NCBI GenBank assembly: GCA_000004695.1 | Contig: CM000151.3 | Coordinates: 6,848,001-6,912,000, forward strand | From: Dictyostelium discoideum | Lineage: Eukaryota | Direction: 5' to 3' | DNA: 64,000 nt | Translations under genes and position numbers: made by a program | In this document: one piece after another, positions 1-64,000 of the stretch | Position numbering within the stretch: the stretch's first letter is position 1 | How the letters are laid out: each line of letters opens with the position of its first letter | The notes under the pieces: model-generated | Databases searched by the model: none | The model's input: only the letters and a program-made list of their open reading frames with translations | Told to the model about the DNA's origin: nothing

Positions 1-1048
1 GATTTAATAAAACTTTTGCTTCAGGTCTATTTTCTACATCTTTATCTAAACATTTCTTTACAAAATCTTTAAAGTCATCTGACCATTTGTTTTGATCTTT
101 TAAGTCGGGTATACCTTTGGTGGTAATTAAAAAGAGAGCACGAAGTGGTGGGAATGACATATATGGTGGTTCAGATTCTGCCATTTCCATAGCCATAATA
201 CCCAAACTCCAAATATCAACTTTTCTATCATAGTTTTGACCTCTAATTAACTCTGGTGCCATCCAATATGGTGTACCTACGATTGTAACTCTCTTTTGTT
301 TGGATTTTGTTAATTGCGCAGCATAACCAAAATCTGCCAATTTAACACTACCATCTGAACCTAATAAAATATTATCACTCTTAATATCTCTATGAATTCT
401 ATGTTGACTATGAATATATGCAAGACCTTTTAATGTCTAAAATTTTAAAAAAATATTAAAAAATAATAATAAAAAAATTAGTATTTATATAAGTATATAT
501 TTTTTGAAAAAAATAATCTTTTTTTTTTTTTTTTTTTTTTTACATACTTCAGCACAAACATAAGCAATTTGAGCTTCAACTAATTTGACAGAATTAAATT
601 GTTCTAAAATTTCAGTTAAACAACCACCACCCATAAATTCCATAGCGACCCAAAGTGAGTCACCAACTAAATAACTGTCGATATAATCAATGATATTTTG
701 ATGTCTACAAGATTTCATAATACCAATTTCAGTGACTATCAATTTCATATTTTGTTGATTCAATGGCATCTTTTTGATGGCAACCTTGTTGTTTGTCTTT
801 AATTGAGTGACAACAAATACTTCACCAGCTGCACCTTCACCAATTTTAGTGGAACCTTCACCAAATAATTTGGTTGGATCCTCTTGGCTTACTAAATCGT
901 ATAATGATACATTGGTTTCATCTGGTAATGGTTGATTGTTCAAGTCGTATTGTTCATCATCATAGGCACCACCACACATCATTTCTTCGAGTTGTTGTTC
1001 TTGTTGTTGTGATAAAATACCTGCTGATTGTTGTTGTGCTGATTGTTG

Positions 1049-1098
<50 letters not shown>

Positions 1099-1743
1099 GT
1101 TGTTGTTGTTGTTGTTGATGATGATGTTGTTGTGGTGGTTGTTGTTGATGGTGGTGTTGTGGTGGTTGATGTGGAGTTGGTTGAAGTTGATTATGTGGTT
1201 GTTTATTTGCATCACGAATTGGTATAGTTGGTGGTTTTGGATTATTTAACATATGTGCAGGTATACCAGATTGTTGCATTTGTTTTTGCATTAATGCTTG
1301 TTGTTCTTGTTGAGCTTGTTGTTGTTGTTGTTGCATATGGAAATCTAAAACATCAATAACTACCTCTGAATGTTCAACAACATCCTCTCTGGTAATACCA
1401 GATGATTGTAATATAACTTCCCATTCTTTTGGTAAACCTTCAAAACCAGTAACACTATGATAATTTACATGAATATTATGTTTAACATTAAATGGTGATC
1501 CAACTGAAAATTCTTTCTTTTCTATAAATTTTTAAAAAATAAAAAGAATAAAAATTGTTAATAATAATAATAAAAAATAAAATAAAAAAAAAAGAAAAGA
1601 AAATTTCTAAAAAATTATAAACATACTATCTTTGTTCTTTTTCTTATTAGTGAAAATTGATAGAAATCCTTTTTTCTCTTCATCTTGTTTATTACCAACG
1701 TTGCTAACAGGTGGGGATGGTGGTGATGTAGTTGCATTTGAAC

Positions 1744-1788
<45 letters not shown>

Positions 1789-2674
1789 TACTATTTGAAA
1801 TACTATCTTTATGTGAATTATTTGGTGAGGTTGCTAATGGAACAGAAATTGGTGGGGTTGGTGTAATTGGTGTGGATGTAGTTGAAATTGGTATGTTACC
1901 ATTTGATGAACCAAGTGATGGTGAGGTTGATCCAGGACTGATAGCTGGAGTTTTTGGACCACCAATGATACTGCCAAGTCCTGCTGGGACAGCTGTTGGT
2001 GCTAATTTCTTTGGTTTATTATTTGGTAATGGTGGTGGTGATGGTATATTGTGTTGTGTATTATTATGTGAAGCTGATGATGGTGATTGTTGTGGTTGTT
2101 GTGATGGTGTTGGTTGTGGTGGTGGTGGTGGTGTTGTACCATTTGCTATATTTATTGGTGAACTAACTTTTCTCATTGGTACTGGATTTGAACTTCCACC
2201 ATTTAATCCATTTGAATGATTTCCATTCATATTTATTGAACTATTGCTATTGCTATTATTATTATTACTACTACTATATCCACTATTTCCACTGCTGCTG
2301 CTAAACCCACTACCACCACTTGTTCCATTGCTATTTATTAAATTTGGTGGTGTACGAGTTGGTGTTGTTGGTCTAACTGGTATTTCTGGTTGTTGTTGTT
2401 GTGGTCTTGGTTGTGTTGGTAATGCTGGTGGGGCTTGTTTATTTACACCTGGTGATGGTAATGGTCTTTTGACTGGTTGTTGTGGTGATGGTGATGGTGA
2501 TGGTGATGGTGATACAAATGAACTTCCTGATGAATTTAATGAACTGGTACCATTGGTTTGTACCCTTTTATTTGGTGGTGGTGGTTTTCTATTTGGTGGG
2601 GGCGATGATTCTGCTTCATTTGATTGTGCTTCAAACTTTTCCCTCATCATGGAAACTCTTTTTGATTGCTCCAT
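1..2674 (-). CDS. p21-activated kinase (PAK/STE20 family), partial. Three exons: 1627..2674, 548..1521, 1..436 (continues past the window start). Size and the Pro-rich N-terminus resemble Dictyostelium PakB/MIHCK, but this is not verified.
   Basis: Minus-strand translation starts [17 protein letters not shown] with a Pro/Ser-rich N-terminus. Exon 2 opens with a CRIB/PBD motif ([39 protein letters not shown]), then poly-Q/poly-N encoded by (ATT)n at 1048..1097. Kinase subdomains follow: [38 protein letters not shown]. Introns are GTATGT...TAG with consistent phase. Confidence 0.85.
1048..1097 (-). repeat. In-frame (AAT)17 microsatellite encoding poly-Asn inside the PAK gene, flanked by CAA/CAG poly-Gln codons.
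   Basis: Uninterrupted ATT repeats on the plus strand, translated as N17 in the minus-strand reading frame. Confidence 0.9.
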
Positions 2675-2984
2675 ATTTTAGTTTTTTTTATTTATTTATG
2701 TGTATATGTGTGTGTATGTGTTTGTAATATGTAAAAGAAACTATTGTGGAGTTTTTTTTTTTTTTTTTTCTTTTTTTTTGTTTTTCTTTTTTTCTTTGTT
2801 TATGAGTTTTGGTGTTGAAATAATCTACAATTATAAGTACAATGGAAGAAAATTATATAATTTCTATTTCTTCTAGTTTTTTGATTTGTTTTGTTTTGTT
2901 TTTCTTTTTTTTTTGTCGTTCTTTATATTTTTAAGACACAAAGTAAATAAAAAAAAATAAAAAAAAACAAAAATAAAATTTTTT

Positions 2985-3019
<35 letters not shown>

Positions 3020-3127
3020 TTTTTGAAAAAAAAAAAAAAAAAGTTGGTTAATAACGCAATAATAAAAAAAAAGAAAAGATAGAAGAAAAAAAAAAACAAA
3101 ATAAAATAATAAGAATAATAATAATAG

Positions 3128-3270
<143 letters not shown>

Positions 3271-3987
3271 ATTGCTATGTATATTTCAATAAATACATCT
3301 ATGTGTGTGTTGAAATTGCAAATTATGAAGGAATTTTAAAATAATTATATATAAAAAAAATAATAATAAAAAAAAATAAAAAGAAAAAAACAATAAATAA
3401 ATAAAATTATAAAAAAAAAAAAAAAAAATAATAAAAAAAAAAAAAAAAAAAAAAAAACACACACACGTACTAATAAACACAATGTGAGGCTATTATTTGA
3501 TTAAACTTTTTGAGTGGTGATATATTTGGATGTGTGGTTGAATTTTTAAAATATAAAAAAATAAAGAAAAAAAGATATTAGATTATTGATTGTCACAAAA
3601 AATCAACATCACTTTCTATACATACTTTTTTTTTTTTTTTTGTTTTTTTTTTATTTTTAAAAATTTTATCTCATAAAAAATAAAAAAAATTAAAAATAAA
3701 AACTTTACTGTTTCTCAATGATAATTTTGTTTATTTTCTATTTTTATTTTTTTTTTATTTTTGTTTTTTTTTTTTTTTCACACAAATCTAGATTTGTGGT
3801 TAAAATTTCTGTTAATTTTTTTTTTTTTTTTTTTTTTTTTTATCTTTATTATTTTAAAAAGTGATGATTTGTTTTGTGAATTTAATTTTTTTCGTTGTTT
3901 AACTATTTTAGAATTTTGATCATTATATTTTTTATTTTTTGCTATTTTTTTTTTTTTGTTATTTTTTTTTTTATTGGAAACAAAACC

Positions 3988-4050
<63 letters not shown>

Positions 4051-4229
4051 TGACAGAAAAAAATAAATAAAAAATAAATAAAAAAAAAAAAAATAAAAAA
4101 AAATAAAGAAAAATAATAAACAAAAAAAAGAAAAAAAGAAATAATGATTATAAATGAAAATAAAATAAAAAAAAACAATGAAAAATAAAAAATTAAATTA
4201 TATAGAATTTTCTAAAATAAATAAACTTA

Positions 4230-4262
<33 letters not shown>

Positions 4263-4514
4263 GTACAAAAAAAAAATATAATTTCTTTTTATATTTGATG
4301 ATTGATATTTAGTAAAATAGTAAATAGATAACTTTTGATAATGATTTCACCTTTGGTCGATTTGTTCTAATCAAATATTGATGTTGGTTGTTGGGGGTGA
4401 TGGTTGAATTGTTACTTTTTGATAATTTATAAAATTTTATTATTACTATCGTTGTTACTTTCGCTGTTTTGATTTATAGTTATTTCTAACCTATTGTGTG
4501 TAATAAATATGTTC

Positions 4515-4547
<33 letters not shown>

Positions 4548-4620
4548 AAAATTTGTGTATATATAAAATATAAAAAAAAAAAAAAAAATATAGAGGGCAA
4601 GTGGTTTAAAAAAAAATTTA

Positions 4621-4665
<45 letters not shown>

Positions 4666-5484
4666 AAAAAATTTTTATTTTAATTTTTTTTTTTTTTTTT
4701 TTTTTTAAAAGTGTTTTTTTGGATTCACATCAGATAATCATTGATTGTCATTGATTCAGATCTTTATTTATTAATTAAAAATTGCCACGTCGTTTGGAAT
4801 TTTTTTTATTTTTTATTTTTTTTTTTTACTAATTTTTCCTATTTTACTACTTTTACTATTTTATTATATTTTTTAAAGTGATCAAAAAAAAAAAAAAAAA
4901 AAAAAAATTTCCTTTCCAGAAATCGAAAATCAATCTAGATTAAAATGCAAAGATTATATGATGATTAAATTTCCAAATTTTAATCGGACATTAAGATATT
5001 TTTTTTTTTTTTTTTTTTTTTTTTTGAACATAAACTAAAACTAATTATGGAAAATCAAATTTTTTGTTTAGGAAGGTTGTTTTTTTTTTTTTTTTTTTTA
5101 TATAAAAAAAAAAAAGGTATTTTTATTATCCAAATTTAGAAACCAAAAATTTATTATAATGCAAAGATTATGCCAAAATCAAAATTTTTCAAATAACACA
5201 TAAAAAAAAAAAAAAAAAAAAAATGAAGTAAAAGGTTACAACAAAAAAAAAAATAAAATAAAAAAATAAAACAAAAAAAATAATAAATGAAAAAAATAAA
5301 AAAAAAAATAAAAAATAAAAAAAGAATAATAGAAATCTTCTTTTATAATTATTGCATTCAAATATTAGAAGAGGTTTTTTATTATTTTTTATTTTTAATT
5401 TTAGTTTTTTTTTTTTTTTATTTCCTTGATTTTGTTTTTATTTTATTTTTATTATTATTATAGTTTTTTTTTTTTTTTTTTAAT

Positions 5485-6741
5485 TTATTGCCCATTATTG
5501 GGGATTTTTTGATCATTTAAAGTTTCTTCGTTGATAGCACCATTGCCACCATTATTATCATTATTAATATTAATATTATTATTATTATTATTATTATCAC
5601 CCACTATATTATCATTTGAGTCAGAGTTTGAACCCATTTTTGAAATTAAAATTAAAAATACAATTATAGCAACCGTTATCATTATTAAATATTTTGGTTT
5701 TGTTTCCTTTATATTACTATTTTTATAAAATAAAATAAATAATAATTAGTTATATTTTTTAAAAATAAATAATAAAAAAGTTATATATATATATATATAT
5801 ATATATATTTAAAAATATTACTTTATAATCTTTGAAATAGGATTTACTGGCCTTTTGTTATATTTATCATAATCATCATCATATATTTTATTATTTCCAT
5901 GAATGTTATTACTTATATTACTATTGGTACCACTGTTTAATTGAATTACAGTATCTTCATGTTCATGTTTTCTACTTGCTAAACCATATGGATTAGAATT
6001 TAAATGTGAAAGTGGTGGTGTTTCTTCTAAAAGTGAAGGATTAATTATATTATTATTATTACTATTATTACTATGATGATGATGATGATGAATGCCATTA
6101 CTCTTTATTGAATCTAAATTTGTATAAAATTCAGGTGATGTTGCATTATTTATATGTGTACCATTAATTCCATTTGTAATTCCATTACTCTTTGGATTAT
6201 TATTATCATTATTATTATTATTACTATTACTATTTTGTTTTTTAAATGATTTTAAATAATCACCAGCCCATGAAGAAACTGAAAATCTATCTCTTATTGA
6301 ATTTGCTAATAGTGATTGTTTATCATTTGATGGTAATATTGGTTCTGGACATTTTGGACATGGGTATGATTCAACTGATGAATTCTGTGGTAATGCTGCT
6401 ACATAAACATCAATACATTCTGGATGATATAAATGATAACATAATAATCTAACTGAATCATCGTTATCGTCAACATCAAATTTACCTTTACAAACACCAC
6501 ATACTGAATCTTCAAATTCACAATCTGTTAACCAACTTACATATGATTTAATATAACACTAAAAATTATTATTTTTTTTTTTTATTTTTTTTTTTTTTAT
6601 AATAATAAATAAAAAAAAATAAAGTTAGTATGTTATAATTTTAAAAATAAAAATAAAAATAAAAATAAAAATAAAAATAAAAATAAAAATAAAAAATAAA
6701 AAATAAATATAAAAGGATGTGTATATATGAAATTTGGTTTT

Positions 6742-6779
<38 letters not shown>

Positions 6780-6897
6780 AATTATTTAAAAAGGATATTA
6801 CAATTGAATGGTCAGCAACAACACATGAATCGCATATAAACTTTTTATGGTTGAAACAAAAATCTTCACTTCTCTTTTTACATTTACAAATGCCCAT
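5485..6897 (-). CDS. Zinc finger protein-like 1 (ZFPL1, Golgi integrity protein) homolog. Three exons: 6802..6897, 5822..6558, 5485..5716.
   Basis: Exon 1 is MGICKCKKRSEDFCFNHKKFICDSCVVADHSI, matching the ZFPL1 N-terminus (MGLCKCPKR...CFEH...C..C.VANH). Exon 2 carries the RING-like CGVC...RLLCYHLYHPEC...YPCPKCPEPILP. Exon 3 encodes a C-terminal hydrophobic anchor, YLIMITVAIIVFLILI, as in ZFPL1. Donors are GTAATAT and acceptors (A/T)nAG, with consistent phase. Confidence 0.78.
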
Positions 6898-7071
6898 TAT
6901 CTATATTTTATATATAAAAAATATATATATATGTGTATATGTATAATTTTTTTTTTTTTTTTCAATATTAAATTAGAAATATATTTTTGGGTGTATGAAA
7001 AATTTTTCGTGTGGATTTGGTGATGTTGCAGAAAATAAAAAATAATAAAAATTAAAAAAAATTTTAATTTT

Positions 7072-7115
<44 letters not shown>

Positions 7116-7519
7116 GTCCTTTATCAGCATTAAAGAAGTGAAATAAATTTTTAAGTACTGAGTTGACTCAAAAAAAAAAAAAAAAAAAAAAACAAAAAAA
7201 CAAACATCGCACTACGTATAATTTAACACTTTGCTCATTTCTCAATTTAAATTCTTTTAAAAAATTTTTTTTTATTTTTATTTGTTTATTATTTTTATTT
7301 GTTTTTTAATTTTTTAATTTTTTTGGGATATTTTTAGTTTTCTAAAAAAAGAAAAAAAAAAAAAAAAAAAACCAAATATTTAAATTTTTTTTTTTTTTTT
7401 TTAACGACATTTTTTTTTTAAAAATGAAAAATGAAAAATAAAAAAAAAAAAAAAAAAAAAAAGTCGAAATTAAATTTTTTTTTTTTTTTTTTATAAAATC
7501 CTAAGAAATAAAACAAAAG

Positions 7520-8461
7520 ATGGTCTATCAAAAACAAGAACCAAAAAAAAAGAAGGCAATTAAGCCATATCATAGAATTAAAGCACATGCAAATCCAGCA
7601 TCAGATTATAACTTTTATTAGTAAGTAGTTTTTTTATTTTTTTTATATATAATGTTCATAGTTTTACTAATCTTTTTATTTTATTTTATTTTATTTTATT
7701 TTATTTTTTTTTTTAAAAAAAAAAGTCCAACTGGACCAGAATCATATGATTGGACAAAGAATTATCCACAACAAGCAATGAATGAAAAAAAAGTTGAAAT
7801 TGCAGATGTTGGATGCGGATATGGTGGATTATTAATTAGTTTATCATCATTATTTCCAGAAAGATTAAGTGTTGGTATGGAACTTAGAGACAAGGTTGTA
7901 CAATATGTTGAGGAACGTATTGATAAATTACGTGAGAAACATGTTGGTCAATTTCAAAATATCAGTGTCATTAGAACCAATGCAATGAAATATTTACCAA
8001 ACTATTTTGAAAAAGGTCAATTACAAAAGATATTTTTCCTTTTTCCAGACCCACATTTTAAAAAAGCAACACATAAACGTCGTATCATTTCACCAACATT
8101 ACTCTCTGAATATGCATACATTTTGGCACCAGGTGCCTATGCATACTTTATTAGTGACGTTGAAGAACTTTATCTCTGGATGTTTGAACATTTCAAAAAT
8201 CATCCACTCTTTGAACAAGTTGAAAGAGATATCGCTGAAAATGATTCTTGTATTCCTTTAATTGTAAATTCAACTGAAGAAGGTAGAAAAGTCAATCGTA
8301 TCGATGGTAAAAAATGGTTTGCCGTTTTTAGACGTATAACCGATCCTTCAAAAAAAGATTTAACTTTTAAAAATTATACTTTAACTTCACCAAAAGAAAT
8401 TGATTCAACTACAACAACTACAACTTCAACTGCCACTATTACTGAAGTAGAATCAAAATAA
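7520..8461 (+). CDS. tRNA (guanine-N7)-methyltransferase (Trm8/METTL1 family). Two exons: 7520..7620, 7726..8461.
   Basis: Translation matches the METTL1 motifs, in order: YHRIKAHANPASD, ADVGCGYGGLL, FQNISVIRTNAMKYLPNYF, FFLFPDPHFKK.KH..RIISPTLL.EYAY. Donor is GTAAGT at 7621, acceptor AG at 7724..7725. Confidence 0.9.
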
Positions 8462-8600
8462 ATAAAAATAAAAAAAATAAATAAATAAAATAAAAAAAAA
8501 AAAAAAACATAGTAAAATTTAAATTTTCAGTTTAAATATTAGTAGTAGTACTTAAGTTAAATTCTAATATCTTTATATATATATATATATAGGGTATTGG

Positions 8601-8632
<32 letters not shown>

Positions 8633-8690
8633 TTATATGTTTTTTTTTTTATTTTTTTATTTTTTTTTTTTTTATTATTTTTTTTTTTAT

Positions 8691-9573
8691 TTATACATTA
8701 TCAACAATTGAATTTCTAATATTATTAATAATGTTTGATGGTTTAGAGCCTTGAAGAGCAAAGATAGATTCAATGACAGAGATTTCAGTGGCAGTGGTAT
8801 CAGCACCAACGATGGCAGTCCAATCATTAACTACACAACCAGCGGCAACACATTCATTACCACGATTGACGGTACCAGCGACTAAAGGAACTTGAAGGAG
8901 TGATGATAACTCATCTTGATCGGCGATTGAGGTCATTGGATGAACGAGAGCACCTTGATTTGTGAGAGCACAATAGGTACCAACTAAAACATTACCAGAG
9001 ACGGTTTGTCTGAAAACTTCAACACCTAAAACATCTGCAATGATCTCTTCGGTCTCTCTATCGATATCTGGGTGTACCAATGCAACATAATCATTTGTGG
9101 CGATACAGTTACCCAATGCTGAGAATTTCTCTTCAATTCTTTGTACTACGACATCATCTGGTAATGAGTTTCTAATTTGTTGTAATTCTTGATCGGTACA
9201 TGTATTTGGTAATAATAAACCATTCTTATTTCCTGCTGATAAACGACCAACAATACGTGTACCTGCAATACTTGTCTCTACAACTGGAATATGATCTGCT
9301 AATCTATTCTCTACTGTATGTAAAAATTGTTTACTTCCACATTGTCCAACAAGACAATATTTATTTGTTAATTTTAAAAAAACACCAACATCGCAACTGT
9401 TTTCATATTGTAATCCTATATAAAAAATAATAATAATAAATTAAAAAAAAAAAAATTTATTATATTAATTTTTTATTTTTTATTTTTTATTTTTTATTTT
9501 TTTATTTTTTTACTTGTATTATTATTTTTATTTTTTTATATAAAAGAAGAAAAAAAAACATACTTGTAGCCAT
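8691..9573 (-). CDS. eif6: Eukaryotic translation initiation factor 6 (eIF6). Two exons: 9564..9573 (MAT plus one base) and 8691..9415.
   Basis: Spliced product is [73 protein letters not shown]...[32 protein letters not shown]...[30 protein letters not shown]. It is collinear with eIF6 along the whole length. The 10-nt first exon is followed by a GTATGT donor. Confidence 0.92.
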
Positions 9574-10135
9574 TATTATTTATATATATTTATTTTAGAA
9601 GGGGTGGGTTTTTGACTTTGTTTTTTTTGTAAAAGAAGATGGGTGTGGGGTGAGTTATTTGTTTTTGGTTGGGAGATATTTAAAACCTAAATGTTTTTTT
9701 TTTTTTTATATAGATAGGTCTTTTCAAAATGTTTACAATTCAATTTTTAAAAAATTTAAATGAAAAAAAAAAAAAAAAAAAAATAAAACTAAAAAAAAAA
9801 AAGAATAAAAAAACGATAAAAAAAAAATTTATTTTTTTTTTATTTTTTTTTCATTTTTTTTTTTTTATGTGCGAGGACTAAAACGAAAGTTGAGAAAATT
9901 ATGAAAAAAAATATTTTTATCATTTTTTTCTTTTTTTTTTTTTTTTTATAATTATTAAAAAATACCATAAATTTATTAATTAATTATTGTTAAAGCTTTA
10001 TACTTTATTTTTTTAAATAATTAATTGGAGTTGGGCCGCTCTTATCATAATAATTATGGACACAAATGATTCTATCATTACCTTGACATCTTAGGTATAT
10101 TAAAATAATCAATCTGATAAGTTGCTAATTACCCT

Positions 10136-10196
<61 letters not shown>

Positions 10197-10276
10197 CAAT
10201 TTTTTGTTTATCAAAAATTTAAAAATATCCAAAACTAAAAAGACTATCCTCCCTCAAACCGGCAATAATATTTTAA

Positions 10277-10309
<33 letters not shown>

Positions 10310-10405
10310 TAATAAGAATAATAAATAATAATAAAATTAATAATAAAAATAATAATAATAAGAATTTCAAAAAATAAAAAATTAAAAAAAAAAAATAGTT
10401 AAAAT

Positions 10406-10438
<33 letters not shown>

Positions 10439-10702
10439 GTTTAGACTAATAATAAATATTGTTATTGTTTTTGTTATTTGTGAATTTGTTTTTTATGATG
10501 TTTAAGTATTTGGCAAATATTAATTTATTTGTTATTTATTAATTTATTTGTTTTTTTTTTTTTTTTTTTGTTTATTAAAATAAGATTATTTATGTATAGA
10601 AAAAAAAAAAAAAAAAAAAAATCTTAAGATTTATTTATTTTTTTTGATTTAGATTAAAAAAAAATATAGAATATTAATTCTTTATGATATAAATTTAATA
10701 CT

Positions 10703-10736
<34 letters not shown>

Positions 10737-11168
10737 TATTAAAAAAAAAAAAAAAATTTAAATATTTCCTTAATCAAACTCAATTTAATAGTTAATGATA
10801 ATTAAAAAATAAATAAATAAAAAGTTATTTTTAAATAACATCAACAAAAATAAAAAAATTTACCATATTTTAAATATATAATTATATTTTGTAAAATCAG
10901 TACATCCAAAAATTTTCATAGTTTTACATCTTTTTTTTAAAAGAGGCCCCTGGATTTTAGATTAATTGGTTAAATTTTATTTGCTTTTAAAAAATTATTT
11001 ACAAATCCTTTTTTTTTTTTTTTTGTCAAAATATATTTTAAAATATTTTTTTTTTTTTTTTGTTTTTGTTATAATACGAAAATAAGATAAAAATAAAATA
11101 AAAAAAACAATAGTACGTCCTTTAAACAAGTACAAGTAAAATAAAATTTTTAATTTTTTTATGGTTTG

Positions 11169-11199
<31 letters not shown>

Positions 11200-11752
11200 A
11201 ATATTAATTTATTAAATTTATATGTAAATAAATTAAATTTTATTATGTTTTTTTTTTTTTTTTAAAAAATTTTAAATAAAAAACTTAAAATAAAAATGAA
11301 AAGCAGTTAACAACAAGCATAATTTACCATTTTATTTTATAATGATAATTTTTTAAAAAATCTTTAATTTTATTTATTATTGTTATTTTAAACCAAGTGT
11401 ACCTAATCTTTTAAAATTAAAAAAAAAAAACACAAAAATAGCAAATTTAACTCTACAAATAATATACTTGATTTTAGAATAAAAATGTATTGGATCATCG
11501 ACTTATCTTTATTTTTAAATATATTTTTTTTTTTTAAATTTGAAAATAATTTTATGGTATGTATTTTGGTTTTAAAATTTAATGTGTTGGAGTGGGTGTT
11601 TACCTTTTTCACGAGTTTTAAAATGGTAGTTTTTATACACACACACACATATAAAATAGGGTCTTAATAAATATTTACTATTTTGATTTGATCAAAATTT
11701 TATTATATACAATTATTATTTTATTTTTTTAATTGTTTTTTTTAATTGTTTG

Positions 11753-11787
<35 letters not shown>

Positions 11788-11908
11788 CTATAAATAAAAA
11801 AAAAATTTGATGTTTTAAATTAATTAAAAATAAATAAAATTCAAAACAACTAAAAAAAAAAAAAAATCGACTTTAATAAATAAAAAAAAAAAAATCAAAA
11901 TTTATAAA

Positions 11909-12224
11909 ATGTTATCAAGTATGAATCATGAAATTTTAAAAAAAAAATGTGATAATTTCAAATATAGTTATTAATTATCCAATTTTATTATTATTTTTTT
12001 TTTTTTTCCATTTCTTTTTTTTCCACCTTTTTTTTTTCTTTTCCCTTCTTTTTCTTATTTTTCTTTTTTTTGTAGAATCATTATCATCATTTTTCTCAAT
12101 TAAATCCAATCCATCAGTTTCTAATACAATTATTAGTAAATGCAATGAAACTAATACTCATTCTTTTAGTATTAATTCCATTTCTATGAAACAAAGCTTT
12201 TTTTCAAGACCTTTATACTTCTAA
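11909..12224 (+). CDS. Candidate micro-gene A, a 52-aa peptide (MLSK SLSSFFSIKSNPSVSNTIISKCNETNTHSFSINSISMKQSFFSRPLYF). Exons 11909..11918 and 12076..12224.
   Basis: A 10-nt first exon (ATGTTATCAA) followed by GTATGA, then a (T)nGTAG acceptor and an open frame to TAA. A paralogous structure sits at 14336..14576. Confidence 0.25.
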
Positions 12225-12534
12225 TTTTCTTTATTATCACAATTTTTTAATGTCCAAAAAGATTTTGTTTTTCCCCCAAATCCTTTATCATTTGCCTCAT
12301 TTTCTCAAATTTTCTTATTTATAATTCTGATTCTTTATTCCTAATATTTTAATTTAATAAACAAACCGATCATTTTTTCCAAACCTTTTTTATTTATTTT
12401 TCTAATTTTTTTTTTTTTTAATTATTTTTCTTACTTTTTATAATATTGTATTTTATATTTAAGTTTATTTGTATAATAAATTTTATTAGTATTATTTAAA
12501 TATAACTTACTTAAAGTTAGTCGTTTTTAAAATT

Positions 12535-12600
12535 TATTTTTATTATTTTTTTGGTATATTTTTTGGTATATTTTTTGGTATGTTTTTGGTAAATTTTTGG
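12535..12600. repeat. Minisatellite (TTTTGGTATAT)n, about 5 units.
   Basis: Direct tandem repeats visible in the sequence. Confidence 0.8.
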
Positions 12601-12823
12601 TTTATTTTAAGTATATTTTTAGTTTATTATTTTAAAGAATCAAGAACTTTAATATAATAATAATTCAATTTTATAATTTATTAAAATTAACTTTATAAAA
12701 AAGTTTGCAATTAACTTTTAGAAAAAAAGAAAAAAACAACTACATACCTTTGAAAAATAAAATTTGGCAATCAAAAAATTAATAATTTAAAATACCTACA
12801 GAATTAGTTTTATAAAAAAAACT

Positions 12824-12854
<31 letters not shown>

Positions 12855-12861
12855 ATGGCAG

Positions 12862-12913
<52 letters not shown>

Positions 12914-14335
12914 AAAAGAAGAAAAAAAGAAAATTAAAATTGAAAAATAGAAAGAATATGTTAAAGCATATTAAATGCTATTGGAATAATTTTTTAAGAT
13001 GTTATCATAAAATATAAACTGGGAAGACTTAGAAATTAAAATTAGGTTTAAAGGAAACCCAAAAAATAATAAAAAAAAAAATTAAAAATGAAATAAAAAA
13101 AAAAAAAAAAAAAAAAAGAGAAAGAGAAAGAAAGGGAGAGAGCTGTTTTTAGGGAGGTTTCCCCATTAATTAATTTTTTTTTAAAAAAATTATAAAAATA
13201 TGATTAAAGAGTTATAGTTAAAGAAATATTAAAAAAATATAATTTAAAAAGTGATCAGAATCAAAAATAAAAATTATTTATACTCCAAAAAAAAAAAATA
13301 AAAAAAAAAAAAATAAAAAATAAAAATAAATTAAATATTCACTCTACAAATATTATAACCACTATTTTTTTTTTAAATAATATTTCAATACCTTTTTATA
13401 ACAAGTATTAATATATTCAAACTTTTTTTTAAAAATGGAGATAAATCTTTTATCATTTATCAAAAAATAATTAATGGGTTTTTTTTTTTTTTTTTAATTT
13501 TCACTTCTTTTAGAGTGGTTTTAATATTGTTTTGGTCATTAATTTTAAATAATTTTTTTATAAAAATTTTTTATTTATCTAATTTTTGATTTTTTTTTTT
13601 TTTTTTTTTTTTTAACCTACTTTTTTATTAGTATATTTTTTTTTTTTTTTTCTAACTTTTTTAATTTTAACTACTTGTAGTTTTATTATCAAATAATAAT
13701 AATAATAAAATAATTATAGTTAGAGGTTTTAAATAAAAAATAAAATAGAATTAAATAAAAAATATTATTTTTAAAAATAAGCTTTTTAATTTTAAAAAAA
13801 AAAATTTTTAAGTTTGTATTAAATAAAATCGAAATTTTAAATTCAATGTTTTCCACCATTTTTAAAATTATTATTTTTTATTTGGTATATTAAAACAATA
13901 AATAACTGATTTTTTATACTCTTTTATTAAGTTTATAATTTAAAGTTTATTCATTTCTACCTTAAAAATTAAATTTCTTTAAAATTCTTTTTATTTTTTG
14001 CAAAAAAAGTAATAATTAATATTGAAACCTAGAACATTGACAAAAAAAAATAATTAAAAGGATTAATGAAAATTAAATCAAATTTATAGTTATCTTGAAG
14101 CATCTATACGAAATACATTAGATATTTGCACGTGGCCTATTGTTTTGTTATTGTCTTTTTCTTTTTTTTTTTTTTTTTTGATTAAAATGAAATAAATAAA
14201 TAATGAAATTGGGTAATAAAATGAGGAAAATGAAATAACTTAATTTATATTTTCACAATAATTATTTTTTGTTAAAAAAAAAAATTAATTAATTAAATCA
14301 ATTAACTTATATATATATTTATATATAAATATATT

Positions 14336-14576
14336 ATGATTTCAAGTATGTACATTTTTTATAAATTATTTAATATTCTTTAAATATTAATTTTATTTTA
14401 CCATAGACTCTTTAATAATTATGGCTAATAATAACCCAATTTCTCCCAAATCAATTTTGGTTTCATGTAAAGATGAAAATAATTTTAACACTAATAATTT
14501 TTTTTCTATTGAACAAATAACGTTGTTTAGTAGAACAAGAATATTTTTTTCAAGACCTAATTTCTTTTCTTTCTAA
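14336..14576 (+). CDS. Candidate micro-gene B, a 59-aa peptide (MISN SLIIMANNNPISPKSILVSCKDENNFNTNNFFSIEQITLFSRTRIFFSRPNFFSF). Exons 14336..14345 and 14407..14576.
   Basis: Same architecture as micro-gene A: a 10-nt first exon (ATGATTTCAA) plus a GTATGT donor, with an intron in the same phase. The peptides share NP.S, S.C.EN, FSI and FFSRP motifs. Confidence 0.25.
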
Positions 14577-15204
14577 AAAAAAAAAAAAAAAAAAAAAAAG
14601 GTTAGAAATTCTAACCCACTAATATCAAGAATAAAAAAAATATATTTATGTATACAAAAATTTGATTTATTTTTTTTTTAATATTTTTTTTATATATTTT
14701 TTTTTTTTAATTATTAGGTTATACCTTTTGATTAGTGAATTACTGGTTTTTATAGTGGTCGGTTGGTTTTTGGTTTTGAATGTTTATGGGAGGTTTGATT
14801 GGTTTTCAGTTTTACTTTTTTTTGGGTTATTATTTGATTTTTTTTTTTCAAATGTTGTGGTTTGATTAGTTTGTTTGGTTGATGTGGGGTGATAATTGAA
14901 AACTGACCCTATGATTTTTTTGCTTTTTAGTTGATAGGGGTGAATGATGCTCTTTTTAGGGTGAGATGTGGGGTCATATTAATTCATTACTTTGACCAAG
15001 TTTCAATTTTTTTTTTTTTAAAAATAAAGAAAAAAAAATAAATCAAATAAAAAAAACTGTAATTATTTAGGTAAATTAGTCAAAGAAGACTGTTTTTGGA
15101 AGTTCTGATTCTACAATCCAAGCTTAATGTAAATTTTCTTATTTAATTACAATTTGTAAAATTAAATTAAGAATTTTCGTTATATTTTAATAAAGAGCCA
15201 GTTG

Positions 15205-15217
15205 GGGATTCGAACCT
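15205..15217 (-). promoter_or_regulatory. Extra B box (ex-B, GGTTCGAATCCCC) about 30-40 nt downstream of the tRNA-Lys gene.
   Basis: The minus strand reads GGTTCGAATCCCC, matching the RNA pol III B-box consensus GGTTCGANTCC. Dictyostelium tRNA genes commonly carry such ex-B boxes downstream. Confidence 0.5.
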
Positions 15218-15247
15218 TTGATCCACTTGTCATGATCTAAAAAATTT

Positions 15248-15320
15248 CGCCCAAAGGGGGGCTCGAACCCCCGACCACAAGGTTAAAAGCCTTGCGCTCT
15301 ACCGACTGAGCTATCTGGGC
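15248..15320 (-). tRNA. tRNA-Lys (anticodon UUU), 73 nt.
   Basis: Minus strand reads GCCCAGATAGCTCAGTCGGTAGAGCGCAAGGCTTTTAACCTTGTGGTCGGGGGTTCGAGCCCCCCTTTGGGCG. It folds as a cloverleaf: a 7-bp acceptor stem with one G-U pair, a D-arm (GCTC/GAGC), an anticodon loop CTTTTAA, and a T-arm (GGGGG TTCGAGC CCCCC). The A box (TAGCTCAGTCGG) and B box (GGTTCGAGCCC) are present. Confidence 0.9.
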
Positions 15321-15368
15321 TTTTTTGAAAATTTCATCTTTAGTACAAAATAAGGTAGATTTAATAAG

Positions 15369-16213
15369 TGGGAAGAGGAACTCAAAAACAACAACAACAA
15401 CAAAACAACAACAACAAAACAAAATCAACTACAACTACACTGGCAATGCGAGCAAGCATGGACCCAATTAAAAACTCCACAAAATAAACAAACACACTAC
15501 GAACACCTCCCAAAATTAAAAAAAATATACGAGGATATGATGACAACCCAATCTCCAGAACACAACAAATTCATACCAACTCCTGGCCAAAAAGAAATAA
15601 TGACCAAAATTAATAGCAAACACCTTCTATTTAAAGAAATCAAAAAAATAATAAACATGAAAGGTAGAGATCTATTATGGAGATACACACTGAAAGCACT
15701 ACCAAAAATATACAACATGCCATGCCAACAGTGTGGGGAAGATGAGACTTCAGAACATATATTCTTCAACTGCAAAGCCCACATCAAAAACACACAAGAA
15801 ATCTTCAACTACACCCTAACTAAGTGTGGACACACCACTCACACCTGGAATGTGAAGATTTTAAACCATCTACAAATCGCACTAGTAGCCAATTTAATAG
15901 CTATTATATTCGAAAAAATCTGGCACAAAAGAAATAAACTCATTCACGATGAAAAAGAAATAATAATTCACAGACAACAAGTCATACGTGAACTAATTAA
16001 AACACAAAGAGCTGCATGGGACAGGACACAAGCGGTTATAAACAAAACATTAAGAATCAAATCAAAGCAACGGCCAGAAGAACAAAATAAATTAGACTCA
16101 CTAATCTCGCTAAAGCTATTACAATTTAGCAGACAATGGAACTCACCTCTTCACGCAATAGAACTTCCTAAACATCTCAAAAAATACAATAATTCACTCA
16201 GTACCTTCTCTAA

Positions 16214-16268
<55 letters not shown>
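15369..16268 (+). mobile_element. 5'-truncated TRE5-type (tRNA-gene-targeted) non-LTR retrotransposon fragment. It carries the C-terminal part of ORF2 and a poly(A) tail, and starts about 48 bp upstream of the tRNA-Lys 5' end.
   Basis: ORF 15537..16217 encodes a Cys/His-rich tail (CQQCGEDETSEHIFFNCKAHIKNTQ ... CGHTTHTWNVKILNHL) typical of LINE ORF2 C-termini. It is followed directly by A50 at 16218..16268. The position relative to the tRNA 5' end fits the known TRE5 targeting distance. The exact 5' boundary is inferred. Confidence 0.55.
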
Positions 16269-16272
<4 letters not shown>

Positions 16273-16594
16273 GGAACCCAAGTTAATCAGAAAATTTCCA
16301 GATTTTTAACTTTTTAAAGAAAAATACAAAAAATAGAAAGAAAATAAAATGAAAATCACAAACAACACCACAAATATTAAGCAACACAAATGCCTACAAA
16401 AAATAAGCGAAATTGTGGATAAAACTCAATTAAAAAAAAAACAATTCAAATACGTCATAAACATCAATCACGAACCAGACGATAAAATAAAAAAAGATTT
16501 AGAAAAAAGTTTGGACAAAAAAGATGTTTTAATCAAAAGTAATAATAGAAGTTGCTTAATATTAAAATTAAATCTACCTTATTTTGTATAGAAA

Positions 16595-16632
<38 letters not shown>
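16269..16632 (+). mobile_element. Second retroelement 3'-end fragment: a short ORF (MKITNNTTNIKQHKCLQK...) ending in a second poly(A) tract at 16593..16632.
   Basis: An independent A40 tail 360 bp after the first, giving a nested or tandem arrangement. Identity with a named family is not established. Confidence 0.35.
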
Positions 16633-16634
<2 letters not shown>

Positions 16635-17100
16635 TAAACCAACCCCTCTTTTAGAGACCCTGTAAAAAAAAAAATAAAATAAAATGAGATCTAGCATCTC
16701 AAGGAGAAGCAAATAATAATTGCGTTATCCAATTCAAAAAAAAAAAAGTTGATTTAATTTTATGAAAAAACCTAAAGTATTATTAAAAATTGTTTAATCC
16801 GTTATTCCATTCAAAAAAAAAAATTAAAAATTGTTTAAAATAAATTCTAAAAAAAACCTCCACTAACCTTCTAATTTTAGGCCATGTAAAAATCCAATAA
16901 ATAAGATGATTTTTTTTGAATAGGATGAAGAAATTGATATAAATTAAATGAGAACAAGTATCTTAAGTAGAAGCAAACTGCTTTTGCGATATCTAATTCA
17001 AAAAAAGTTGAAAACTTAATTCTAAAGGGATAAAAGGTATATCTATTTGAATAGTTTAAGGTGTAAAAAATCACTTTTCGAAATAATATTAAAATTAATT
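16633..17100. repeat. Block of imperfect direct repeats (units resembling GAGA.C.AG.ATCT.AAG.AGAAGCAAA...TGCG.TATCCAATTCAAAAAAA), probably a further transposon-end fragment.
   Basis: At least three copies of a roughly 60-bp motif within 450 bp, seen by eye. Confidence 0.35.
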
Positions 17101-17511
17101 TTATTTATTTATTATTTAAATTTTATATTAAATTTTGGAGTATATAAACAATAGTATATTCTATTTGAAGACTTATTTAATAAATGAAAAAGAAGGAAGT
17201 ACCTGTAATTAGGTAATGGATGATCTATATAATAGGTTTTTCTTTTCTTTTCTTTGCATTTACTAAAATTGGTATAATTGTTATATTTCTGTAGAATCTT
17301 GGAGATAATTGATGATTGTAATAAATATTATCAAAATTACATTTTTTTTTTCATTATCCAGAATTTTTTAGAATATATTATTAAATAACCCTTTGAAATG
17401 AGGTATATATATTTTTTCATTTTCATAATCTTGATTATTATTATTACAATTATTATTTATTATTATTATCATTTTAGGTTGTTGTTATTTTATTTATGTT
17501 GTTGAAGTTGG

Positions 17512-17566
<55 letters not shown>

Positions 17567-17569
<3 letters not shown>

Positions 17570-18037
17570 ATCCATCGAAAATAATTTAAAACCGGTCCAA
17601 ATTAGAGTTGGAACAAGAAAAATGAAAATTGTAATAAATTCACTATTTAAATTTTTTTTGAAAATAAAATGTTCAGAACCATGATAACAACAACCAATAA
17701 TATTTAAAACAAAAGTAATTTGTACCATTGGTTTTAAATGTGTGTTATATGAAGTTAAGACTGTAATGTAAGATCCAAAAATAACCCAATATAATAAAAT
17801 TCTTTTATAAAGACTTTGAGCTGGAAAAAAAAAAAAAAAAAAAAAATTAGTTGATTTTTTTATATGTTACTTTTTTAGGAAAAAAAAAAAAAAAAATCAC
17901 ATACCCTCTTTTTCACCATTAAAATGAATTTTATGGATCAAGTAATCATTCCTAAAGAAAATCATGATGAACAACATAAATCTGCAAATTCCAGATAAAA
18001 ATAAATAATAAGAGTAATAATCTATTTCTGGCTCCAT
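17567..18037 (-). CDS. Small multipass membrane protein, 128 aa, hypothetical. Exons 17905..18037 and 17567..17820.
   Basis: Spliced product is MEPEIDYYSYYLFLSGICRFMLFIMIFFRNDYLIHKIHFNGEKE|AQSLYKRILLYWVIFGSYITVLTSYNTHLKPMVQITFVLNIIGCCYHGSEHFIFKKNLNSEFITIFIFLVPTLIWTGFKLFSMD. It has 3-4 hydrophobic helices. Donor GTATGT, acceptor CCAG, phase consistent. I cannot assign a family. Confidence 0.5.
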
Positions 18038-18801
18038 TTTATTAATTCTTATTACAAATTTTTAATAAACAAAAAATAAAAATTAAAAAAAAAAAAAAAG
18101 GAAAAAAAAAAATTAAAAAATAAAAATTAAAATAAAAAAAAATAGAATAAAAATTTCGGAGGACATAAATCTTCTTTTTACAAACCTCCACTTTAAATTT
18201 TCCATTTATAGATTTTTTCCTCAGATTATACTTTATTTGTTGATGTAAAATTTATTTATTTTTTATTTTTTTATTTTTTATTTTTATTTTTATTTCCAAA
18301 AATTATTTTAATTTTTTTTTTTTTTTCAAATTCTAATCGTCCAGATCTCATAAAAAAAAAAATGAAAAAATGCACTGTTTTTTTTGCTTGGCATTAATGA
18401 GGAAAAAAAAAAAATAAAAAAAAATAAAAATAAAAAAAAGGAAAAAAAAAAAAACTGAAAAAAAAAATAAAAAAAAATAAAAAATAAAAAATAAAAAAAA
18501 TAAAAAAGAAAACAAATCCCGATCTCAAATCGTAAAAGATATTTATTATCAGTGATTCTCATTATTTATTATTAGGCAAAACAAATAAAACTAAAAAAAA
18601 AGTGAAAAAATTAAAAAAAAAAAAAAAAATACAAACACAAAAAGTGTATGAAAAAGATTTTTTTTTTTTTATTTTTTTTTTTATTAACTTTATTTTTTAA
18701 AAAAAAAGACATAACGAAGAATCAAAAGTTTTTTTACTTTTGATTCTTCTATTTTTTATTTTTATTTTTAATTTTTTTTATTTTGTCAAAAAAATAATCT
18801 G

Positions 18802-18852
<51 letters not shown>

Positions 18853-19296
18853 TAAAAAAAGGCTGAAAAAAAAAAAAATAATAGAATCATTCCCACACAA
18901 AAACCAAACACACATAAATAGAAATTTTTCTATTTATAACATTCTGTTGTCATTATTATTATTAATAAGTAATAATTAAACTTGTATTTATGTAATTTAA
19001 ATAATAAAAAAAATCAAAAAAAATAAAATAAAAATAAATATCAAAAAAATAAAATAAAAAAAAAAAATAAAAAAAATAAAAATAAAAAATAAAAATAAAA
19101 AAAATCAAAAAATAAAAATTAAAAATAGAAACAAAAAAAAAAAAAAAAATAATAATAATAAACAATAATTTTTACACATATAAAAATATATAGTCTTACA
19201 AAAGTAGATAGATAAATAAATAGATTAAGTAAATTTAATATAATAAAATAAAAATATAAAATAAAAATAAAAATAAAAAATAAATATATATAATTT

Positions 19297-19327
<31 letters not shown>

Positions 19328-19380
19328 TTATATATAAAAAAATAAATATAAAATCTATAAAAGTACACATAAAGAAATGG

Positions 19381-22420
<3,040 letters not shown>

Positions 22421-22806
22421 ATAAGATTATAATAAATAATAAATAATAAATAATAATAATTAATAATAATATGATATAGTATAATAATTAAAATTTTTAA
22501 AAAAAAAAAAAAGAAAAAAAAAGAAATAATTAAATAATATATATTTGAATACATATGTACATTCAAATATAAATAAATATAAATAGTTTAATTTAAAAAT
22601 GAAAAAAAAAAAAAAAAAAAAAAAAAACAAATTAAACTCATCATTTTTAGTTTCGTGGATTAGTTTTTTTTTTTTTTAAATTTACATAACAATGAAATAA
22701 AACATTTTTGTGACGCAATGTTTGGAAACATCCAATTCCCAACACCATGATTGGTTTAAATTTTGTTTTAATTTTATTTTTATTAGAAATTTTTAAATAA
22801 TTTTAT

Positions 22807-22844
<38 letters not shown>

Positions 22845-23012
22845 AGAATTTTAGAATGACTGAATCCAAGGATACCAATACCACCATCGTTTCAAATAGG
22901 TGGTTTTATCATTATTAAATTTTTTTTTTTTTTTTTTGTATTTTATAAAGGTTTCGTGGAATTATATTTTAATACAAACTATTATTATTATTTGAATAGA
23001 ATTTTGGATTGG

Positions 23013-23507
23013 TTAAAGTTTTGAATAAAATTTTGGTGGTACTTTATAAATGATTTGAGCTGTTGAGATTAAAGAGGAATCATCAGCTTTTTCAATTGTA
23101 ACTTTAGTGAAACATAAAGTTTTTGTTAATTTTTCAACTTGAGCTTTAATAATAATTTTATCACCAATTGTTGCACCAGTGATATAATTTATATTCATAT
23201 TTACTGTAACACCAAAAGTTAATTCCTTTTGATTCTCTTGTGTACATAAATAAGAAAATGCTCCAATTCCATCCATTAAAGTTGCCGATGCACCACCATG
23301 TAATCCATCTAGTGTATTTGTATGTTCTTTAGCTACTGTTACTTCAAATTCAATGAAACCATACCCAATTTTATTCAATTTTAATAATTTTAACAAATTT
23401 ACACTAAATCCTTTATGGTCTAACACTCCTTTGAATGCATTATGAATCTTTTCATTTAATGTATCACTGATTTTATTAATATTATTATTATCGTTATTGC
23501 CAGTCAT
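23013..23507 (-). CDS. Hotdog-fold acyl-CoA thioesterase (PaaI/THEM2, Acot13-like), 164 aa, single exon.
   Basis: HGGASATLMDGIGAFSY ... FGVTVNMNINYI ... GDKIIIKAQVEKLTKTLCF matches the PaaI/4HBT thioesterase signature (HGG...D). Confidence 0.82.
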   Translation of the reverse strand: MTGNNDNNNINKISDTLNEKIHNAFKGVLDHKGFSVNLLKLLKLNKIGYGFIEFEVTVAKEHTNTLDGLHGGASATLMDGIGAFSYLCTQENQKELTFGVTVNMNINYITGATIGDKIIIKAQVEKLTKTLCFTKVTIEKADDSSLISTAQIIYKVPPKFYSKL

Positions 23508-24094
23508 TTCTCATACAAAAAAAAAAAAAAAAAAAAAAAAAATGAAATGAAATGTCGTTTTTAGAGAAAAAAAAAAAAAAAAAAAAACCTAAAATAAAAT
23601 TAATGAAAATTAAACCACAAAAAAAAAAAAACAATGTAAATATAAAAAAAAAAATAAAAAATAAACTATCAGGTAGTACAAAGAAAGTATTAGTTGGTCC
23701 TTAAAAAAAAAAAAATTTATTGGGAACCGCAAAAGAATAAAAAAAACAGCAAAAGAATAAAAAAACAAATTATTAATAAATATTAAATCCAAATCAATTT
23801 AGATCGAGATTAATTACTTAATAAAAAAAAAAAAAATTTTAAAAATATAATTCAATTTGTACACCCCTATATATGGAATTTCATTTCAATCTGGTATTTC
23901 CAGCTTAATTCTAAAAAAAAAAAAAAACAAAATTATTTGAAAATTGAAAGCCCTCATTATTTTGGGAAATTTGTTTTTTTTTTTTTTTCTTTTTTTATAG
24001 TGACTATTTTTTTTTTTTTTTTATTTTTTAAATTTCACAACCAACTCACAAAAAAAAAAATTATACATCCTTTATTTTAACCCATCATCACCAT

Positions 24095-24130
<36 letters not shown>

Positions 24131-24281
24131 AATGTTTTTAGGTAATTATTATTTAAATATTTTCAAGATATTACTTTATGACCAAAATTAATTTTATTTT
24201 TATTTTTCTTATTCAAATAAAAAAAAAAAAAAAGAAAAAGAAAAAGAAAAAGAGAGTTTAAGTGATTCCTCATTTGAAACT

Positions 24282-26346
24282 ATGAATAAAGAAGTAGACA
24301 ATGAAAATATAGAAAATATTAAAAAAGAAGAAAATGAAAAAGAGAATAATAATAATAATAGTAATAATGAAAATTATGAAGATGAGAATAATGAAGATAA
24401 TGATGATAATAATAATGATGAAGATAATGATAATAATGATGATGATGATATAAATATATTATTAATTGGACCAAGTGGAAGTGGTAAATCACTTTTAATT
24501 AATTCAATTATAACCTATATGAGATATGATAGTTTAGAAGGTGCATTGATAGAATCTTCAAATGCATCATTAGCAACAATACCCACAATAGTATCAATGA
24601 GTGATAGTGATGATAATCAATTTAATATTAAAATTGGTACAATTGAAGATTCAGAAGAGGAAAAAAGAATTGTACAATGTAAATCAGTTACAAAAAAGAC
24701 AAAAAAGTATAGAATTAAAAATTCATCAATTCAAGGTAGTAAAACACTATGTTTTATCGACACACCAGGTGTATTAGATAGCGAAGGTATTAGAAAGGAT
24801 GAAGAGAATTTCCATCATATACTAAACGAGATTTCAAAACTTAAACAATTGCATGCAGTTTGTATCATTATGAAACCAAATGAAAATAGAGCTAGCCAAG
24901 TATTCAAATTTTGTATCAATGAATTATTATGCCATTTACATGTGTCTGCTAAAGATAATATATTCTTTTGTCTCTCATCAACTAGATCCATTCATTATAG
25001 AGCTGGTGGTAGTGAGACAAAGAAACTCTTGGCATTGCAATTGGCAAATCTTAAAGAAACACGTAATATTCATATTGAACTAGAGAAAAGAACCTACTGT
25101 TTTGATAATGAATCTTTTAATTATTTAGTTTGTAAAAAGAATGGTGGTAACTTTTCAGAATTTGAAGAATCACTTTATAATCTAAGTTGGACAACATCAG
25201 TACAAGAATTAACAAGACTACTAAAAGATATCATATCTTGTAAACCACATGATATTGAAAAAACATTATCAATTAATTTAGCAAGAACAATGATTAATCA
25301 ACTAATTCAACCAATTACAATTTGTGTTTTTAATATTAATGAAAACTTAAAAGCAATCAATGAAAAGAAAATTGAAATTGAAAATTTAAATCCAGATTTA
25401 GAAATTGATCAATTGAAAAAGAGATTATATACACCATTTGTAAATATAAAATCATTAGAACTCGATAAAAGGGCAACCATTTGTACAAATTTAAAATGTA
25501 TTTCGACAACTGAAAAATTAGTTACAACAAAAGATGGCCAAATTAAAAAACTTGGTTATTGTTGTAATACTTGTAATGCTTCAAGTGGAAAGAGTGTATA
25601 CTCTTGTAAATCAATTGGGTTATTAGGATTTTGTAAAGTTTGTTCATGTTATTTCACTAAACATATTAATATTGATACTATTGAAATTAGAGAAGAAATT
25701 CAATTACCTTTATTTAATGATGATGATGATGATGGCGGTGGTGATTCAAATGAAGAAGGAATAAAATTATCAATTAAATCAAAAGAAGAACAATCAAGAA
25801 TTTCAAAAGATTTTTTAAAATCTTTACAAGATAGAGTTGAACAATATCAAAATGAATTAAATATTTTAACTTGTTCATCAGTTCAATTCTCAAGTTTTCT
25901 TTGTAAAAACTCTTTACTTGAATATAATGATGAAATTGAAAGTTATATTCAAATTTTAATTTCAAATGAAAAATCAAATGGTACTAATGGAATTCAATCT
26001 ATTAAAGATTTAGAAAATTATTTAGAATCTCATAAACAACAAATTGATCAATTTAAAAATAATCTTGAAAAACAAAAAATTCAAAGAGATAAAAAACAAA
26101 AAGAAAAAGAAATTGAAAGAGGTATTTTCTATCAACCATCTGATCAAGAGTTACAAAATGATGAAAATGAATTCAATGATAATGAATCTTTTAAAAGTGT
26201 CACTGAAATTAAATTAAAAATTAATGAAATTTTAAATTTAAAATATTCTGGTAATTTCATTAAATCAAAATTATCTCAATTTGAATCTTTAAATAAATTT
26301 TATAATAATAATAATAATATTAATATTGATAATAATAGTAATAGTA

Positions 26347-26377
<31 letters not shown>

Positions 26378-26474
26378 TGATAATAATAATAATTTTATTT
26401 TAAGTGTAAAGAAAAGTAAAAGAAGTAGTGGAATGTTAAGTAGAATATTTAATAGTTTTAAAAACCCAAAATAA
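24282..26474 (+). CDS. AIG1/GIMAP-like (TRAFAC class) P-loop GTPase with a C-terminal Cys-rich module and coiled coil, 730 aa, single exon.
   Basis: G1 is ILLIGPSGSGKSLLINSI and G3 is FIDTPGVLDSEG. The AIG1-type conserved box follows (HAVCIIMKPNENRASQVFKFCINELLCHLHVSAKDNIFFCLSSTRS, compare GIMAP HAFLLVVQLGRYTEEE...ILFTRKEEL). The N-terminus is acidic and low-complexity. A Cys cluster (CTNLKCIST...YCCNTCN...YSCKS...FCKVCSC) is followed by a heptad-rich C-terminus. Confidence 0.8.
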
Positions 26475-26628
26475 TAAAGATATTTTTATTTAATTAAATT
26501 TTTTCCCATTATTTTAAATTAAATAATTAAATGTTTTTTTTTTTTTTTTTTTTTTTTTTTTCATTAACTTTGGTAAAAAAAAAAAAAAATAAAAAGGGTT
26601 TGGCATGAGGTGTCATTACCACATTTAC

Positions 26629-26672
<44 letters not shown>

Positions 26673-27003
26673 ATTATTCAATAGTTTAAAAAATTAAAAA
26701 TAATATTTAATTATTTTTTTTTCCAATTATTTTACTTTATTAAATCATTTTGTTTTGTTTTATTTTGTTTTTTTTTTCTTTAAAAATAAAAATTAATTTT
26801 TAAAAATAAATATTTGCAGAAAAAAAAAAATTCAAAAGGGTATGTTTGCACAAAAAAAATAAAAAATTTAAAAAAAAAAATAAAAAAAAAAGAAATCATT
26901 GAGTGGATTATTTGAAAATGAGATATTTACAATTTCGTAAAATTTTAATTTTTTTTTTTAAAAAAAAAAAAAATAAAAATAAAAAAAAAAATTTTAACTG
27001 CAT

Positions 27004-27037
<34 letters not shown>

Positions 27038-27275
27038 AAAAAAAACTAATACTATTCCTTTCGTGTTTTGTTAATTAAAAAAAAAAAAAAAAAAAGTTTT
27101 TTTGTCAAATCGATCAAGATTCCAAAGTCCAAAGATTTACCACTTTTTTTTTTAACAACCCAACCAAGAAACCATTATAAAAAAAAAACAAACCATTTTT
27201 TGCCTTTGGTTTTTTTTTTTTTTATTTTTATATTTTTTTTTTTTTTAACTTTTGCTTGTCTTTTTTTCATATTTT

Positions 27276-27325
<50 letters not shown>

Positions 27326-27532
27326 AACCATAATAAAGCGTAAATTTGTACAATATTTGTAATTGTAAACAATAAAAATCAAAAAAAATAATAAATCATA
27401 ATCAATAAATAAAAAATAAAAAAATTAATAATAAATTATCACAAATAAAAATTTTCCAAAAAAAAAAAAAAAAAAAAATTAATAATAAATTATCCCAAAT
27501 AAAAAAAAATTAATATAAAAAAAAAAAAAAAA

Positions 27533-27673
27533 ATGAAAATTGGAGGAACCAGATTTAAATTCCTATCAAAATTACCAGACGCACCACCATCACCATCAGG
27601 TAGTAATACAACATCACCAAATTGTTCACCAAATACATCAACATCATCATTACCAATATCACCAAAAACTACA

Positions 27674-27729
<56 letters not shown>

Positions 27730-30320
27730 AAATAAACAAAAATCATCAAAATCATCAATTAATTTAGTATATTCAGATAATCAATCAACACTTAATAGAG
27801 AAATTTCAACATTAATGGAAACTTCACCACTACCATCATCATCATCAACTTCATCATCAACTTCAGCATCATCGTCAACAGTATCATCACCAACCAATTC
27901 ATCAATAAAAATAATAGGATCACAATCTAAATCATCAAATTCATTATTAAAGAAACAAAAATGGGAATCAGATACACCAGAGGATATTTATCAATTATTG
28001 GCGGAACAAAAATTAACAGAACAAATGATTTGGTGTGGTCATCCAGATTTATTCCCAATTATACATCAATATTCAGATATATTAAATGCAAAAGAGAATC
28101 CAAATGGTAGTAATATTCTATCGATTAACCTACCGGCATCAAGTGGTGAATTTGGTGATGTTAAAAAAAAGAGTTATAAAATCGCTAAAAAGTTAACGGT
28201 TGCACAAACTATAAATTTAATATGTAAGAAACAAAATGTTAAAGAACCACGTAAATATTGGTTATCAACATTGTATGGTTGTATTTTAAATGATGAAATG
28301 TTATTATCATCCTATGGATTTGGTACATTTTTCGATTCTTGGGAGTTATCATTAGTGTTGAAACAAGTTTTCACTGATAAAATTCAAACTGATATACCAT
28401 TGGATAGTTGTTATGGTGAATTTGTTGTAGATTTCCTATTACCACCATTGAAACAATTTGGTGGTTTAAAGAAAAAAAGAATTAAAGTCGATTCAAATCT
28501 ATCAATCTCTCAAATATTGAAACAAATTTGTACAAAATATAAAATTGAAGGTTCTGAAAGATTCTCTATTATAACCACTGAAGAATTTCCATTGATTCTT
28601 AATGAAAATTCAACATTGGGTCATTATGGTTTAGGTAATAAATTTCAAACTTTAGAATTATCAATCGTTTTCACTGAACTCATTCCACCCTATTCCCTAA
28701 AGAATAATAATGTCCCAACATTTGGTGCTTTTCAAGTTGGTAGTGTTGATCCAGTACAATCGAAAGCGGTTATCATCGATTTAGAGAATAAACTTCAAGA
28801 TCATTTGAAATTGGGTGAAGAAATGGTTTTACAAATTAAAAATTTAGCTTCAGATTTAAAAGATAAAGAAAGAGAAATTAAAGATAAAGAAGCACAACAT
28901 TTTACAATTATGAATCATATCGAGGAGAAATTAACAAAAATTAGACAAAATGTCACAAATGAACGTGAAGTTCATATTAAACAAATCACTGATATGAAAC
29001 TTGAAAAAGAATCATTACAAGATTCAATTAAACAATTGAAACAACAATTGGAAGATTTAAATTCATTACTTTATCAAGAAAGAGCAATTAATACTGAATC
29101 TACAATCGCTAATAATTTTAAAATTTCAACTCTTGAACAAGATATTCAACAATTGAATGATCAAAATAATGATTTATCAACAACACTTAAAGATACTGAA
29201 AATCAATTAGAATTAACAATAATTCAAAAACAACAAGAATTTCAACAACAAGAAAAAGAGAAATTTGATTTAATTCAAAAATATGAATTAATTATAAAAA
29301 ATTTACAAAGAGAAAATGATGAAAAAATTAAATCAATTTTAGAAAAACATCAAGAAGAATATAATCAACAAGAAAAAGAACAAAAAGAAATTACTGATAG
29401 ACTATTTAATAATTTAGATAATAATATTAATAATAATAATAATAATAATAATGAATTAATTTTAAGTAATAATAATAATTTAGATATTGGATTTAGTTCA
29501 ATTGAAAGAGAACAACTTTTATCATCAATTCAAAGATTAACTAGAGATATTAATGATCGTGATGTGGTGATTAAACAAGTTTATCCAAAGAAAATTCAAA
29601 ATTTAGAATCAAATATAAAGAAACTTGAAGAGAAATTAAAAGAATCTGAAAATATAAATCAACAATCAAAACAAACAATAGCTTTGAAATCTTTGGAAAT
29701 TACAGAACTTAACCGTCAAATTTATTCACTCTCCAAAAATAACTCTGATATTCAATCATCATTGGATCATACTAATGAATTATTGAAAAAAGAAGAAACT
29801 AAATCTAGAAATTTATCACAAGATCTTTCAAATCTAAAGAATCAATATGATTCACAATTACTTTTAATTGAACAAAAATCGCAAACTATTCAACAAATGG
29901 AAATCACAAGAATAGAATTGGATGCCAAGTTTAAAGAACGTGAAACTTATTTACTCTTTGAAATTGAAGAATTGAAAAAACCAAAACCACCTCCACTTCC
30001 AACTTATAAAGTTAATACTCCAAAATCTCCTGATACTGCAAAACATGGTGATATTACTGATGTTAAAAAGTATGTTATTTTTTATTAAAAAAAAAAAATA
30101 TACTTTAAATTTTTATATTTTACTAATTGTATTTATTATTGTTATTATTTTTAGATTATTAAAACCTGTACCAAATTTACCACCGCCACCAAGAGAACAT
30201 ACAATTGCTACAGTTGCCGATTTATTATTTGTTTCAATGCAAAAAAGATTCCAAAGTATTCAAGGTCCTGATATAGAAGATTTGGATGATGACGAAGATA
30301 GTGGTGGTGAATTCATTTAA
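27533..30320 (+). CDS. Coiled-coil protein with two tandem ubiquitin-like (RA/RBD-like) folds, a Pro-rich segment and a short C-terminal exon, about 900 aa. Exons 27533..30069 and 30155..30320.
   Basis: The two ubiquitin-like-looking segments are KKKSYKIAKKLTVAQTINLICKKQNV...YGFGTFFDSWELSLVLK and KKKRIKVDSNLSISQILKQICTKYKIEG...LGHYGLGNKFQTLELSIVFTE. A roughly 400-aa heptad-rich region follows, then PPPLPTYKV...PNLPPPP. The terminal intron is GTATGT...TTTTAG, in phase. The domain call is by pattern only. Confidence 0.72.
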
Positions 30321-30487
30321 AAAAATTAATTATAAATTATTTTTAAACTATAAAAAATAGGTTAGCCATTAAAGGCAATAAACAATAATTAATAGTTTAT
30401 TTATGAATTTTAATTTTAAAATACATTCCAATTATTATTATTATTTTTGACTTAAAATATTCAACATTGGATATTTAATTTTAAAAT

Positions 30488-30495
30488 TGTTATTA

Positions 30496-30560
<65 letters not shown>
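30488..30560. repeat. (ATT)n intergenic microsatellite.
   Basis: Visible trinucleotide run. Confidence 0.95.
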
Positions 30561-30752
30561 GCTAAACTTTTCACTAAAATTCATGAAGCAATAATTCACT
30601 ACTATAGAGAAATATTAGATCGTTTAGACGTAACCATTCATGACTAATGAAAAATAATATTTTTAAATAAAAAAAAGTGTTTTTTACTTTTAATTTTAGT
30701 TTTTTTTTTTTTTTTTTTCATCTAATAATGTGAAAATTAAAATGGCCCCAAT

Positions 30753-31364
30753 TTAACAACAAGTATTTTTCTTATTGTTTGGAGTAATGCATATGGTATG
30801 ATCAGGATCATTTGGTGTATCAATCATACGTTTTTTAATATCTTTTGCTAAACCAATAAAGGCTTCCTCTACATTTACACTGTTTTTGGCAGAAGTTTCT
30901 AAAAATTTAATACCATATTCGTCTGCAAGTGATTTACCTCTTGAGCTATCAACAACTTTCTTTTCGGTCATATCACATTTATTACCGATTAACATTTTAT
31001 TAACTGAGTCTGAAGCATGTTGCTCGATATTTCTAATCCAATTTCTAATGCTACCAAAAGATTTTTCATCAGTGACATCATAAACCAATAGGATACCCAT
31101 AGCACCGCGATAGTATGCTGTAGTGATAGTTCTGAATCTTTCTTGACCTGCAGTGTCCCAAATTTGTAATTTAATTCTTTTACCCTCTAATTCAATTGTA
31201 CGAATTTTGAAATCGATACCAATAGTAGCGATGAAACTTGGTGTGAAAGAACCATCAGAAAAACGTAATAAAAGACATGACTTTCCTACACCACTATCCC
31301 CAATTAAAAGTAATTTAACTAAAAAATCGTAGGCTGCTGGTTTATTTGTTGCTGGAGAAGTCAT
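30753..31364 (-). CDS. Rab8-like small GTPase (Rab8/Sec4/Sas subfamily), 203 aa, single exon, with a C-terminal CC prenylation motif.
   Basis: [113 protein letters not shown]...GNKCD...ETSAK...CC. This is near-identical to the Rab8 core, including the effector loop TIGIDF. Confidence 0.92.
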
Positions 31365-31888
31365 TATTTTGAAAAAAATATCTATATTACCAATTATGTT
31401 TTTAAATGTTTTTATTGAGATGAGAAAATAAATAAATTTTTATAAAAAATTAGAGTTTTGATTTTAATTGTTTTAGTTTGGATAGTTGTGTTGTGTTGTG
31501 TTTAATATTCTATTTATAATTTTTGATGAAGTGAAAACGTTAAAATTATTGAATTGCTGAATTGAAATTTAATTCAAAAAAAATAAAATTTATTTTAATT
31601 TTTGTTTTTTTAAGAAAACATTTCAACCATTCGATTTAAATTTTTATTTTTTTATTTTTTTTATTTTTTTGGGTTGAAATGTTTTCTTAAAAAAAATAAT
31701 TCTTCGAAAAAGTTAAATTGAACCGATTAAATAATTTTTTTTTTTTTTTTTTTTTTTTATTAAATAAACAATAATTAAATTAAACCTATTGATATACTTC
31801 AATATTTTTATAATGGTTTTATTTATGAATTTTAATTTTAAAATGTAAAGCTATTTCTTTTTTTTTTAATTTGAATTTTCAAATAAGG

Positions 31889-32019
<131 letters not shown>

Positions 32020-32039
32020 TTTTCTTTCTGGTTTTTAAG

Positions 32040-32520
32040 ATTTTAGTATTAAAATTGGATAAATCGGTCGATGAGATAATGTTTGCATGCACCCAGTTTA
32101 AATAAAATAAACTTTGCACTTAAATTCGTGGGCAGACCAAGACTCCAAGGTCATGTGATTATTTGATTTATTAAAAAAAAAAAAAAAAAAAAAGGAGTCT
32201 TAGGTATCGGATCGGGTTTATGATTTGTAGTTTTTTAGTCCCTACTAACTAGATGGATTTTGAACCTCTCATCTATCGGTTTGAATGTTTTATTTATTGC
32301 TGTTACTTCTCAGCAATTCCACCACCTTCGATAGAGGTTTTTCAACCTTTCTCTCTAATAATGCTGATGTAGTGCAGAGTGAAAGGAACGTTGCCGCTCA
32401 ATTCAAATTGTATTCTGGTGTCTGAATAGGTTTTAAACCTGATGTCCTAATAATTCCCAACAACATAAGTTTAAAATTTATAATTTAAGGGCAATTGATT
32501 AACATTTTTTGTTTTTTATG
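32040..32520. other. GC-richer (about 40% G+C) non-coding island, a candidate structured ncRNA or snoRNA locus.
   Basis: No ORF longer than 30 codons. There is a local 8-bp stem (AAGACTCC ... A20 ... GGAGTCTT) and box C/D-like elements (TGATGT ... CTGA, CGATGAG ... TGA). Composition is strongly atypical for the surrounding intergenic DNA. Confidence 0.3.
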
Positions 32521-33530
32521 GGTCTTTTCGAAAAAAAAAAAAAAAATCAATTTTTTTGCAAACAAAAATGAAAATTTTTAAGAAAAAAAACTAAATTTTT
32601 AAATTTTTATATGTATTATCATTTTAATAACAAACAAACATTAATTTTTTTTAAAAAAAAAAATATATTAGTTTGAAAATTTTTAATAAAAAAAGAATTT
32701 TTGTGGGGATGATAAAATTGATTAATAAGATTCACAAATTCTTTTTTTATTTTCATTTTTAATAATTGAGATTAGAGGGAAAAAAAAAAAAAAAAAAATT
32801 CGCTGAAATCGTGCAAATCAACACAAAGAGATTTTTTTTTTAAAAAAGTAATCAAAGTTTTTAATTTTTTTTTGTAATGCACAAAAACTTTGTAAATGGT
32901 ATGAAAAATAATTAAACTTTTTTTTTTTTTTATATTTTTCACAAATTTTTTCTTTTTTTATCAATCAAATCTTTTTTTTTTTTTTTTTTATCATTTTATT
33001 ATTTTATTTAAAAAAAAACAATTAATAACAAAAAAAAAAAAATGGAGAACCAAAGAAGAGGTATTTTACAAGGATTAAATCGTAGTAGAACAAGTAAGTT
33101 TTTTGAATATTATTAATTTATTTCAAAAAATAAAATTAATGATTGGATTTTATACTAATAATTATTTCAGTATCAACCCAAACAAACAATACTACTGGTC
33201 AATTAAATTCAACTACAACACCAACAATTACTGGTAAAAGTGTTTTCATGGCATAAAATAAACCCAATAAATTCACTCTATTCTTTTTTTTTTTTTTTTA
33301 AACAAAAAAAAATTTATAAATTCTTCTTAAATTCTTTATTTTAAGATTTTTAAAATTTATTATTACTTTTTTTTTTTTTTTTTTATTTTTTTTTTTTTTT
33401 TTTTTAATAAACAATAAAAGAAATATTTTGAAAAAATTAAAAAAAATTATTTTTAGTTTAGTTTATTTTATTATTTTTCTACATCTTTATTTTTTTAATT
33501 TTTTTTTTTTTTTAATCATATTAAAAATTT

Positions 33531-36500
33531 TTATTTATTTAATAAAGTATCAAATGGATCAACTAAAATATTTTTAGAGAAAGCATTTAAAGATTCTTTA
33601 AATTGACCAACCATTCTTTGTAAAGTTCTATTTCCAGCCATAATCGGTAAGATTTCTTTTAATAGAGATCTTTTTGAGAGACCTAAAATAGTTGATTCCC
33701 AAGGTATTGATAAACTATTATTTGAGAATGGATTACTTTCCATACTCATACCAGTAGTATGATTATGATGGTGATGATGATGATGATGATCATTTAAAGT
33801 TGAAGAAGGACCTAACAAATCAGTACAAAGATCTGTGAGTTTTACAATATTACAACAATTTGTTAAATATTTCGTATAAATTAATAACCAATGTTTATAT
33901 TCCAATGAACTCTCTAATACTTGAGCTAACCAAAGTTGTTTCTCTAAAAATAATGATGTTGAAAGTTGTTGTTGTTGTTGTGATTCACTATTACTTAATG
34001 ATAGTAAATTTGATACTGATGGTTGTTGTTGCTGCTGCTGCTGATTACTAATATTATTAGTTATATTTGAATTTATAATAGAATTAATCCTATTATTATT
34101 TTGAAGTGTTGATAAAATACCTGTATTAGTTGTATCATTACTGTTATATTCTGACAAAGCACCCAATCTATCGGTAATTTTAACCCATTCACCAACATCA
34201 CTAGAATAAACAAAACTATCACCATTTGAAAATGTAATGATTGGTTTACCACTCTCTTCTGTTACCATTGCATGTTTAATTGTTAAACTATCTCTATTCT
34301 TTAAGAATGGTAATTCTCTATTTGATAATTCTACCTTTTTCTTTAAAACATTCCAAACACAAACAAATCCATCACATGTTATCGCTAACAAATGATTAGT
34401 TTTATTACTTTCTAAAAATGATAATTGATTTCTTGGTACAATATTTGACATTATCTATTTAAAAATTAAATTATTAATATTTTAAATAATAATAATAATA
34501 ATAATTGTTTTTTTTTTTACTAAATTTTACTTACAATTGTACCATTTTTATTAAAAATATATAAAAGTGAATCTAAAGTTGTAGCAGCGCACCAATTTTT
34601 ATTACCAGTAATTAAAGTTATACGACCTGCTATTCTATTTTCCCAAAGTTGAGTTTCAAATGATAAATATCTAATGACAGAGAAATATTCTACAGTATTA
34701 TCTTGAAGTTCTTGTTCAGTTATATTTACATCGATTATAATTGAACCACCAACGCCAGATGTAGTTGTAGTATTTGGTGTCATTGTTGGGAATAATCTAT
34801 TATTTAGTGCAGAGGCTTGAATTGGTTGATCAATTAATTTCTTTGAGATTTTATTTGTTAATGTTGGTAATGGTATTGAAAATCCTGTTGGAATAACTGT
34901 TGATATAATCATATTATTATTGTTGTTGTTGTTACTAAATTGTGAATTTTGATTTTGATCAGTTTGTTGTTGTTGTTGCTGCTGTTGTTGTTGTTTATTA
35001 CTACCACTACTCGATTTCTTTTTTTTAGATATTGATATTGTTGGTTCTGGTTCTGCTGATCTTCGTTTACTACTATTATTACTATTACTATTACTACCGC
35101 CAATATTAGGAGTAGTATGTTTTGTTGATTGATCATCTCTATCACTTTTATCTCTATCACTTTTATCATGATGACTTGATTTATGAGTATCTCTATGATG
35201 AATGTGATGATTATGATTATTATTATTATCTTTTATTCTTGGATGTGAAAATCTATCATTACTACCATCGATTGTACCATTTAATTTATTTAATCCAAAT
35301 GGTACCATTGGTGTCATTTTAGTTGGTGTTGCTGTTTTTTCTGTTATTGTTGTCGCTGTTGTTGTCGATGATGATGATGATGATGGTGATGAGGTTTTAG
35401 TTGATGAATCAGTTTCCATTGGTTCATTACCAGTTGGTTTTAATGAAGAGGATGAATGTTGTAATTGTTGAAGATGTAATGGTATTGCAACTGGTTGAGG
35501 TTTTGTAATATTTTGAGAACTACTACCAATGAAAATTGGAGTAATTCTTCTCTTTCCTCCAGGCATTATGGTTTGTTTTTGATTTTGCATTGCCAATTGA
35601 GTTGGTTGTAATGTTGATGTACTATTTGTTTTTGAATGATTTTCTCCACCATTTTGATTGTTTATACCACTACCGCTACCACCACCACCACTAACACCAC
35701 CACCACTAACACCACTACCAACTCCATTTGCATTTGATTCTTCCATTGCCAATTGATCAGGATTCTCTGGTAAAATTGCATGACTACCACTATTGGCAGC
35801 TGATGATAAATTACCACCAGCTGCACCATAAATAACATTACCTTCTTTATCGATTGTGACAGCATCACCATAATAATTTTTAAAGAATATTTGTTTCTCC
35901 TCTGGTCCAATTGGTGAACCACCAATCTCTTCAGGATCCAATGAAATGTAACCAACTGTACCATCAGTTGAACATGCAACAAATGAATAACCATCTGAAC
36001 ACCATGAAATATCTTGAATACATTGATCAAACAATGATCTAGTGACCATTAATGAACGTGGTGATGATGATGACCATAATGATAATGTTGAATCTTGACC
36101 ACCCAATAAAATTAAACAAAACTTTTGATCCCTAGATTTAAAATCCTTATAAATCTTTGATGAACATCTTGATACAACCACCGCTTTTCTATGTCCAACT
36201 AAATCTAATCCAATATCCCAATCTGTTCTACTAACTAATACACCTGTATGTGTTGCATTATTAATACCATGTGTTGCAACTATAAATTGTCCATCTGGTG
36301 TCCAACTTTTAAAATAATAAATAAATAATAATAATAAATTATATTATTTAATGAAAATTAAAGTTAGTAAAAAATTATTTTTTTTTTTTTTTTTTTTTTT
36401 TTGGTTTTTTTGTTTTTTTTTTTTTTGTTTTTTTTTTTTTTGTTTGTTTGATATTCTTTCCGTACCTTGGTCTTAAAAAGAAAGAATTACCAGAATGTTT

Positions 36501-37324
36501 AAATGGTTCTGTTACTATTGTTTCTACAACCCAATCTGATGTTCTCCATATTATTAAACTTTTATCTTCTGATTGTGATGCCAAATATCTACCTAATGGG
36601 TCCCATGTTAAACCTTTAACAAATCCTTTATGTTCCTCCAATTTTGACACCATTTCTATTATAAAAATTTAAAAAAAAAAATTTTATTAAGTTAATACAT
36701 AGTATGTTGAATCTTTAAGATTAATATTAAAATAAAAATACTTACGAAACTTATTAGTTTCCCAAATTATTATTGATTTATCAAAACTACATGTTGCAAT
36801 ATATTTATTATCTGGAGACCAACTAACTTCAGAGATATCTGAAGCATGACCTCTCAATGTTGCAACGCAAACCCAATTTTCTGTTGTATTTTTGAGTAGT
36901 GAATTATTGTTTGATAAACCCCAAATCATACATAATTTATCATCAGAACCTGATGCTAAATATTTACCATCCTTTGACCATTTAACTGAATTGACTGAAT
37001 GGAAATGTGCGTTCTCTATTGAACATAATAATTTGGGTATTCCCGCATCTTCTTCAGCCTCCAATAATGATATTGGTGCCATGCTCCATATTTTTATCTT
37101 TGCATCACCACCACCAGTTGCAACTCTTGTGCCATCTGGATGTATATCAATTGAGTATATAGATAATCCTAAAAAAATTATTCAATTTATTTATTTATTT
37201 ATTATTAATTTTTTATTTTTTTAATTTTTTTATTTTATTTTTAAATTTTATATAGCCAAATAATAATAATATTATTATTATCTTACCTCCATGCGATACC
37301 CATTGTGGTTTGAGGATTTTCATT
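33531..37324 (-). CDS. hira: HIRA histone chaperone (WD-repeat histone cell cycle regulator) homolog. Five exons: 37288..37324, 36746..37168, 36466..36655, 34535..36305, 33531..34454.
   Basis: The N-terminus MKILKPQWVSHGG|LSIYSIDIHPDGTRVATGGGDAKIKIWSM...DGKYLASGSDDKLCMIWG...WSPDNKYIATCSFDKSIIIWETNKF|QMVSKLEEHKGFVKGLTWDPLGRYLASQSEDKSLIIWRTSDWVVET matches HIRA WD repeats 1-5 residue for residue. The C-terminus ...SSLEYKHWLLIYTKYLTNC..IVKLTDLCTDLLGP...PWESTILGLSKRSLLKEILPIMAGNRTLQRMVGQF matches the HIRA C-terminal domain. Introns are GTAAG/GTACG...(A/T)AG with consistent phases. Confidence 0.9.
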
Positions 37325-37339
37325 TATTATTATTTGTTT

Positions 37340-37390
<51 letters not shown>

Positions 37391-37615
37391 TTTAAAAATG
37401 AAATAATAATATAAAAATTATTTTTGAAAAAAAAAAAAAATTTTTAAAAAAAAAAAAAACAAATATCAATGAGAAACAAATACACAAAGTGTGTGCGTGT
37501 GTATATGTATAAAAGTTTGATGGGATTATTATTTAATTAAAAAAAAAAAAAAAATTTCAACAAATTATTTTTTTTTTCACTTTTTTTTATTTTTATTTAA
37601 AAAAATGTAGCGCAT

Positions 37616-37660
<45 letters not shown>

Positions 37661-37787
37661 CTACCGTAGTTCAGAAAGATTTCATAAAAAAAAAAAAAAA
37701 AGAAAAAAAAAAAAAACCAATTTTGTGTGTGTTTCCAATTATAGATTTTTGTTTTTTAAAAAATTTTTAAAAATAAACAAAAAAAAA

Positions 37788-38475
37788 ATGGAAAATACAG
37801 ACCATTCTTATAATCAACAACCTGTAAATAATAATGATGTTAGGGATTTATTATTTGAAAATTCACCACTCGACCAATATCTTCAATGTAAATTATTATC
37901 AATCATTAATTAATTACACTATTTAATGATAAATTAAAAAAAAAATAAAAAAATAAAAAAATAAAAAAAAATACAACTTATTAATAAAGTTTTATATTTA
38001 TACTTAAATAGCATTAAATTTAAAAGAAAATGAAGATAATAGAGGTGAAGTTTTATCATTTGAAATGTTTAGTCAAGAGAATATTGAAAATAATGAAGAA
38101 TATAATCAAATAAAATATGATAATAACAATAATAATGAAAAAAATAACGATAATAATAATACTTTTAAAAATAAAAATAATAAAAATAACAACATCAAAC
38201 TAAATAAAATTCAAATATTCTTCATGTCATTATACCAATCTATATCATCAATTATAATTGAATCAGATATTCTATTAGTACAAGAGTCACCATTTATCCA
38301 AAATCCTAATTTATCATTAAAAGATAATGATGATAATGATGATGATGAATCACCATTACCACCAATATATCCATTATCATTATACACCTTAGATAATGAT
38401 AACATATCAAATAATAATAATAATAATAAAGAATTATCATTAAATATTATTGAATTAATATCAATATTATATAAC

Positions 38476-38511
<36 letters not shown>

Positions 38512-40462
38512 TATATAATTATATTGATATCAATTTTAATTTTAATAATATCAATATTTTTAAATTTTAAATTAATAATTTTTATATTTTCAATATCATT
38601 AATAGTGATTATATTAATATTGAAAATTATAAATTCAAAGATTAAAGAGATTCAAAGAAATATTAAATCATTAGAAAAAGTTAATTTAGAATTAATTGAT
38701 GCTTGTAAGAATCATTATAATCAAATTAGTAAAACTATACAATTAATTAGAGAAGTTGAATTAATATCAAGAGGTTATAGATTATCAACACCAATAACTC
38801 CAATTGAAAGAATTGAACAATCCAATAATAGTGGTAATGGTACTAGCAATAGTTATAAATCTGAAAAATCATTTATTTTAAGAGCAAGTGTTTCAAAATC
38901 ATTAAAAACATTTATAATTTTATTTAAAAATTTAATTGAAAATCAAGCAATTTCTTTAAATTTACTTGAAAATCAAAAACAATTTATTAAATGTCAATTA
39001 TCAGAACTTTTCAATTCAAATAATAATAATAATAATATTGATGATGATGATGATGATGATGATATTAACACAAAAGAAAATCAAGAAGAAATAGAATTAG
39101 ATCAATTAGAAAATGATTCACAATTACCAATTGTAACATTAAAATTAATGTTACATCAATATGAATTCATGGTTTCAAATTTCTTTACTTTATTTATTAT
39201 ATCATTTTCAAATTTATTAAATAATAATAATAATTTTAATAGAAGTGATGGTATTATTACTACTAGTAACCTCTTTAATTTTTCAAATATAAATAATAAC
39301 ATTTGCCAATTTCAATCAATTCTATTAAAAATTTCAAATAGATTAACGATTGAAAATAATTCAATTAAATCTTTAATTTCAAAAGAATTATGGGAAAATA
39401 GTATAATATCATCATCATTATTGTTATTTCATTCCCCTAGTACAAAAAAAAAAAAAAAAAAAAAAAAAATACCTTTTACTAACTATTATCATTATTTTTT
39501 CATTTTTTAATTTAGAAATTCCAAAAAGAGTTATATTATCAAAACCAAAGAAAACAACTATTGAATCATTTATATATAATACTAATCAAATAGCAGAATC
39601 ATTAAATAGCATTAGTCCATTATTTACAAGTTTACTTGAAAAAATAGTTCCCTTAAAACAAAATAATAATCAAAATAATAATCAAAATAATAATAATAAT
39701 AACAACAATAATAATAGTGATTATGAATCATCATCATCATCATCATCTATAACAATACTTGATATTTTAAAATTAGATGAAGTTGTAAATGACTTTTTAT
39801 TAATTAAAAATGAATTAACAAACTCATTAAAGAATTGGGATAATGCAAATAGATCTTTAGTAAAGATGGTTAGAACTATACCAACAACAAATCCAAATTT
39901 ACAAAAAGAATGGACTGAACAAGAAGCAACTGAAAAATTAAAAAAACTATTAGAAAAATTAAGATCCAATCATTTTAATAATAATGATGATCATGATGAT
40001 CATGACGATGATGATCCTAATAATCAAAGACGACAAAAACAAAATGAATTAAATAAATTAATGACTTCAACTACAACAATCAATGAAAATCAATGGTTAA
40101 TTTATGAAGATACTGGTGACCTTGATCCAACATATATTGAAAGACCTCTAATTCAAATTAATGAAAATACAAATAGTGAACTATCAAATACAAATAATGA
40201 AACAACAACAATAATAATAACAAAACCACCCCCACCTCCACCACCAATGGGATTACCAAGAAGAACCAAACCTCCAAAAAGGACAATGTATGATCCTGAT
40301 TTTGATCCAATAACTCAAAAAATGAAAATATCTTCTGAAACTAGTACTCAAAATAATAATAAAAATAGTATTGCTGCTTCAATAATTCCACAAAAGAAAT
40401 TAATGAATGAACTTAAAACTGTTTTAGATATTCATGTCCTAAAAAAGAATATGCCAACTTAA
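37788..40462 (+). CDS. Hypothetical transmembrane, low-complexity protein, about 820 aa. Exons 37788..37887, 38012..39439, 39516..40462.
   Basis: A long open frame with poly-N/D tracts, a roughly 60-aa hydrophobic stretch (IIILISILILIISIFLNFKLIIFIFSISLIVIILILKII) and a heptad-like segment. The C-terminal exon has PPPPPPPMGLPRRTKPPKR. The exon 2/3 junction uses an atypical GTACAA donor across an A25 tract, so the join is uncertain. Exon 1 (MENTDHSYNQQPVNNNDVRDLLFENSPLDQYLQ) is also provisional. Confidence 0.5.
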
Positions 40463-40600
40463 TACCAAAAAATAATAATAAATTCAATCTTGGGTCTTTT
40501 TATTTTGTTTTAAAATTTTTTTTTTTTTTTATTTTTTCTTTATCATTATTTCTTTTTTTTCGTGAGAAAAAATTAATTCAAGACTTTTTTTTTTTTAAAT

Positions 40601-41363
40601 TTATTTATTTCTTTGAGTAACTCTTTTAGCAGCATTGACAATGTTTTGAGTTTGGACCATACTATATATTCGAAAAAAAAAAAAAAAAAATTAATAAATG
40701 TGAACCAAATGAATAATTAAAAAAAAAAAAAACAAATTAATACTTACGCAGCATTTTCCAAGTTTGAAGCATATGGCATTGGAACATCAGCACCACAAAT
40801 TCTTTCAATTGGGGCATCTAAATAATCAAAAGCATGTTCCATCATTAATGCAGAGATTTCAGCACCAATACCAGATTGTGCCCAACCTTCTTCAACGGTA
40901 ACTAATTTATTTGTTTTTTTGAGTGAATTTACAATGGTTTCAGCATCAATTGGACGAATGGTACGTAAATTGATAACTTCAGCAGAGATACCTTCTTTGG
41001 CAAGTATTTCAGCAGCTTCCATACAGTTACTAACGATTCTAGAGAAACCAACAATTGTAACATCTTTACCTTCTCTTTCAACTTTTGCTTTACCAATTGG
41101 AACAAGGTATTCTTTATCTTGTTCTTGATCTGATAAATCAAATTTATAATTGTAAAGTAATTCACTCTCTAAATAAACAACTGGATTATCATCACGAATT
41201 GCTGATTTTAATAAACCTCTATGATCAGCAGCACTCCATGGTGCAACAACTTTAAGACCTGGAACACTACCATACCATGCAGCAAAACACTAAATTAATA
41301 ATAATTATAATTATTAATTATTAGTATTTTTAATTTGAAAGAAGGAGGGGGAGAGAGAGAGAG

Positions 41364-41394
<31 letters not shown>

Positions 41395-42166
41395 TACTTG
41401 ACTGTGTTGAGCACCAACAGCAGTTGGTGGACCATTTGGACCTCTCCAAACGATTGGATTGAAAACTTTACCACCAGACATATAATGAGTTTTAGCAGAT
41501 GAATTGATGATGTGATCAATTGCTTGCATAGCAAAGTTGAAAGTCATAAATTCAATGATTGGTCTAGTACCTGCCATAGCAGCACCAACACCAATACCAG
41601 CAAAACCAGCTTCTGTAATTGGAGTATCAATAATTCTATCACCACCATATTTATCGAATAATCCTTTAGTGATCTTGTATGCACCATTATATTGAGCTAC
41701 TTCTTCACCCATAATAAAAACTTTTTCATCTCTTGCTAATTCTTCATCCAATGCACTATTAATTGCATCACGAACTGTAACCTATATATAAAATAAAATA
41801 ATTTATTAATTATTTTAATTTAACAATAATAATAATAATATAATAAATATAATAAAAATAATAAAAATAATAAAAATAATATAGTTTTTTATTTTATTTT
41901 ATTTTATTTTATTTTATTTTATTTTTTGACACTATGGTGGGGTTCATTGTGGATTTTATTTTTTATTTTATTTTATTTTATTTATTTTTTTTTTTTTTTT
42001 GTTTTTTATTTTTTTTTTATTTTTTTTTTTTTTATAAAATAAATAAATAAATTGAATACATATAAAAAAAAATTCAACGTACCTCTTTAGTAGCATAAGT
42101 TCTAGTGATAATTCTAAAGTTAACTAATAATGATGGTTGAATTTTTTTTAAAATTGAAGACAACAT
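40601..42166 (-). CDS. pdhB: Pyruvate dehydrogenase E1 component beta subunit, mitochondrial (PDHB). Four exons: 42083..42166, 41398..41781, 40748..41289, 40601..40661.
   Basis: Exon 1 is a mitochondrial presequence ([28 protein letters not shown]). The rest reads [93 protein letters not shown]...PIVWRGPNG...VGAQHSQ|[41 protein letters not shown]...[31 protein letters not shown]...PMPYA..LENAA|[16 protein letters not shown]. It is collinear with PDHB throughout. Confidence 0.9.
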
Positions 42167-42199
42167 TTTTGAATGATGATAAGTTAAAATTGTGATTTG

Positions 42200-42246
<47 letters not shown>

Positions 42247-43140
42247 AAGTCGCTGAAAAAATTGAAAAAAAAAAAAAAAAAAATTAATTTAAAATAAAAA
42301 AAATTAAAAAAAAATAAAAAAAAAAAACAATGTTAATTATTCATTCTTTTTTTGTTTTTTTGAATTGTTTTTCCCGATTGGATATTTAATAAACGAATTA
42401 ATTTCTTTTATAAGAGATATTATCTTTAAAGTTATAATAAATAAATTTTAATTTTTGTAAATTAATTAATTTTTATAAATTAATTATTTTTTTTTTTGTT
42501 TCTAAAAAAAAAAAGTTAATAGGATATTAATTTTAAAAGTGTTTAGAAAACAAAAAAAAAACAATAAAAAAGTCTTTAATGTAAAATTACTACCACCTAA
42601 TAAATAAATTTTGACATTTTATCATAAAAACATCAATGAAAATCGATCATATAAATAAAAATTAATTATTGGACAAGTTTGATAAATTCCAGATAAAATT
42701 AATACGACTTTACAAAAAATAAAAATAAAAGAATTATATTCAACTTTTATTTATTTAAAATAAAAGAAAAGAAAATAAACTTAAATTGTGTTTTTTATCC
42801 AATTCAATCAAAAGAACAAAAAATACACCCACTCCCCAATTACATTTTTATTTTTCCCAATTTTAATTTTATTTTTATTTTTTATTTTTTTATTTTTTAT
42901 TTTTTTATTATTTTTTTTTTTAAAAAATTTATTTATTATATTATTATATTATAATATTAAATTTTTTAGGTAATTAATTTAATATTAAATTTTAACTCTA
43001 CCCCAAAAATGTAACGTGTGCGCATAAATTTTCGTTTTTCATAAAAAAAAAAAAAAAAATCAAAAAAAAAAAAAATTTCAGGGTGACAAAAAATTTTTTG
43101 AAAAATTTTCTCATTCTTTCAGTTTAACATTTCCCCAAAC

Positions 43141-43920
43141 ATGTCATCCGTACGTATTTGCCGTCACATATTTTATAGATAGTGAAAGTAGAGGAGAAGA
43201 GAGAAAAGATTGAAACAATATGGTGACCATGTTGTTTATATAGTTGGATTGAAATAGATTGATACTATTTCATAATAGATTGAAGATAATATAGAATAGA
43301 GATTATGGTCCTCCATAGATACACATATACTAATCAAATCCAACAACAACAAATAAATATATTATTTATAGTCATTAGTTTTCCAAGGAGAATTCCAACA
43401 CATCATTCGTATTTACAATACCAATGTTGACGGTAGAAGAAAGATTCAATACGCTCTTACCTGTGTTAAAGGTGTTGGTCGTAGATTTGCCAATTTAGTC
43501 TGCAAAAAGGCTGATATTGATACCTCAAAAAGAGCTGGTGAACTTTCAAAAGATGAAGTCGAAAGATTAACCACCATCATGAATCACCCAAGACAATACA
43601 ATATCCCAACTTGGTTCCTTAACAGACAAAAGGATATTAAAGACGGTAAATACTCTCATTGTCTTGCCAATCAAATCGATGTCAAATTCAGAGAAGATTT
43701 AGAAAGATTAAAGAAAATCAGAGCACACAGAGGTGTCAGACATCACTTTGGTCTCCGTGTTAGAGGTCAAAAGACCAAAACCACCGGTATGTAACAAATA
43801 ACAAACAACAAAGCATAATAAATATAATCATAAACCAATAATAACATATACTAATATAATTAATTTTTAAAATTTATAGGTAGAAGAGGTCGTACTGTTG
43901 GTGTTGCTGGTCGTAGATAA
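43141..43920 (+). CDS. rps18: 40S ribosomal protein S18 (uS13). Exons 43141..43149 (ATG TCA TCC), 43372..43786, 43880..43920.
   Basis: [130 protein letters not shown]|[12 protein letters not shown] is collinear with eukaryotic RPS18. The 9-nt first exon is followed by GTACGT, and the last intron is GTATGT...TATAG. Confidence 0.9.
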
Positions 43921-45904
43921 ATTCGTTAAACCCATCATAATAAACTATTTTTTAGTAATATAGCATTAAGTGCGTTTTATTTATTTTAGTATTTTTTATT
44001 GAGTTAGAGGAATCAAAAATTATTATTATATTACTATTATTATTTTAAGTCAATAGTTTTTTAATTTAATTTTATTATAAATCTACAAATCTATATTTCA
44101 TCAATTAATTGGACATTATTCAATACAAATAAAAAAAATAAATGACAACATATATGAACTAAAAATAGAATTTTTTTTTTATATAAACACACCGATCCAA
44201 AAAAAGTGTGGTTAAAATTTAATAACAATATCTAGATTTAAATTTTTTTTTTTTTTTTTTTTTTTATATGTATACTAAAATAAATAAAAAACAAATATAT
44301 ATAAAAGAAATAATTATTTTTATAAATGACGATCATTTATTTTTTATTTGTTATTTATGTCAGTAAAAAATGTTTTGAGAGAAATTTTTTTTTTTTTTTT
44401 TTTATACATACTAACCAAACTTTAAATCAGATTCTACATAAACTAATGTTATAAAAAAAAAAAAAAAAAACAAAAATGAAAAGATATTGGATTTAAATAA
44501 CTGCGAAATAGATTTAAATCAATGAAGTTTTAATAATATCCAAGACCAAACATATGCATAAAAAAAAAATTAAAAAAAAAAAAAAAAAAAAAAAAATTAT
44601 TAAAAATTTATTATTATTTTATTCCAGCTTGTATTTAATTTCCAAGGCAAGAGAATAAAATTTCTATTAATATTCATTAATTTTTTTTTATTTTTTTAAA
44701 GATTTATTAAGAAATACTAAATACTTTATAATGGTTTAATTATTATTTTATTTTTTTTTTTTTTTTTGATTTCATTTTTGATCATGTGATCCAATGAATC
44801 AATATAAAAAAAAATAAAAAAAAAAAAAAATAAAATATTTTAATAAAAATAAAATATTTTGGTTAGTGGTGGGTGTTGATATCAACATTTTACTTTTTAA
44901 AAATCAAAAACCTATTTTTAATGTCAATTGCAACATTAACTAATTACAAATTCTTTCATTAATTCCGAATATTATTAAATATTTTCTTTGAAAACAAAAA
45001 AAAAAAAAGAATAAAAAAACAAAGAGTATTTTATAAAATTGTTTTACATATTTTATATTTTAGTTTTTTTTTTTTTATTTAATTTTTTTTTTTTTTTATT
45101 TTATTTTTATATAGTTTTATTTAATAATTTACGAAAACATATTCTCTTCATTTTAAAATATAAATAATGATATATAGTAAGTTGTAGAAAAAAAAAAAAA
45201 AAAAAAATGAAATTAATAAAAAATATTTTGTTATTTATTTATTAACAATTATTTAATTTAAATTATTTCAGAATCAATGGTTTTTAAATATTATAAATGT
45301 GAATCATGTAATTCAAATCATATAGAATCAGGTTCATCTCATTCAATAAATTATTGTTTGGATTTAAATTCAAGTAAAATTTATAGAAATCTAACATGTA
45401 CATCATTTTTTACTCGCCCAATTTTCCAATCTTTTTAAATATTAGGTCAACACTGAATTTCTTGAAAAAAAAAAAACAAATAAAATAAAAAATCCATCAA
45501 ATGAAAAAACAATTGAACATATATTCCGAAATCAAAATAAGATTAAAAAATTTCAAATTGTTAGATTTTATTTATATTTTTTAAAAAATATTAAAACAAA
45601 CAATTAATAAATTATTTTCATTTTATTTTGCTATTAAAAAAATCATTTATTTCTAAAATTGTTTTTTGAGAAATTAGAATTAAAAAAAAAAAAAGAAAAA
45701 CCCCACAAACAAAAATAATAAAATTAATTCTGGTTAGTCGACACATAATGAAAATAAAACTAATTCTGGTGAGTCAACATTTTGAAAATAAAATTAATTT
45801 ATTTTTAATAAAAAAAAGATTTTTCAATTCTTTTTTTTCTTCATTATTCAAGACGAAAATTGACCATCTTCATCAAAAAAAAAAAATTTAATTTAATTTT
45901 TTTT

Positions 45905-46440
45905 TTGGTAGTGAATGGGGCATAAGATCAGTGAATTTATTTGATTTTCATTTAAAATATCATCCTGAAAGAATACAAACCTATATTAGAGCAGCATTTG
46001 GCTCAATCTTCCTATATTATCATCCAAAATTTATTATTAAGGTTTTAAAATTTTTAGAAGAGTCTATCAATCATAATAAACCATTTACTTTAACTATAAG
46101 TGAAAGAAATTATTTCATTATTAAATATTTAGATAGTTATAAATATAATGAAGAATTGTTTTAAAATGATATTGAATAATCCGATATCACCAACTTCAAT
46201 ATTTCGAAATATCCAAATTTTTAAGAAATTTTCAAGTGTAGATACAAGAATGGGTGTATATAGTTATTTAACTTATAAAAAATTACTCCCTTTTGGATTT
46301 AATAGTATTCGAACATCATTTTATTACCGTAATGAAAGTTCATACGAACCTAAATTAACTTTCTAAAAACAATAATAAAGTATAAAAATAAAACAATAAA
46401 TTATATACACAAATATTAAAAAATTCTTTTGGTAATAAAA
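45905..46440 (+). pseudogene. Truncated, frame-disrupted copy of the 5' part of the 1615-aa gene at 49934..54781 (equivalent to about residues 90-245), fused directly to a copy of that gene's 3' flank.
   Basis: It splits into two frame-shifted ORFs: 45931..46164 (LFDFHLKYHPE.IQT...HPK.IIKVL.F..ESINHNKP.TLT..ERNYFI) and 46148..46366 (NPISPTSIF.N.....LPFGFN.I.TSF). These are about 80% identical at nucleotide level to 50270..50720. The end at 46350..46440 (CTAAATTAACTTTCTAAAAA.AATAA..TATAAAAATAAAACAATA) matches 54850..54905 downstream of the intact gene. Confidence 0.6.
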
Positions 46441-46914
46441 AGGTTATTTAATAATTTTTTTTATTTTTTTTTATTTATTATTTTTATCATTTTATTATTT
46501 AATTAAATGGATGTGAATTGAATGTTTTTTTTTTTTTTTTATTGGTGCATGAGAGAAAAAAAAAAAAAAAAATTAAAATAAAAAAATAAAAATAAAAACA
46601 TGGGTGTTTTGAGATATTATTAAATTTGATTTTTTTTTTTTTTTTTTTTTAATTTTTTTATTTTTTTTATTTTTAATAAATAAACTTTGTTTTTAAATGG
46701 TTGAATAATAGAAATAGAAATTGATTTAAAAAAACTAATTAAAATCATATCTTTTTTGTATTTATTTATATTTTTTTTTTTTTTTTTTAATTTCCAAGGA
46801 TTTAATTATTAATTTATTTTAATTTCCATTTAGTATGGATAAACAGAAAACTCAAAAATATACAAAATGATATAGAATTTTAAAAAAATAAAAATAATCA
46901 TTCTTTTTTATAAT

Positions 46915-46954
<40 letters not shown>

Positions 46955-47351
46955 ATAAAAAAGTTTATTTTTAGAATTTAATTATTTATCATTCAATTTT
47001 TTGTAAAAATATTTAGTGTGTTGGTTTTAACATTTTTTATAATTTTATATTATTTTGTTATATTTCTGTTTTATATTATATTATTTTTATTTTTTAATTA
47101 GCTATTTATGAAACAAATTCTTCATTTCAATTATTCAAATTTTAAATATAATTATATTTATATATTATAAGCATATTGAAATTAATAGATATGAAAAAAA
47201 TTATTGTGAATAACATATATTTTTTTCTTTTACTATTTTTTTAAAATAAAATATATCACGAATCGTGTAATCCATCATAAAATCAGATTCATCTCATTCA
47301 ATAAATATTTTTTGAATCTAAATTCAATTAAAATCATAGAAATCAAACATA

Positions 47352-47387
<36 letters not shown>

Positions 47388-48050
47388 AAATTAAATAAAA
47401 TAATAAAATATATAATCAATCTATTATTCATTTTTAAAATTTCAAATGGTTATAAATTATTAAAAATATTTTTTAAATAAACTCTAGCAACCAATCTTTT
47501 AAATATTTAATTAAATTATTTTCAACCAGTGTTTAAATTTTTTTTTTTATAATTTATTTCTCATCCCATAGGAATCTAATCTATTACTATTTTTACTATT
47601 TTTATTTGATCCATTTATTAAAACACATATATTATATATATATAAATTATTTTTTATTTTTTATTTTAATTTTTTAACTATAAAATGTAATCAAAAAAAA
47701 AATTAATTAAAATAAAAACCAAAAACTGTCTTAAACAAAGCTATAAAAAATGATATTTAGTAAGGTTTTTTTTTTTATAAAATTGTTTTTTTTAATAGGT
47801 TTATTAACAAACTATTTTTCTTTTAGAAAATTTAATTTCAATATCATTAAAATCAAATTCGTCTCAAAATGGAATTAATAAAAAAGAAATGTCTTCAACA
47901 TCTCAGTCTCAAAATTTATCATTAAAATCAAATGGAATTTTATATTATAGACCACATTTTAATAATTATTAAGTTATAAAAAATTAATTCCATGATTTGT
48001 TTACCAACTATCTCAAGGGAGAATTAAATGAAATTTAATTTGTTCAGAAG

Positions 48051-48083
<33 letters not shown>

Positions 48084-48152
48084 AAAAAAAAATCCAATCG
48101 ATCAATTTTACATTTTAGTTTAAGATAAATTTAATTTTATTTAAAATTTAAG

Positions 48153-48195
<43 letters not shown>

Positions 48196-48343
48196 ATTAA
48201 AAAAACGTTTTTGTTTAATAAAAATAAAATTTAAAAACTGATTAACAAAAAATTTTTTTTTTTTTTAAATTTTAATTTTTTTTAATTTTTTTTAATCCGA
48301 TTTTTTCAGATATTTTTTTTTTTTTATTTTTATTTTTTTTTTT

Positions 48344-48374
<31 letters not shown>

Positions 48375-48380
48375 GAAAGA

Positions 48381-49085
48381 ATGGAGACTAAATTAAATTT
48401 TGATGAAGCTATAAATAAAATTGACAAGATATTGAAACTTGGTCAACTTTTTAATGTAGTCGGAGGAGATATCTTTTTCTGTATTTGTAGTACTAGTAAT
48501 TCCGATGTAAATAATATTGATAAACAAGAAAATAATGATAACGGTAATAGTGATAATAAATTTGATGAGCAAGTATGCAAACGTTTTGAAAATAATTTTA
48601 ATACCAGATTTACAAATATGGTAATCAATATAAAAACTAAACCAGTTAGAGTTGAATTTATTGGTAATTGTGATTCAAAATCAACCGAATTAGAAATAAT
48701 TAAATATTATCGTTCAAATCCAAATTTTATTAATTTAGTAGATTATGAAAATAATAGTTCAACCTCTTCAAATGAAAATAATAGATATATTCATATTCGT
48801 CTTTATTCATTACCAAAAGAATGGTCAATGACATATGTTTGTGAAAAATCTTTTGAACATTCCCATACCCACACTCATGAACAAGGTCATGGTCATCATC
48901 ACAATCACCATCATAATCAGAATGATCATCACCATCACCACCATAATGATCTTGACCCTTCCCATCACCATCACCACCACCATGAGGATGATCATTCTCA
49001 TGAACATGGACATTCCCACTCTCATACTCACACCCATACTCACCCAGGCTCAGAAGAAACCTATCAATGTATGAATTTCCATTGA
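48381..49085 (+). CDS. Histidine-rich protein, 234 aa, single exon, a candidate metal-binding protein.
   Basis: A roughly 165-aa N-terminal domain (METKLNFDEAINKIDKILKLGQLFNVVGGDIFFCICSTS...YVCEKSFEHSH) is followed by a 65-aa tail that is over 50% His (HTHTHEQGHGHHHNHHHNQNDHHHHHHNDLDPSHHHHHHHEDDHSHEHGHSHSHTHTHTH). Confidence 0.7.
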   Translation: METKLNFDEAINKIDKILKLGQLFNVVGGDIFFCICSTSNSDVNNIDKQENNDNGNSDNKFDEQVCKRFENNFNTRFTNMVINIKTKPVRVEFIGNCDSKSTELEIIKYYRSNPNFINLVDYENNSSTSSNENNRYIHIRLYSLPKEWSMTYVCEKSFEHSHTHTHEQGHGHHHNHHHNQNDHHHHHHNDLDPSHHHHHHHEDDHSHEHGHSHSHTHTHTHPGSEETYQCMNFH

Positions 49086-49247
49086 TAATAATTAGTGTTT
49101 AACTTTATCAAGAAATTTTTTTTTTTCCAAGGATATTGGAAAATAAAAGAATAAAAAATTAAAAAATAAAGATTGAAGGGTTATTATTATTTCGTATTTT
49201 ATTTATTTGTATTTATTAATTTTTCACCTCAATTACATAAATTGAAC

Positions 49248-49283
<36 letters not shown>

Positions 49284-49369
49284 CTAAAAATAGAAAAAAA
49301 AAAAAAAATCTGTATAATAATGTTCATGATATCAAATATTTTTCATTGAAATTTAATTCTTATTAATTT

Positions 49370-49640
49370 GAAGATTGAAAGAAAAAAAGACTATTTCTTG
49401 GATGTCCAAAACAAAAATTCATTTTATTTTTTTTATTTTTTTATTTTAATTTTTTTAATTTTTCTTTTTTCATTTTTTTTTTTTTTTAAAACAAAACTTA
49501 AATAAAAATAATAAATAATCAAAGAATTGGATGAGTACTTCAAACCATTATCACTTCAAATTGTTATTTGTAAGAAAATAATAATAAATAATCAAAGAAT
49601 TGGATGGGTACTTCAAACCATTATCACATTTAAATCTTTG
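49370..49640 (+). repeat. Duplicated copy of the promoter and 5'-leader of the 1615-aa gene (compare 49790..49933). In the copy the ATG region is replaced by two tandem copies of a body-derived segment (GGATGRGTACTTCAAACCATTATCAC, compare 54634..54660 and 52898..52920).
   Basis: Direct repeats seen by eye. GATTTCTTGGAT(G/A)TCCAAAACAAAAATT...AAATAAAAATAATAAATAAT occurs at both 49385..49530 and 49800..49935. Confidence 0.55.
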
Positions 49641-49746
49641 TTATCTGTCCCAAAATTACCATAATAATTTCAGCCTAAAAACGGGTTGTTTATGCATGCT
49701 TAAATTGATATGGTAATTTTGGGACAGATAACAAAGATTTAAATGT
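49626..49746. repeat. Perfect 38-bp inverted repeat (ACATTTAAATCTTTGTTATCTGTCCCAAAATTACCATA / TATGGTAATTTTGGGACAGATAACAAAGATTTAAATGT) with a 45-bp GC-containing spacer. It could be a foldback or MITE-like element, or a hairpin RNA.
   Basis: Arms at 49626..49663 and 49709..49746 are exact reverse complements. The spacer is ATAATTTCAGCCTAAAAACGGGTTGTTTATGCATGCTTAAATTGA. Confidence 0.8.
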
Positions 49747-49933
49747 AGAGCTTTTATTTTTTTCTATTTCTAAATAAGTTGGTATGAATTTTGAAAATCA
49801 AAAGAAAAAAACACGATTTCTTGGATATCCAAAACAAAAATTTTTTTTTTTTTAATTTTTTTATTTTTTCATTTTTTTTTTATTTTTTTTTTTCTTTTAA
49901 ACAAAATATAAATAAAAATAATAAATAATTATA

Positions 49934-52900
49934 ATGAATAATGAATATAATGAATTATTATTTTGGAAAGTTTTTAAAAATAATTATTTATTAAATTGTA
50001 TATTAAAAAATAAATGTTGTTATAAAAGTAAAAAATTTAAAACTATTACATCAATAGATTCAATGTTAAAACATAAACAATATCAACTGTTGATATGTAA
50101 ATTAAAAGCAGATGAAAATTTGTATTTTAAAGGAAAATATGGAAATGATGAGATCATTAATAGAATAGAAGATATAGAAGTATTCAAAGAGATATATTCA
50201 TTATTACTCTTTAAAGGTTATCAAGATACTAGGGATCATCGTATTTTATTCGATAGTATTTGGGGTATAAAATCAGTAGATTTATTTGATTTTCATTTAA
50301 AATATCATCCAGAAGAATTACAAACCCATATTACAACATCCATATACTCAATCTTGGTATATAATCATCCAAAATTAATAATAAAGGTTTTAAATTTTTT
50401 TAAAGAGTCCATCAATCATAATAAACCAATAACTTTAACCAAAAATGAAAGAAATTATTTCATTATGGAATATTTATATTATTGTAGATATGGAAGAAAT
50501 ATTGAAGAATTGAAAGAAAAGATGAAAATGATATGGAATATTCCAATATCGTCAACCTCAATATTTCATAATTCAGAAAAAAGAGTTCCAAGTGCGAATG
50601 TAGGTTGTTTTCTAAAATATCAAAAATTATTACCTTTTGGATTTAATAATATTCAAACATCATTTGATTGCTCTAAAGAAAATCCAAGGAGTTATTCTTC
50701 TATTGGTGATAGGCGGGGAGATGAAAATAATCAACGTTCTGTTTATAGCATAAATCATTTAAATATGTTTTCAAGTTTTTGTTATGACTTTGATGATAGT
50801 ATTTGCGAGTACATAAAAGATGTTAAAGGAAATTTTGAGTGTATCTCTTCATCTATCAAATCAGTTTTATTATATTTTAAATTGTATTATTGCAACTATG
50901 ATTATAAAAGTAAATCAAAAAGTATACCAACATCGATTCAAACTCAAATTGATATAATAATTGAAAATAGTAAACATAGACGTTGTACTGTATATCAATC
51001 AATTAAACAATTATTTCAACTATTAGCCATTGAATCAAAATCAATTGTTTTATATGCATTTTATTTAAAAGAATATAATGAACCAATTGATACCATTGAA
51101 CTTAGTGAAGAAATTCAATTATTGTTAATATATTACATGATAAAAACCTATAACACCAATATATTAAAGTTTCTATTGAAAAAACATTTAAAAATCAAAT
51201 TAACAAAATTAGATTTGGACTATATTGGTGAATCATATCTCAAATTTTTATTTAAAAGTAAACAAATTAATAAAAACAATATTATTATGTTCTACAAAAA
51301 CTACACATCACAAAAATCAATCATTATAGAAGATTTAGATGAAAAACCACTAGATGATGCAATATCAACAAAGGAACTTATTGATTTGGACAATAAACGA
51401 TTACATTCAATTCTAGGTAATGAATCATCATCGAAATGGAAAGAAATTACATCAAATATAATTGATAATGATATGATTGTTACAATTAAAGATAAAGAAA
51501 CAATCGATTGGTTATCAGATATAGAAACAGGTGGTGGTTGTAGTATTTTAAAAATAAGAGATGCTTTAAATTCAAAATTAAAACAAATGAAACTTGATTT
51601 TAGTACATTGGAATTATTAGAATATGCAAGAATCAAATTTAAACAAGTAATTCCAATTTTAGATTTAAATAAAGAGTTGTGTAATATCCACATTTTACGT
51701 ACTCATGATGATATTGAATCATTAATCAATCGTTTAAACCAATCAAACTTTAATAACAATGAAAATTTATTTAAATATTATATGATTCAAATAATTCAAT
51801 TTGGTTCAAGAAATTCAATGAAATACCTAAGATTAATTTGTGATTCTATTGACGAGTTATTAATGGACTATGAAGGTTGGGTAATTTTAGATGACACTTT
51901 AAGAAGGTTTTATATTAACTCATACCTAATAGAAGGAGAGATATGGGACAATTCAGTAGGTTATCATGAAAATAAAAAGTTCAAAGAATACAAAATACCA
52001 ACTCAACAAACATGTCAAATAATCAATCTCACCAAAATTAAAGTCAATTTCAATCACTTTCCAAATGTAACTTCTTATTTATTACAAACATTTATCGAAC
52101 TTTTAAATTTTGAAGGTGTTCAGTTTATTCTTGATAATTTAAATGGTAAAAATTTAAAATTAAATGAAAAAGCATTTAAAGATCGTTTTCATGATAGAAT
52201 CTATACATGCAAATATTTATATAAAGATTTGATTGAAATGATTCAATTTTTAATTAATAAATTCAAAGATGGTCAATTATCATTATCAAATTTATCATTG
52301 ATATTAAATTTCTTATTTTCAATGTTAATTAGAGTCAATGATTTAACAAATGATCAAATCAAAACAGCTTATCAATCAATATCAAACTATATTGAAATAG
52401 ATAGTTCAGAACTCAATTCATACTATTATTTAAAAACATTATCACCCATTATTTCATCATGTATTATCATTTTTAGAGATAATGGTGGTGGTGATGTTAG
52501 ACCATTACTTGAATATCATATAGATACATCAGTATATACATTCGAACATATATTTACAAATAGAAATAATAACGATCTGAACCAATTTATCGATTCAACA
52601 ATCATGGATATTGTAAAAGATCGTTTTTATTCTAATTTAAACAAAATGTTAGATAACAATAATCCAAGAATTAATTTATTTTTACATTATTTCGAAATTC
52701 AATTAAAATACAAAAATGAAAATGATTTCAAAGGACCATTTTTAAATTATAAACTATTGAAATTAATAATTAAAACATTTGATTTAGAATCATTTATTAA
52801 ATTAGATAGTTTATTAGAGAACCATAATGGTAATTGTGAGCAAGAGGGTTCAAATAACAGGATTTTAAGCGAATTAGAGAAATTTTATTTTAATTGGAAA

Positions 52901-54781
52901 AAACCATTATCATCTAATATGGTTGAATGGTTTGGTATAATTGTATACAAAGATTATTCAGATTATCAAGATATTATAAATTACTTATTTAATAAATATA
53001 AACACCAATTGGAACCATATATAATTTACTATAAATTAAAAATAAATAATAAATCAATAACTAATAATCAGTTACATTCAATTTTATGTAATAAATCATC
53101 ATCGAAATGGAAAGAAATTACATCGAATCTAATTGGTAAGGCCGCTGCTACAATTAAAGATAAAGAAACAATCGATTGGTTATCAGATATAGAAACAGGT
53201 GGTTGTAGTAATTTAAAAATAAGAGATGCTTTACATTCAAGATTAAATCATATGGAACTTGATTTTAGTTCATTGGAATTATTAGAGTATGCAAGAATCA
53301 AATTTAAACAAATCATTTCAATTTTCGATTTATGTGATGAGTTTTTCGAAATTCATATTTTACATACTCATGATGAAATTGAATCATTAATCAATCGTTT
53401 AAACCAATCAAACTTTAATGAAAATGAAGATTTATTTAAAAATTATATGATTCAAATAATTGAATTTGGTTCAAGACTTTCAGCTAAACACATAAGATCA
53501 ATCTTTAAATCATTGGAATATGGCGTTGACAAGTCATCATTGGGAAATGATAATTATAAAGAGTGGAAGTATTTAATAAACAAAGTTTTCAAATACGAGT
53601 ATAGAAGGTTTTTTGATAACCCCTCATACATCCATGAAGAATATTTTTTGGGCCAAATACTACGTGATCATAAAAACGAAGAATACAAAGAATACAATAT
53701 ACCAACTCGACAAGAATCTCAAATAATCAATCTTTCTAAAATTAAAGTCAATTTCAATCACTTTGCAAATGTAACTTCTTATTTATTTCAAGGATCCATC
53801 GAACTTTTAAATTTTGAAGGTGTTCAATTTATTCTTGATAATTTAAATGGTAAAGATTTAAAATTAAATGAAAAAGCATTTAAAGATCATTTTCATGATA
53901 GAATCTATTCATGCGAATATGTTTCTAAAGATTTATATGATACCATTCAATTTTTAATTGAAAAATTCGAAGATGGTCAATTATCACTATCAAATCTATC
54001 ATTGATATTAAATTACTTATTTTCCAAGTTAATTAGAGTCAATGATTTAACAATTGATCAAATCAACATATCTCATCAATTAATATCAAACTATATTGAA
54101 ATAGATAGTTCAAAATACAATTCATACTATTATTTAAAAATATTATCACCAATTATTGAATCATGTATTACCGTTATCGAAGGTCCTACAAGTGATGATG
54201 AAGATGGTAATGGAAAACCAAGACCATTCTGTCATTATGATATAGATACATCAGTATATACATTCGAACACATATTTACAAATAGAAATAATAACGATCA
54301 GAACCAATTTATCGATTCAACAATCATGGATATTGTAAAAGATAATTTTACAATTGAAATATTTTCCAAAATGTTAGATAATAATAATCCAAGAATTAAT
54401 TTATTTTTACATTATTTCGAAATGGAATTAAAAAAAAGAAAAACAAGTAATGATTTCGAAAATGTATTTTTAGAATTTGAACAATTGAAATTAATAATTA
54501 AAACATTTGATTTAGAATCATTTATTAAATTTGAATATTTATTACAACAATATCAATTCTACTTATCACCTGATATCGATGAATGGTCAGATATAAACAA
54601 AGAGTATGCAAATGATCAAGAGGATATAAATGATGGGTACGTCAAACCATTATCATCTAATTTGGTTGAATGGTTTGGTAAAATTTCATTCATATATTAT
54701 CCAGATTATCCAGATATTCTTAATTACTTATTTGATAAATATAAAAACCAATTCGAACCATATACTAATTATATAAATTAA
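49934..54781 (+). CDS. Large hypothetical protein, 1615 aa, single exon. It has a roughly 480-aa N-terminal region followed by two tandem copies, each about 560 aa, of a repeat unit.
   Basis: An uninterrupted ORF. Residues about 488-1050 and 1050-1615 are about 75% identical. Examples: HSILGNESSSKWKEITSNII...KDKETIDWLSDIETGGGCSILKIRDALNSKL vs HSILCNKSSSKWKEITSNLI...KDKETIDWLSDIETGGCSNLKIRDALHSRL. Both units end KPLSSN.VEWFG...DY.DI.NYLF.KYK.Q.EPY. I recognise no known domain. Confidence 0.8.
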   Translation: MNNEYNELLFWKVFKNNYLLNCILKNKCCYKSKKFKTITSIDSMLKHKQYQLLICKLKADENLYFKGKYGNDEIINRIEDIEVFKEIYSLLLFKGYQDTRDHRILFDSIWGIKSVDLFDFHLKYHPEELQTHITTSIYSILVYNHPKLIIKVLNFFKESINHNKPITLTKNERNYFIMEYLYYCRYGRNIEELKEKMKMIWNIPISSTSIFHNSEKRVPSANVGCFLKYQKLLPFGFNNIQTSFDCSKENPRSYSSIGDRRGDENNQRSVYSINHLNMFSSFCYDFDDSICEYIKDVKGNFECISSSIKSVLLYFKLYYCNYDYKSKSKSIPTSIQTQIDIIIENSKHRRCTVYQSIKQLFQLLAIESKSIVLYAFYLKEYNEPIDTIELSEEIQLLLIYYMIKTYNTNILKFLLKKHLKIKLTKLDLDYIGESYLKFLFKSKQINKNNIIMFYKNYTSQKSIIIEDLDEKPLDDAISTKELIDLDNKRLHSILGNESSSKWKEITSNIIDNDMIVTIKDKETIDWLSDIETGGGCSILKIRDALNSKLKQMKLDFSTLELLEYARIKFKQVIPILDLNKELCNIHILRTHDDIESLINRLNQSNFNNNENLFKYYMIQIIQFGSRNSMKYLRLICDSIDELLMDYEGWVILDDTLRRFYINSYLIEGEIWDNSVGYHENKKFKEYKIPTQQTCQIINLTKIKVNFNHFPNVTSYLLQTFIELLNFEGVQFILDNLNGKNLKLNEKAFKDRFHDRIYTCKYLYKDLIEMIQFLINKFKDGQLSLSNLSLILNFLFSMLIRVNDLTNDQIKTAYQSISNYIEIDSSELNSYYYLKTLSPIISSCIIIFRDNGGGDVRPLLEYHIDTSVYTFEHIFTNRNNNDLNQFIDSTIMDIVKDRFYSNLNKMLDNNNPRINLFLHYFEIQLKYKNENDFKGPFLNYKLLKLIIKTFDLESFIKLDSLLENHNGNCEQEGSNNRILSELEKFYFNWKKPLSSNMVEWFGIIVYKDYSDYQDIINYLFNKYKHQLEPYIIYYKLKINNKSITNNQLHSILCNKSSSKWKEITSNLIGKAAATIKDKETIDWLSDIETGGCSNLKIRDALHSRLNHMELDFSSLELLEYARIKFKQIISIFDLCDEFFEIHILHTHDEIESLINRLNQSNFNENEDLFKNYMIQIIEFGSRLSAKHIRSIFKSLEYGVDKSSLGNDNYKEWKYLINKVFKYEYRRFFDNPSYIHEEYFLGQILRDHKNEEYKEYNIPTRQESQIINLSKIKVNFNHFANVTSYLFQGSIELLNFEGVQFILDNLNGKDLKLNEKAFKDHFHDRIYSCEYVSKDLYDTIQFLIEKFEDGQLSLSNLSLILNYLFSKLIRVNDLTIDQINISHQLISNYIEIDSSKYNSYYYLKILSPIIESCITVIEGPTSDDEDGNGKPRPFCHYDIDTSVYTFEHIFTNRNNNDQNQFIDSTIMDIVKDNFTIEIFSKMLDNNNPRINLFLHYFEMELKKRKTSNDFENVFLEFEQLKLIIKTFDLESFIKFEYLLQQYQFYLSPDIDEWSDINKEYANDQEDINDGYVKPLSSNLVEWFGKISFIYYPDYPDILNYLFDKYKNQFEPYTNYIN

Positions 54782-54980
54782 AACTTTCAATTCAAAAATT
54801 CAATTACTGCTATTAGTTAAAATCTTTTCACATAAAATCAATATTGTTCTAAATTAACTTTCTAAAAAAATAAAATTATAAAAATAAAACAATATATTTA
54901 CACAAAAAAAAAAACCAAAAAAAAAAAAAAAAAATTATTACTCTTTGTTCCAATTACTTGTGGTAGTTGTTGTTTGATTT

Positions 54981-55014
<34 letters not shown>

Positions 55015-55065
55015 TGTTTTTTGGAACCAATAGACAGAGATAAAAGATCTCCTCAAAAAAATGGG

Positions 55066-55100
<35 letters not shown>

Positions 55101-55294
55101 CATTTCCTTATTTTTTACATTTATTTGAGAAATACAATTTTTTTTTGCTGGATGTTCATCACAAGGTGGCGAAAAAAAAAAAAAATAAAATAAAATAAAC
55201 AAAAAAAAAAAAAAATTCGAAAAATACAAAAAAATTTTTTTTTTTTTTTTTTTTTTATTTTCATCATCATTTTTTAAAACTCAACATACAAAAC

Positions 55295-55895
55295 ATGCAA
55301 TCAGTAGACCCACAAGTTGTCGGCGTAGGAAAACAATTCGTTGAGCATTATTATGGTATTTTTGACTCAAATCGTGCAGGTTTAACCCAAATCTATGTAG
55401 GTTTTTTTTTTTTTTTTTTTTTTAATTCCTATTTTTCTATTTTTATTTTTTCCCAAAATATTTACTAATTCTTTTATTTTATAAAACCCACCCAAACTAA
55501 AAATAAATAAAAATAATAAAAAATAAAAAAATAAAGCAACAACAAACAACTTTAACATGGGAAGGTAAATTTTTATCAGGTGCTGACGCAATTGTTAAGC
55601 ATATTGTTGAATTACCATTCCAACAAACCAATAGAAAAATCAATAGTATTGATTGTCAACAAACTTATCAACCAGGTATTATGATCACCGTCACTGGTAC
55701 TCTTATTGTAGGTTTTATTTATTTTCACAATATTTGTTATTAAAAGTAATAAATTATTAATACTATTATTATTATAAAATATAGATTGATGGTGAAGCTA
55801 AAAATCAATTAAAATTCGTTCAAGTCTTCAATCTTGCTTCAAATAATGGTTCATTCTTATTAATTAATGACTTTTTCCGTTTGGTTTTAGATTAA
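55295..55895 (+). CDS. Nuclear transport factor 2 (NTF2), 127 aa. Exons 55295..55396, 55537..55707, 55785..55895.
   Basis: MQSVDPQVVGVGKQFVEHYYGIFDSNRAGLTQIY|QQQTTLTWEGKFLSGADAIVKHIVELPFQQTNRKINSIDCQQTYQPGIMITVTGTLI|IDGEAKNQLKFVQVFNLASNNGSFLLINDFFRLVLD is collinear with NTF2 (F.QHYY..FD..R..L..IY...S.LTWEG....G...I...L..LPFQ........D.Q....), including the DMFRL-like C-terminus. Both introns start GTAGGT. Confidence 0.88.
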
Positions 55896-56330
55896 TCTAA
55901 ATAGGAATTTGTAAAAATATAATAAAAAAAAAAAAAAAAAAATATATATATAAAAAAAAAAAAACAAAACCAACTTATAAATTAGATAATAAAAAAAAAA
56001 AAAAAAAAAGAAATTATATGAATTTAAAAATTTTTTTTTTTTTTTTTTAACGGAATTATTGCTTTTTTATTCTTTAAAGGAATTTAATCAAAGTTTTTAT
56101 ATATAGAATTATAATTGTGGATCAGTTTTTCTTGTTTTTTTTTTTTTTTTTTCCCACAAAATTAAACAACAAATTTAATATAATCATTAATATAAATAAA
56201 ATAAAAACATGGAAAAAAAATGTAATAAAACATTGGAACCATATGAATTTTTGTATTTTTTATTCTTTTACATTTTTTTTATTTTTTATTTTGTATCATT
56301 TTCTTAATTTATGTTTTTTTATTCATTGTT

Positions 56331-57289
56331 TCAAAGGATACCAAAGTCGAATACTTTTGAATTATTATTATTATTATTACTATTATTATTATTGTTATAA
56401 TTATTATTATTATAATTATTTGTCATTGAAGTTGTTTGATTTAAATTAACATTGTAATTTGGTTTTGAGAAATGTGTTGTGTTTAAGCTTGATGATGAAG
56501 ATGGTTGAACAAATGAACCAAAATCATTATTATTACTGGTATTTGGTGAGCTGAAATCAAAGCTATAATCTCTTGATGAATTGGTATTATTGGCGAATCT
56601 ATTATTATTATTATTGTTGTTATTGTTGTTGTTGTTTAAAGGCTTTAAATTTCCAGTGGAGTTTTTATTTGATTGTGAAGGTGTTAATGTTACATTCCAA
56701 GAATTATCACTATTATTACTAACACCACCTGAAGAAGAGATTGATGCTGATGAAGATGTAGATATATTTAAGTTATTAAAAGATGATGTTAAATTATTAT
56801 AACTGCCGCTATTTGTACTACTATTAAATTGTTGTTGTTGTTGTTGTGGTGTTGAATTAAAACTTGATTGTCTTGATTGTGGCAAACTACCACTACTATT
56901 ATTCATTAGACGAGTTCCACTATTATTGATACTACTACCAACACTAACACTACTATTATTAGTGTTATTATTATTACTACTATTATTGAATGAAGAGGAT
57001 GAATGTGTTGATGAATTTAATGATACATTGGTGTTGGTAGTGTTTACTTCAAAATTTGTGGAACCATTAGTTGTTGGTGAAACAAAACCTTCAAATTCAA
57101 AATCATTATCAAAAAAGTTACCATTTCCACTATTTGATTTATTTTGATTATTCTTACCACTACTATTTGTATTATTTATTATTACATTTGAGTTTGAATT
57201 TGATGGCGATGGATGTTGAAGTGGTGTATTACCCCAAGATTCGAATTCATCAAATTTATTATTATTATTATTATAATTATTATTATTAC

Positions 57290-57382
<93 letters not shown>

Positions 57383-58829
57383 AATTATTACTATTGTTGT
57401 TGATATTATTTCTAGAAACTGAAGGTGAATTATTTGAGTTTGATGTTGAAGAAGTAGTATCATCACCTAAAATATCAAAGATATTTTTCTTTGCATTTGG
57501 TGGTGTTGAGTTTGGTGTATTTCCATAATTTTTACTATTATTATTATTATTGTTGTAATTGTTGTTATTGGTATTTGGAGAATTAAAATTTGGAGTTGAA
57601 TTTGAAGATGAACTAGTTCTAATTGGTCTATTAATACTGTTACTACTATTATTAACACTATTATTATTACTATTATTATTACTATTATTATTACTATTAT
57701 TATTACTATTATTATTATTTGAAGAAAAAGTTTGTAAACCTCTTCTTGAAGAACCTCTAATCTCATTTAAATAATTTAAAAGATCATTAATTGATGGACG
57801 TTGAGTTGGATCAGCAACCAAGATGAATTGAATTAATTTGTGGAAATTATTTGAATACTTTGAATTGTCAGGAATTTTATAGTTATTGTTAATGATTTGA
57901 AGTGAACCACCATCGAAAGGGTCTACATAGAAAGCCATTTTGAAGAGTAAACAACCTAATGCCCAAACGTCAACTTTCTCATCGATGATTTGGCCACGAT
58001 ACAAATCCACCATTTCAGGTGCCCTATAGAATAGTGTGGTAAACATATTGATATCGTCCTCTGCTTTACCTCTCTCAGTGGCGGTGTTGAATGTTTTGAT
58101 AGTGCTACTACCGAAATCACACAACTTGTATCGATTCGAATGCTCACAATATAAAACATTTTCAATCTTTAAATCTCTATGAGCTATGGGTGGTTGTTGT
58201 TGGTGCATTGCCAAAACACCATTACAAACATCGGAAAATATAGCTAAAATCTCTCTCTCCTCCAATCTTGTAAACTCTCCTCTTGCATTCATTATATCCA
58301 ATACACTACCACCACTACAATATTCCATTAACATTAAAACTTCAGTTTCTCTTGTATTTCTATTTTCATTAATTTTAAAACCTTCTAATTTTACAATATT
58401 TGGATTATTTCTTAATTTTTGCTATTTTAAAATTAAATAAGAAATGTTAGGTTTTATTTTATTTTATTTTATTTTATTTTTCTATTTTTTATTTTTTATT
58501 TTTATATATATATATATATTTACCATAACATCAATTTCATTTTTCATTGCTTCTAATCTTTCTCTTTCTTGAATGAACATTCTTTTTAAAGCATACATAT
58601 TATTATAGTCATCACGTACTAAATAAACGAAACCAAAGCCACCTTCTGCTACTAATTTAACTTCTGTTACTCTTCTACCATTGATATCATAGACTTGTCC
58701 AACACGTCCACCTGTAATGTTACCCCAAACATTACCAACATTATCTGTTATTGATTTACTTGAAATATTATTAATTGTATTTCCTGCAACTTCTAAAAAG
58801 TTGTTACTAAATTCTAAAAATCTATTCAT
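56331..58829 (-). CDS. NAK/Ark-Prk (AAK1/BMP2K-like) serine/threonine protein kinase, about 798 aa. Exons 58524..58829 and 56331..58421. The C-terminal ~500 aa is extreme N/S/T-rich low complexity.
   Basis: VAEGGFGFVYLV, YALKRM, EI.VM|QKL..NPNIVKL, MEYCSGGSVLDIM, PPIAHRDLKIENVL (NAK-family catalytic loop), CDFGS, DVWALGCLLFKMAF. Intron is GTAAAT...AAAATAG, phase 0. Confidence 0.88.
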
Positions 58830-59335
58830 TTTTTTTTTTTTTTTATATTTTTTTTTTTTAATTGCTTCTCTTTATTAAAAATAGAAAATTATTTAAAAAT
58901 TAAAAATAAAAATAAAAAAAATATATATTTAGAAAAAAAAAAAAACACACACAAACAAACAACACAAAAACAAGTACTATGTTTTTTGTTTTTGTTTTTT
59001 TTTTTTTTTTTTTTTCAAAAAAGTTTTTTCCTTTTTTTTTTTATTTTTTTAATTTTTTTTTTTTTTTTTTATTTTTCACCAACTGATATCATATGCATCT
59101 GTGGCAGGAAAAAAAAAAAAAAAAAAAAAAAAAAATGGAAAATATCTAATCAACGACTTTGAAAATTAAGACACTTTTTATTTTATTTTTATTTTTTTTT
59201 TTTATAAAATTTATTTATTTAAATAAATAAACAATATTTTGAATTTATAATTTCATTCCTCGATCACTTTTATTTTTATTTTTATTATTAATTTTTTTAT
59301 TTTTTATTTTTTATTTTTTATTTTTATTTTTTTCA

Positions 59336-59371
<36 letters not shown>

Positions 59372-59429
59372 TTTCATTTTGGCAAATTAAAAAATTGTGA
59401 AGAAACAAGAATAAAAAAAGTAAAAAGAT

Positions 59430-60248
59430 ATGACAAATTTCAAAAATAGTGGAGAATCGAATACATATAGCAGAAAATGGACATTAGATATATCTGAATC
59501 CTCTTCATCATCATCTTCATCATCACAACAACATTTAAAAGATAAAAATAATTTACCATTACCATTAACAAGTGGGGGATCAGAATCACCAATATCCACA
59601 TCATCACAACCACAAGTTTCATCACAGCCACAACAATTATCAACAAAACAACAAATGGAATTAAAAGCTAAAAAAGGTTGGGAATTAGCAAAATCACCAG
59701 CTAAAAATATATTTATGACAGGTTTCTTTTTATGGATGATTGGTAATGGTATTAATATTTTCACAATGCCTGTTATTATATATGCTGTAATTAATCCTGT
59801 TAAAGCAATTTTTCAAACAAATACAAGTAACTATATTTTTTTCATTTTCATTTTCATTTTTAATATATATATTTAATACTAATTTACCAAAAAAAAAAAA
59901 AAAAAAAAAAAGTGTTTTCAAGATTTAATGATTGTAAAGGTGATATAATTCAAATGAAATTAACATTTGTAGTAATTCAATTAGCTTTATTAAGTGTAAC
60001 ACTTTATAAATGTAGTAGTATGGGTCTATTACCCATTACACCTTCAGATTGGATTTCATCTTTACCAATTAAAAAGGTAATATTTTCATTTATTATTCAC
60101 AACAATATAAATATTTAAATAACACTATTTACTAATAATATCAACAATAATAATAATAATCATTTTTTATTTTTTATTTTTTATTTTTTATTTTTTTTTT
60201 TAATTATAATTATAGGCAATTGAATATTCAAGTGGATCAAGTTTATAA
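59430..60248 (+). CDS. ER membrane protein complex subunit 4 (EMC4/TMEM85) homolog. Exons 59430..59826, 59913..60076, 60216..60248.
   Basis: KNIFMTGFFLWMIGNGINIFTMPVIIYAVINPVKAIFQT ... LYKCSSMGLLPITPSDWISS ... |AIEYSSGSSL parallels EMC4 (PMNLFIMYMAGNTISIFP.MMVCMMAWRPIQAL ... [20 protein letters not shown] ... MEFSGGG). Exon 2 begins at the AG after an A-tract, so the exact acceptor is provisional. Confidence 0.75.
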
Positions 60249-60593
60249 ATATTTAAAATAATAATAATTCTTTATTTTTTATTTTTTATTTTTTTTTTTT
60301 ATTATTTTTATTTTTTTTTTTTCTTACACATTTAAAAAACAAACAAAATAATTATAATTATAAATAAAAAAAAAAAAAAAAACAGAAAAAAAAAAAAAAC
60401 ACTTTGTATAAAAATCTTTGTCGTTCGTTTATTAATTTTTTTTTTTTTATTTTTTTTTTTTTATTTTTTATTTTTTTCATTTTTTAATTGTTTTCACCCG
60501 ATTTGAGTTTTTTTGAAAAAAAAAAAAAATTCATTCTTGTTTTATTTTTTTTTTTAATTAAAAGAAAAAAAAGAAAAAGAAAAAAAAAAAAAA

Positions 60594-61048
60594 ATGCTTT
60601 CTTTCAAAACAACAGCAACTAAATTTAATATATACTCAAAATTTTTAAAAACACCAAACAATTTATATAAATCACAATTTATAATTGGAAATAATTTTAA
60701 AAGAACTTTTTCAACTGAACCACAAAAACCAATTGACAATGATTTAAATAATCAAAAAAATAATAATCAACATAATTATAATAATAATAATAATAATAAT
60801 AACAACAGTAATAAAGATAATAGTAATAGTAATAATAATAATAATAATAATAAAAAAAATAAGTTAGTACCAGCTTTAATATTTACAGGAGTAACTGTAG
60901 CTGCTATATATGTCACTCTTGATGCACTTGGATATAACAAGGTAAGTTTATTTTTTTTTTACTTTCTTTTTTCTTTTTTTCTTTTCTTTTTCTTTTCCTT
61001 TTCTTTTCTAATTAATTTTACACACTTTATATTCTTTTCTTTTTCTAT

Positions 61049-61079
<31 letters not shown>

Positions 61080-62052
61080 TAGTGAAATATATTATTATAA
61101 TAATAATAAAAATAAAAATGAAATTATAATTTGTAAAATAATAACAAGTTTTTTAATAATTTTAATAATAATTTATTTTATAAATCGATATTTTATAAAG
61201 GTTGATTTATTTAAGAGAATACCATTTCGTGTTACATCAAATTTATGGGGTAAACTAGCATCAATTGAAATACCAAAATCAATGAGATCACCAATTTATA
61301 AGAGTTATGCAAAACTTTTTGGTGTTATAATCGATGAAGCAGAGAAACCAATCGAAGAATACCCAACAATGGGTGATTTCTTTGCAAGAAGATTAAAACC
61401 AACAGCAAGACCAATTGATGAGAAAGCCGATATGGTGTCACCAGTGGATGGCACTGTAATTTATCATGGTAAGGTTGATATCAATAATACACTGGAACAA
61501 GTTAAAGGTTTAACCTACACATTGGATCAATTCTTAGGTCCTGATGAAATTGCAAAATTAAAAGGAAAGAATCTCTATCACATTGGTTTATATTTATCAC
61601 CTGGCGATTACCATGGTATTCATTCACCAATCGATTGGAAAATTGAAAATCGTTATCATTTCCCTGGTTACCTATTCCCTGTCGCTAAAGTTGCCGTAGA
61701 TAATATTCCTGGATTATTCGCAATGAATGAACGTGTTGTACTCACTGGTAATTGGAAGTATGGCTTCTATTCATTAACACCAGTTGGCGCTTCAAATGTT
61801 GGTACCATCGTTATGGATTTCGATAAAGAACTCTCAACAAATGATCAATCTCATAAATATCATAAAAATGAATTCTTTAAAAAACAATACCCTTCATCAA
61901 TCAACTCTTCAAAAGGTAGTGAATTAGCTTTCTTTAGAATGGGTTCAACTGTTATCATGATTTTTGAAGTACCACAAAATAAAAAATTCGATTTCAATAT
62001 TAATCCTGGTCAACATGTTAAATTAGGTCAATCAATGGGTAAATTGAATTAA
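60594..62052 (+). CDS. Phosphatidylserine decarboxylase proenzyme (PSD), 399 aa. Exons 60594..60941 and 61201..62052.
   Basis: The N-terminus has a presequence-like start plus a TM segment (LVPALIFTGVTVAAIYVTL). The body reads KSYAKLFGVIIDEAEKPIEEY.T.GDFFARRLKP.ARPID....VSP.DG.V...G.V......QVKG.TY.L..FLG...........LY...YLSPGDYH..HSP.DW.......FPG.LF.V........LF..NERVVL.G.W..GF.S...VGA.NVG.I. The autocatalytic LGST-type site appears as FRMGSTV. Intron is GTAAGT...ATAAAG, phase 0. Confidence 0.9.
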
Positions 62053-62189
62053 ATTTATAAAAAAATAAATAAATAAATAAATTAATAAATACAATTCTTT
62101 AATATAAACTATATTTGTTTATTTGTAAAAATTTTTTATTTTTTTTTATAAAATTAATATTTTTATTTGATTTTATTTTTTTAAAAAAT

Positions 62190-64000
62190 TTAAAATAAAT
62201 AATTTGAAACTAAAATATTATCATAACCAATAAACATTATTTCAGGTAATCCATATTGAATTACTAATGTAGTTGATCCAAAAGGTAATGAGTTTGGTAA
62301 GAATTTATAATAAGTGAAACATTTATCATTGTCATTTTGAGTGCGTATTCCTTGTTTAGCACATGAAGTTGAATCAGTTTTTTTACAAGTATCTCTATAC
62401 AATTGACAACCAACTATTTTAACACCAAAATTATTATCACTATCCCAATAACCTAAATATTGTTTTGATGGACATTGAATTATACCATTAATTGAAGTTG
62501 GAATTAAAACAGATGAATATGAAAATGGATATAATAATTCACCAGTAATTAAATTTTTAAATTCTAAAACACCATCAGAACGTAATCCAAAATTTAAAAC
62601 ATCTGAATATAAGAGTTTACTTGAATTTAATGTACTCTTGAGACCACCATTTAAAAAATTATTTGATCCACTAATTATTGTAGGTTGAGAATTAAAATGA
62701 CCATATATAATCTTTAATCCTTTATTTTGAATTACCCAGCCCCAATTATCCATATCATTTTGATTTAAAATTGGTAAATGAATGAATCTACTACCTTTAA
62801 TTGGTGCTCGAGTTATCCATATTGGAACATCTACCCAATTTGATTGACCTTCTAAAAAATATTGTGTAGTAACAAGTGCACTATCATTTTTAATCTTTAA
62901 CGTTAATGGAAAACCATATTTTTGAAACATTGTATTTACACTTGTTTGTGAACTCCAAACTAATTTTCTACTATTAATAGTTGGATTACCAATATAATAA
63001 GATAAACCTGTGTTATAATCTAAAGTTAAATAATCTCTATATAAAATTATTAAACAAAACAGAGTTAGAATTTAATTAATTGAATTAAACTTTTTATAAT
63101 GAAAATTTATATATTACCTTCCATTTGTAATAAATTCTAAACCTCCAGTAATTCTATTATTCGAATCTAATTTTTCATCAATAAAACTACCAGGAATTAA
63201 ATTATAATTTGCATCTGGATAAATTGATTCACCCCATTTTCCCCATACCATTTTTCCTTGTTCTGATTGTATAATTAATCCCCATTCTTTTTTTTATAAT
63301 TAATATTTATTTTTTATAATTAAAAAAAAATTATTATTTTTTTACTTACTCTTTCCATAAGATCCATATGGCAATATATTAAAATAACGACCTTTTAATC
63401 CTTGTGTCATTGAACACCAATTTGCATTTGGATTATTTTCATGAATATAGGTACATAAATTACCATCTATTTGCATTTTTAAAACTGCAGAAGGTGAACA
63501 ACCAATTGGTGAACTTTCAACATTTTTCCAAACAACTGAATTACCCTCAGAAATGGTTAAAGTGCAATCAGTATTAAACTTTACTATTAAACCTGGTAAC
63601 TCTCTTTCCCAACCTCTGTAAACACCAGATTGAGAATTTACGTCATTACTGTCAAGGAAATAATTCACATTTGACAATGACATTGTTAATGGAATTTTAT
63701 TTTGATTATAAACTGGTGCTGTTTTTTTTATAAATTTAAAAAAGTAAAAATAAAATAAAAATAAACAAATATTAATAAATCAATATTACATAAAAAAAAA
63801 ATAAAAAATTAATTAGATTATATTTACAAAATTCTTTAAAAGTTAAATCAATAAAAAACTTTTGATTTTCATCACCATCACAATTATTGGTGAAAAAAGG
63901 TGATTCCCCAATTTTAAAAGAACTTTGTAAACACGATTGAGATTTTATAGATTTAATTAAGAATGCACCATCAATGTAACGAGCAGAAAAGAATGAATTT
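62190..64000 (-). CDS. Bulb-type (GNA-like, B-lectin) mannose-binding lectin domain protein, partial (the N-terminus lies beyond the window end). Exons in window: 63828..64000+, 63350..63718, 63118..63286, 62190..63036.
   Basis: It carries the B-lectin motif QIDGNLCTY (Q.D.N.V.Y) and related LEFKNLITGELLY / KLVWSSQT repeats. Four exons are joined by GTAAAT, GTAAGT and GTAATA donors with consistent phases. The product ends ...IQYGLPEIMFIGYDNILVSNYLF. Confidence 0.72.

Follow-up and report, generated by a model that had tools for sequence, protein, structure and literature searches.

The stretch of DNA analysed here (the window) comprises 64,000 nt of Dictyostelium discoideum AX4 chromosome 2 (chr2:6,848,001-6,912,000; the offset of 6,848,000 was fixed by three genes). 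Two small genes, designated gene 1 and gene 2, lie 2.4 kb apart on its forward strand and are predicted to encode peptides of 52 and 59 amino acids, respectively. Coordinates of these genes, of their flanking signals and of related features are listed in Table 1. The first-pass annotation had given the coordinates and translations of both gene models exactly. It had also described a first exon of 10 nt; this length is correct, and it applies only to the coding part of exon 1.

Table 1. Genes, signals and transcript models in the window (window positions)
Feature	Position	Strand	Remarks
Gene 1	11909-12225	+	predicted spliced product of 52 aa, MLSKSLSSFFSIKSNPSVSNTIISKCNETNTHSFSINSISMKQSFFSRPLYF, then stop
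Gene 1, exon 1, coding part	11909-11918	+	ATGTTATCAA; M, L, S and first base of codon 4
Gene 1, intron	11919-12075	+	phase 1; donor GTATGA, acceptor TTGTAG
Gene 1, exon 2 including TAA stop	12076-12225	+	open in 9/9 genomes
TATAAATA box upstream of gene 1	11789-11796	+	read in sequence
AATAAA, 3' side of gene 1	12356-12361	+	probable polyadenylation signal
Gene 2	14336-14576	+	predicted spliced product of 59 aa, MISNSLIIMANNNPISPKSILVSCKDENNFNTNNFFSIEQITLFSRTRIFFSRPNFFSF, then stop
Gene 2, exon 1, coding part	14336-14345	+	ATGATTTCAA
Gene 2, intron	14346-14406	+	phase 1; 59-67 nt across genomes; AG acceptor
Gene 2, exon 2 including TAA stop	14407-14576	+	open in 9/9 genomes
lncRNA model CUFF_1676_1 / DDB_G3973735	11199-12820 (chr2:6859199-6860820)	+	RNA-seq; contains gene 1
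lncRNA model CUFF_1677_1 / DDB_G3972125	13812-14504 (chr2:6861812-6862504)	-	antisense to 5' half of gene 2 (PMC5295588, Files S4 and S6)
Third member, DDB_G0276499	45167-45438	+	exon 1 coding 45167-45176; intron 45177-45271; exon 2 45272-45438
Fourth member, unannotated	47750-47972	+	exon 1 coding 47750-47759; intron 47760-47826; exon 2 47827-47972

Two split micro-genes and their surroundings

The 10-nt coding exon of gene 1 is invariant in all nine genomes of the orthologue alignment, where it is followed by GTATG(A/G). Donor and acceptor of the intron are invariant as well, and its length ranges from 134 to 174 nt. Since the length differences between genomes are not multiples of three, the intron is non-coding. 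For the same reason, longer proteins that would arise by read-through of the pyrimidine tract or by use of an ATATAG acceptor at 11967 were rejected. The intron consists of a conserved 5' part that extends up to TTATTAAT (11968-11975), a pyrimidine tract of variable length and the terminal TTGTAG; TTATTAAT may serve as a branch-point-like element. In exon 2, the sole indel among the nine genomes is an insertion of 3 nt in D. citrinum.

Upstream of gene 1, the TATAAATA box is situated in an island of conservation (0.89 identical columns versus a regional mean of 0.38), and CTATAAAT is kept in every genome whose sequence reaches that part of the alignment. If transcription starts about 30 nt downstream of the box, the ATG of gene 1 would be the first ATG of the transcript. 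On the opposite side, TTTAATTTAATAAA is kept in most genomes at the point where the semi-conserved 3' flank of the gene ends, and the AATAAA found there probably represents the polyadenylation signal of gene 1.

Gene 2 is organized in the same way. Its ATG, the length of 10 nt and the GTATGT donor are kept in 9/9 genomes, the coding part of exon 1 reading ATGATATCCA, ATGATATTTG and ATGATATTTA in more distant species. The same ATG was picked independently by the gene caller applied to assembly GCA_054883475.1. A branch-point-like TATTAAT is present in the intron, and the indels observed in exon 2 across genomes (+3, -12 and net -3) are all in frame. The C-terminal part of the product, LFSRTRIFFSRPNFFSF, is nearly invariant with mostly synonymous changes at the nucleotide level, and the N-terminal half is fast-evolving.

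Published RNA-seq data indicate that the locus of gene 1 is transcribed on the sense strand. The corresponding stranded model, CUFF_1676_1 (DDB_G3973735), was classed as lncRNA by Rosengarten et al. 2016 (PMC5295588, Files S4 and S6); it is single-exon, starts 700 nt upstream of the gene 1 ATG and contains upstream ATGs. Model and gene thus share locus and strand, but the former is regarded as a non-coding transcript of one exon, whereas gene 1 is a predicted ORF with an intron, and selection on it is purifying. It is possible that an upstream transcript and the gene 1 mRNA were joined in this model. In the case of gene 2, the only published transcript model that touches it is located on the opposite strand (PMC5295588).

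The spacer harbouring both genes had been taken for otherwise featureless intergenic DNA. This description has to be abandoned, as conserved islands, the two published lncRNA models, a tRNA gene and retrotransposon remains are found there. Some spacer blocks devoid of ORFs, for example 11335-11514, are conserved as well or better; no RNA-structure signal was found in this particular island (z=+1.28). A search of Rfam over positions 9300-17500 returned tRNA-Lys only.

Frame conservation and absence from annotation

The comparison covered five species (D. discoideum, D. cf. discoideum, D. citrinum, D. dimigraforme and D. firmibasis), represented by nine genomes. Both genes are intact in 9/9 genomes with respect to ATG, 10-nt coding exon, GTATG donor, AG acceptor, reading frame and stop codon, so that conservation in related dictyostelids, on which the original proposal had been made to depend, is established. 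All exon indels of the two genes are multiples of three; the introns differ by non-multiples, and the flanks accumulate about 35 gap openings per kb.

Substitutions display the same coding signature. For gene 1, dN/dS is 0.09-0.31 (Fisher P=9e-5 for AX4 versus D. citrinum) and variable sites are distributed 7/6/18 over the three codon positions (third position 18/31, P=0.004); for gene 2, dN/dS against AX4 is 0.3-0.5, with mostly synonymous changes within the invariant C-terminal peptide, and a single comparison, D. citrinum versus D. firmibasis, yields 1.9; these selection statistics rest on tens of substitutions because divergence is modest (dS ≤0.35 for gene 1). In the four-species alignment, the fraction of identical columns is 0.73-0.89 for gene 1 exon 2 and 0.78-0.84 for the C-terminus of gene 2, compared with the regional mean given above.

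As a control, the interval from eIF6 to position 14790 was scanned for stop-to-stop ORFs of 40 aa or more, and the 34 found were scored in six other genomes. No ORF lying clear of both genes is intact in more than 1/6 of them; the four ORFs that exceed this count each overlap one of the two genes. By comparison, exon 2 of gene 1 is intact in 6/6 and gene 2 in 5/6 or 6/6 of these genomes, depending on whether global or local alignment is used. Antisense ORFs over both exons were also considered and discarded, as they contain stops or frame shifts in other genomes. Taken together, the data support conservation of the two genes across five Dictyostelium species, with purifying selection acting on both.

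Neither gene has an exact match or a word-sharing protein in protein databases, although neighbouring AX4 proteins are present. Annotation status in AX4 was judged from such protein look-ups and from the flanking genes listed by Rosengarten et al., the nearest of which are eIF6 and erg28 (PMC5295588). In eight other assemblies, the annotation pipelines left both loci without a gene call, one 310-aa fusion excepted.

A probable family of at least four genes in the window

The note that first described the two genes had proposed a family, and two further copies were identified in the window by means of the micro-exon signature. The pattern ATG-N7-GTATG occurs at 6 sites in 128 kb (both strands), compared with 1.4 expected. 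Its relaxed form, ATG-N7-GTA[AT]G, is found at 8 sites in the window, and 4/8 lead in phase into ORFs ending with RP.[FYW]. Such an ending within 11 residues of the stop is displayed by only 4/1294 window ORFs, all of them reached from ATG-N7-GTA[AT]G sites.

All four genes share a coding first exon of ATG plus 7 nt; a GTA[AT]G donor follows, and codon 4 is interrupted by an intron in phase 1. Their introns measure about 60-170 nt and their second exons about 150-170 nt, and the products have 51-59 aa. The products begin with M-[LI]-x-[KN]-[SN]-[LM], and at the C-terminus they have a common tail, [FY][FY]-x-R-P-x-[FY], that lies no more than about 10 residues from the stop. This tail, defined after the members were seen, is present in only these 4/1294 window ORFs; a stricter version of it, applied to 13 further loci, matched only orthologues of family members.

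The third member, DDB_G0276499, encodes 58 aa with N-terminus MIYKSM and C-terminus SFFTRPIFQSF, and its spliced translation is identical to XP_643121.1 (Q551P9). It resembles genes 1 and 2 in window, strand, 10-nt coding first exon, phase-1 intron and size, its donor being GTAAGT, but its similarity to them is not significant (z 1.9-2.4). Four cysteines including a CxxC motif distinguish it from the other three products, and it alone of the four genes is annotated. No paper mentioning DDB_G0276499 was found. Its orthologues are intact in the loci L011-L013. The fourth member, a 51-aa product ending with ILYYRPHFNNY, is absent from the protein collection searched; it is intact in L011 and L012 and deleted in D. 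cf. discoideum (L013). Gene 4 is thus dispensable in one lineage. For pairs other than genes 1/2, z-scores are 0.7-2.4 and overall similarity is not significant; membership of genes 3 and 4 is therefore proposed on the basis of architecture and short terminal motifs.

The short coding first exon is not family-specific by itself, because the neighbouring eIF6 gene (DDB_G0276493) has the same layout at its start: ATG plus 7 nt precede GTATGT (ATGGCTACAA|GTATGT), and the gene codes for an unrelated protein of 244 aa. As eIF6 shows, this is a common layout of Dictyostelium genes.

Genes 1 and 2 were compared in more than one way. BLASTP of the two peptides gives E=0.012; when tblastn is run within the window with composition adjustment, the E values are 0.34 and 4.9. 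Smith-Waterman scores are 56-61, against 29+-6 for shuffled exon-2 peptides; the real score is reached by 4/5000 shuffles of exon 2 and by 1/3000 of the full-length peptides, and the full-length pairwise z-score is 5.3. All-against-all comparison of ORFs by raw score is of no help in this window, whose sequence is of low complexity (poly-N/K/F) and where two of every three small ORFs have a partner scoring at least 56. Taken alone, the peptide similarity is marginal. Alignment of the orthologue profiles with hhalign results in P=3.4e-4 and a probability of 38% over the C-terminal 21 columns. The two genes also have in common the beginnings MLSKSL and MISNSL and an identical 15-nt TTTTTTTCAAGACCT. 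No nucleotide-level duplication and no similarity beyond these 15 nt were detected in the DNA alignment of the two loci. Because ATG-N7-GTATG is rare, the profiles match with the above P value and two further look-alike genes exist in the window, the resemblance is very probably not due to chance.

The shared motif initially derived from the two peptides, NP.S...S.C.EN...FSI...FFSRP, holds in its second part only. FSI...FFSRP is conserved among orthologues, but C is replaced by Y or S and NP by NS or NQ. Outside the motif, the N-terminal M[LI]S.SL is conserved among orthologues of both genes.

Relatives outside the window were searched for with little success. No Pfam family matches the peptides with E<0.07, a metagenome scan with the gene 1 profile found no match, and synteny does not extend to the eIF6 locus of D. 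purpureum, which lacks a family member. Profile search of 1.84 billion protein representatives returned two repeat-driven artefacts only (staphylococcal protein A repeats and a repetitive ORF) and did not retrieve even DDB_G0276499. It is thus understandable that the family had not been recognised at first sight: its only catalogued relative is this uncharacterised hypothetical protein, with no Pfam family and no homologue outside. As far as sampled, the family is restricted to the D. discoideum species group.

Probable coding function, rival readings and possible roles of the peptides

Judging from the sequence comparisons, genes 1 and 2 are very probably unannotated spliced protein-coding micro-genes, most likely tandem paralogues, and members of a small family that, as far as sampled, is confined to the D. 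discoideum group. The earlier idea of a paralogous micro-gene family is supported by the presence of at least four members in the window and by conservation and purifying selection of both genes. The opposite view, that they are chance ORFs in AT-rich intergenic DNA whose similarity and micro-exons are coincidences picked by eye, would be in accord with the weak pairwise E values, with the abundance of small ORFs in the spacer (the 34 controls) and their high raw partner scores, and with exon GC content of only 22-23%. It has already been refuted by the comparative data and retains next to no probability: all nine genomes preserve reading frame, splice sites and stop, control ORFs clear of the genes are broken, dN/dS is below 1 with an excess of third-position changes, and coincidence of pattern and motif in four genes would arise by chance with a probability of about 1e-9. 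It is also hardly probable that the loci are functional non-coding elements, such as lncRNA exons or regulatory DNA, conserved at the nucleotide level with incidental ORFs. Such elements would explain the catalogued lncRNA around gene 1, the antisense model overlapping gene 2, the conserved ORF-free blocks and the C-terminal 110 nt of gene 2, which are without any substitution among the six closest genomes. They would not explain the codon-structured substitutions, including synonymous CCT/CCC/CCA, TTC/TTT and ATA/ATT exchanges in an invariant peptide, nor why every exon indel is in frame. Moreover, the middle of gene 2 has only about 50% identity in D. citrinum and D. firmibasis and is still open and in phase with micro-exon and C-terminus, and Rfam has no match at either gene.

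Two further alternatives accept the ORFs as genuine. According to one of them, translation itself, for instance ribosome stalling at the Arg-Pro tail close to the stop, regulates the transcript or a downstream gene in cis, and the free peptide would have no role of its own. It would fit that R-P is conserved in all four genes at a distance of 3-6 residues from the stop, and that DDB_G0276557 follows the end of gene 4 after 400 nt in the same orientation. On the other hand, genes 1 and 2 are followed by no same-strand ORF, the lineage that lost gene 4 still has DDB_G0276557, the spacing between RP and stop is not constant, and N-terminus and FSI block are conserved too; we consider this very unlikely. 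The other regards both genes as real but not paralogous, with termini that resemble each other by convergence or chance. The modest hhalign probability, the limitation of similarity to the two ends (about 6 residues at the N-terminus and about 21 at the C-terminus) and the lack of DNA similarity outside TTTTTTTCAAGACCT are what would be expected in that case. Against it stand the common strand and proximity, the identical position and phase of the intron within codon 4 together with the common terminal motifs, the fact that the parts shared by genes 1 and 2 are the most conserved parts within each orthologue group, and the two further genes with the same combination. Independent origin of the two genes is therefore quite improbable, and tandem paralogy remains our preferred reading.

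All four peptides are basic (net charge +2 to +5), rich in Ser, Asn, Ile and Phe, and predicted to be without confident structure; AlphaFold2 run on single sequence was uninformative (pLDDT 55, no usable model). A crude hydropathy test, with maximal Kyte-Doolittle means over 15 residues of 0.46-0.68, reveals no hydrophobic N-terminal or transmembrane stretch in any of them, which speaks against the secreted or signal peptides envisaged originally, although export by an unconventional route may occur. Precursors of secreted signalling peptides have nevertheless some points in their favour. The products are small and lineage-specific with a fast-evolving middle and a conserved terminal peptide, as in many precursors of peptide signals, and Dictyostelium uses unconventionally secreted peptide signals, AcbA being processed to SDF-2. 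However, in addition to the missing hydrophobic region, genes 1 and 2 have no conserved cysteine pairs, their single cysteine is not conserved and no dibasic processing sites adjoin the conserved tail, so that this role has little probability.

It is possible, and we propose it tentatively, that the peptides are intracellular and largely disordered and act through their tail. The conserved aromatic Arg-Pro C-terminus would be a short docking motif on a conserved partner, with the variable middle as spacer. An HbYX-type proteasome-docking tail would fit gene 1 (LYF before the stop) and not the other three, and a presequence-like N-terminus of mitochondrial type may be present in genes 1 and 4 only. 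A bolder and rather unlikely proposition is that the genes represent a Dictyostelium-specific family of ~6-kDa peptides, partly in "lncRNA" loci, in which the FFxRPxF tail constitutes a new functional module. The tail would then represent the bioactive end of developmental signals that leave the cell unconventionally or, alternatively, a docking/arrest motif controlling a conserved cellular machine, and many more genes with a split start of this type would be unannotated in the genome.

The micro-genes are reminiscent of micropeptides encoded in transcripts annotated as lncRNA, which likewise have ORFs of less than 100 codons, are overlooked by annotation and are found by frame conservation. 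They differ in that an intron interrupts the coding sequence behind its first 10 nt, in forming a local multi-copy family and in lacking a transmembrane helix, a feature of many characterised micropeptides. The present case illustrates that micro-genes interrupted only 10 nt into their coding sequence are missed by ORF-length filters as well as by ab initio callers, and genomes of sibling species make them detectable through frame conservation. In AX4, a curated model genome, 3/4 family members are missing from the protein set, one of them residing in a published lncRNA locus. A genome-wide census could use ATG-N7-GTAWG followed by a short ORF ending with [FY][FY]xRPx[FY] as search signature, and coding potential of the 621 published lncRNA models deserves comparative re-check (PMC5295588). 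The four genes are small targets for knock-out. Trypsin cleavage of the gene 1 product would be expected to release SLSSFFSIK, CNETNTHSFSINSISMK and QSFFSRPLYF, and that of the gene 2 product DENNFNTNNFFSIEQITLFSR and IFFSRPNFFSF.

Structure and conservation of genes 1 and 2

The two micro-genes studied here, gene 1 and gene 2, occupy a spacer of ~5.7 kb, unusual in its length, that separates eIF6 from a tRNA-Lys gene; the window has a GC content of 13-30%. Coordinates on chr2 were converted with an offset of 6,848,000, fixed by three gene coordinates in the supplementary data of Rosengarten et al. 2016 (PMC5295588), which place the window at AX4 chr2:6,848,001-6,912,000. The protein encoded at the eIF6 locus matches D. 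discoideum eIF6 with 100% identity. Positions of genes and transcript models are listed in the table; the first-pass description of both micro-genes agrees with the window sequence.

Positions of genes, exons and transcript models in the window
Feature	Window position	Strand	Remark
eIF6 (DDB_G0276493)	8691-9573	-	chr2 6856691-6857573; PMC5295588
lncRNA model CUFF_1676_1 / DDB_G3973735	11199-12820	+	chr2:6859199-6860820; PMC5295588
Gene 1 first exon, coding part	11909-11918	+	ATGTTATCAA; sequence
Gene 1 intron	11919-12075	+	GTATGA... to ...TTGTAG; sequence
Gene 1 exon 2	12076-12225	+	spliced product 52 aa
lncRNA model CUFF_1677_1 / DDB_G3972125	13812-14504	-	chr2:6861812-6862504; PMC5295588
Gene 2 first exon, coding part	14336-14345	+	ATGATTTCAA; sequence
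Gene 2 intron	14346-14406	+	sequence
Gene 2 exon 2	14407-14576	+	spliced product 59 aa
tRNA-Lys(UUU)	15248-15320	-	
erg28 (DDB_G0276497)	17567-18037	-	chr2 6865567-6866037; PMC5295588
DDB_G0276419	23013-23507	-	chr2 6871013-6871507; PMC5295588
Gene 3	45167-45176 joined to 45272-45438	+	MIYKSMVFKYYKCESCNSNHIESGSSHSINYCLDLNSSKIYRNLTCTSFFTRPIFQSF; micro-exon signature
Gene 4	47750-47759 joined to 47827-47972	+	MIFKNLISISLKSNSSQNGINKKEMSSTSQSQNLSLKSNGILYYRPHFNNY; micro-exon signature

On their own, the two peptides resemble each other only marginally. The BLASTP E-value is 0.012; in tblastn inside the window they are reciprocal best non-self matches, only a few bits above noise, and with composition correction this similarity is not significant. 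Composition-preserving shuffles reached the observed Smith-Waterman score in 4/5000 cases for the exon-2 peptides and in 1/3000 for the full-length ones, and two-thirds of small ORFs in this low-complexity window have a partner with a raw score at least as high as that of the pair. No DNA-level duplication was found between the two loci. Since the neighbouring eIF6 gene likewise opens with a 10-nt coding exon (9563-9573, minus strand; ATGGCTACAA followed by GTATGT), the layout of 10-nt exon and GTATG is not unique to genes 1 and 2. The window alone is thus compatible with either outcome.

Using eIF6 as anchor, syntenic regions were fetched from other assemblies: a near-identical D. discoideum strain (L001/L004), three D. 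discoideum or cf. discoideum lineages with ~10% intergenic divergence (L002, L003, L005), a further D. cf. discoideum (L010), D. citrinum (L009), D. dimigraforme (L008) and D. firmibasis (L006). Syntenic orthologues of both peptides occur in every compared assembly except D. purpureum (L007), where the eIF6 region is not syntenic and no syntenic orthologue of either was found. Conservation in related dictyostelids, whose absence would have counted against the initial proposal, was seen in 9/9 genomes: in each, both genes retain the ATG, a first exon whose coding part is exactly 10 nt long, GTATG donor, AG acceptor, phase, an uninterrupted frame and an identical stop codon.

No exon indel disturbs the frame: D. 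citrinum carries +3 in gene 1 and -12 in gene 2, L002 has +3 in gene 2, and D. firmibasis -9/+6, also in gene 2; all are multiples of three. The gene 1 intron ranges from 134 to 174 nt, with length differences not divisible by three, and gap openings in the flanks number ~35 per kb. Gene 1 has a dN/dS of 0.09-0.31, AX4 and D. citrinum differ by 9 synonymous and 4 non-synonymous changes (Fisher P=9e-5), and variable sites at codon positions 1/2/3 number 7/6/18 (P=0.004). The N-terminal half of gene 2 diverges fast with its frame still open; at the C-terminus, LFSRTRIFFSRPNFFSF hardly varies, and changes within it are mostly synonymous (CCT/CCC/CCA, TTC/TTT, ATA/ATT). As control, every stop-to-stop ORF of 40 aa or more in the spacer (34 in total) was projected onto six other genomes. 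Those clear of genes 1 and 2 are intact in at most one of the six, and the four with higher counts each overlap gene 1 or gene 2. Exon 2 of gene 1 is intact in 6/6 genomes, gene 2 in 5/6 in global and 6/6 in local alignment. In an alignment of AX4 with D. firmibasis, D. dimigraforme and D. citrinum (mean identical-column fraction 0.38), islands of 0.73-0.89 coincide with gene 1 (TATA box, start, 5' part of intron, exon 2) and with the 3' end of gene 2. Based on kept structure, in-frame indels, codon substitution pattern, broken control ORFs and conservation islands, we conclude that genes 1 and 2 are real genes whose reading frames are under purifying selection.

Relationship between genes 1 and 2 and further family members

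Genes 1 and 2 share strand and intron position (codon 4, phase 1), are spaced by 2.4 kb and contain an identical 15-nt stretch, TTTTTTTCAAGACCT. When profiles of their orthologues were compared by hhalign, the C-terminal 21 columns (FSIxxI..FFSRPx[YF]F) aligned with P=3.4e-4 and probability 38%. Of the shared motif originally proposed, the FSI/FFSRP part is conserved among orthologues; NP and Cys are not. The parts common to both genes are exactly those most conserved inside each. Origin by tandem duplication is likely, and we hold it with considerable confidence.

The base rate of the micro-exon was gauged by counting ATG-N7-GTA[AT]G on both strands of the window. Only 8 sites were found; one is the eIF6 start, two belong to genes 1 and 2, and two more, both on the plus strand, begin the same kind of gene (genes 3 and 4). 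The suggestion of a gene family holds. Gene 3 peptide is identical, residue for residue, to AX4 "hypothetical protein" DDB_G0276499 (XP_643121.1, Q551P9); curators thus accept such architecture at least once. Gene 4 peptide is not in the protein collection searched. All four peptides start with M-[LI]-x-[KN]-[SN]-[LM] and end, few residues short of the stop, with [FY][FY]-x-R-P-x-[FY]. Among 1294 window ORFs (at least 25 aa), RP.[FYW] within 11 residues of the stop occurs in exactly four, genes 1-4, and in 13 further loci the stricter tail motif matches only orthologues of family members. Since micro-exon pattern and tail motif were found independently, the fourfold in-phase coincidence is not due to chance. 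Upstream of the acceptor, all four introns also carry an element similar to TATTAA[CT], which resembles the branch site UACUAAC of yeast; that of gene 1 lies ~100 nt upstream of the AG and precedes a long pyrimidine tract whose length varies.

Two other D. discoideum assemblies (L011, L012) have both gene 3 and gene 4 intact. In D. cf. discoideum (L013), gene 3 is intact and gene 4 is missing via a 2.5-kb deletion. The region 45765-48253 is structurally variable: the segment that includes gene 4 is absent in D. cf. discoideum, and the two other D. discoideum assemblies possess an extra gene of ~1100 aa, related to DDB_G0276559, of which AX4 retains only a 450-nt fragment (45899-46352).

Annotation and transcription

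Peptides of genes 1 and 2 are absent from a collection of 15 billion proteins, none of which has even three 5-mers in common with either; a profile search of 1.84 billion representatives returned repeat artefacts only. AX4 neighbours pdhB, DDB_G0276557, DDB_G0276559 and DDB_G0276499 are all present in the collection. Annotation pipelines of newer assemblies call no gene at either locus with one exception, GCA_054883475.1, where a 310-aa model starts at gene 2's own ATG and continues into the retrotransposon ORF at 15537-16217.

Annotated genes eIF6 and erg28 flank two intergenic lncRNA models (Rosengarten et al., PMC5295588). Since DDB_G3973735 spans the whole of gene 1 on the matching strand, the gene 1 locus is transcribed on this strand and catalogued as non-coding, an example of "lncRNA" with conserved coding frame. 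On the opposite strand, DDB_G3972125 overlaps the 5' half of gene 2 (start, intron, first 98 nt of exon 2), which may reflect sense/antisense regulation or strand mis-assignment; no sense-strand model for gene 2 is found among those of Rosengarten et al. Two further published models in the window, DDB_G3974463 and DDB_G3969903, span 4242-4536 (+) and 18871-19142 (-).

A conserved non-coding island (11335-11514) is located 400-570 nt upstream of gene 1, within DDB_G3973735; 11050-11154 and 11615-11700 are similarly conserved. Identical columns in the island reach 0.78-0.96 (same four species) against the regional mean of 0.38, exceeding conservation of gene 1 itself. It contains no ORF kept across species, no Rfam match and no RNA-structure signal (z=+1.28). 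ATCGACTT occurs in it and again 40 nt ahead of the ATG of gene 1. Either a regulatory element or a transcript of its own could account for the island.

Possible function and genomic surroundings

The family peptides measure 51-59 aa and are basic, with a net charge of +2 to +5; Ser, Asn, Ile and Phe are abundant in them. Pfam gave no match, structure prediction nothing confident, and no relatives were found in metagenomes (scanned with the gene 1 profile) or literature. None contains a hydrophobic stretch fit for a signal peptide or membrane span; the secreted signal peptide suggested at first, that is, a classical secreted precursor, is thus not supported, while unconventional secretion is possible. 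A role in cis as leader ORFs is unlikely: genes 1 and 2 are not followed by a main ORF, and gene 4 was lost separately, without its downstream neighbour. Conserved termini and variable middle, extreme in gene 2, fit a short linear motif carried on a disordered peptide. Our best guess, a tentative one, is an intracellular micro-protein that would dock via its aromatic Arg-Pro tail. Genes 1, 2 and 4 are new, unannotated members of a micro-protein family that is lineage-restricted and uncharacterised and has DDB_G0276499 as its only catalogued member; as a set they are useful to genome curation; on present evidence they do not constitute a new kind of biological system.

Downstream of gene 2, G+T-rich DNA (14640-15150) lies on one side of tRNA-Lys(UUU) and a retrotransposon ORF fragment (15537-16217, plus strand; weak zf-RVT match) on the other. 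Only in the near-identical strain does the G+T-rich DNA align over its full length; alignment with more diverged genomes is poor or absent. In D. firmibasis this tRNA-Lys is found ~120 nt past the gene 2 stop. The ORF fragment has the appearance of a TRE-type non-LTR element's 3' end, and the arrangement at 14640-16300 is typical of tRNA-targeted retrotransposition.

Follow-up and report, generated by a model that had tools for sequence, protein, structure and literature searches.

The window, a stretch of 64 kb of Dictyostelium discoideum DNA, contains an unbroken open reading frame (ORF) of 730 amino acids at positions 24282-26474 of the forward strand, as had been proposed in an earlier reading made without database searches (the sequence-only reading). 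The annotated CDS of this gene, DDB_G0276551, begins 150 nt upstream of position 24282, and translation of join(24132..24141, 24235..26474) exactly yielded the deposited protein of 749 amino acids (P0001). The features of the gene are listed in Table 1; residue numbers refer to the 730-residue ORF.

Table 1. Features of DDB_G0276551, with positions in the window and residues of the 730-residue ORF.
Feature	Residues	Position	Strand	Basis and remarks
Exon 1 (ATGTTTTTAG)		24132..24141	+	10 nt; upstream of the ORF of the sequence-only reading; splicing reproduces P0001
Intron		24142..24234	+	93 nt, GT..AG, 11% GC
Start of exon 2, acidic Asn/Asp/Glu-rich low-complexity N-terminus		24235..24449	+	composition
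G domain	56-286	24447..25139	+	canonical order β1-α1-β2-β3-α2-β4-α3-β5-α4-β6-α5
Two long post-G helices	293-319 and 325-367	25158..25382	+	AF2 secondary structure, heptad test, conservation
Cys/His-rich, β-rich module, Pfam DUF8206	383-476	25428..25709	+	conservation, PF26633 flag, AF2
Conserved C-terminal helical domain	501-673	25782..26300	+	AF2, conservation, heptad score
Poly-Asn low-complexity C-terminus, short basic end and stop codon		26301..26474	+	composition

The N-terminus had been described as acidic and rich in Asp and Asn, and indeed 22 Asn, 12 Asp and 12 Glu residues were counted in residues 1-56. This low-complexity region is not conserved among homologs and, in contrast to many relatives, DDB_G0276551 has no effector domain at its N-terminus. 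Because the N-terminus is acidic and Asn/Asp/Glu-rich and no obvious signal peptide could be seen by eye, the product is probably a cytosolic large GTPase of ∼85 kDa. A poly-Asn tract at residues 674-705, which the sequence-only reading had not mentioned, lies in the C-terminal region, for which no conservation was found outside D. discoideum and D. citrinum.

The neighbors of DDB_G0276551 in the window encode a RapGAP and a 4HBT thioesterase and are functionally uninformative. No second member of the family was found within the 64-kb window by tblastn; in D. discoideum at least two paralogs, DDB_G0276551 and DDB_G0285485, could be detected.

G domain and its class

The G1 motif of the G domain, GPSGSGKS, was identified at residues 63-70 (nt 24468-24491) and the G3 motif, DTPG, at residues 160-163 (nt 24759-24770), in agreement with the GxxxxGKS and DTPG motifs that had been noticed before. 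Together with the switch-I (G2) Thr, which is invariant across the family, these motifs are intact in the window protein and invariant family-wide. A canonical G4 motif ([NT][KR]xD) could not be identified within residues 1-300. In the loop after β5, at the G4 position, the window protein contains S-S-T-R in place of NKxD, and the family consensus at this position is F-T-N-x-R, in which the Arg (R235 of the window protein) hardly varies. The Asp of G4 that provides guanine specificity is missing across the whole family, and GTP specificity is therefore considered putative. A nearly invariant D-N after β6 (FDNES) might substitute for this Asp, and the nucleotide specificity might be unusual owing to the non-canonical G4 (T-N-x-R). 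The missing Asp raises a simple biochemical question, namely which nucleotide the protein uses. Between G3 and G4, the segment HAVCIIMKPNENRAS, for which the family consensus is ICILLKPNxxRLT, resembles by eye the hhLLV..GR.T 'conserved box' of GIMAPs.

The assignment to the AIG1 class made in the sequence-only reading holds for the family, but the window protein itself stays below the gathering threshold of Pfam AIG1 (PF04548), which is 27 bits. The full ORF was not reported against AIG1 even at E≤10, and the trimmed protein scored 19.3 bits in an alignment covering the P-loop alone. The threshold was passed by the relatives P0005 (27.1 bits) and P0092 (43.7 bits) and by a cyanobacterial member (30.4 bits), and the best E-value among the long members was 5.5e-16. 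AIG1 was the commonest specific Pfam family among 65 members (49/65), and the families that had been named as competitors, Septin (40/65) and Dynamin_N (18/65), did not match better. The sole above-threshold Pfam label of the window protein was MMR_HSR1 ('50S ribosome-binding GTPase'), and an NCBIfam scan gave nothing meaningful.

When the G domain was compared with solved structures using Foldseek, GIMAP7 was the top match (E 1.4e-6), with Toc34, GIMAP2 and GIMAP1 next; its fold is nearest to the solved GIMAP/Toc structures. PDB sequence searches with the whole protein and with the family profile resulted in matches at P-loop level only (septin-8, Irgb10, ClpX) and did not help in the classification. 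With GIMAP/AIG1 (IAN) and Toc33/34 proteins, the best structural matches, the G domain has GxxGxGKS, the switch-I Thr and DTPG in common, whereas its AIG1 score and the lack of the specificity Asp at G4 set it apart. DDB_G0276551 would best be placed in a distinct branch, not characterised to date, of the AIG1/GIMAP-Toc-septin P-loop GTPases.

Cys/His module and flanking helices

The Cys pattern given in the sequence-only reading (CxxxxC...CCNTC...C...CxxCSC) matches residues 401-456 exactly; the module around it, which had been placed at residues 380-450, spans residues ∼383-476. With Cys at 401, 406, 427, 428, 431, 442, 451, 454 and 456 and His at 461, all ten positions of the pattern C-x4-C ... 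C(H/C)xxC ... C ... CxxCxC-x4-H are present in the window protein. Conservation of the Cys positions, on which the earlier proposal had been made to depend, was confirmed: among 46 sequences covering the segment, C401 was present in 45 and C406 in 42, and the other eight Cys/His positions are conserved wherever the segment exists. In 22 module sequences C401, C406, C451, C454, C456 and H461 form an invariant core, and the minimal conserved set of eight ligands comprises these residues plus C431 and C442. The central C(H/C)xxC knuckle is degenerate in the D. purpureum ortholog and in the clade of the DDB_G0285485 paralog.

Judged from these positions, the module probably binds zinc. The ten candidate ligands are predicted to suffice for two Zn sites, and the minimal set of eight, which includes one His, would fit two tetrahedral sites, for which a pairing of C401/C406/C451/C454 and C431/C442/C456/H461 might be guessed. 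An AF2 model of the module only (pLDDT 84.8) consists of β strands and two short helices (residues 5-11 and 34-39 of the model), and in this model the C-x4-C and C-x2-C knuckles sit at the ends of β-hairpins, which is locally zinc-ribbon-like. No fold match for the model was found in the PDB, and none of the classes tested (zinc ribbon, treble clef, RING, B-box and C1) was matched. Among PDB structures the putative zinc module lacks a precedent.

In the sequence-only reading the module had not been recognised as described. It corresponds to Pfam DUF8206 (PF26633), an entry to which neither a function nor a structure is assigned. This placement was inferred from the correlation of presence and absence, a module-only search and the precomputed domain order on a bacterial member: the PF26633 flag follows the presence of the module segment across members, and the module-only profile finds proteins whose sole annotation is PF26633. 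The Cys/His pattern and the tail motif of DUF8206 proteins are the same as in the window protein. The Dictyostelium proteins are divergent in comparison; since the precomputed annotation of P0001-P0004 and P0006-P0008 lists no PF26633 match, they are probably below its threshold.

In the post-G helices the motif PHD..T.S.N.A of the family was identified and, at residues 335-369, a heptad-like stretch; these helices are predicted to form the outgoing arm of a stalk. For the C-terminal half a heptad coiled coil of ∼250 residues had been expected. This half is indeed helical, with a maximal heptad score of 0.72 compared to 0.54 ± 0.08 for shuffled controls, but in the AF2 model it consists of six helices, of which only two are long (residues 501-543 and 568-613; 43 and 46 amino acids) and are followed by the four shorter ones. 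The C-terminal domain has the motif F..FL..N....YND....Y...LI, and its invariant residues are common to bacterial and animal members.

The AF2 model of the whole protein is confident and compact (pLDDT 85.8, pTM 0.81), with pLDDT values of 90-98 for the long helices. The Cys module is flanked by two 43-residue, heptad-bearing helices, a geometry that suggests a stalk with the module at its tip. Some members lack the Cys module yet have both helices and the tail, which fits the expectation for a tip insertion. The window protein has two to three times the size of a GIMAP. It adds the DUF8206 module and a conserved domain made up of helices (∼170 residues), whereas GIMAPs and Toc34 end in short helices or a TM anchor.

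Family distribution and domain fusions

The domain combination, which had not been recognised in the sequence-only reading, is no unique fusion; it is the standard layout of a family that comprises 1,682 sequence clusters at E≤1e-30. Matches to PF26633-positive proteins had E-values of about 1e-100 to 1e-198; in the profile search they were 1e-100 to 1e-120 at a query coverage of 97-100%, and invariant residues are common to all four regions, i.e. the G domain, the post-G helices, the Cys module and the tail. By full-length sequence homology DDB_G0276551 is a minimal member of the DUF8206-containing GTPase family.

A search of prokaryotic genomes with a Dictyostelium-biased alignment found nothing, and a broader second scan resulted in two matches, both in MAGs, in 185,579 species genomes. 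A mainly bacterial family was rejected based on this number. Most eukaryotes and almost all prokaryotes lack the family. Within this analysis the gene itself was detected in the genus Dictyostelium only, so that horizontal acquisition may be considered. A patchy phylogenetic distribution with lineage-specific expansions is common to this family and the GIMAP/AIG1 family, for which it is described in two articles on GIMAPs (PMC8857920, PMC7053062).

Relatives carry N-terminal fusions to CARD (E 2.5e-8) and ADP-ribosyltransferase (ART; E 5e-11) domains, which distinguishes the family from GIMAP/AIG1 proteins. MACPF_SNTX is fused in 15 of 40 long members (up to E 4e-31), and FYVE, galectin and kinase domains were each found once in the same set. 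MACPF-fused relatives include proteins of Strigamia and Chara. Repeated fusion of the unit with pore-forming, death-fold and toxin domains, seen in animals, a charophyte alga and a bacterium, is strong circumstantial evidence for a function in cell-autonomous immunity. In fireflies and oribatid mites several family genes are located on one contig, twice with adjacent locus tags. An NB-ARC/TPR STAND ATPase is encoded ∼2.4 kb from the cyanobacterial member, and three small ORFs occupy the interval.

The PADLOC anti-phage models gave only weak, P-loop-level matches to LeoBC and mad8, and the possibility of a known defence-system protein was rejected on these grounds. No description of the gene or the family was found in the literature, which was searched for the gene IDs, for DUF8206 and for fusions of MACPF with GTPases. 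Since Steinernema and Rhizophagus hold family members, the 'AIG1-like' nematode/Rhizophagus group (Weinstein et al., 2019; PMC6872716) may overlap with the DUF8206 GTPase family.

Possible function and alternative explanations

The explanation favored here is that the family unit, an AIG1-like G domain followed by a long outgoing helix, the Cys/His module of ∼95 residues, a returning helix and a helical bundle, serves cell-autonomous defence or cell death as a nucleotide-controlled switch or scaffold. As a whole, including the position of DDB_G0276551 as a separate branch of the AIG1/GIMAP-Toc-septin GTPases, it is given a probability of roughly 0.55. By analogy to GIMAP2/7, Toc33/34, septins and dynamin-like proteins, nucleotide binding via the P-loop, switch I and switch II would lead to dimerisation of the G domain and to higher-order assembly, and the assembly would be transmitted or stabilised by a stalk built from the helices. 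The distal module, predicted to hold two zinc ions, would bind the target, which could be a membrane, a protein or a microbial ligand.

The N-terminal MACPF, CARD, ADP-ribosyltransferase, kinase, FYVE and galectin fusions of the relatives make an oligomerisation switch or scaffold of this kind the most likely function, and the effector-less Dictyostelium copies could be scaffolds or regulators that act like GIMAPs. Nucleotide-dependent dimerisation or scaffolding is the mode of action presumed to be common to this family and the GIMAP/AIG1 proteins, and GTP-dependent oligomerisation would be expected on the same analogy. For GIMAPs, GTP-dependent scaffold formation is established (Schwefel et al., 2010, cited in PMC3417536 and PMC5884625). 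An innate defence or membrane remodelling role, as suggested in the sequence-only reading, is plausible, with indirect support from the MACPF, CARD, ART, FYVE and galectin fusions of relatives; for the Dictyostelium proteins, which have no effector domain, defence is suggested by association with the fused relatives only.

It is unlikely that DDB_G0276551 is, instead of an immune switch, a dynamin- or mitofusin-like membrane-remodelling GTPase, whose stalk changes its conformation with GTP and whose Cys module inserts into membranes as a 'paddle' to tether, fuse or sever them; this reading overlaps partly with the favored one without excluding it. The N-terminal G domain, long helical stalk and distal tip of the model are also found in the dynamin superfamily (BDLP, LeoA, mitofusin, GBP, IRG), to which the GBPs and IRGs belong as GTPases of cell-autonomous immunity that assemble on pathogen compartments. 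Full-length Foldseek alignments were obtained to LeoA (E 7e-5) and BDLP (E 1.7e-4), and the weak LeoBC matches among relatives and the PI3P-binding FYVE finger of one relative point in the same direction. However, the full-length fold matches are weak, with TM-scores of only 0.17-0.20, and the G domain of ∼230 residues is smaller than that of dynamin (∼300) and of the AIG1/Toc type. Dynamin_N is absent from the window protein, Dynamin_N/IIGP being found in a minority of members, and a long hydrophobic or amphipathic segment as in a paddle could not be seen by eye in the module. No dynamin-superfamily protein is known to have a zinc module. It is very improbable that the window protein is a cytoskeletal GTPase of the septin kind, assembling into filaments via G- and NC-type interfaces and using its helical tail like the coiled-coil extension of septins. 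Apart from the frequency of Septin matches, one of which is above the cutoff (27.9 vs. 26.2 bits), this reading is favored by Septin-8 as the best PDB sequence match of the family profile (E 5.5e-5), by the DTPG-x-GD motif, which resembles the switch II of septins, and by dictyostelids not being known to have canonical septins. The Septin matches, however, are largely confined to the segment from the P-loop to switch II, septins lack a Cys module, and the effector fusions, the gene clusters in several genomes and the patchy distribution are not septin-like. The window protein has neither an above-threshold match to Septin (PF00735) nor a septin as its best fold match.

The MMR_HSR1 label would be consistent with a housekeeping GTPase of ribosome assembly or translation of the Era/EngB class. 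This can hardly be the case, as MMR_HSR1 is a generic G-domain model, the rarity of the family in both prokaryotes (2/185,579 species genomes) and eukaryotes is incompatible with a core housekeeping function, and the architecture includes a putative Zn module, a stalk and MACPF, CARD or ART fusions. An improbable alternative for the Cys cluster is that it holds no zinc and instead binds an iron-sulfur cluster for redox sensing or forms disulfides. Ten conserved Cys/His residues that include a CxxCxC run, in a module without a known zinc fold, would allow this. The eight-ligand set with its His and the zinc-ribbon-like position of the knuckles rather suit zinc, and structural disulfides are unlikely in a protein that is probably cytosolic.

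A bolder and doubtful extension of the switch/scaffold explanation is that the G domain-DUF8206-tail unit is the core of an unrecognised class of nucleotide-driven, NLR-like innate-immune or cell-death switches in bacteria and eukaryotes. The likeness to NLR/STAND proteins is a functional analogy only: relatives have the order of N-terminal effector or adaptor, NTPase and C-terminal domain, family genes share contigs in some genomes, and the bacterial member has an NB-ARC/TPR protein nearby. In contrast to NLR/STAND proteins, the NTPase is a TRAFAC-class GTPase and not a STAND ATPase, LRR, WD or TPR sensor repeats are absent from the family, and the Dictyostelium proteins have no effector. If this extension is true, the zinc tip would sense a signal of microbial origin or of damage, and oligomerisation would activate fused or recruited executioners (MACPF pores, CARD signaling, ADP-ribosylation). 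D. discoideum, with at least two effector-less copies, would then be a tractable genetic model.

The GIMAP/AIG1 mechanism, still poorly understood even in mammals, is called an 'incomplete puzzle' in reviews (PMC8201404). The family described here would represent a large unstudied sister branch of GIMAP/AIG1 with a fixed three-part extension of stalk, putative zinc tip and helical bundle. D. discoideum is a haploid phagocyte amenable to genetics, for which infection models are established, and would therefore allow a direct test of what the core unit does.

Gene structure and surroundings of DDB_G0276551

The ORF proposed in the sequence-only reading is real and unbroken. It shows 100% identity to DDB_G0276551 of D. 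discoideum AX4, whose database label is "hypothetical protein". Compared with this ORF, whose numbering is used here, the deposited 749-aa protein has 19 more residues at the N-terminus, encoded via a short first exon; splicing of exon 1 to 24235-26474 gave an exact match to it. The proposed G motifs could be located as GPSGSGKS (residues 63-70) and DTPG (160-163), and the acidic N-terminus is Asn/Asp/Glu-rich, with N, D or E at 46 of the first 56 residues by composition count. A poly-Asn tract at the C-terminus was an additional feature. Extreme AT richness (GC 13-30%) and tracts of poly-Asn and poly-Thr characterise the window.

The GAP domain of the upstream Rap/Ran-GAP protein contains 'MYIYIYIKKIIIIIKYEILLIYFFYFIYFIDVFIVISP', which looks as if the ORF finder had read through an AT-rich intron that is in frame. 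The thioesterase ORF and the GTPase gene are divergently transcribed. The downstream ORF has a Ser/Asn-rich N-terminus, a long C-terminal region that appears coiled-coil-like by eye, and zero Pfam matches.

Coordinates of the features discussed (window positions unless a locus is named)
Feature	Position	Strand	Remarks
Rap/Ran-GAP domain protein	20201-22420	+	739-aa ORF; PF02145, E 1e-53; very long poly-Asn/poly-Thr tracts
4HBT (hotdog-fold) thioesterase	23013-23507	-	164-aa ORF; PF03061, E 4e-12
DDB_G0276551 exon 1 (ATGTTTTTAG)	24132-24141	+	10 nt
DDB_G0276551 intron	24142-24234	+	93 nt, GT..AG
DDB_G0276551 ORF	24282-26474	+	730 aa
G domain	24447-25139	+	
G4 position	24975-24986	+	ORF residues 232-235
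Downstream ORF	27533-30088	+	851 aa
Draconibacterium sp. gene	L001 8001-11612		1,203 aa, uninterrupted, on 5.27-Mb contig
Nostocales MAG family member	L002 5758-7863		701 aa, full Cys module and tail
HTH-NB-ARC-TPR STAND ATPase, Nostocales MAG	L002 1110-3359		~2.4 kb from family member

Classification of the G domain and its nucleotide site

For the window protein alone, the only Pfam family above threshold was the generic MMR_HSR1 (28.3 bits). The full ORF gave no AIG1 match even at E<=10, and the trimmed protein reached 19.3 bits against AIG1 over the P-loop, compared to a cutoff of 27; searches of NCBIfam and PDB sequences gave P-loop-level matches only. Among 65 homologs, however, AIG1 was the commonest specific family (49/65, best E 1e-10), and longer relatives scored up to 43.7 bits (best E 5.5e-16). 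An AF2 model built from the family alignment was confident (pLDDT 85.8, pTM 0.81), and GIMAP7, Toc34, GIMAP2 and GIMAP1 took the top ranks in Foldseek against the PDB (E 1e-6 to 1e-4), so that the modelled domain has an AIG1/Toc-like fold. Therefore, the AIG1/GIMAP assignment made from the sequence names the right clade, within which the Dictyostelium copy is divergent and falls below the AIG1 cutoff.

The same 65 homologs also matched Septin (40/65), RsgA (37), Dynamin_N (18) and IIGP (8). A septin-like filament former would accord with the Septin matches, which are fewer than those to AIG1, and a ribosome-assembly GTPase was considered as a further rival; all top structural ranks went to GIMAP and Toc proteins. 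Only a dynamin-like membrane remodeller is a serious rival to the AIG1-type switch favoured here, with which it partly overlaps.

The nucleotide-binding site is intact. GTPases usually carry NKxD or TKxD, the guanine-specificity motif, in the loop after strand b5. Instead, this loop reads S-S-T-R in the window protein and F-T-N-x-R in the family consensus, where the Arg is nearly invariant; in this the protein is unlike every textbook GTPase. No [NT][KR]xD motif was found in ORF residues 1-300, and NKxD/TKxD is missing across the whole family; D-N after strand b6 is nearly invariant. Guanine specificity can therefore not be assumed, and judging from these motifs the nucleotide specificity of the family may be unusual.

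The Cys/His module and the helical tail

The Cys cluster was found as read, with Cys at 401, 406, 427, 428, 431, 442, 451, 454 and 456 and His at 461. Of the 65 aligned sequences, 46 extend across this region; Cys is present at 401 in 45 and at 406 in 42 of them, and the other positions are Cys/His (mostly His at 428) in nearly all ungapped sequences. A curated alignment of 22 modules shows an invariant core of C401, C406, C451, C454, C456 and H461 and a nearly invariant C442. Even degenerate members retain a minimal set of eight ligands, a number compatible with two tetrahedral zinc sites. Two zinc sites are thus predicted, as opposed to Fe-S or disulfide chemistry, a rival that would likewise draw on the conserved Cys.

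The module had been considered undescribed, which holds for its function and structure; however, it is already catalogued as Pfam PF26633/DUF8206. The module was present in 30/30 PF26633-flagged homologs, tail-less truncated proteins included, homologs without the Cys insert were PF26633-negative, and a module-only search returned fragments with PF26633 as sole annotation. UniRef names these proteins "DUF8206 domain-containing", and the precomputed domain order of a bacterial member is G domain, then DUF8206.

The AF2 model places helices at 293-319 and 325-367 before the module and at 501-543, 551-565, 568-613, 621-629, 640-651 and 656-673 after it. Heptad-like periodicity (335-369, 502-544 and 568-601) lies mainly in three long helices, ~2 SD above shuffled controls. 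The proposed coiled-coil tail is thus helical, but it is a conserved domain rather than a generic coiled coil, with invariant residues (F..FL..N....YND....Y...LI) common to animal, fungal and bacterial members. The Cys/His module has been entirely lost in P0037, P0038, P0044 and P0049-P0053 (oribatid mites and metagenome sequences); these members retain the G domain, the tail and the helix on each side of the lost segment. The module therefore behaves as a dispensable insertion and, as two 43-residue helices flank it, would sit at the tip of an antiparallel stalk.

Distribution, fusions and proposed role

An exhaustive HMMER search over 1.84 billion cluster representatives retrieved 6,745 at E<=1e-3, 4,458 at E<=1e-10 and 1,682 at E<=1e-30; the best 150 matches listed all had E < 1e-180 and nearly all span most of the profile. 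Named Amoebozoa with members are Dictyostelium species only, including a second D. discoideum paralog, DDB_G0285485; a rough NJ tree, built without bootstrap, joins all Dictyostelium sequences in a single clade that splits into two sub-branches. In the D. purpureum ortholog (P0003), an ordered-looking extension of ~140 residues (1-140) replaces the acidic N-terminus; it resembles a SAM-like helical domain by eye and had no Pfam match at E<=1. Further members occur in glomeromycete and Mortierella-type fungi, bdelloid rotifers, beetles, oribatid mites, a millipede, a centipede, the nematode Steinernema and the charophyte Chara braunii. Copies share a contig in the fireflies Aquatica leii (P0032, P0035, P0098; RN001_014855, _014859, _014858) and Abscondita (P0028, P0066; FQR65_LT06231, LT06232) and in the oribatid mite Oppia nitens (P0049-P0053, 2.9 Mb), with locus tags that are in some cases adjacent or nearly so, which indicates lineage-specific local expansions.

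Prokaryotic members are rare but real (2 matches in 185,579 species genomes). The Draconibacterium protein is a complete MACPF_SNTX-DUF7656-GTPase-DUF8206 fusion, and IS3-type transposase genes on both sides of its gene suggest mobility or bacteria-eukaryote transfer. In the Nostocales MAG, three small unannotated ORFs separate the member from the STAND ATPase, an arrangement that recalls the conflict-system neighbourhoods reported from multicellular bacteria.

Of the best 150 representatives, about 70 carry 250 residues or more N-terminal to the GTPase unit. In 40 sampled long members, a stonustoxin-type MACPF/CDC pore-forming domain was identified in 15 (best E 4e-31), DUF7656 in 19, and a FYVE finger, a galectin and a protein kinase in one each; among six sampled long members, five carry MACPF_SNTX, and tandem GTPase units occur in one (P0094). 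A CARD (P0046, E 2.5e-8) and an ADP-ribosyltransferase (P0041, E 5e-11) were also found. DUF7656 (as in P0110 and P0027) is a second Cys-rich domain that directly precedes the GTPase and, in many relatives, follows the MACPF domain, with the pattern CPG..C...W.C..C...EYG.D.FYC.CG...F.C...HG. It was found in none of the Dictyostelium proteins, whose N-termini hold low-complexity sequence or short unannotated stretches only. With one NTPase unit repeatedly joined to executioner or adaptor domains that are interchangeable, the family matches immune and cell-death switches in architecture; its patchy distribution and the multi-copy clusters of some genomes fit such switches as well.

Nucleotide-dependent dimerisation or oligomerisation is established for GIMAP2/7, Toc33/34 and septins. 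By analogy, the G domain would dimerise or oligomerise with nucleotide, the stalk with its predicted two-zinc tip would be the target-binding element, and the protein may have a scaffolding or switching role in cell-autonomous defence.

The literature searched held no mention of DDB_G0276551, DDB_G0285485 or DUF8206 and described no MACPF-GTPase fusion of this type; an "AIG1-like" group that some nematodes share with Rhizophagus (PMC6872716) may be identical with this family. DDB_G0276551 is thus a divergent member of an uncharacterised AIG1-type GTPase variant rather than a categorically new system. The family it represents is sizeable and unstudied; its module is structurally unprecedented, its fusions are of a suggestive immune type, and it occurs in a tractable model organism.

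What the first reader, a model, noticed from the sequence alone, without database searches (positions are those of the whole stretch)
32040..32520. GC-richer non-coding island with stem and box C/D-like elements, a candidate ncRNA locus
About 480 bp of roughly 40% G+C, with no ORF, sits in intergenic DNA that is otherwise over 85% A+T. It contains an exact 8-bp stem around an A20 loop and sequences resembling snoRNA C (TGATGT, CGATGAG) and D (CTGA) boxes. Nearby is a DUSE-like TTCCCAACAA. In Dictyostelium, islands like this often hold snoRNA, class I RNA or other Pol II/III ncRNA genes.
Basis: inference. Interest (0 to 1): 0.5.

Follow-up and report, generated by a model that had tools for sequence, protein, structure and literature searches.

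The report
Conserved small RNA gene, opposite strand

Summary
The island is real but composite. Its right two-thirds (32194-32531) are a minus-strand ncRNA gene. A perfect DUSE (ACCCATAA, 32523-32516) lies 64-65 nt upstream of a GGGAAUU start at about 32458. A TATA-like block follows the DUSE.

The promoter and RNA are 94-97% identical in diverged D. discoideum-complex genomes, while the flanks are 37-81% identical and full of indels. D. firmibasis has two much more diverged copies (127-128 bits). Each has a DUSE at the same distance and ends in a T-run.

Stems covary: 7 pairs changed on both sides, and no shuffle in 500 reached the observed covariation score. Two 8-nt loops and a 26-nt single strand are essentially invariant.

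The box C/D reading, the 8-bp stem and "TTCCCAACAA = DUSE" are not supported. The left third of the island (32037-32172) is unconstrained.

No Rfam family matches. SRP, RNase P/MRP, telomerase RNA and class I RNA were tested and not met.

Best reading: a snRNA-type, probably Pol III, structured RNP RNA specific to Dictyostelium. It may be the orphan snRNA D1/Dd8 described in 1983, which I could not check.

The parts
32516..32523 (-). DUSE (ACCCATAA), the Dictyostelium upstream sequence element
   Evidence: It matches [AT]CCCA[CT]AA exactly. Its first base lies 64-65 nt upstream of the first G of the RNA in all six genes examined: window, L002, L003, L005 and two D. firmibasis copies. The literature places DUSE at about 60-63 nt (PMC3188802, PMC7919456). 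It is the only one of the 8 window matches that sits in AT-rich DNA and is followed by a GC-rich non-coding body.
32459..32531 (-). Conserved promoter block: DUSE, spacer and TATA-like TTAAATTATAAATTTTAAAC (TATAAAT at 32482-32476)
   Evidence: 71 of 73 columns are identical between the window and L003. The DNA immediately upstream is only 37% identical, with 45% gap columns. The D. firmibasis copies have unrelated spacers but keep A/T-rich TATA-like boxes.
32194..32458 (-). RNA body, about 265 nt (GGGAAUUAUUAGG ... CCUAAGACUCC)
   Evidence: It is 94% identical to L003 with one indel. Model R1 scores 340 bits (window), 345 (L003), 313 (L005) and 127-128 (D. firmibasis). No ORF is present. Covariation is shown. 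Fold z-scores run from -1.8 to -3.15.
32173..32193 (-). T21 run directly after the last conserved base; a Pol III-type terminator (it reads as A21 on the + strand)
   Evidence: A T-run follows GA(C/U)UCC or AAUUCC in every gene: T21, T16, T13AT4, T7 and T13. Sequence conservation stops here.
32434..32457 (-). 5' strand of the long terminal helix P1, which pairs with 32194-32220
   Evidence: D. firmibasis carries compensatory changes: U-A to C-G, C-G to U-A, G-C to A-U (pairs 11-280, 19-268, 21-266). By my reading, A.C becomes G-C at a position outside the scored structure. A.C becomes A-U in L003 and L005.
32194..32220 (-). 3' strand of terminal helix P1
   Evidence: Same evidence as for the 5' strand.
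32411..32428 (-). Hairpin A: UAUUC[AGACNCNA]GAAUA. The stem and most of the loop are invariant.
   Evidence: It is identical in all genes except two loop positions. It is predicted in every independent fold.
32380..32405 (-). Hairpin B, with a GCAA tetraloop in D. discoideum
   Evidence: The helix is kept in D. firmibasis, but with an 8-nt loop and a shifted register. A-U becomes G.U in L002.
32320..32363 (-). Hairpin D: lower stem CAUUAUU/GGUGGUG, internal loops, apical AGGUU[GAAA]AACCU
   Evidence: One pair shows U.G, C-G and U-A within the D. discoideum complex. In D. firmibasis the stem is replaced by a different complementary sequence, (U)CUGCUAA/UUGGUAG(A).
32296..32317 (-). Hairpin E: UGCUG[AGAAGUAA]CAGCA, with an invariant 8-nt loop
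   Evidence: The 18-nt stretch UGCUGAGAAGUAACAGCA is identical in the window, L003 and both D. firmibasis copies. L005 and L002 lack the first U, so the invariant core is GCUGAGAAGUAACAGCA. By my reading, the extension of the stem changes from U-A to A-U in D. firmibasis.
32225..32250 (-). Conserved single-stranded tract AGUUAGUAGGGACUAAAAAACUACAA. Its GUAGGG pairs with CUCUGC at 32374-32379 (helix C).
   Evidence: It is invariant except at four positions across D. discoideum and D. firmibasis. The helix C pair 85-238 is U.G, U-A or A-U. D. firmibasis can also form a local hairpin, AGUCA[GUAG]UGACU.
32037..32172 (.). It is not part of the gene.
   Evidence: It is 42% identical to L003 with 23% gap columns. 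It is a mosaic of indels among the window, L005 and L003. It has no significant similarity to the RNA and no repeat elsewhere in the window.

Best explanation
Window 32173-32531 is a minus-strand gene for a structured non-coding RNA of about 265 nt, of the Dictyostelium snRNA-type (DUSE-dependent) class.

Shown:
- A DUSE at -64/-65 and an A/T-rich TATA-like box define a start at the G-run near 32458.
- The conserved region ends exactly at a T-run.
- The RNA folds into a long terminal helix that joins its 5' and 3' ends, plus several hairpins whose stems covary.

Inferred:
- Transcription is by RNA polymerase III (type-3-like promoter, T-run termination), giving a U-tailed transcript that assembles into a stable RNP.
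- Two hairpin loops (AGACNCNA and AGAAGUAA) and a 26-nt single-stranded tract (AGUYAGUAGNGACUAAAAANCUACAA) are essentially invariant while the stems change. These are therefore the working surfaces that contact proteins or a target RNA.

The RNA belongs to no catalogued family and is so far seen only in the D. discoideum / D. firmibasis group. It may be the orphan small nuclear RNA D1/Dd8.
For: Conservation:
- Promoter 97% and RNA 94% identical between the window and L003, against 37-81% in the flanks with many indels.
- An intact copy is present in L005.
- Two diverged copies lie downstream of hira in D. firmibasis, at 127 and 128.5 bits, E about 1e-34.

Promoter:
- The DUSE sits 64-65 nt from the first G in all six genes, although the spacers of the D. 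firmibasis copies are unrelated.
- Expected position.
- It is the only DUSE match in the window with this context.

Terminator: a T-run (T7 to T21) follows the last conserved base in every gene.

Structure:
- 96.0% of cells are paired against 90.9% in shuffles (0/500).
- 7 pairs and 16 cells changed on both sides (10/500 and 0/500).
- Covariation score is 0.210 against 0.124 in shuffles (0/500), and at most 0.065 in the slid controls.
- Three of three stem substitutions in L005/L002 that were not used to derive the structure preserve pairing.
- Independent folds of L003 and D. firmibasis reproduce the helices, with z = -2.99 and -3.15.

Strand: the variable pairs switch between G.U and Watson-Crick on the minus strand. 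On the plus strand the same positions would be A.C mismatches.

Not coding: there is no ORF, and the relatives carry frameshifting indels.
Against: - No expression data could be consulted. The locus is absent from the lncRNA tables of Rosengarten et al. at the corresponding coordinates.
- The choice of polymerase is inferred. Absence of a T4 run inside the RNA is not significant (53% of shuffles), and T-runs are common in this genome. If the RNA is D1/Dd8, which I recall as trimethylguanosine-capped, it would be a Pol II product.
- TATAAAT lies at -24 to -18, closer to the start than the usual -30.
- The L002 copy is truncated by a 2.6-kb replacement. So this copy is dispensable, or other copies exist, or that assembly is wrong.
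- The alignment used for the covariation statistics was fitted to the model.
- The central part of the fold (helix C versus a local hairpin; hairpin F) is not settled.
Confidence: 0.85

Rival explanations
1. The gene is the same, but it is transcribed by RNA polymerase II as a capped snRNA-type RNA: the orphan small nuclear RNA D1/Dd8 of D. discoideum. The T-run is then only AT-rich flanking DNA or part of a 3' box.
For: - DUSE also drives Pol II snRNA genes: it lies upstream of all spliceosomal RNA genes.
- D1/Dd8 is listed as a known ncRNA 'found only in D. discoideum' (PMC3188802 Table S3a). That fits an RNA with no Rfam family.
- From memory, D1 is larger than the roughly 210-nt U3 homologue D2 and carries a trimethylguanosine cap.
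- An Sm-like AAUUUGA lies between hairpins A and B in the D. discoideum complex.
Against:
- The Sm-like site is AAUUUAA in D. firmibasis.
- Conservation stops exactly at a T-run in all genes, with no conserved 3' box beyond it.
Confidence: 0.35
2. It is a highly diverged member of a universal RNA family that Rfam models miss, such as RNase P/MRP RNA, SRP RNA or 7SK.
For: Resemblances seen by eye:
- GAGAAAGGUUGA resembles CR-I.
- CUAGUUA, placed directly before a helix strand, resembles the MRP CR-IV motif AnAGUnA.
- GAGAA in a hairpin loop resembles GARAR.
- A candidate P4 pair is A-U in the window and U-A in L003.
Against: - No P, MRP, SRP or 7SK hit appears even at E<=10 on the exact RNA.
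- The proposed 3' strand of P4 lies in the terminal helix, which covaries in D. firmibasis. The pair is A.A in L005.
- There is no P3 between P2 and CR-I.
- The D. discoideum MRP RNA is already described, found by a P4 model on another dictyBase sequence entry whose position relative to this window I could not determine.
- The CR-I-like and T-loop-like strings are not conserved in D. firmibasis.
- One copy is disrupted in L002.
Confidence: 0.04
3. It is the missing telomerase RNA of Dictyostelium, of the Pol III type with a promoter like that of plant telomerase RNAs.
For: - TERT exists in D. discoideum but its RNA is unknown (PMC6592521).
- The size, the terminal helix that closes the molecule, the upstream-element-plus-TATA promoter and the T-run all resemble ciliate and plant telomerase RNAs (from knowledge of those families).
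- The conserved single strand contains GGGACU, the complement of AGTCCC in one D. firmibasis telomeric repeat.
Against: - No stretch is complementary to 1.5 copies of either D. firmibasis repeat.
- The D. firmibasis RNA itself reads GUGACU, not GGGACU.
- There is no C-rich template for the A-G(1-8) repeats.
- No pseudoknot was supported.
Confidence: 0.03
4. One reading: plus-strand box C/D snoRNA(s) or class I RNA inside the island.
For: C-like (TGATGT) and D (CTGA) strings lie 57 nt apart on the plus strand. Weak box C/D family hits of 10-17 bits appear.
Against: - There is no RUGAUGA and no terminal stem.
- TGATGT at 32365 is not conserved.
- The hits are far below the gathering scores (37-60 bits).
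- No class I motif CTTACAGC occurs in the window.
- The sequence is absent from the Diesend et al. snoRNA supplement.
- Promoter, terminator and G.U pattern all point to the other strand.
Confidence: 0.02
5. It is not an RNA gene: either a conserved cis-regulatory module for rab8B or hira, or a transposon or retro-pseudogene fragment ending in poly(A).
For: It lies 830 bp upstream of rab8B. The A21 run could be read as a poly(A) tail on the plus strand.
Against: - rab8B is absent from the D. firmibasis locus, yet two copies of the element are kept there, each with its own DUSE.
- The covariation preserves RNA pairing.
- The run is present in all orthologues at the same boundary.
- There is no repeat in the window and no transposon protein signature nearby.
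Confidence: 0.03

Closest known systems
DUSE-dependent ncRNA genes of Dictyostelium (U1, U2, U4, U5, U6 snRNAs, class I/II RNAs)
   Same: The upstream element is the same, ACCCATAA at about -63. The genes are small, intron-less, GC-richer islands in AT-rich intergenic DNA, and the element is conserved across group 4 species.
   Different: The RNA is far longer than class I RNAs (42-65 nt) and lacks their 11-nt motif. It matches none of the spliceosomal RNA models.
D1/Dd8, an orphan small nuclear RNA of D. discoideum (Wise & Weiner 1981; Kaneda et al. 1983)
   Same: It is a D. discoideum-specific small RNA with no homologue in other organisms and no Rfam family. It is listed in PMC3188802 Table S3a. 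From memory it is larger than U3 (about 210 nt).
   Different: Identity could not be tested because the sequence is not held. From memory, Dd8 has a trimethylguanosine cap (Pol II), whereas this gene ends in a Pol III-type T-run.
Pol III type-3 genes (U6, 7SK, RNase MRP/P RNA, Y RNA; plant and ciliate telomerase RNA)
   Same: The promoter is wholly upstream (a distal element plus an A/T box). Termination is at a T-run. The 5' and 3' ends pair in a terminal helix.
   Different: There is no sequence or structure match to any of these families. The internal architecture (hairpins A-F) is its own.
RNase MRP RNA
   Same: CUAGUUA lies directly 5' of a long-range helix strand, as CR-IV does. GAGAA sits in a hairpin loop. 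Another hairpin has a helix-loop-helix form.
   Different: There is no P4 pseudoknot, no GAAAGUCCCC-type CR-I, no P3 in the right place and no Rfam hit. The D. discoideum MRP RNA has already been described, on a dictyBase entry I could not relate to this window.

Membership tests
DUSE-dependent Dictyostelium ncRNA gene | [AT]CCCA[CT/AT]AA about 60-63 nt upstream of the transcript start, on the transcribed strand | tested here: met
   ACCCATAA at 32523-32516. It lies 64-65 nt from the first G in six genes of at least four genomes. Expected position.
DUSE-dependent Dictyostelium ncRNA gene | A conserved, non-coding transcribed body | tested here: met
   94% identity against poorly alignable flanks. 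No ORF. Stems covary.
DUSE-dependent Dictyostelium ncRNA gene | A discrete, stable transcript of the predicted size | not testable with these tools
   No read data were available. The locus is not in the Rosengarten lncRNA tables.
Box C/D snoRNA | C box RUGAUGA near the 5' end, D box CUGA near the 3' end, and a terminal stem of 4-5 bp | tested here: not met
   No RUGAUGA on the + strand. The C-like TGATGT is not conserved. The flanks are not complementary. Rfam C/D hits are at most 17 bits against cut-offs of 37-60.
Class I RNA | [quoted passage not shown] | tested here: not met
   CTTACAGC is absent from the window. The RNA is about 265 nt.
RNase P / RNase MRP RNA | A P4 pseudoknot between CR-I and CR-V | tested here: not met
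   The candidate pairing gives A-U, U-A and A.A. Its 3' strand is occupied by the covarying terminal helix.
RNase P / RNase MRP RNA | A P3 helix-loop-helix between P2 and CR-I, and a match to the family model | tested here: not met
   Only about 26 nt lie between the candidate P2 and CR-I. No RF00009 or RF00030 hit at E<=10.
SRP RNA (including Dictyostelium_SRP) | A match to the family covariance models; helix 8 motifs | tested here: not met
   No SRP-clan hit at gathering score or at E<=10.
Telomerase RNA | A single-stranded template complementary to about 1.5 telomeric repeats | tested here: not met
   The D. firmibasis repeats have no complement in the D. firmibasis RNA.
Pol III type-3 gene | A T-run (at least T4) terminator at the 3' end and none inside | tested here: met
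   T7 to T21 follow every gene, and no T4 occurs in any RNA body. The internal absence is not statistically significant.
Pol III type-3 gene | A TATA box at about -30 to -25; Pol III occupancy; 5' triphosphate | tested here: inconclusive
   TATAAAT lies at -24 to -18, with TTAAATT at -31. The D. firmibasis copies have A/T boxes at about -34 to -15. The biochemistry is not testable here.
D1/Dd8 snRNA | Sequence identity with the published Dd8 RNA | not testable with these tools
   The sequence is not held in any accessible source.

The most novel reading that the evidence does not exclude
This is a previously uncatalogued, lineage-restricted class of abundant structured RNP RNA in group 4 dictyostelids, and not D1/Dd8. 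Its invariant single-stranded elements act by base-pairing. The tract AGU(U/C)AGUAG is an exact complement of the intron branch-site consensus UACU(A/G)AC, and the change between species keeps that complementarity. The invariant loop AGAAGUAAC resembles a 5' splice site. Together these would suggest a regulator or decoy of the splicing machinery.
Probability: 0.12. Interest if true: 0.75.

Novelty: new member of a known kind. Interest (0 to 1): 0.5.

Why it matters
Dictyostelium is a main model for the evolution of multicellularity, and its lineage-specific small RNAs (class I RNAs) already have developmental roles. This is a 265-nt, strongly constrained, structured RNA with its own snRNA-type promoter. 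It is duplicated in a sister species and absent from Rfam, so Rfam-based annotations such as that of D. firmibasis miss it.

Either outcome is useful:
- If it is the 40-year-old orphan snRNA D1/Dd8, this work supplies its gene, promoter, orthologues and a covariation-supported fold.
- If it is not, it is a new RNA family.

In both cases the invariant loops and the single-stranded tract give direct targets for mutagenesis and pull-downs.

Tried and rejected
- **Rfam.** I searched at gathering score (window, L002, L003) and at E<=10 (701 nt, then the exact 277 nt). Only noise came back.
- **tRNA.** The ARAGORN tRNA scan found nothing in the island.
- **Retroelement with poly(A).** Rejected, because the run is conserved as a T-run terminator.
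- **Inverted partial duplicate of the RNA in the left third.** Not significant: score 25 against 21.6 +/- 3.5.
- **T-run avoidance as evidence for Pol III.** Not significant.
- **Thermodynamic strand test.** Uninformative: z is -1.80 on the minus strand and -1.94 on the plus strand.
- **B-box-like GGUUCAAAAUCC, GNRA tetraloops and Sm-like AAUUUGA.** Not conserved in D. firmibasis.
- **P/MRP-like fold with a P4 pseudoknot.** Refuted.
- **SRP helix 8 resemblance seen by eye.** No model support.
- **Telomerase template.** No match.
- **Two metagenome pattern scans.** No hits.
- **Sequence strings in paper texts and supplements.** No hits.
- **HIRA C-terminal and N-terminal queries in the word-indexed protein search.** No dictyostelid orthologues.
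- **A. subglobosum Rab8 locus.** Not syntenic, and the RNA model found nothing there.
- **L002 insert.** Pfam found no transposon signature.
- **Aspegren 2004, Hinas 2006, Piccinelli 2005, Marquez 2005.** Not held in the paper library.

Full report
**1. What is at the coordinates**

The window is Dictyostelium discoideum. An assembly of that species is 99.9% identical to it. The neighbouring Rab protein is RAB8B_DICDI.

The island lies between the 3' end of the hira gene (stop at 33523, minus strand) and the start of rab8B (31364, minus strand). GC is 0.318 over 32040-32520 and 0.377 over 32194-32458. The surrounding intergenic DNA is 0.12-0.145. The longest ORFs are 39 and 46 aa.

As evidence they do not hold up:
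- An exact 8-bp inverted repeat is found in 63.5% of dinucleotide shuffles.
- No canonical C box exists.
- The DUSE consensus by itself occurs 8 times in the window against 9.3 expected.

**2. Comparative evidence defines a gene on the other strand**

Syntenic loci (hira, intergenic DNA, rab8B) came from three diverged assemblies labelled D. discoideum or D. cf. discoideum: L002, L003 and L005.

The intergenic DNA is mostly hard to align, but one block has sharp edges. Window 32531-32459 is 97% identical to L003, and 32458-32194 is 94% identical with a single indel. The 68 bp immediately upstream are 37% identical with 45% gap columns. The 135 bp downstream of the A/T run are 42% identical.

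Read on the minus strand, the block begins with TTCGAAAAG-ACCCATAA, a perfect DUSE. It continues through TTAAATTATAAATTTTAAAC, then GGGAAUUAUUAGGACAUCAGG..., and ends ...CCUAAGACUCC followed by T21. The relatives have T16 and T13AT4 at the same point.

**3. A distant orthologue**

A full-library search with a hira exon gave one HIRA orthologue, from D. firmibasis. A covariance model built from the window and L003 (R1) finds two copies there, downstream of hira, at 127 and 128.5 bits (E about 1e-34).

- Each copy has ACCCATAA 64-65 nt upstream of its GGG(G/A)AU start. Each ends AAUUCC followed by T7 or T13.
- Their promoter spacers are unrelated to each other and to D. discoideum.
- The duplicated segment is only about 370 bp, and the two RNA bodies differ at one base.
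- rab8B is absent from that locus and has no D. purpureum orthologue in the published table. So the conserved block is not a rab8B regulatory element.

**4. Structure**

RNAalifold on the window and L003 gave a nested fold:
- a long terminal helix joining the 5' and 3' ends;
- hairpins A and B;
- a long-range helix C, which encloses hairpins D, E and F.

Within the D. discoideum complex every stem substitution preserves pairing. This includes three from L005/L002 that played no part in deriving the fold, and one pair shows U.G, C-G and U-A. With only those sequences the shuffle controls were not significant.

Adding D. firmibasis changes that:
- 96.0% of cells pair, against 90.9 +/- 0.9% in shuffles (0/500).
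- Seven pairs and 16 cells changed on both sides (10/500 and 0/500).
- The covariation score is 0.210 against 0.124 in shuffles (0/500), and at most 0.065 when the partners are slid.

The terminal helix carries U-A to C-G, C-G to U-A and G-C to A-U exchanges. By my reading of the sequences, an A.C mismatch there also becomes G-C. In hairpin D the lower stem CAUUAUU/GGUGGUG is replaced by a different complementary sequence, CUGCUAA/UUGGUAG.

Caveat: that alignment was fitted to the model. However, the free-energy fold of the D. firmibasis RNA alone reproduces P1 and hairpins A, B, D and E, with z = -3.15. L003 alone reproduces the whole model, with z = -2.99.

The many G.U pairs that alternate with Watson-Crick pairs would be A.C mismatches on the plus strand. 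This fixes the strand independently of the promoter.

Two parts are unsettled. Helix C competes with a local hairpin in D. firmibasis, and hairpin F competes with a 7-bp alternative helix.

**5. What is invariant**

The stems change, but the following do not:
- AAAACCUAUUCAGACNCNAGAAUACAAUUU (hairpin A and its loop)
- UGCUGAGAAGUAACAGCA (hairpin E with its 8-nt loop; L005 and L002 lack the first U)
- AAAACAUU
- AGUYAGUAGNGACUAAAAANCUACAA

Several features that looked suggestive in D. discoideum alone are not conserved in D. firmibasis. These are two GNRA tetraloops, a B-box/T-loop-like GGUUCAAAAUCC, and an Sm-like AAUUUGA.

**6. What it is not**

- **Rfam.** Nothing at gathering score, and only box C/D noise of at most 17 bits at E<=10 on the exact RNA.
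- **Box C/D snoRNA.** Motifs non-canonical, unconserved and on the wrong strand.
- **Class I RNA.** No CTTACAGC in the window.
- **RNase P/MRP.** I pursued this reading seriously: a CR-I-like GAGAAAGGUUGA, the MRP CR-IV heptamer CUAGUUA next to a helix strand, GAGAA in a loop, and a candidate P4 pair with A-U in the window and U-A in L003. It fails. L005 has A.A at that pair. The 3' strand of the proposed P4 belongs to the covarying terminal helix. No P3 sits where it should. The D. discoideum MRP RNA has already been described on a different dictyBase entry.
- **Telomerase RNA.** D. discoideum TERC is unknown, but the D. firmibasis telomeric repeats have no complementary template in the D. 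firmibasis RNA.
- **Transposon or retro-pseudogene.** Excluded by the orthologous T-runs, the uniqueness of the sequence in the window and the lack of any transposon signature.

**7. Mechanism, with the steps marked**

Shown:
- promoter element, body and terminator-like run are conserved as one unit in six genes;
- selection acts on RNA pairing;
- the gene is on the minus strand.

Inferred:
- the start is at the G-run near 32458, about 64 nt from the DUSE;
- transcription is by Pol III, ending in the T-run;
- the RNA assembles into an RNP in which the terminal helix protects the ends, and the invariant loops and tract bind partners.

I put Pol III at about 0.6 against Pol II at about 0.35. DUSE serves both polymerases, and T-runs are common in this genome.

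The truncation of the L002 copy by a 2.6-kb replacement, with an intact gene in its close relative L005, suggests that this copy is dispensable or that other copies exist.

**8. Relation to what is known**

The gene is a member of the DUSE-dependent small-RNA genes of Dictyostelium.

The best candidate for its identity is the orphan snRNA D1/Dd8, listed as "found only in D. discoideum".

The published lncRNA tables have no model at the corresponding coordinates. Rfam-based annotation, as used for D. firmibasis, cannot see it.

**9. Verdict**

This is a real, conserved, structured ncRNA gene. It is either the gene for a long-known orphan snRNA, now with promoter, orthologues and fold, or a new lineage-specific RNA family. 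Interest is moderate.

Noticed in passing
L002:1757-4340 (corresponds to window 32262-32037): In one D. discoideum-complex assembly the last ~70 nt of the RNA gene, the terminator and the downstream stretch are replaced by 2.6 kb carrying small ORFs. One is a Gly/Val-rich 124-aa protein. No Pfam transposon domains were found. The close relative L005 has the intact gene.
   Followed up: partly
L006:15902-16266 and L006:19778-20146 (D. firmibasis): There are two copies of the RNA gene 3.9 kb apart. Only about 370 bp is duplicated (91.6% identity). The RNA bodies differ at one base, while the promoter spacers have diverged. This suggests gene conversion or strong purifying selection on the RNA.
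   Followed up: partly
window 30753-31364 (-) and L006: rab8B (DDB_G0276399) lies next to the RNA gene in D. discoideum. It is absent from the syntenic D. firmibasis locus and has no D. purpureum orthologue in the published table. It therefore looks like a recent insertion or duplication at this site.
   Followed up: partly
window 32225-32250 (-) and 32301-32309 (-): The conserved tract contains GUUAGUA, an exact complement of the branch-site consensus UACUAAC. In D. firmibasis it reads GUCAGUA, the complement of UACUGAC. The invariant loop AGAAGUAAC resembles a 5' splice site. This may be coincidence.
   Followed up: no
window 31892-32019: A perfect (TTA)42.7 microsatellite abuts the island. 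A TAA/ATT repeat sits at the same place in L003.
   Followed up: no
window 32703-32712 (-): A near-DUSE, TCCCCACAAA, lies about 180 nt upstream of the real DUSE. It is a perfect TCCCACAA in L002 and is deleted in L003.
   Followed up: no
window 15248-15320 (-): A tRNA-Lys(UUU) gene (72.6 bits) is the only Rfam or ARAGORN hit in the 64-kb window.
   Followed up: no
window ~18863-19134 (-): The published 271-nt single-exon lncRNA model CUFF_1958_1 (Rosengarten et al.) maps here after correcting a 13,569-nt coordinate offset. The region is almost pure A/T and is unrelated to the island.
   Followed up: partly
L005:6001-7820: The deposited gene model (437 aa) fuses Rab8B with an upstream segment that has a Pkinase hit. 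This is probably an annotation artefact.
   Followed up: no

Follow-up and report, generated by a model that had tools for sequence, protein, structure and literature searches.

The window analysed here, a 64,000-nucleotide stretch of Dictyostelium discoideum DNA, has a G+C content of about 21% and carries long A and T runs between its open reading frames (ORFs). It contains an intact gene, DDB_G0276559 (49934..54781, + strand), whose 1615-residue product matches an AX4 chromosome 2 protein (P0001 in our protein set) at 100%. Upstream of this gene lies a single-exon gene of 234 codons (48381..49085, +), which we used as a synteny anchor and divergence control, and beyond that, at 45899-46599 on the + strand, lies the relic that is our subject: a coding segment (45899..46352) adjoining a 3' untranslated region (UTR) and flank (46351..46599). 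DDB_G0276559 is the downstream tandem paralog of the relic. The C-terminus of the 234-aa protein is strikingly His-rich (HSHTHTHEQGHGHHHNHHHN...HHHHHHH...HSHSHTHTHTH). The sole tRNA or Rfam match within the window is a tRNA-Lys(UUU) at 15248-15320 on the minus strand; Rfam and tRNA scans returned nothing at or near the relic.

We compared the window with the corresponding regions of other assemblies: L001 (ACTFIR, GCA_054859385.1), L002 (ACTFIT, GCA_054883475.1), L003 (ACTFIW) and, from assemblies labelled 'cf. discoideum', L004 (ACTFIZ) and L005 (ACTFIY). The 234-aa gene is found as 233 or 234 aa in L001, L002, L003 and L005. Holland et al. (PNAS 2025; PRJNA1300491; PMC12745789) have described long-read genomes for D. 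discoideum and for possible cryptic species, and the assemblies compared here probably, by inference, stem from that work.

Pairwise alignment of 45899-46337 with 50244-50681 gave 347 identical columns out of 458 (75.8%, with 39 gap columns); for the same pair BLASTN reported 74.8% identity (E 1.6e-84), the target being codons ~104-249 of DDB_G0276559 (ORF 49934..54781). The original prediction, which had put this match at about 80% identity to codons ~90-245, was near the mark, though slightly generous on both counts. At the protein level (tblastn), the relic matches DDB_G0276559 at 68% over aa 107-181 in frame 1 and at 51% over aa 190-244 in frame 2. Because the match is split over two frames, the fragment is frameshifted, as had been predicted, and the ORFs at 45931..46164 and 46148..46366 are its two halves.

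Thirteen bases after the coding match ends, a second match begins, between 46350-46423 and 54849-54914 (63/74 columns, 85%), with a target that starts 68 bp beyond the DDB_G0276559 stop codon. Since the background is AT-rich, we scored the flank query against 632 tile-by-strand comparisons (400-bp tiles over the window, both strands). The flank pair had the top score, 89, with a runner-up of 64 and a median of 29, and the reverse search returned the same pair, making it reciprocal best within the window. The 20-mer CTAAATTAACTTTCTAAAAA and the 18-mer TATAAAAATAAAACAATA, which are collinear, each occur within the window at these two flank sites only. Both alignments lie above 60% identity, and it is confirmed that the similarity of coding segment and flank exceeds chance and extends beyond low-complexity sequence.

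A homology search returned 29 related proteins, of which 22 are 1009-1101 aa long. D. discoideum and D. cf. discoideum account for all of them; no homologue from elsewhere was detected in this database search. The relic matches all 29 of these proteins (P0001-P0029) by blastx, with E values from 1e-66 (P0020) to 8e-11 (P0029), and its ORF is disabled, which bears out the view that it is a pseudogene fragment of the DDB_G0276559 family. The search for further members, also proposed at the outset, gives five intact genes in AX4 (DDB_G0276559, G0271218, G0276409, G0276403, G0276401), and in the literature searched we found no paper naming any of these five gene IDs. Neither P0001, P0020 nor the 234-aa neighbour contains a Pfam domain; a sub-threshold match to RuvB_C (E 0.013) was dismissed. 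An AlphaFold2 model of P0020, built on a 24-sequence family alignment, is all-alpha at low confidence (mean pLDDT 53, pTM 0.37).

The family differs in both number and architecture among the assemblies. Counted as 90% clusters, its distinct sequences number 5 in AX4, at least 9 each in ACTFIR and ACTFIW, at least 4 in ACTFIZ and at least 2 in ACTFIY, and many of the genes lie in adjacent locus-tag runs (e.g. ACTFIW_004465-004470, ACTFIR_006377-006388). In DDB_G0276559 a standard unit is followed by a second copy of the C-terminal ~575 residues, 64% identical to the first; BLASTP after splitting the protein, our method for mapping internal repeats, pairs aa 1042-1613 with aa 485-1032 (window 53057-54775 and 51386-53029). 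Its intact orthologues lie at L001 16486-21465, L003 16517-22558 and L004 10001-14452. Elsewhere, the counterparts at this position are 1630, 1973, 1483 and 1122 aa long, with a different repeat make-up in each, and ACTFIZ_010125 (2046 aa) is a fusion of two nearly complete units. The architecture of the family is under reshuffling by unequal exchange or deletion. In ACTFIR there is also ~1.5 kb of extra sequence between the large family gene and NTF2, including a called gene of 187 aa that matches Cpn60_TCP1 (L001 22014-22685, minus strand; AX4 position ~54950-55057). It is missing from AX4 and ACTFIT and probably represents a further gene fragment or indel of the strain-specific kind.

The closest relative of the relic (45880-46440) by blastx is ACTFIR_006388 (P0020, 1100 aa), matched at 87% and 78% in two frames over aa 106-258. 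Every other family member, DDB_G0276559 included (68%, 51%), reaches at most 68%, and DDB_G0276559 is no nearer to the relic than several other paralogs. ACTFIW_004453 (1107 aa) falls in the same 90% cluster as ACTFIR_006388, and both genes are intact and stand between the S13 gene and the 233-aa gene (L001 10001-13303 and L003 10001-13324, respectively). The gene order in L001 is PDH-E1-beta-like, ribosomal S13, 1100-aa gene, 233-aa gene, 1630-aa family gene and NTF2. The window has the same order, except that the relic stands in place of the 1100-aa gene; L003 likewise agrees, with its 1107-aa gene in that place.

Aligned to L001 by BLASTN, the window falls into blocks. Positions 36086-45906 correspond to L001 1-9810 (89.5%), the relic coding block 45899-46352 (+) to 10314-10766 (93.2% over 454 columns, with one 1-bp gap), the relic 3' flank 46351-46599 (+) to 13343-13600 (86.6% over 268 columns) and 46985-49267 to 13650-15991 (88.3%). 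Blocks and breakpoints are the same against L003, where the relic is 93.0% identical to 10314-10766 and the flank 89.6% identical to 13364-13624; the syntenic flanks of AX4 are 88-90% identical to those of ACTFIR and ACTFIW. With P0020 and P0030 as tblastn queries, no other pieces of the ancestral gene were found in the window. Visualizing the relationships as a neighbour-joining tree (150 shared residues, computed without bootstrap), we observed that the relic is sister to ACTFIR_006388 and ACTFIW_004453, in a deep clade apart from that of DDB_G0276559.

The contrast between 93% and 76% identity is by itself decisive in settling parentage, and the AX4 relic is thus the remnant of the orthologue of ACTFIR_006388 and ACTFIW_004453, not a recent copy of DDB_G0276559. 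The original prediction correctly derived the fragment from a full-length gene once in tandem with the 1615-aa gene, a gene whose intact syntenic form survives as ACTFIR_006388 and ACTFIW_004453, but its choice of the 1615-aa gene as parent does not hold: identity to DDB_G0276559 is 76%, against 93.2% and 93.0% to the two orthologues, and the tree sets the lineages in separate deep clades.

The resemblance between the two 3' flanks concerns a motif, TTAAAATCT... through TAAATTAACTTTC...ATAAAAATAAAACAATA, that is common to the 3' ends of ACTFIR_006388, ACTFIW_004453, DDB_G0276559 and ACTFIW_004451. The copy behind DDB_G0276559 lies at 54849..54914 (+; 63/74 to the relic flank), and the relic keeps a paralogous copy of its own from TAAATTAAC onward. 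As four genes carry the motif at their 3' ends, the old tandem duplication included the 3' UTR, and the likeness of the relic to DDB_G0276559 and to its 3' flank is evidently one of older paralogy. The flank had been described as a copy of the sequence that follows the DDB_G0276559 stop codon; it fits instead its orthologous flank, over at least 250 bp, and the likeness to the former is that of a paralogous 3' UTR.

Relative to the intact homologue, the relic carries two deletions and a frameshift. The 5' deletion, which comes in addition to what had been predicted, corresponds to L001 9811-10313 (503 bp) and comprises 190 bp of upstream sequence, the ATG and codons 1-104. Its junction (45899..45906, +) lies in a T-run, where the left synteny block and the relic block overlap by 8 bp, and TTTTATTT is present at both edges of the deletion in the intact allele; tblastn found no trace of aa 1-108 of P0020 in the window. 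No full-length ORF of ~1000-1100 codons remains: the coding segment at 45899..46352 (+) represents codons 105-256 of the ancestral ~1100-aa gene and is split by the +1 frameshift at 46156..46164 (+). There the relic has one extra T (GAATTGTTTT versus GAA-TGGTTT), directly followed by an in-frame TAA (46162-46164). No other gap interrupts the alignment with the intact orthologue, and the sequence is unchanged in the independent assembly L002. Of the two ORF halves (both +), the first, 45931..46164, ends at the frameshift, and the second, 46148..46366, in the next frame, has an ATG start, encodes 72 aa and follows the ancestral frame.

The 3' deletion corresponds to L001 10767-13342 (2576 bp) and took away codons 257-1100 together with the stop codon (13301-13303) and the first 39 bp of 3' flank. 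At its junction (46351..46352, +) codon 256 now abuts the 3' UTR of the same gene, so that, as had been proposed, an internal deletion did bring an early part of the coding sequence up against the 3' flank of the ancestral gene itself. The extent of the loss is nevertheless 2576 bp, and not the ~4.3 kb put forward earlier, the ancestor being a member of the usual 1100-aa type that lacked the additional C-terminal repeat of DDB_G0276559. The breakpoints read ...GAACC[TA]TTTTATC and ...TTGTTA[TA]AATTAAC in L001 and ...GAACCTAAATTAAC in AX4, joined as ...GAACC-TA-AATTAAC...; the 2-bp TA microhomology is not beyond chance in a genome of 79% A+T.

We made several further observations around the relic. 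Between 46600 and 46985, AX4 and ACTFIT contain ~330 bp of AT-rich sequence that is absent from the ACTFIR/ACTFIW interval (633 versus 307 bp between anchors). Compared with the deleted gene segment, it gave low-complexity matches alone, and we ruled it out as a leftover of that segment. Just upstream of the relic, at 45722-45790, is an imperfect tandem duplication of ~33 bp (AATAAAATTAATTCTGGTTAGTCGACA / AATAAAACTAATTCTGGTGAGTCAACA), which is single-copy in ACTFIR. The AX4-specific CCCCACAA immediately before it may resemble the Dictyostelium ncRNA upstream element; Rfam found no RNA at CCCCACAA or at 45722-45790. Finally, a weak direct similarity brackets the relic (45042-45400 versus 47026-47353; ~69%, E 4e-24, low-complexity filtered), and a corresponding one brackets the intact gene in ACTFIR (L001 8970-9335 versus 13707-14092). 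These may be the edges of an old tandem duplication unit, or may be a resemblance between AT-rich intergenic sequences.

The ACTFIT region, L002, is collinear with window 39874-56000 (16 kb, 99.38% identity), and between 45899 and 46440, both junctions included, its relic agrees with that of AX4 at every base. Zero differences in 542 bp are not unusual at ~0.4% divergence, and the flanks differ slightly. From this identity it follows that the relic is not an artefact of the AX4 assembly and that its structure is older than the split between AX4 and ACTFIT. In the two 'cf. discoideum' assemblies, L004 (ACTFIZ) and L005 (ACTFIY), neither gene nor relic is present between the S13 and 233-aa genes. 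Because the 6388 lineage branches deeply in the tree, an independent complete loss is the most likely cause of this absence, and it is possible that the gene was inserted at the site later, in the discoideum lineage.

Synonymous divergence between the AX4 and the ACTFIR/ACTFIW lineages is 0.068 for the 234-aa gene and ~0.09 for the large gene, and the dS between the two paralog lineages is 0.26-0.32. As the latter is so much larger than the former, the duplication is several-fold older than the lineage split. The derived nonsynonymous load of the relic, approximately that of a neutral branch as old as the split, suggests, with small numbers, that the gene was inactivated soon after it. The recent birth-and-death dynamics originally proposed therefore stand in part: the family gains and loses genes from strain to strain, and the "death" postdates the split from the ACTFIR/ACTFIW lineage, but the "birth" does not, the dS between the paralogs (0.26-0.32) being old beside that of the lineages (0.07-0.09).

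Rates of protein change proved a poor guide to whether the relic is dead. Its pairwise dN/dS (NG86) against the intact orthologues is 1.03 (ACTFIR) and 0.87 (ACTFIW), values that are not diagnostic because intact family orthologues give ~0.7-1.35. Between AX4 and ACTFIR/ACTFIW, the first ~470 codons of the DDB_G0276559 orthologues have a dN/dS of 1.33-1.35 (dS ~0.09, dN ~0.12; NG86), and against the ACTFIZ orthologue the ratio is 0.68-0.83 (NG86); in a Fisher test these family values do not depart significantly from 1 (P 0.26-0.30), and with AT-biased codons NG86 is a crude estimator. The 234-aa gene, by comparison, is strongly conserved, with a dN/dS of 0.08 at dS 0.068 for AX4 versus ACTFIR and of 0.05-0.12 across comparisons. 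Family ORFs of 1000-2000 codons remain open in a genome of 79% A+T, and a dN/dS near 1 in the family could mean either diversifying selection or very weak constraint.

Given that intact orthologues are also near 1, we dropped dN/dS as a pseudogene test and polarised the changes against the paralogs instead. Among the 24 amino-acid differences between the relic and the intact gene, with the other 29 members as outgroup, 14 are derived on the relic branch, 3 on the intact branch and 7 are ambiguous (14 versus 3, binomial P = 0.013). Several of those derived in the relic strike nearly invariant positions, where 25-28 outgroup members agree (L->F, D->N, L->I, N->Y and L->F), and one, I->N, strikes a position invariant across all 29. 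Such a 14:3 excess on the relic branch indicates that its constraint has been relaxed. The 150 retained codons contain no in-frame stop, frameshift aside; in simulation this outcome has P = 0.22 under ~15 neutral substitutions, and we rejected it as a sign of function. The loss of the promoter, the start codon and 86% of the coding sequence, together with the 14:3 excess, supports a non-functional relic, and an exact-sequence look-up gave no gene model on record with the 72-aa ORF product. We infer that the relic probably retains no function.

Homology, synteny and breakpoints were observed directly, as was the surplus of derived changes in the relic, and we consider it very likely that 45899-46599 is a non-processed pseudogene, the remnant of a ~1100-aa orphan-family gene destroyed in the AX4 lineage by three lesions. 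The ancestral gene would have stood in tandem ~3 kb upstream of DDB_G0276559, with the 234-aa gene between them. One lesion, the 503-bp deletion with its T-rich junction, would have taken upstream sequence together with the start codon and codons 1-104, presumably through slippage or microhomology-mediated repair between T-rich runs. Another, the 2576-bp deletion that begins at codon 257 and ends 39 bp beyond the stop codon, would have joined codon 256 to the 3' UTR, presumably by end joining with minimal TA homology. The +1 frameshift would complete the set.

One competing history is the one first proposed, in which a recent full tandem copy of DDB_G0276559 lost ~4.3 kb. The alignments from which it started are real (75.8% to codons 104-249 of DDB_G0276559 and 63/74 to its 3' flank), but such a recent derivative should have DDB_G0276559 as its nearest relative and lack codons ~250-1615, and the relic does not show this pattern. 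An intact syntenic gene of only 1100-1107 aa is 93% identical to it, several paralogs are as close to it as DDB_G0276559 is, and the tree parts the two lineages deeply. The paralog dS of 0.26-0.32 also far exceeds the lineage dS of 0.07-0.09, and the extra C-terminal repeat of DDB_G0276559 is missing from P0020; we regard this history as very improbable. No more credible is a locus that was never full-length, whether the relic arose here by partial duplication or transposition or the gene was rebuilt in ACTFIR and ACTFIW by insertion or gene conversion. Two cf. discoideum assemblies that are empty at the site, and a polarity of presence and absence that is not fully settled across the clade, speak for it. 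Both pieces of the relic are nonetheless collinear with one intact gene, with orthologous flanks continuous on either side, and that gene is homologous end to end with ~30 paralogs and is the sister of the relic in the tree. Building a 3.3-kb ORF around a 453-bp fragment is, moreover, far less parsimonious than two deletions.

Turning from origin to function, the relic might still act through the 72-aa product, as a transcript or regulator, or as a gene-conversion donor to intact members. An ATG-initiated ORF (46148-46366) does survive in the ancestral frame, there are no additional stop codons and the relic is identical in AX4 and ACTFIT; elsewhere in the genus, pseudogene fragments have been put forward as donors for recombination into the tgr genes (PMC12745789). 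The promoter region and start codon are deleted, however, the 72-aa product has no recorded gene model, and derived replacements have struck invariant or nearly invariant family positions. The absence of stops and the identity between AX4 and ACTFIT both lie within neutral expectation, and no conversion tract to DDB_G0276559 is seen, the identity being even at ~76%. A function of any of these kinds seems to us quite unlikely, if somewhat less so than either of the alternative histories above. Regions of the Dictyostelium genome that are AT-rich and bear repeats are hard to assemble, which would count in favour of a collapsed or mis-joined AX4 reference. Yet ACTFIT has the identical relic with both junctions, and provided that AX4 did not guide the scaffolding or polishing of that assembly, an assembly artefact is so improbable as to be negligible.

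If the relic is indeed a non-processed pseudogene, the two short ORFs at 45931-46366 should not be annotated as genes, and the interval calls for a pseudogene label that names ACTFIR_006388 as its orthologue. The death of a gene in an orphan family of Dictyostelium would then be fully resolved here, in a case in which both breakpoints, ancestral allele and polarity are known and in which the dying gene was an old paralog and not a fresh duplicate. We stress that the relic in itself carries little weight and that its value lies chiefly in annotation. The more interesting lead is the family, which is clade-restricted and domain-less, and which keeps long ORFs and a strain-variable architecture under near-neutral or faster protein evolution. 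Conceivably, though we think it improbable, the relic is a casualty of diversifying or conflict-type selection on an uncharacterised discoideum-clade family of large, predicted all-alpha proteins. Such a reading would agree with four observations: long ORFs that stay open, dN/dS of ~0.7-1.35, differing gene counts, and fusions, duplications and deletions. If it were true, dead fragments could serve as recombination donors to live copies, as has been proposed for tgr.

Among known kinds of element, the relic recalls a processed pseudogene in that a truncated coding copy lies beside 3'-UTR sequence. Unlike processed pseudogenes, it occupies an orthologous position with continuous flanks, has no poly(A) tract after the UTR, and lacks an internal part rather than showing the 5' truncation of a cDNA; with its syntenic site, orthologous intergenic flank and internal deletion, we rejected this class. 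The nearest described parallel is to be found in the same genus, in the fragments and pseudogenes of the tgr genes, for which gain, fragmentation and loss have been described (PMC12745789). In contrast to tgr, the family of the relic has no TIG or other Pfam domain, lies outside the tgr locus and is predicted, at low confidence, to be all-alpha. With the non-processed pseudogenes of birth-and-death tandem families the relic shares functional homologues, a tandem array, deletions and a frameshift, an intact syntenic orthologue in relatives and an excess of derived changes on the dead branch. Its particulars are that two separate deletions are involved, the 3' one ending within the gene's own 3' UTR, and that its parent family lies near a dN/dS of 1, so that the usual dN/dS test for pseudogenes does not discriminate; nothing essential differs. 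The relic is a non-processed pseudogene of an ordinary sort, a record of gene loss in a family that is changing fast.

Follow-up and report, generated by a model that had tools for sequence, protein, structure and literature searches.

A second promoter and a long hairpin upstream of DDB_G0276559 in Dictyostelium discoideum: probable remains of a lost tandem paralogue

Introduction

Upstream of the gene DDB_G0276559, a second copy of the promoter and leader runs not into a start codon but into short pieces of coding sequence that end beside an inverted repeat. The question raised by this arrangement is how it came about and whether it serves the gene at present; a sequence-only reading had taken it as a footprint of illegitimate recombination or template switching within the gene family. 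The window analysed here, by which the whole stretch of 64,000 nucleotides is meant, is extremely AT-rich, with long intergenic poly-A/T tracts, in a genome of ~78% A+T. Its 1615-aa open reading frame matches the Dictyostelium discoideum AX4 gene DDB_G0276559 with 100% identity, and the locus is taken as part of chromosome 2. The features discussed below are collected in Table 1, in which the short coding remnants of the array are called crumbs.

Table 1. Features of the DDB_G0276559 locus and of related loci (window coordinates unless a comparison locus is named).
Feature	Coordinates	Strand	Description
Second family relic (gene X)	45899..46410	+	Found by tblastn; codons ~107-244 joined directly to family-type 3'UTR
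Promoter/leader copy A (distal, relic)	~49331..49523	+	Delimited by alignment to copy B; 5' flank collinear with the single promoter of L001, L002, L003 and L004
Parts of copy A			5' flank ATCAAATATTTTTCATTGAAATTT; box 49367-49420; oligo-dT tract 49421-49487; leader 49488-49519
73-bp tandem array	49504..49656	+	Tandem Repeats Finder: period 73, 2.1 copies, 85% matches, score 212
Coding crumb 1	49513..49553	+	Reads IIKELDEYFKPLS in the family frame; joined to the leader at the AAATAAT microhomology
Coding crumb 2	49586..49629	+	Reads IIKELDGYFKPLS(H); its end overlaps the beginning of the palindrome
Palindrome	49626..49746	.	Arms 49626-49674 and 49698-49746, 23-nt loop
Promoter/leader copy B (proximal, presumed working promoter)	~49752..49933	+	Continuous with the start codon
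DDB_G0276559	49934..54781	+	1615 aa; own KPLSS segment 54631-54656
Repeated units of DDB_G0276559	about 51386-53029 and 53057-54772		
Palindrome upstream of gene X	L002 1239-1385; L003 1246-1394		Contains the gene X promoter box
L001 palindrome	L001 7736-7807		34-nt arms, 97% complementary, 4-nt centre; between the relic 3'UTR and the promoter

The host gene and its family

DDB_G0276559 is an in-frame fusion: a full-length family member (~aa 1-1041) is followed by the C-terminal half of another (aa 1042-1613), and residues 485-1032 and 1042-1613 share 64% identity. The first unit ends a few codons before the typical family stop (…EPYIIYYKLKINNKS vs …EPYVIYYKLKLLNQKFG*) and is followed by re-entry at the equivalent of residue ~484. 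Typical members have ~1030-1100 aa; the syntenic genes of other strains encode 1122, 1483, 1630 and 1973 aa, and differ in the number of C-terminal units. A Pfam search of DDB_G0276559 and of its His-rich neighbour returned zero domains. The relatives of the protein amount to 29 proteins, solely from D. discoideum and "D. cf. discoideum", and an exhaustive HMMER search with P0011, a typical member, against 1.84 billion representative proteins gave only 17 matches, each with at least 55% identity. Because so few relatives occur among so many proteins, this is a taxonomically restricted orphan family found only in the D. discoideum complex. Its members are arranged as tandem paralogues whose copy number depends on the strain, and no mention was found in a literature search for the gene identifiers and the hairpin arm sequences.

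The N-terminal part of the family gene (window 49934-51390) is 87% identical between D. discoideum strains, compared with 98.4% for the His-rich neighbour (48381-49085). The downstream kinase ORF is unusually divergent too (91–93% against L002 and L003). The contrast of both values with that of the His-rich gene points to deep haplotypes, or to paralogues that were differentially retained at the locus.

Comparison haplotypes

Via P0030, a cluster member of the 1615-aa protein, a second assembly (GCA_054883475.1, locus L006) was reached, which over 20 kb shares 99.4% identity with the window and shows the same arrangement of copy A, the array and the palindrome. Since the whole structure is present in this independent assembly, it is not an assembly artefact, and that reading was rejected. 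Between 49034 and 49943, AX4 and L006 differ by substitutions at 49039, 49243/4, 49664, 49701, 49707 and 49833, together with differences in homopolymer length, a measure that is untrustworthy in the comparison assemblies. Further syntenic loci come from D. cf. discoideum (L001, a cryptic-species strain, and L004) and from D. discoideum (L002 and L003); all four have the His-rich gene upstream and NTF2 and kinase genes downstream. A 2025 preprint on birth-and-death evolution of the tgr family describes Nanopore assemblies for strains of D. discoideum, two cryptic-species strains among them (10.1101/2025.10.22.684067), and the comparison assemblies are plausibly those of this preprint.

Two copies of the promoter and leader

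In DNA so rich in A and T, alignments are uncertain outside G/C-containing blocks, and a lenient blastn search against the window was swamped by AT-rich low-complexity matches among which the bit score did not discriminate. For this reason, motifs containing G or C were searched separately against shuffled controls, in addition to alignments with shuffle tests. Copy A lies ~410–423 bp upstream of copy B, with ungapped blocks at offsets 423 and 410, and positions 49360-49530 align to 49783-49945 with 86% column identity over ~170 nt. The 28-mer box GATTTCTTGGATATCCAAAACAAAAATT, which is not of low complexity, occurs in the window only at 49815 (0 mismatches) and 49392 (2 mismatches), where shuffles lead one to expect 0.00 occurrences; the leader 31-mer likewise occurs only at 49899 (0 mismatches) and 49489 (2 mismatches), with 0.01 expected by chance. 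The similarity of copies A and B is true homology, above the AT-rich background, and the second promoter and leader that had been noticed ~420 bp upstream of the start is real: its similarity to copy B extends beyond A/T runs. The two copies diverge by ~13–19%, which makes the duplication an old one.

A single promoter is found in each of the four haplotypes L001, L002, L003 and L004. Copy A of AX4 retains the 5' flank of this single promoter (ATCAAA.ATT.TTCATTGAAATTTAATT…) and copy B retains its continuity with the ATG; at informative sites the single promoter of L002 and L003 is split between types A and B. The box shared by A and B belongs only to this locus and its orthologues, the upstream regions of the L005 paralogues g1 and g2 being unrelated and gene X having only a related box.

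The tandem array and its coding crumbs

Each 73-bp unit of the array comprises the end of the leader, a crumb of ~40 nt and the start of the left arm of the palindrome, and the 48-nt cores of the units are identical at 47 of 48 positions. A 26-mer occurs at 49529-49554 and at 49602-49627, with a third site at 54631 (3 mismatches). The crumbs are homologous to the 3' coding segment "…IKELDGY.KPLS" of the family, whose sequence around the KPLS codons is GAAAAT(A/T)TA(A/G)TAATCAAA(G/C)AATTGG…. The AX4 unit matches a 3'-end relic of L001 located between the His-rich gene and the promoter (7340-7420) at 40/44, the 3' end of the L004 orthologue at 41/47, the 3' end of DDB_G0276559 itself (54632-54655) at 23/24 (E 6e-6 within the window) and the end of the first internal unit of the gene (52901-52912) at 12/12.

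It follows from these matches that the sequence-only reading was right to see the start region replaced by fragments homologous to the 3' coding region of the family. As to the more precise source that it named, the KPLSSN segment near the 3' end of the gene, the family homology stands and the origin from the gene's own copy does not: the match is restricted to the 24-nt core, the flanks AATCAAAGAATTGG and TCACAT are not present at the 3' end of DDB_G0276559, and for these reasons the crumbs, although family-derived, are unlikely to stem from it judging by the sequences compared. The second site that had been proposed for comparison, 52895..52925, matches weakly, over the 12 nt given above. 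None of the retrieved AX4 family proteins encodes IKELDGYFKPLS; the sequences nearest to the crumb peptide are IKELGGYIKPLSS of P0013 (the L004 orthologue) and IKKLDGYVKPLSH of the L001 relic. A histidine after KPLS had been considered as a derived character shared by the AX4 and L001 relics, and was downgraded, as the ACAT of TCACAT is also the first four bases of the palindrome.

At the first junction, the crumb homology starts within AAATAAT, which is also the end of the leader, and this start identifies the junction as a microhomology join of the leader to near-3' coding sequence, with an AT-rich match of ~7–13 nt between the two. In unit 1, the 25-nt spacer (TTCAAATTGTTATTTGTAAGAAAAT) corresponds to the beginning (~29 nt) of the palindrome's left arm (p<0.0005, shuffle test); its interpretation as a continuation of the coding homology (KPLSSNLVEWFG) was rejected (p 0.3-0.5) in favour of the palindrome arm. 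Since the spacer matches the arm, the 73-bp duplication copied both junctions, postdates the crumb/palindrome junction and came last. It is bounded by AAAAT motifs. Thus the two tandem fragments of the sequence-only reading are both present, not adjacent to each other but within one 73-bp array, and they are the product of a single later duplication that also took in the beginning of the palindrome arm, instead of two separate insertions. Within the units, the 48-nt core is 98% identical and the arm-derived part only ~76%. Positions 49090-49933 contain only low-complexity ORFs of up to 58 aa and no intact family frame, and the ATGs in the crumbs are out of the family frame, with stops after 16 and 9 codons.

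The palindrome

The inverted repeat that had been reported next to the copy is perfect over 38 nt, and its full arms are 94% complementary over 49 nt in AX4, with a predicted folding energy of -69.3 kcal/mol (z = -11.7). In L006 the palindrome is perfect (49/49 nt, 23-nt loop). The AX4/L006 substitutions at 49664, 49701 and 49707 (L006 7731, 7768 and 7774) are clustered in the inner stem and all perfect the L006 palindrome; they could represent mutations in AX4, quasi-palindrome correction in the L006 strain or sequencing error through the hairpin. Inverted repeats of this kind, perfect over 18 bp or more and not of low complexity, are otherwise rare: the window contains two, this one included, and the other (31605-31695) has a 24-nt stem and a 43-nt loop.

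The loop and right arm (GTTGTTTATGCATGCTTAAATTGATATGGTAATTTTGGGA…) align to L004 7634-7745, upstream of the L004 promoter (z = 6.5), and the same TTTTTCTATT(T)CTAAA motif follows the aligned segment. The L004 sequence shows no more at this spot than an inverted repeat that is short and imperfect (ATTAATATGG/CCATATTAAT), and the palindrome is absent from L001, L002 and L003. As the loop and right arm are homologous to the L004 spacer, the palindrome is local sequence that was made palindromic and not foreign DNA. Its left arm abuts the crumb with an overlap of 1–4 nt, which to judge from the sequence is the pattern expected from fold-back or template-switch repair, so that one of these would be the repair pathway. 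An exact 18-nt match (CCATATTAATTTCAGCAG) to the palindrome-related L004 segment was also seen on the minus strand of L005 (9437-9454), at a site between two family paralogues; it may be due to chance, because the flanks do not match.

The long terminal inverted arms and short centre would also be expected of a small MITE-like transposon that inserted beside the relic by chance. Such an insertion is very improbable, given that the flanks (…CCATTATC, ending in TTATC, and AGAGCTTT…, starting with AGAGC) show no direct repeat that could be a target-site duplication, that no other copy is present in the 64-kb window or in the six fetched loci (~127 kb) except at the orthologous site of L006, and that the loop and right arm correspond to spacer sequence resident in L004. 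The MITE reading was rejected on these three grounds, the target site, the copy number within the window and the fetched loci, and the local origin of the sequence.

Another possibility is that the block is a functional unit, in which the spare promoter drives a hairpin RNA of miRNA or siRNA type, or provides an alternative start that regulates DDB_G0276559 through upstream ORFs and leader structure. A very stable hairpin does lie downstream of a complete-looking promoter copy, it is intact and even more perfect in L006, and there are sub-threshold Rfam matches to plant miRNA families with long hairpins. We nevertheless regard this reading as improbable, since these matches (MIR7807, 48.5 against a gathering score of 90; MIR1862, 46.8 against 84) reflect a generic hairpin shape, and at the gathering threshold Rfam detects nothing in the studied region. 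Moreover, the palindrome is missing from three haplotypes and takes a rearranged short form in L004, its arms have no homology to any gene in the window and hence no evident target, and the literature search yielded no mention of the sequence or the gene. A further argument against this reading is that a perfect stem of 49 bp far exceeds the typical length in microRNA precursors.

Probable origin of the block from a lost tandem paralogue

On the whole of this evidence, 49331-49746 is probably the decayed, non-coding wreck of a tandem sister of DDB_G0276559, here called gene A. Gene A would have stood between the His-rich gene and the present gene, with its own promoter/leader of ~190 bp, and would have arisen by tandem duplication of a family gene plus its promoter. 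In the order of the next two steps that we infer, a deletion would then have joined the end of the gene A leader (…AAAATAATAAATAAT) to a look-alike AT-rich stretch ~135 nt before the stop codon (family consensus GAAAAT(A/T)TA(A/G)TAATCAAAG…), with removal of nearly all of the coding sequence. What was left of the 3' end, with the 3'UTR, would next have been lost at …CCATTATCA, where fold-back or template-switch repair, primed on a short pre-existing quasi-palindrome, would have attached a copy of the downstream spacer in inverted orientation to the broken end and so produced the 49-bp palindrome. Finally, replication slippage between the AAAAT motifs would have duplicated 73 bp across both junctions and so created the two 'tandem' fragments.

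Several lines of evidence favour the lost paralogue. The two copies are true homologues with a locus-specific box, L006 has the same structure, and the four other haplotypes are single-promoter, with the 5' flank of that promoter kept by A and the continuity with the ATG kept by B. The divergence of A and B fits an old paralogous pair, and the palindrome is local sequence, with the 73-bp duplication later than its junction to the crumb. The crumb matches none of the retrieved AX4 family proteins, and the gene's own 3' end over 24 nt only. L001 carries in the same intergenic interval (7230-7680) ~300 bp of a "terminal-type" 3' coding end (…FGKISFKYYSDYQDIFNYLFNKYKHQFEPYMNNIN*) followed by the family 3'UTR, a second copy of which lies downstream of the L001 gene; this is the relic that the crumb matches at 40/44, and it shows that, in one lineage or more, a family gene formerly ended in front of the promoter of this locus. 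The fusion in DDB_G0276559 and the variable number of C-terminal units document a tandem array collapsing by deletion at the locus, and the relic at 45899-46410, described below, is a full gene in L002 and L003. It was also observed (L001 12509-12529 vs window 54443-54737) that the final ~300 bp of coding sequence are missing from their normal place in the L001 orthologue; this missing 3' end and the similar 3' end upstream of the promoter could reflect a translocation or two independent events.

On the other hand, only ~40 nt of coding sequence survive, so that a complete gene A is inferred rather than observed, and none of the sampled haplotypes carries an intact gene in the interval from the His-rich gene to the present gene. 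A relic is also missing from L002, L003 and L004; as L002 and L003 are more closely related to AX4, going by the His-rich gene (98.4%), this requires a secondary complete loss or deep haplotype divergence. The His codon of TCACAT shared by the AX4 and L001 relics is ambiguous, and the uneven identity of core and arm within the 73-bp units and the uncertainty of alignments in AT-rich DNA likewise weigh against the lost paralogue.

The main rival, which corresponds to the sequence-only reading, dispenses with gene A: only the promoter/leader (~190 bp) would have been duplicated in place, and the gap filled by serial template switches (MMBIR/FoSTeS or polymerase-theta end-joining) in which repair copied a short piece of a family 3' end twice, together with an inverted piece of nearby spacer. 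The microhomologies at both junctions (AAATAAT and CA/AC), the shortness of the copied piece, the inverted copy adjoining it and the lack of an intact upstream gene in any sampled haplotype agree with such a filler. We hold this rival to be somewhat unlikely, because the best template available in AX4, the gene's own 3' end, differs at one position of the core and lacks both flanks, and is thus not the near-identical donor that copying would require; an exact or near-exact CAAAGAATTGGATGGGTACTTCAAACCATTATCAC in an extant AX4 paralogue would favour a copied filler. In addition, the two copies go back to one later slippage that includes palindrome sequence and not to two template switches, the event is old in either case, and the longer 3'-end relic of L001 with its duplicate 3'UTR in the same interval is left unexplained. 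Copies A and B are therefore better explained as the promoters of formerly tandem paralogues than by a recent local template switch, with which the divergence of A and B disagrees; the earlier proposal does hold for the junctions, which resemble those of illegitimate recombination, with AT-rich microhomology, a slippage duplication and a fold-back palindrome.

A second relic and palindromes at family junctions

The lost paralogue would not be the only family casualty in the window. The relic of gene X at 45899-46410 is 93% identical to L002 1798-2250, with its 3'UTR part matching L002 4848-5108, and L002 and L003 have an intact gene X of 1107 and 1100 aa, respectively. On its left side, the deletion in AX4 begins where L002 and L003 have the centre of a palindrome (59-nt arms in L002, 41-nt arms in L003). 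In the L001 palindrome, the right arm is the ancestral promoter flank (CATTGAAATTAAAATGATTATTAATTTGAA). Three unrelated palindromes are thus situated at family junctions, namely that of AX4 and L006, that of L001 and that upstream of gene X in L002 and L003.

A speculative and rather doubtful idea is that rearrangement at the 5' flanks of this orphan family repeatedly gives rise to long palindromes or is driven by them. If it were true, and palindrome formation and breakage fuelled gene birth, fusion and death, the hypervariability of the family would be explained, and the family would serve as a natural model for the diversification of gene families through palindromes in DNA of such high A+T content. 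As a mutational mechanism, the recurrence of palindromes at family breakpoints is the point most worth pursuing.

Relation to known systems

A solo-promoter or pseudogene relic with microhomology and fold-back junctions is an already known kind of structure, of which the present locus is a new instance. Gene families of this sort are described by the birth-and-death model of Nei and Rooney, which was recently applied to the Dictyostelium tgr family (10.1101/2025.10.22.684067). The locus resembles the unprocessed pseudogene relics of such tandem families in having strain-variable tandem paralogues and deletion-truncated neighbouring relics; here too members fuse, and one of them, though intact in some strains, is reduced to a fragment in AX4. 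It differs in that ~40 nt of coding sequence are left and chiefly the promoter/leader survives, as a 'solo promoter', and in that the family of DDB_G0276559 is an uncharacterised orphan family and, unlike tgr, not a family of recognition genes.

With microhomology-mediated deletion and replication slippage, the locus shares the AT-rich match at the first junction and a duplication lying between AAAAT motifs; AT-rich microhomologies are however abundant in this genome and are accordingly weak evidence, and the pathway is not assignable from sequence alone. With fold-back inverted duplication and quasi-palindrome correction (Ripley-type; FoSTeS/MMBIR), it shares a long, near-perfect palindrome located exactly at a rearrangement junction, in which a short unique centre separates the arms and one of them is ancestral local sequence, and the L004 repeat could have primed the fold-back. 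The scale is small in comparison (49-bp arms), the palindrome is an old fixed germline feature and not a somatic or disease rearrangement, and the L004-like and AX4-like states are not polarised with respect to each other. Hairpin-RNA precursors such as MIR7807 and MIR1862 are alike in having a long stable hairpin downstream of promoter-like sequence; the hairpin described here reaches about half of the gathering scores, and shows neither conservation between haplotypes nor an identifiable target.

Consequences and further observations

The locus appears to be a genomic scar of gene-family turnover, for which no function is indicated, and its direct importance is small for that reason. The present-day effect of the copy A block is probably nil or mildly negative: a transcript from copy A would carry the two short upstream ORFs, AATAAA motifs and the -69 kcal/mol hairpin before the start codon. 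Annotators of the 5' region of DDB_G0276559 should be warned of a second promoter-like block and a strong hairpin, and the gene and its relatives deserve to be flagged as species-restricted, hypervariable, fusion-prone and variable in copy number. The comparison of several haplotypes makes the erasure of a paralogue readable base by base, through microhomology deletion, fold-back palindrome and slippage duplication.

Elsewhere in the window, positions 45695-45780 contain a direct repeat (TAATTCTGGT(T/G)AGTC(G)ACA, twice, ~40 nt apart) downstream of ACCCCACAAAC, which resembles the upstream sequence element of Dictyostelium genes for small RNAs; Rfam reports nothing there at the gathering threshold. 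The sole RNA gene detected in the window, and the only Rfam match at that threshold, is a tRNA-Lys (UUU) at 15248-15320 on the minus strand.

Follow-up and report, generated by a model that had tools for sequence, protein, structure and literature searches.

An inverted repeat in the intergenic region between DDB_G0276557 and DDB_G0276559, on chromosome 2 of Dictyostelium discoideum AX4, is best read, with a confidence that we put at about even, as a composite palindrome, young and restricted to one haplotype, that arose by local inverted duplication; it would not be a transposon insertion, and we see no sign of a dedicated gene. The repeat is most likely an ordinary by-product of such a duplication in the decaying copy of a gene, its core being a transposon-type hairpin. 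At this one spot, the relic of a gene family, a promoter duplicate and a miRNA hairpin of transposon type are joined. The locus offers a clear, datable example from a protist of a long perfect palindrome carried by one haplotype and missing from others, of the kind invoked as raw material for the de novo birth of hairpins and miRNAs by template switching.

The initial annotation, made on a window of 64,000 nucleotides (the whole stretch of DNA that was analysed), had described a perfect 38-bp inverted repeat with a 45-bp spacer. The coordinates proved exact and the repeat is longer than was claimed. The two perfect 38-nt arms, exact reverse complements 45 nt apart, are part of a longer version with 49-nt arms, of which 46 of the 49 positions (94%) are paired in AX4, around a 23-nt centre (Table 1). 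The distance from the end of the right arm to the ATG (49934) of the 1615-aa ORF is 187 nt. The GC content is 26% in the arms and 31% in the 45-nt spacer, compared with 17% in the whole 848-nt intergenic region, in agreement with the description of normal-complexity arms and a GC-containing spacer. When up to 3 mismatches were allowed, the 38-mer had no site in the window besides the two arms, and the number of matches expected from dinucleotide shuffles was 0. The predicted RNA fold of the repeat has an energy of -64.9 kcal/mol (z = -12.6) on one strand and of -65.2 kcal/mol (z = -13.5) on the other, and the predicted DNA fold of the + strand one of -43.3 kcal/mol (z = -15). The predicted folding is far beyond chance by these models, and the proposed potential for a hairpin or cruciform holds for 38-49 bp. 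Over a precursor of 141 nt, -64.9 kcal/mol corresponds to -0.46 kcal/mol/nt, which is below the -0.2 used as a miRNA criterion in PMC6161686.

Table 1. Features of the locus and palindromes found elsewhere (positions in the window unless a comparison locus, L001 to L007, is named)
Feature	Position	Strand	Description
DDB_G0276557, upstream gene	48381..49085	+	234 aa, His-rich C-terminus; protein exact match to XP_643123.1 (AX4)
First promoter copy (Y-A)	49328..49519	+	old coding relic GATATCAAATATTT..., then T-rich promoter/5′UTR-like stretch ending AAATAATAAATAAT
U1, coding relic	49518..49554	+	IIKELDEYFKPLS; in first 73-nt tandem unit (49504-49576)
U2, second coding relic	49591..49627	+	IIKELDGYFKPLS; abuts left arm with 2-nt overlap
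Left arm, 49 nt	49626..49674	+	perfect part 49626-49663; antisense to family coding motif
Central 23-nt spacer	49675..49697	+	CTAAAAACGGGTTGTTTATGCAT; 35% GC
D3-like 23-mer	49691..49713	+	spans loop edge and inner right arm; 18/23 to miRNA_can_D3 in AX4
Right arm, 49 nt	49698..49746	+	perfect part 49709-49746; collinear with family coding NMVEWFG..YKD
AX4-specific substitutions	49664, 49701, 49707		A, T and G (L004: T, G and A); each breaks an inner-stem pair
T-rich tail	49747..49788	+	joins right arm to second promoter copy
Second promoter copy (A′)	49789..49933	+	directly 5′ of ATG
DDB_G0276559, downstream gene	49934..54781	+	1615 aa; exact match to AX4 protein
Palindrome, window	31605-31695		arms 24 bp, loop 43 nt; intergenic
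Palindrome, L002	2609-2755		arms 59 bp (41 bp in L001), loop 29 nt; promoter of upstream paralogue
Palindrome, L005	3736-3807		arms 34 bp at 97% (31 bp perfect), loop 4 nt (10 nt with perfect arms); older relic beside promoter
Palindrome, L007	4536-4620		arms 36 bp, loop 13 nt; between two family genes

DDB_G0276559 belongs to a family of 29 members, all of them from D. discoideum or cf. discoideum and without a Pfam domain, whose copy number differs among strains. The conserved C-terminal motif of the family is ...KELDEY.KPLS(S/T)NMVEWFG.II.KDYSDYQDIINYLFNKYKHQLEPY, and DDB_G0276559 has KPLSSNMVEWFG..YKD, the type of coding motif from which the relic and the right arm described below would stem, at 52901-52960 and 54644-54700. 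The gene IDs of the two flanking genes found no mention in the literature search.

The intergenic region contains a direct repeat of a promoter segment (49367-49475 and 49790-49898, 81% identical), with the inverted repeat between the copies. Both AX4 copies are matched by the one promoter that other strains have, in L001 at 78% over 192 nt to 49329-49519 and at 85% over 152 nt to 49807-49951. Also between the promoter copies is a tandem pair (49504-49565 and 49577-49638, 89% identical, 73-nt units) carrying the coding relics U1 and U2. The relic core matched the 3′ end of the gene by blastn (95.8% over 24 nt to window 54632-54655) as well as the L003 orthologue (94.7% over 38 nt to 13107-13144, E = 1e-11), and in frame it reads IIKELD(E/G)YFKPLS, which is the conserved C-terminal motif of the family. 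The order is promoter copy A, two 73-nt relics (...KPLS), palindrome, promoter copy A′ and intact gene, and the AX4 palindrome is placed exactly where KPLS should continue into NMV. Because the flanking relics match the 3′ end of the family, and because L005 keeps a better relic, the intergenic region is, judged from these alignments, what remains of a decayed tandem copy of the DDB_G0276559 gene unit. U1 was also considered as a genuine first exon (ATG...GTAAG) and was rejected; it is an out-of-frame relic of ...KELDEYFKPLS with a 16-codon ORF, and the unit is missing in other strains. The suggestion of the initial annotation that the repeat is sited at the junction of the duplicated promoter segment agrees with this arrangement, and the strains differ by rearrangements in the region. 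The repeat as a cause and the repeat as an effect of the rearrangement at the boundary of the second unit cannot be separated.

When the orthologous locus was taken from five further NCBI assemblies via proteins of the same clusters, giving six genomes with AX4, the palindrome was found in the AX4 haplotype only, namely in AX4 and L004 (GCA_054883475), and was missing from the other four genomes (D. discoideum or cf. discoideum). The 49-nt arms of L004 are complementary at 49 of 49 positions. A single promoter copy was present in each of the four genomes lacking the palindrome, i.e. the two D. discoideum assemblies L001 and L002 and the cf. discoideum assemblies L003 and L005. The site in L005 is empty and uninterrupted. 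A much better 3′-end relic lies there just 5′ of the promoter, reading EIIKKLDGYVKPLSHNMV*CFGKISFKYYSDYQDIFNYLFNKYKHQFEPYMNNIN* and followed by the 3′UTR, and it is contiguous across the site (...CCATTATCACAT|AATATGGTTTAATG...), with KPLS-NMV unbroken and free of a hairpin. The end of U2 in AX4, CCATTATCACAT, is identical to this empty-site sequence. Compared with the empty site CACAT|AATATGG of L005, AX4 has an extra 80 nt, which is without a TSD and without inverted ends of its own.

L003 contains rearranged pieces of the inner arms and the spacer, reading ...CATGCCAACATTAATATGGTAATTTT CAGAAG CCATATTAATTTCAGCAG...GTTGTTTAA, and shares the spacer motif GTTGTTTA with AX4. Given these inner-arm pieces, part of the structure is, by this comparison of haplotypes, older than the haplotype split. 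No reconstruction of the L003 arrangement as one single event was found.

Between AX4 and L004 there were 26 mismatches in 16,780 aligned nt (0.155%), and 3 of them were located in the 121-nt element, which is an excess over the background (Poisson probability about 1e-3, by our own estimate and in a post hoc test). Since two of the three substituted positions have the same base in L003 as in L004, the three pair-breaking substitutions look derived in AX4. Sanger-era errors at the hairpin might also account for them. Another cluster of substitutions between AX4 and L004 is located at 44837-45021.

The two arms differ in their relation to the gene family. When the right arm (+ strand) was aligned by the Smith-Waterman method with six family segments starting at AAACCATTATC, four of the six gave shuffle P values from <0.0005 to 0.0085. 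The alignment starts where collinearity predicts, right after KPLS, and runs from TAATATGGT via TTTGG to A(T/A)ACAAAGATT, i.e. NMV...FG...YKD. The score of the left arm in + orientation against the family coding sequence was at the chance level (P = 0.6-0.9). An AATATGG block of 7-9 nt belongs to the thug-S-like match described below as well as to the coding match, and on its removal the P value of the right arm against the coding sequence rises to 0.01-0.4. The arm added nothing significant to a global alignment to L001 (P = 0.25), and the gapped arm alignment was not recovered in a MAFFT multiple alignment of the relic and the genes. We consider the statistical support for the right arm as a coding relic to be moderate. 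GATAACAAAGATTT (49727-49740), in the outer part of the right arm, is similar to the sequence that opens the first duplicated unit (GATATCAAATATTT at 49328), and the right arm seems to extend into the 5′ end of the second promoter copy. It is likely, but not proven, that the right arm is native, consisting of the NMVEWFG..YKD relic and the start of the second unit, and that the outer left arm is its inverted copy. The tail of U1 is weakly similar to the left arm (P = 0.011). If this similarity is true, left-arm-like sequence would predate the tandem duplication, and the perfect arms would need later homogenisation or selection.

The inner part of the hairpin resembles thug-S, a DNA transposon reportedly described by Glöckner et al. 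in 2001. Meier et al. 2016 (PMC4894637; Table 2 and S4 Table) listed miRNA_can_D3, UAUGGCUGCUGAAAUUAAUGUGG, and its partner AUUAAUUUCGGCAGCCAUAUU, which is sited 42 nt 5′ of D3, and reported miRNA_can_D3 as derived from thug-S with six genomic copies. Positions 9307-9329 of L004 (TATGCATGCTGAAATTAATATGG) match D3 at 20 of 23 nt. The inner 12 nt of the left arm (49663-49674), which are AATAATTTCAGC in AX4 and ATTAATTTCAGC in L004, resemble miRNA_can_D3*, and the L004 form matches the first 12 nt of D3* at 11 positions. Both matches are in the inner part of the hairpin and their 5′-3′ order is as in thug-S, with the D3*-like sequence first, whereas the start-to-start spacing is 28 nt here and 63 nt in thug-S, i.e. 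35 nt shorter. Two further differences are that AGCCATA, which pairs with D3 in thug-S, is missing from the 5′ side here, and that the AX4 locus is not among the six listed D3 loci. The likeness was judged from the published D3 and D3* sequences and covers the inner stem and the loop edge.

In approximately 145 kb of D. discoideum DNA, sites with up to 5 mismatches to D3 were found at this locus only (AX4, L004 and L003), and five shuffled windows had no match with up to 3 mismatches. The scan of prokaryote genome and viral collections with the D3 pattern found nothing, and a degenerate pattern gave one match in metagenome contigs (L006, ‘MAAEINM’), which was rejected as unrelated coding sequence. 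TATGCAT of the D3-like match is located in the loop, and therefore it is no copy of the other arm. Because L001 and L002 keep a vestige, TTTAATTTCTACAGCA, 5′ of their relic, the thug-S-like hairpin fragment has apparently been at the locus for a long time. We infer that the inner stem and the loop edge came from such a fragment that was already resident.

A single template-switching event yields both a perfect reverse-complement copy and a hairpin (PMC8794818, PMC10710096, PMC8604942). In a local inverted duplication of this kind, the short thug-S-like inner stem already present would have folded back in the course of replication; within the relic, ATTAATATGG is complementary to CCATATTAAT. 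The folded-back stem could then have primed copying of the flank, and this copying would have lengthened the stem to 49 bp. The three pair-breaking changes would have been gained by AX4 afterwards. The perfection of the arms in L004 (49/49) would come from the recency of the event and not from selection on pairing. As expected for template switching, the new segment is an exact reverse complement of adjacent sequence (the L004 arms, 23 nt apart), and the unduplicated state is found in relatives, as a contiguous relic in L005 and as hairpin-free loci in L001 and L002.

The locus resembles the TSM of Mönttinen & Löytynoja 2022 (PMC8794818) and Mönttinen et al. 2023 (PMC10710096) in that a perfect reverse-complement copy is present in one lineage and relatives are without it. 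It resembles TSM and quasi-palindrome correction (PMC8604942) also in that one arm is probably ancestral and the other new, and in that the long stem can decay later, here by three mismatches in AX4. It differs from TSM in that it is not a clean single four-point event, since about 43 central thug-S-like nt are missing from both the empty site and the flank, and in that the region also has tandem and segmental duplications. One clean event does not account for the history, because L003 is rearranged and because the tail of U1 is weakly like the left arm.

It is possible, though we consider it unlikely, that the whole hairpin is a thug-S fragment, or a related foldback or MITE-like element, that landed in the relic, and that the resemblance to coding sequence is due to chance. 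The D3-like and D3*-like matches (20/23 in L004 and 11/12), lying in the same order as in thug-S, favor this explanation, as does the report of D3 as a thug-S derivative with six genomic copies. The D3-like match extends outside the stem, and this part of it cannot have been copied from the other arm. miRNA duplexes usually lie in stems that are longer than the duplex, and thug-S may thus pair further out. In addition, the palindrome at L007 4536-4620 has arm homologues elsewhere, indicating that repeat-like hairpins exist at these loci. On the other hand, the hairpin is without a TSD and without terminal features, and the distance between the starts of D3* and D3 differs as described. Collinearity links the outer right arm to both the family relic and the promoter duplicate, and the empty site of L005 is a contiguous coding relic against which the 80 extra nt of AX4 show no inverted ends. 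No thug-S-like sequence was found elsewhere in approximately 190 kb, which is a weak test.

Of the two ideas in the initial annotation that concern transposons, the one that the repeat is typical of MITE or foldback-transposon ends was not borne out, given the lack of a TSD, the native-like arm and the uninterrupted site in another strain. No direct repeat was found at the flanks of the repeat (...TTATC|ACATTT...AAATGT|AGAGC...). The arms are not both foreign to the site, the right one being collinear with the relic and the duplicated promoter unit, with moderate support. A search for the 38-mer found no second copy in the 64-kb window and seven D. discoideum loci (approximately 126 kb), a total of approximately 190 kb, which is a weak test of copy number, as this amounts to approximately 0.5% of the 34-Mb genome. 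The other idea, that the 38-mer might be a common element of a known transposon, is borne out in part by the thug-S-like inner stem and loop edge (20/23 and 11/12), and the outer arms may be thug-S-derived as well.

An Rfam scan of 48000-51500 (E ≤ 10) gave MIR7807 with 48.5 bits (gathering threshold 90) and MIR1862 with 46.8 bits (84). As evidence of homology, these matches to plant MITE-type miRNAs were rejected; they are sub-threshold and reflect structure only. The repeat is similar to MITE and foldback elements, e.g. the Stowaway-derived MIR1862, in being a near-perfect hairpin of approximately 120 nt in AT-rich intergenic DNA. It is different from them in having no TSD, no demonstrated multiplicity and an arm collinear with native sequence.

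It is in our judgement rather improbable that the repeat is a hairpin-RNA gene of recent origin, for a proto-miRNA or for endogenous siRNA, with promoter copy A, some 110 nt upstream, driving its transcription and DrnB/RbdB or DrnA processing the product. The predicted hairpin is very stable on both strands, and a promoter-like duplicate is located just 5′ of the repeat. If promoter copy A reads through, the RNA would be a near-perfect 49-bp hairpin, which Dicer-like enzymes could cut. The miRNA genes of D. discoideum are mostly intergenic with T-rich motifs in front, and pri-mir-1177 continues into its downstream gene (PMC6161686), which likewise favors this reading. The relation of the inner stem to a validated miRNA hairpin (D3) also argues for such a gene, as do the probable derivation of the arms from the coding sequence of the adjacent family, with one arm antisense, and the AX4 changes, which put bulges into a perfect stem and make it more like that of a miRNA.

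Against a hairpin-RNA gene, the element is missing in four of the six genomes, which rules out a conserved role. The arm sequence had no match in the literature search, including the searchable miRNA tables and supplements for D. discoideum, and neither the repeat sequence nor the D3-like core was present in the supplements of Liao 2018 and Edelbroek 2024; its absence from the searchable small-RNA texts and supplements speaks against a small-RNA source. Rfam gave no family match other than the sub-threshold plant MITE-type ones, and no DUSE-type ncRNA promoter was found within 49000-50000. When the 21-mers of the hairpin were compared without gaps with the family genes examined, a set that for AX4 covers the window, the best had at least 3 mismatches and none was located in the homologous coding motif. 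Targeting of the gene family by siRNAs was rejected because no 21-mer had 2 or fewer mismatches, and the lack of a 21-mer with fewer than 3 mismatches to the family genes examined counts against a hairpin-RNA gene in general.

Such a gene would have a parallel in plant miRNA genes from inverted duplications of target genes, or in miRNAs that originate by template switching. Plant MIRNA genes were reportedly described by Allen et al. in 2004 as born by inverted duplication of target-gene sequence. The repeat shares with plant MIRNA, hpRNA and endo-siRNA loci the arms probably derived from the coding sequence of a gene family, one of them antisense, and the promoter upstream. It differs from plant MIRNA genes in that the arms come from an already decayed relic, in which indels leave no usable 21-nt complementarity, and in that no small RNAs are known from the repeat. 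A combined version, in which the locus is a hairpin-RNA gene at birth, with a thug-S-type fragment having seeded template-switch extension into the relic of the orphan family and with Dicer-dependent small RNAs, is distinctly improbable. If it were true, a 49-bp hairpin behind a duplicated Pol II promoter would be polymorphic among wild strains and gaining miRNA-like bulges in AX4. Nothing in these results points to a function of the repeat, and the element is probably selectively neutral.

The probability of a mere coincidence in AT-rich DNA, or of an artefact of assembly or sequencing, is negligible: AT-rich spacers do yield many low-complexity inverted matches, but shuffles predict 0 matches of this kind, the folding z-scores are -12 to -18, and an assembly artefact is ruled out because two independent assemblies (AX4 and GCA_054883475) carry the repeat.

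The repeat that we ascribe to local inverted duplication is not alone. All the examined D. discoideum DNA, a sample biased towards the DDB_G0276559 family, was scanned for perfect non-low-complexity inverted repeats. Four other long palindromes, perfect or nearly so, were found, each at its own position and in different strains (Table 1), and the density of such palindromes in this family-biased sample was approximately 1 per 30 kb. This result suggests that long palindromes are a common class of strain-specific variants in D. discoideum and that the AX4 repeat is no singular device. Inverted duplication is possibly a frequent class of mutation in AT-rich intergenic DNA, which bears on assembly, genome stability and the origin of lineage-specific miRNAs. 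In the palindrome at L005 3736-3807, one arm matches, by eye, single-copy sequence of AX4 and L001.

The family of DDB_G0276559, whose members share the C-terminal motif ...KELDEY.KPLS, is represented at window 45899-46366 by a pseudogene fragment with 82% nucleotide identity to 50244-50491, and two further D. discoideum assemblies (L001 and L002) carry an intact paralogue of 1100-1107 aa at this place. Because the paralogue is intact where AX4 has only the fragment, the copy number of the family is polymorphic. Unequal recombination is reshaping the gene DDB_G0276559 itself; it contains an internal duplication (see the table), and the length of its orthologue ranges from 1122 to 1973 aa across strains.

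Approximately 100 nts 5′ of the ATG of the upstream paralogue, L001 and L002 have a perfect inverted repeat, inside which the promoter motif CTTGATAACCCAAGACAAAAAT is located. At about 45820-45890, adjoining a deletion, AX4 has a diverged equivalent of the left arm only. Another perfect inverted repeat was found at a different D. discoideum locus with family members (L007), and BLAST detected sequences similar to its arms at 2581-2679 and 3040-3142 of the orthologous locus of a cf. discoideum strain (L005), so that this palindrome may be a dispersed repeat. The L005 locus has an inverted repeat of its own, located in a different segment of the orthologous intergenic region. Its right arm matches, by eye, single-copy AX4 sequence at about 49345-49380, and on this basis the repeat appears to be a local inverted duplication that arose as an independent event.

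Features in the window and at related loci
Feature	Position	Description
Perfect inverted repeat	L002 2609-2755; L001 2610-2758	59-bp arms (L001: 41 bp), 29-nt loop
Perfect inverted repeat	L007 4536-4620	36-bp arms, 13-nt loop; between two tandem family genes
Inverted repeat	L005 3736-3807	34 bp, 97% complementary, 4-nt loop; perfect part 31 bp, 10-nt loop
Perfect inverted repeat	window 31605-31695	24-bp arms, TTTTTTTAAGAAAACATTTCAACC / GGTTGAAATGTTTTCTTAAAAAAA; 43-nt T-rich loop
Pseudogene fragment of DDB_G0276559 family	window 45899-46366	broken ORFs 45931-46164, 46148-46366
Internal duplication of DDB_G0276559	window 51533-52207 vs 53198-53911	300-nt blocks, 84-88% identical, ~1.67 kb apart
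Exon-like reading of U1	window 49531-49570	ATG…(13 codons)…GTAAG

The second inverted repeat of the window is of normal complexity, as is the main hairpin (49626-49746); it is intergenic and has no relation to the DDB_G0276559 family. U1, the first 73-nt tandem unit to the left of the main hairpin, has by coincidence the look of a first exon in miniature, complete with 5′ splice site, and this reading was ruled out, the unit being an out-of-frame relic of …KELDEYFKPLS with an ORF of merely 16 codons. When AX4 was compared with the AX4-like haplotype of GCA_054883475, 11 of the 26 substitutions were clustered in approximately 185 nts of intergenic DNA (44837-45021), a further local excess of differences between the two in addition to that at the hairpin.
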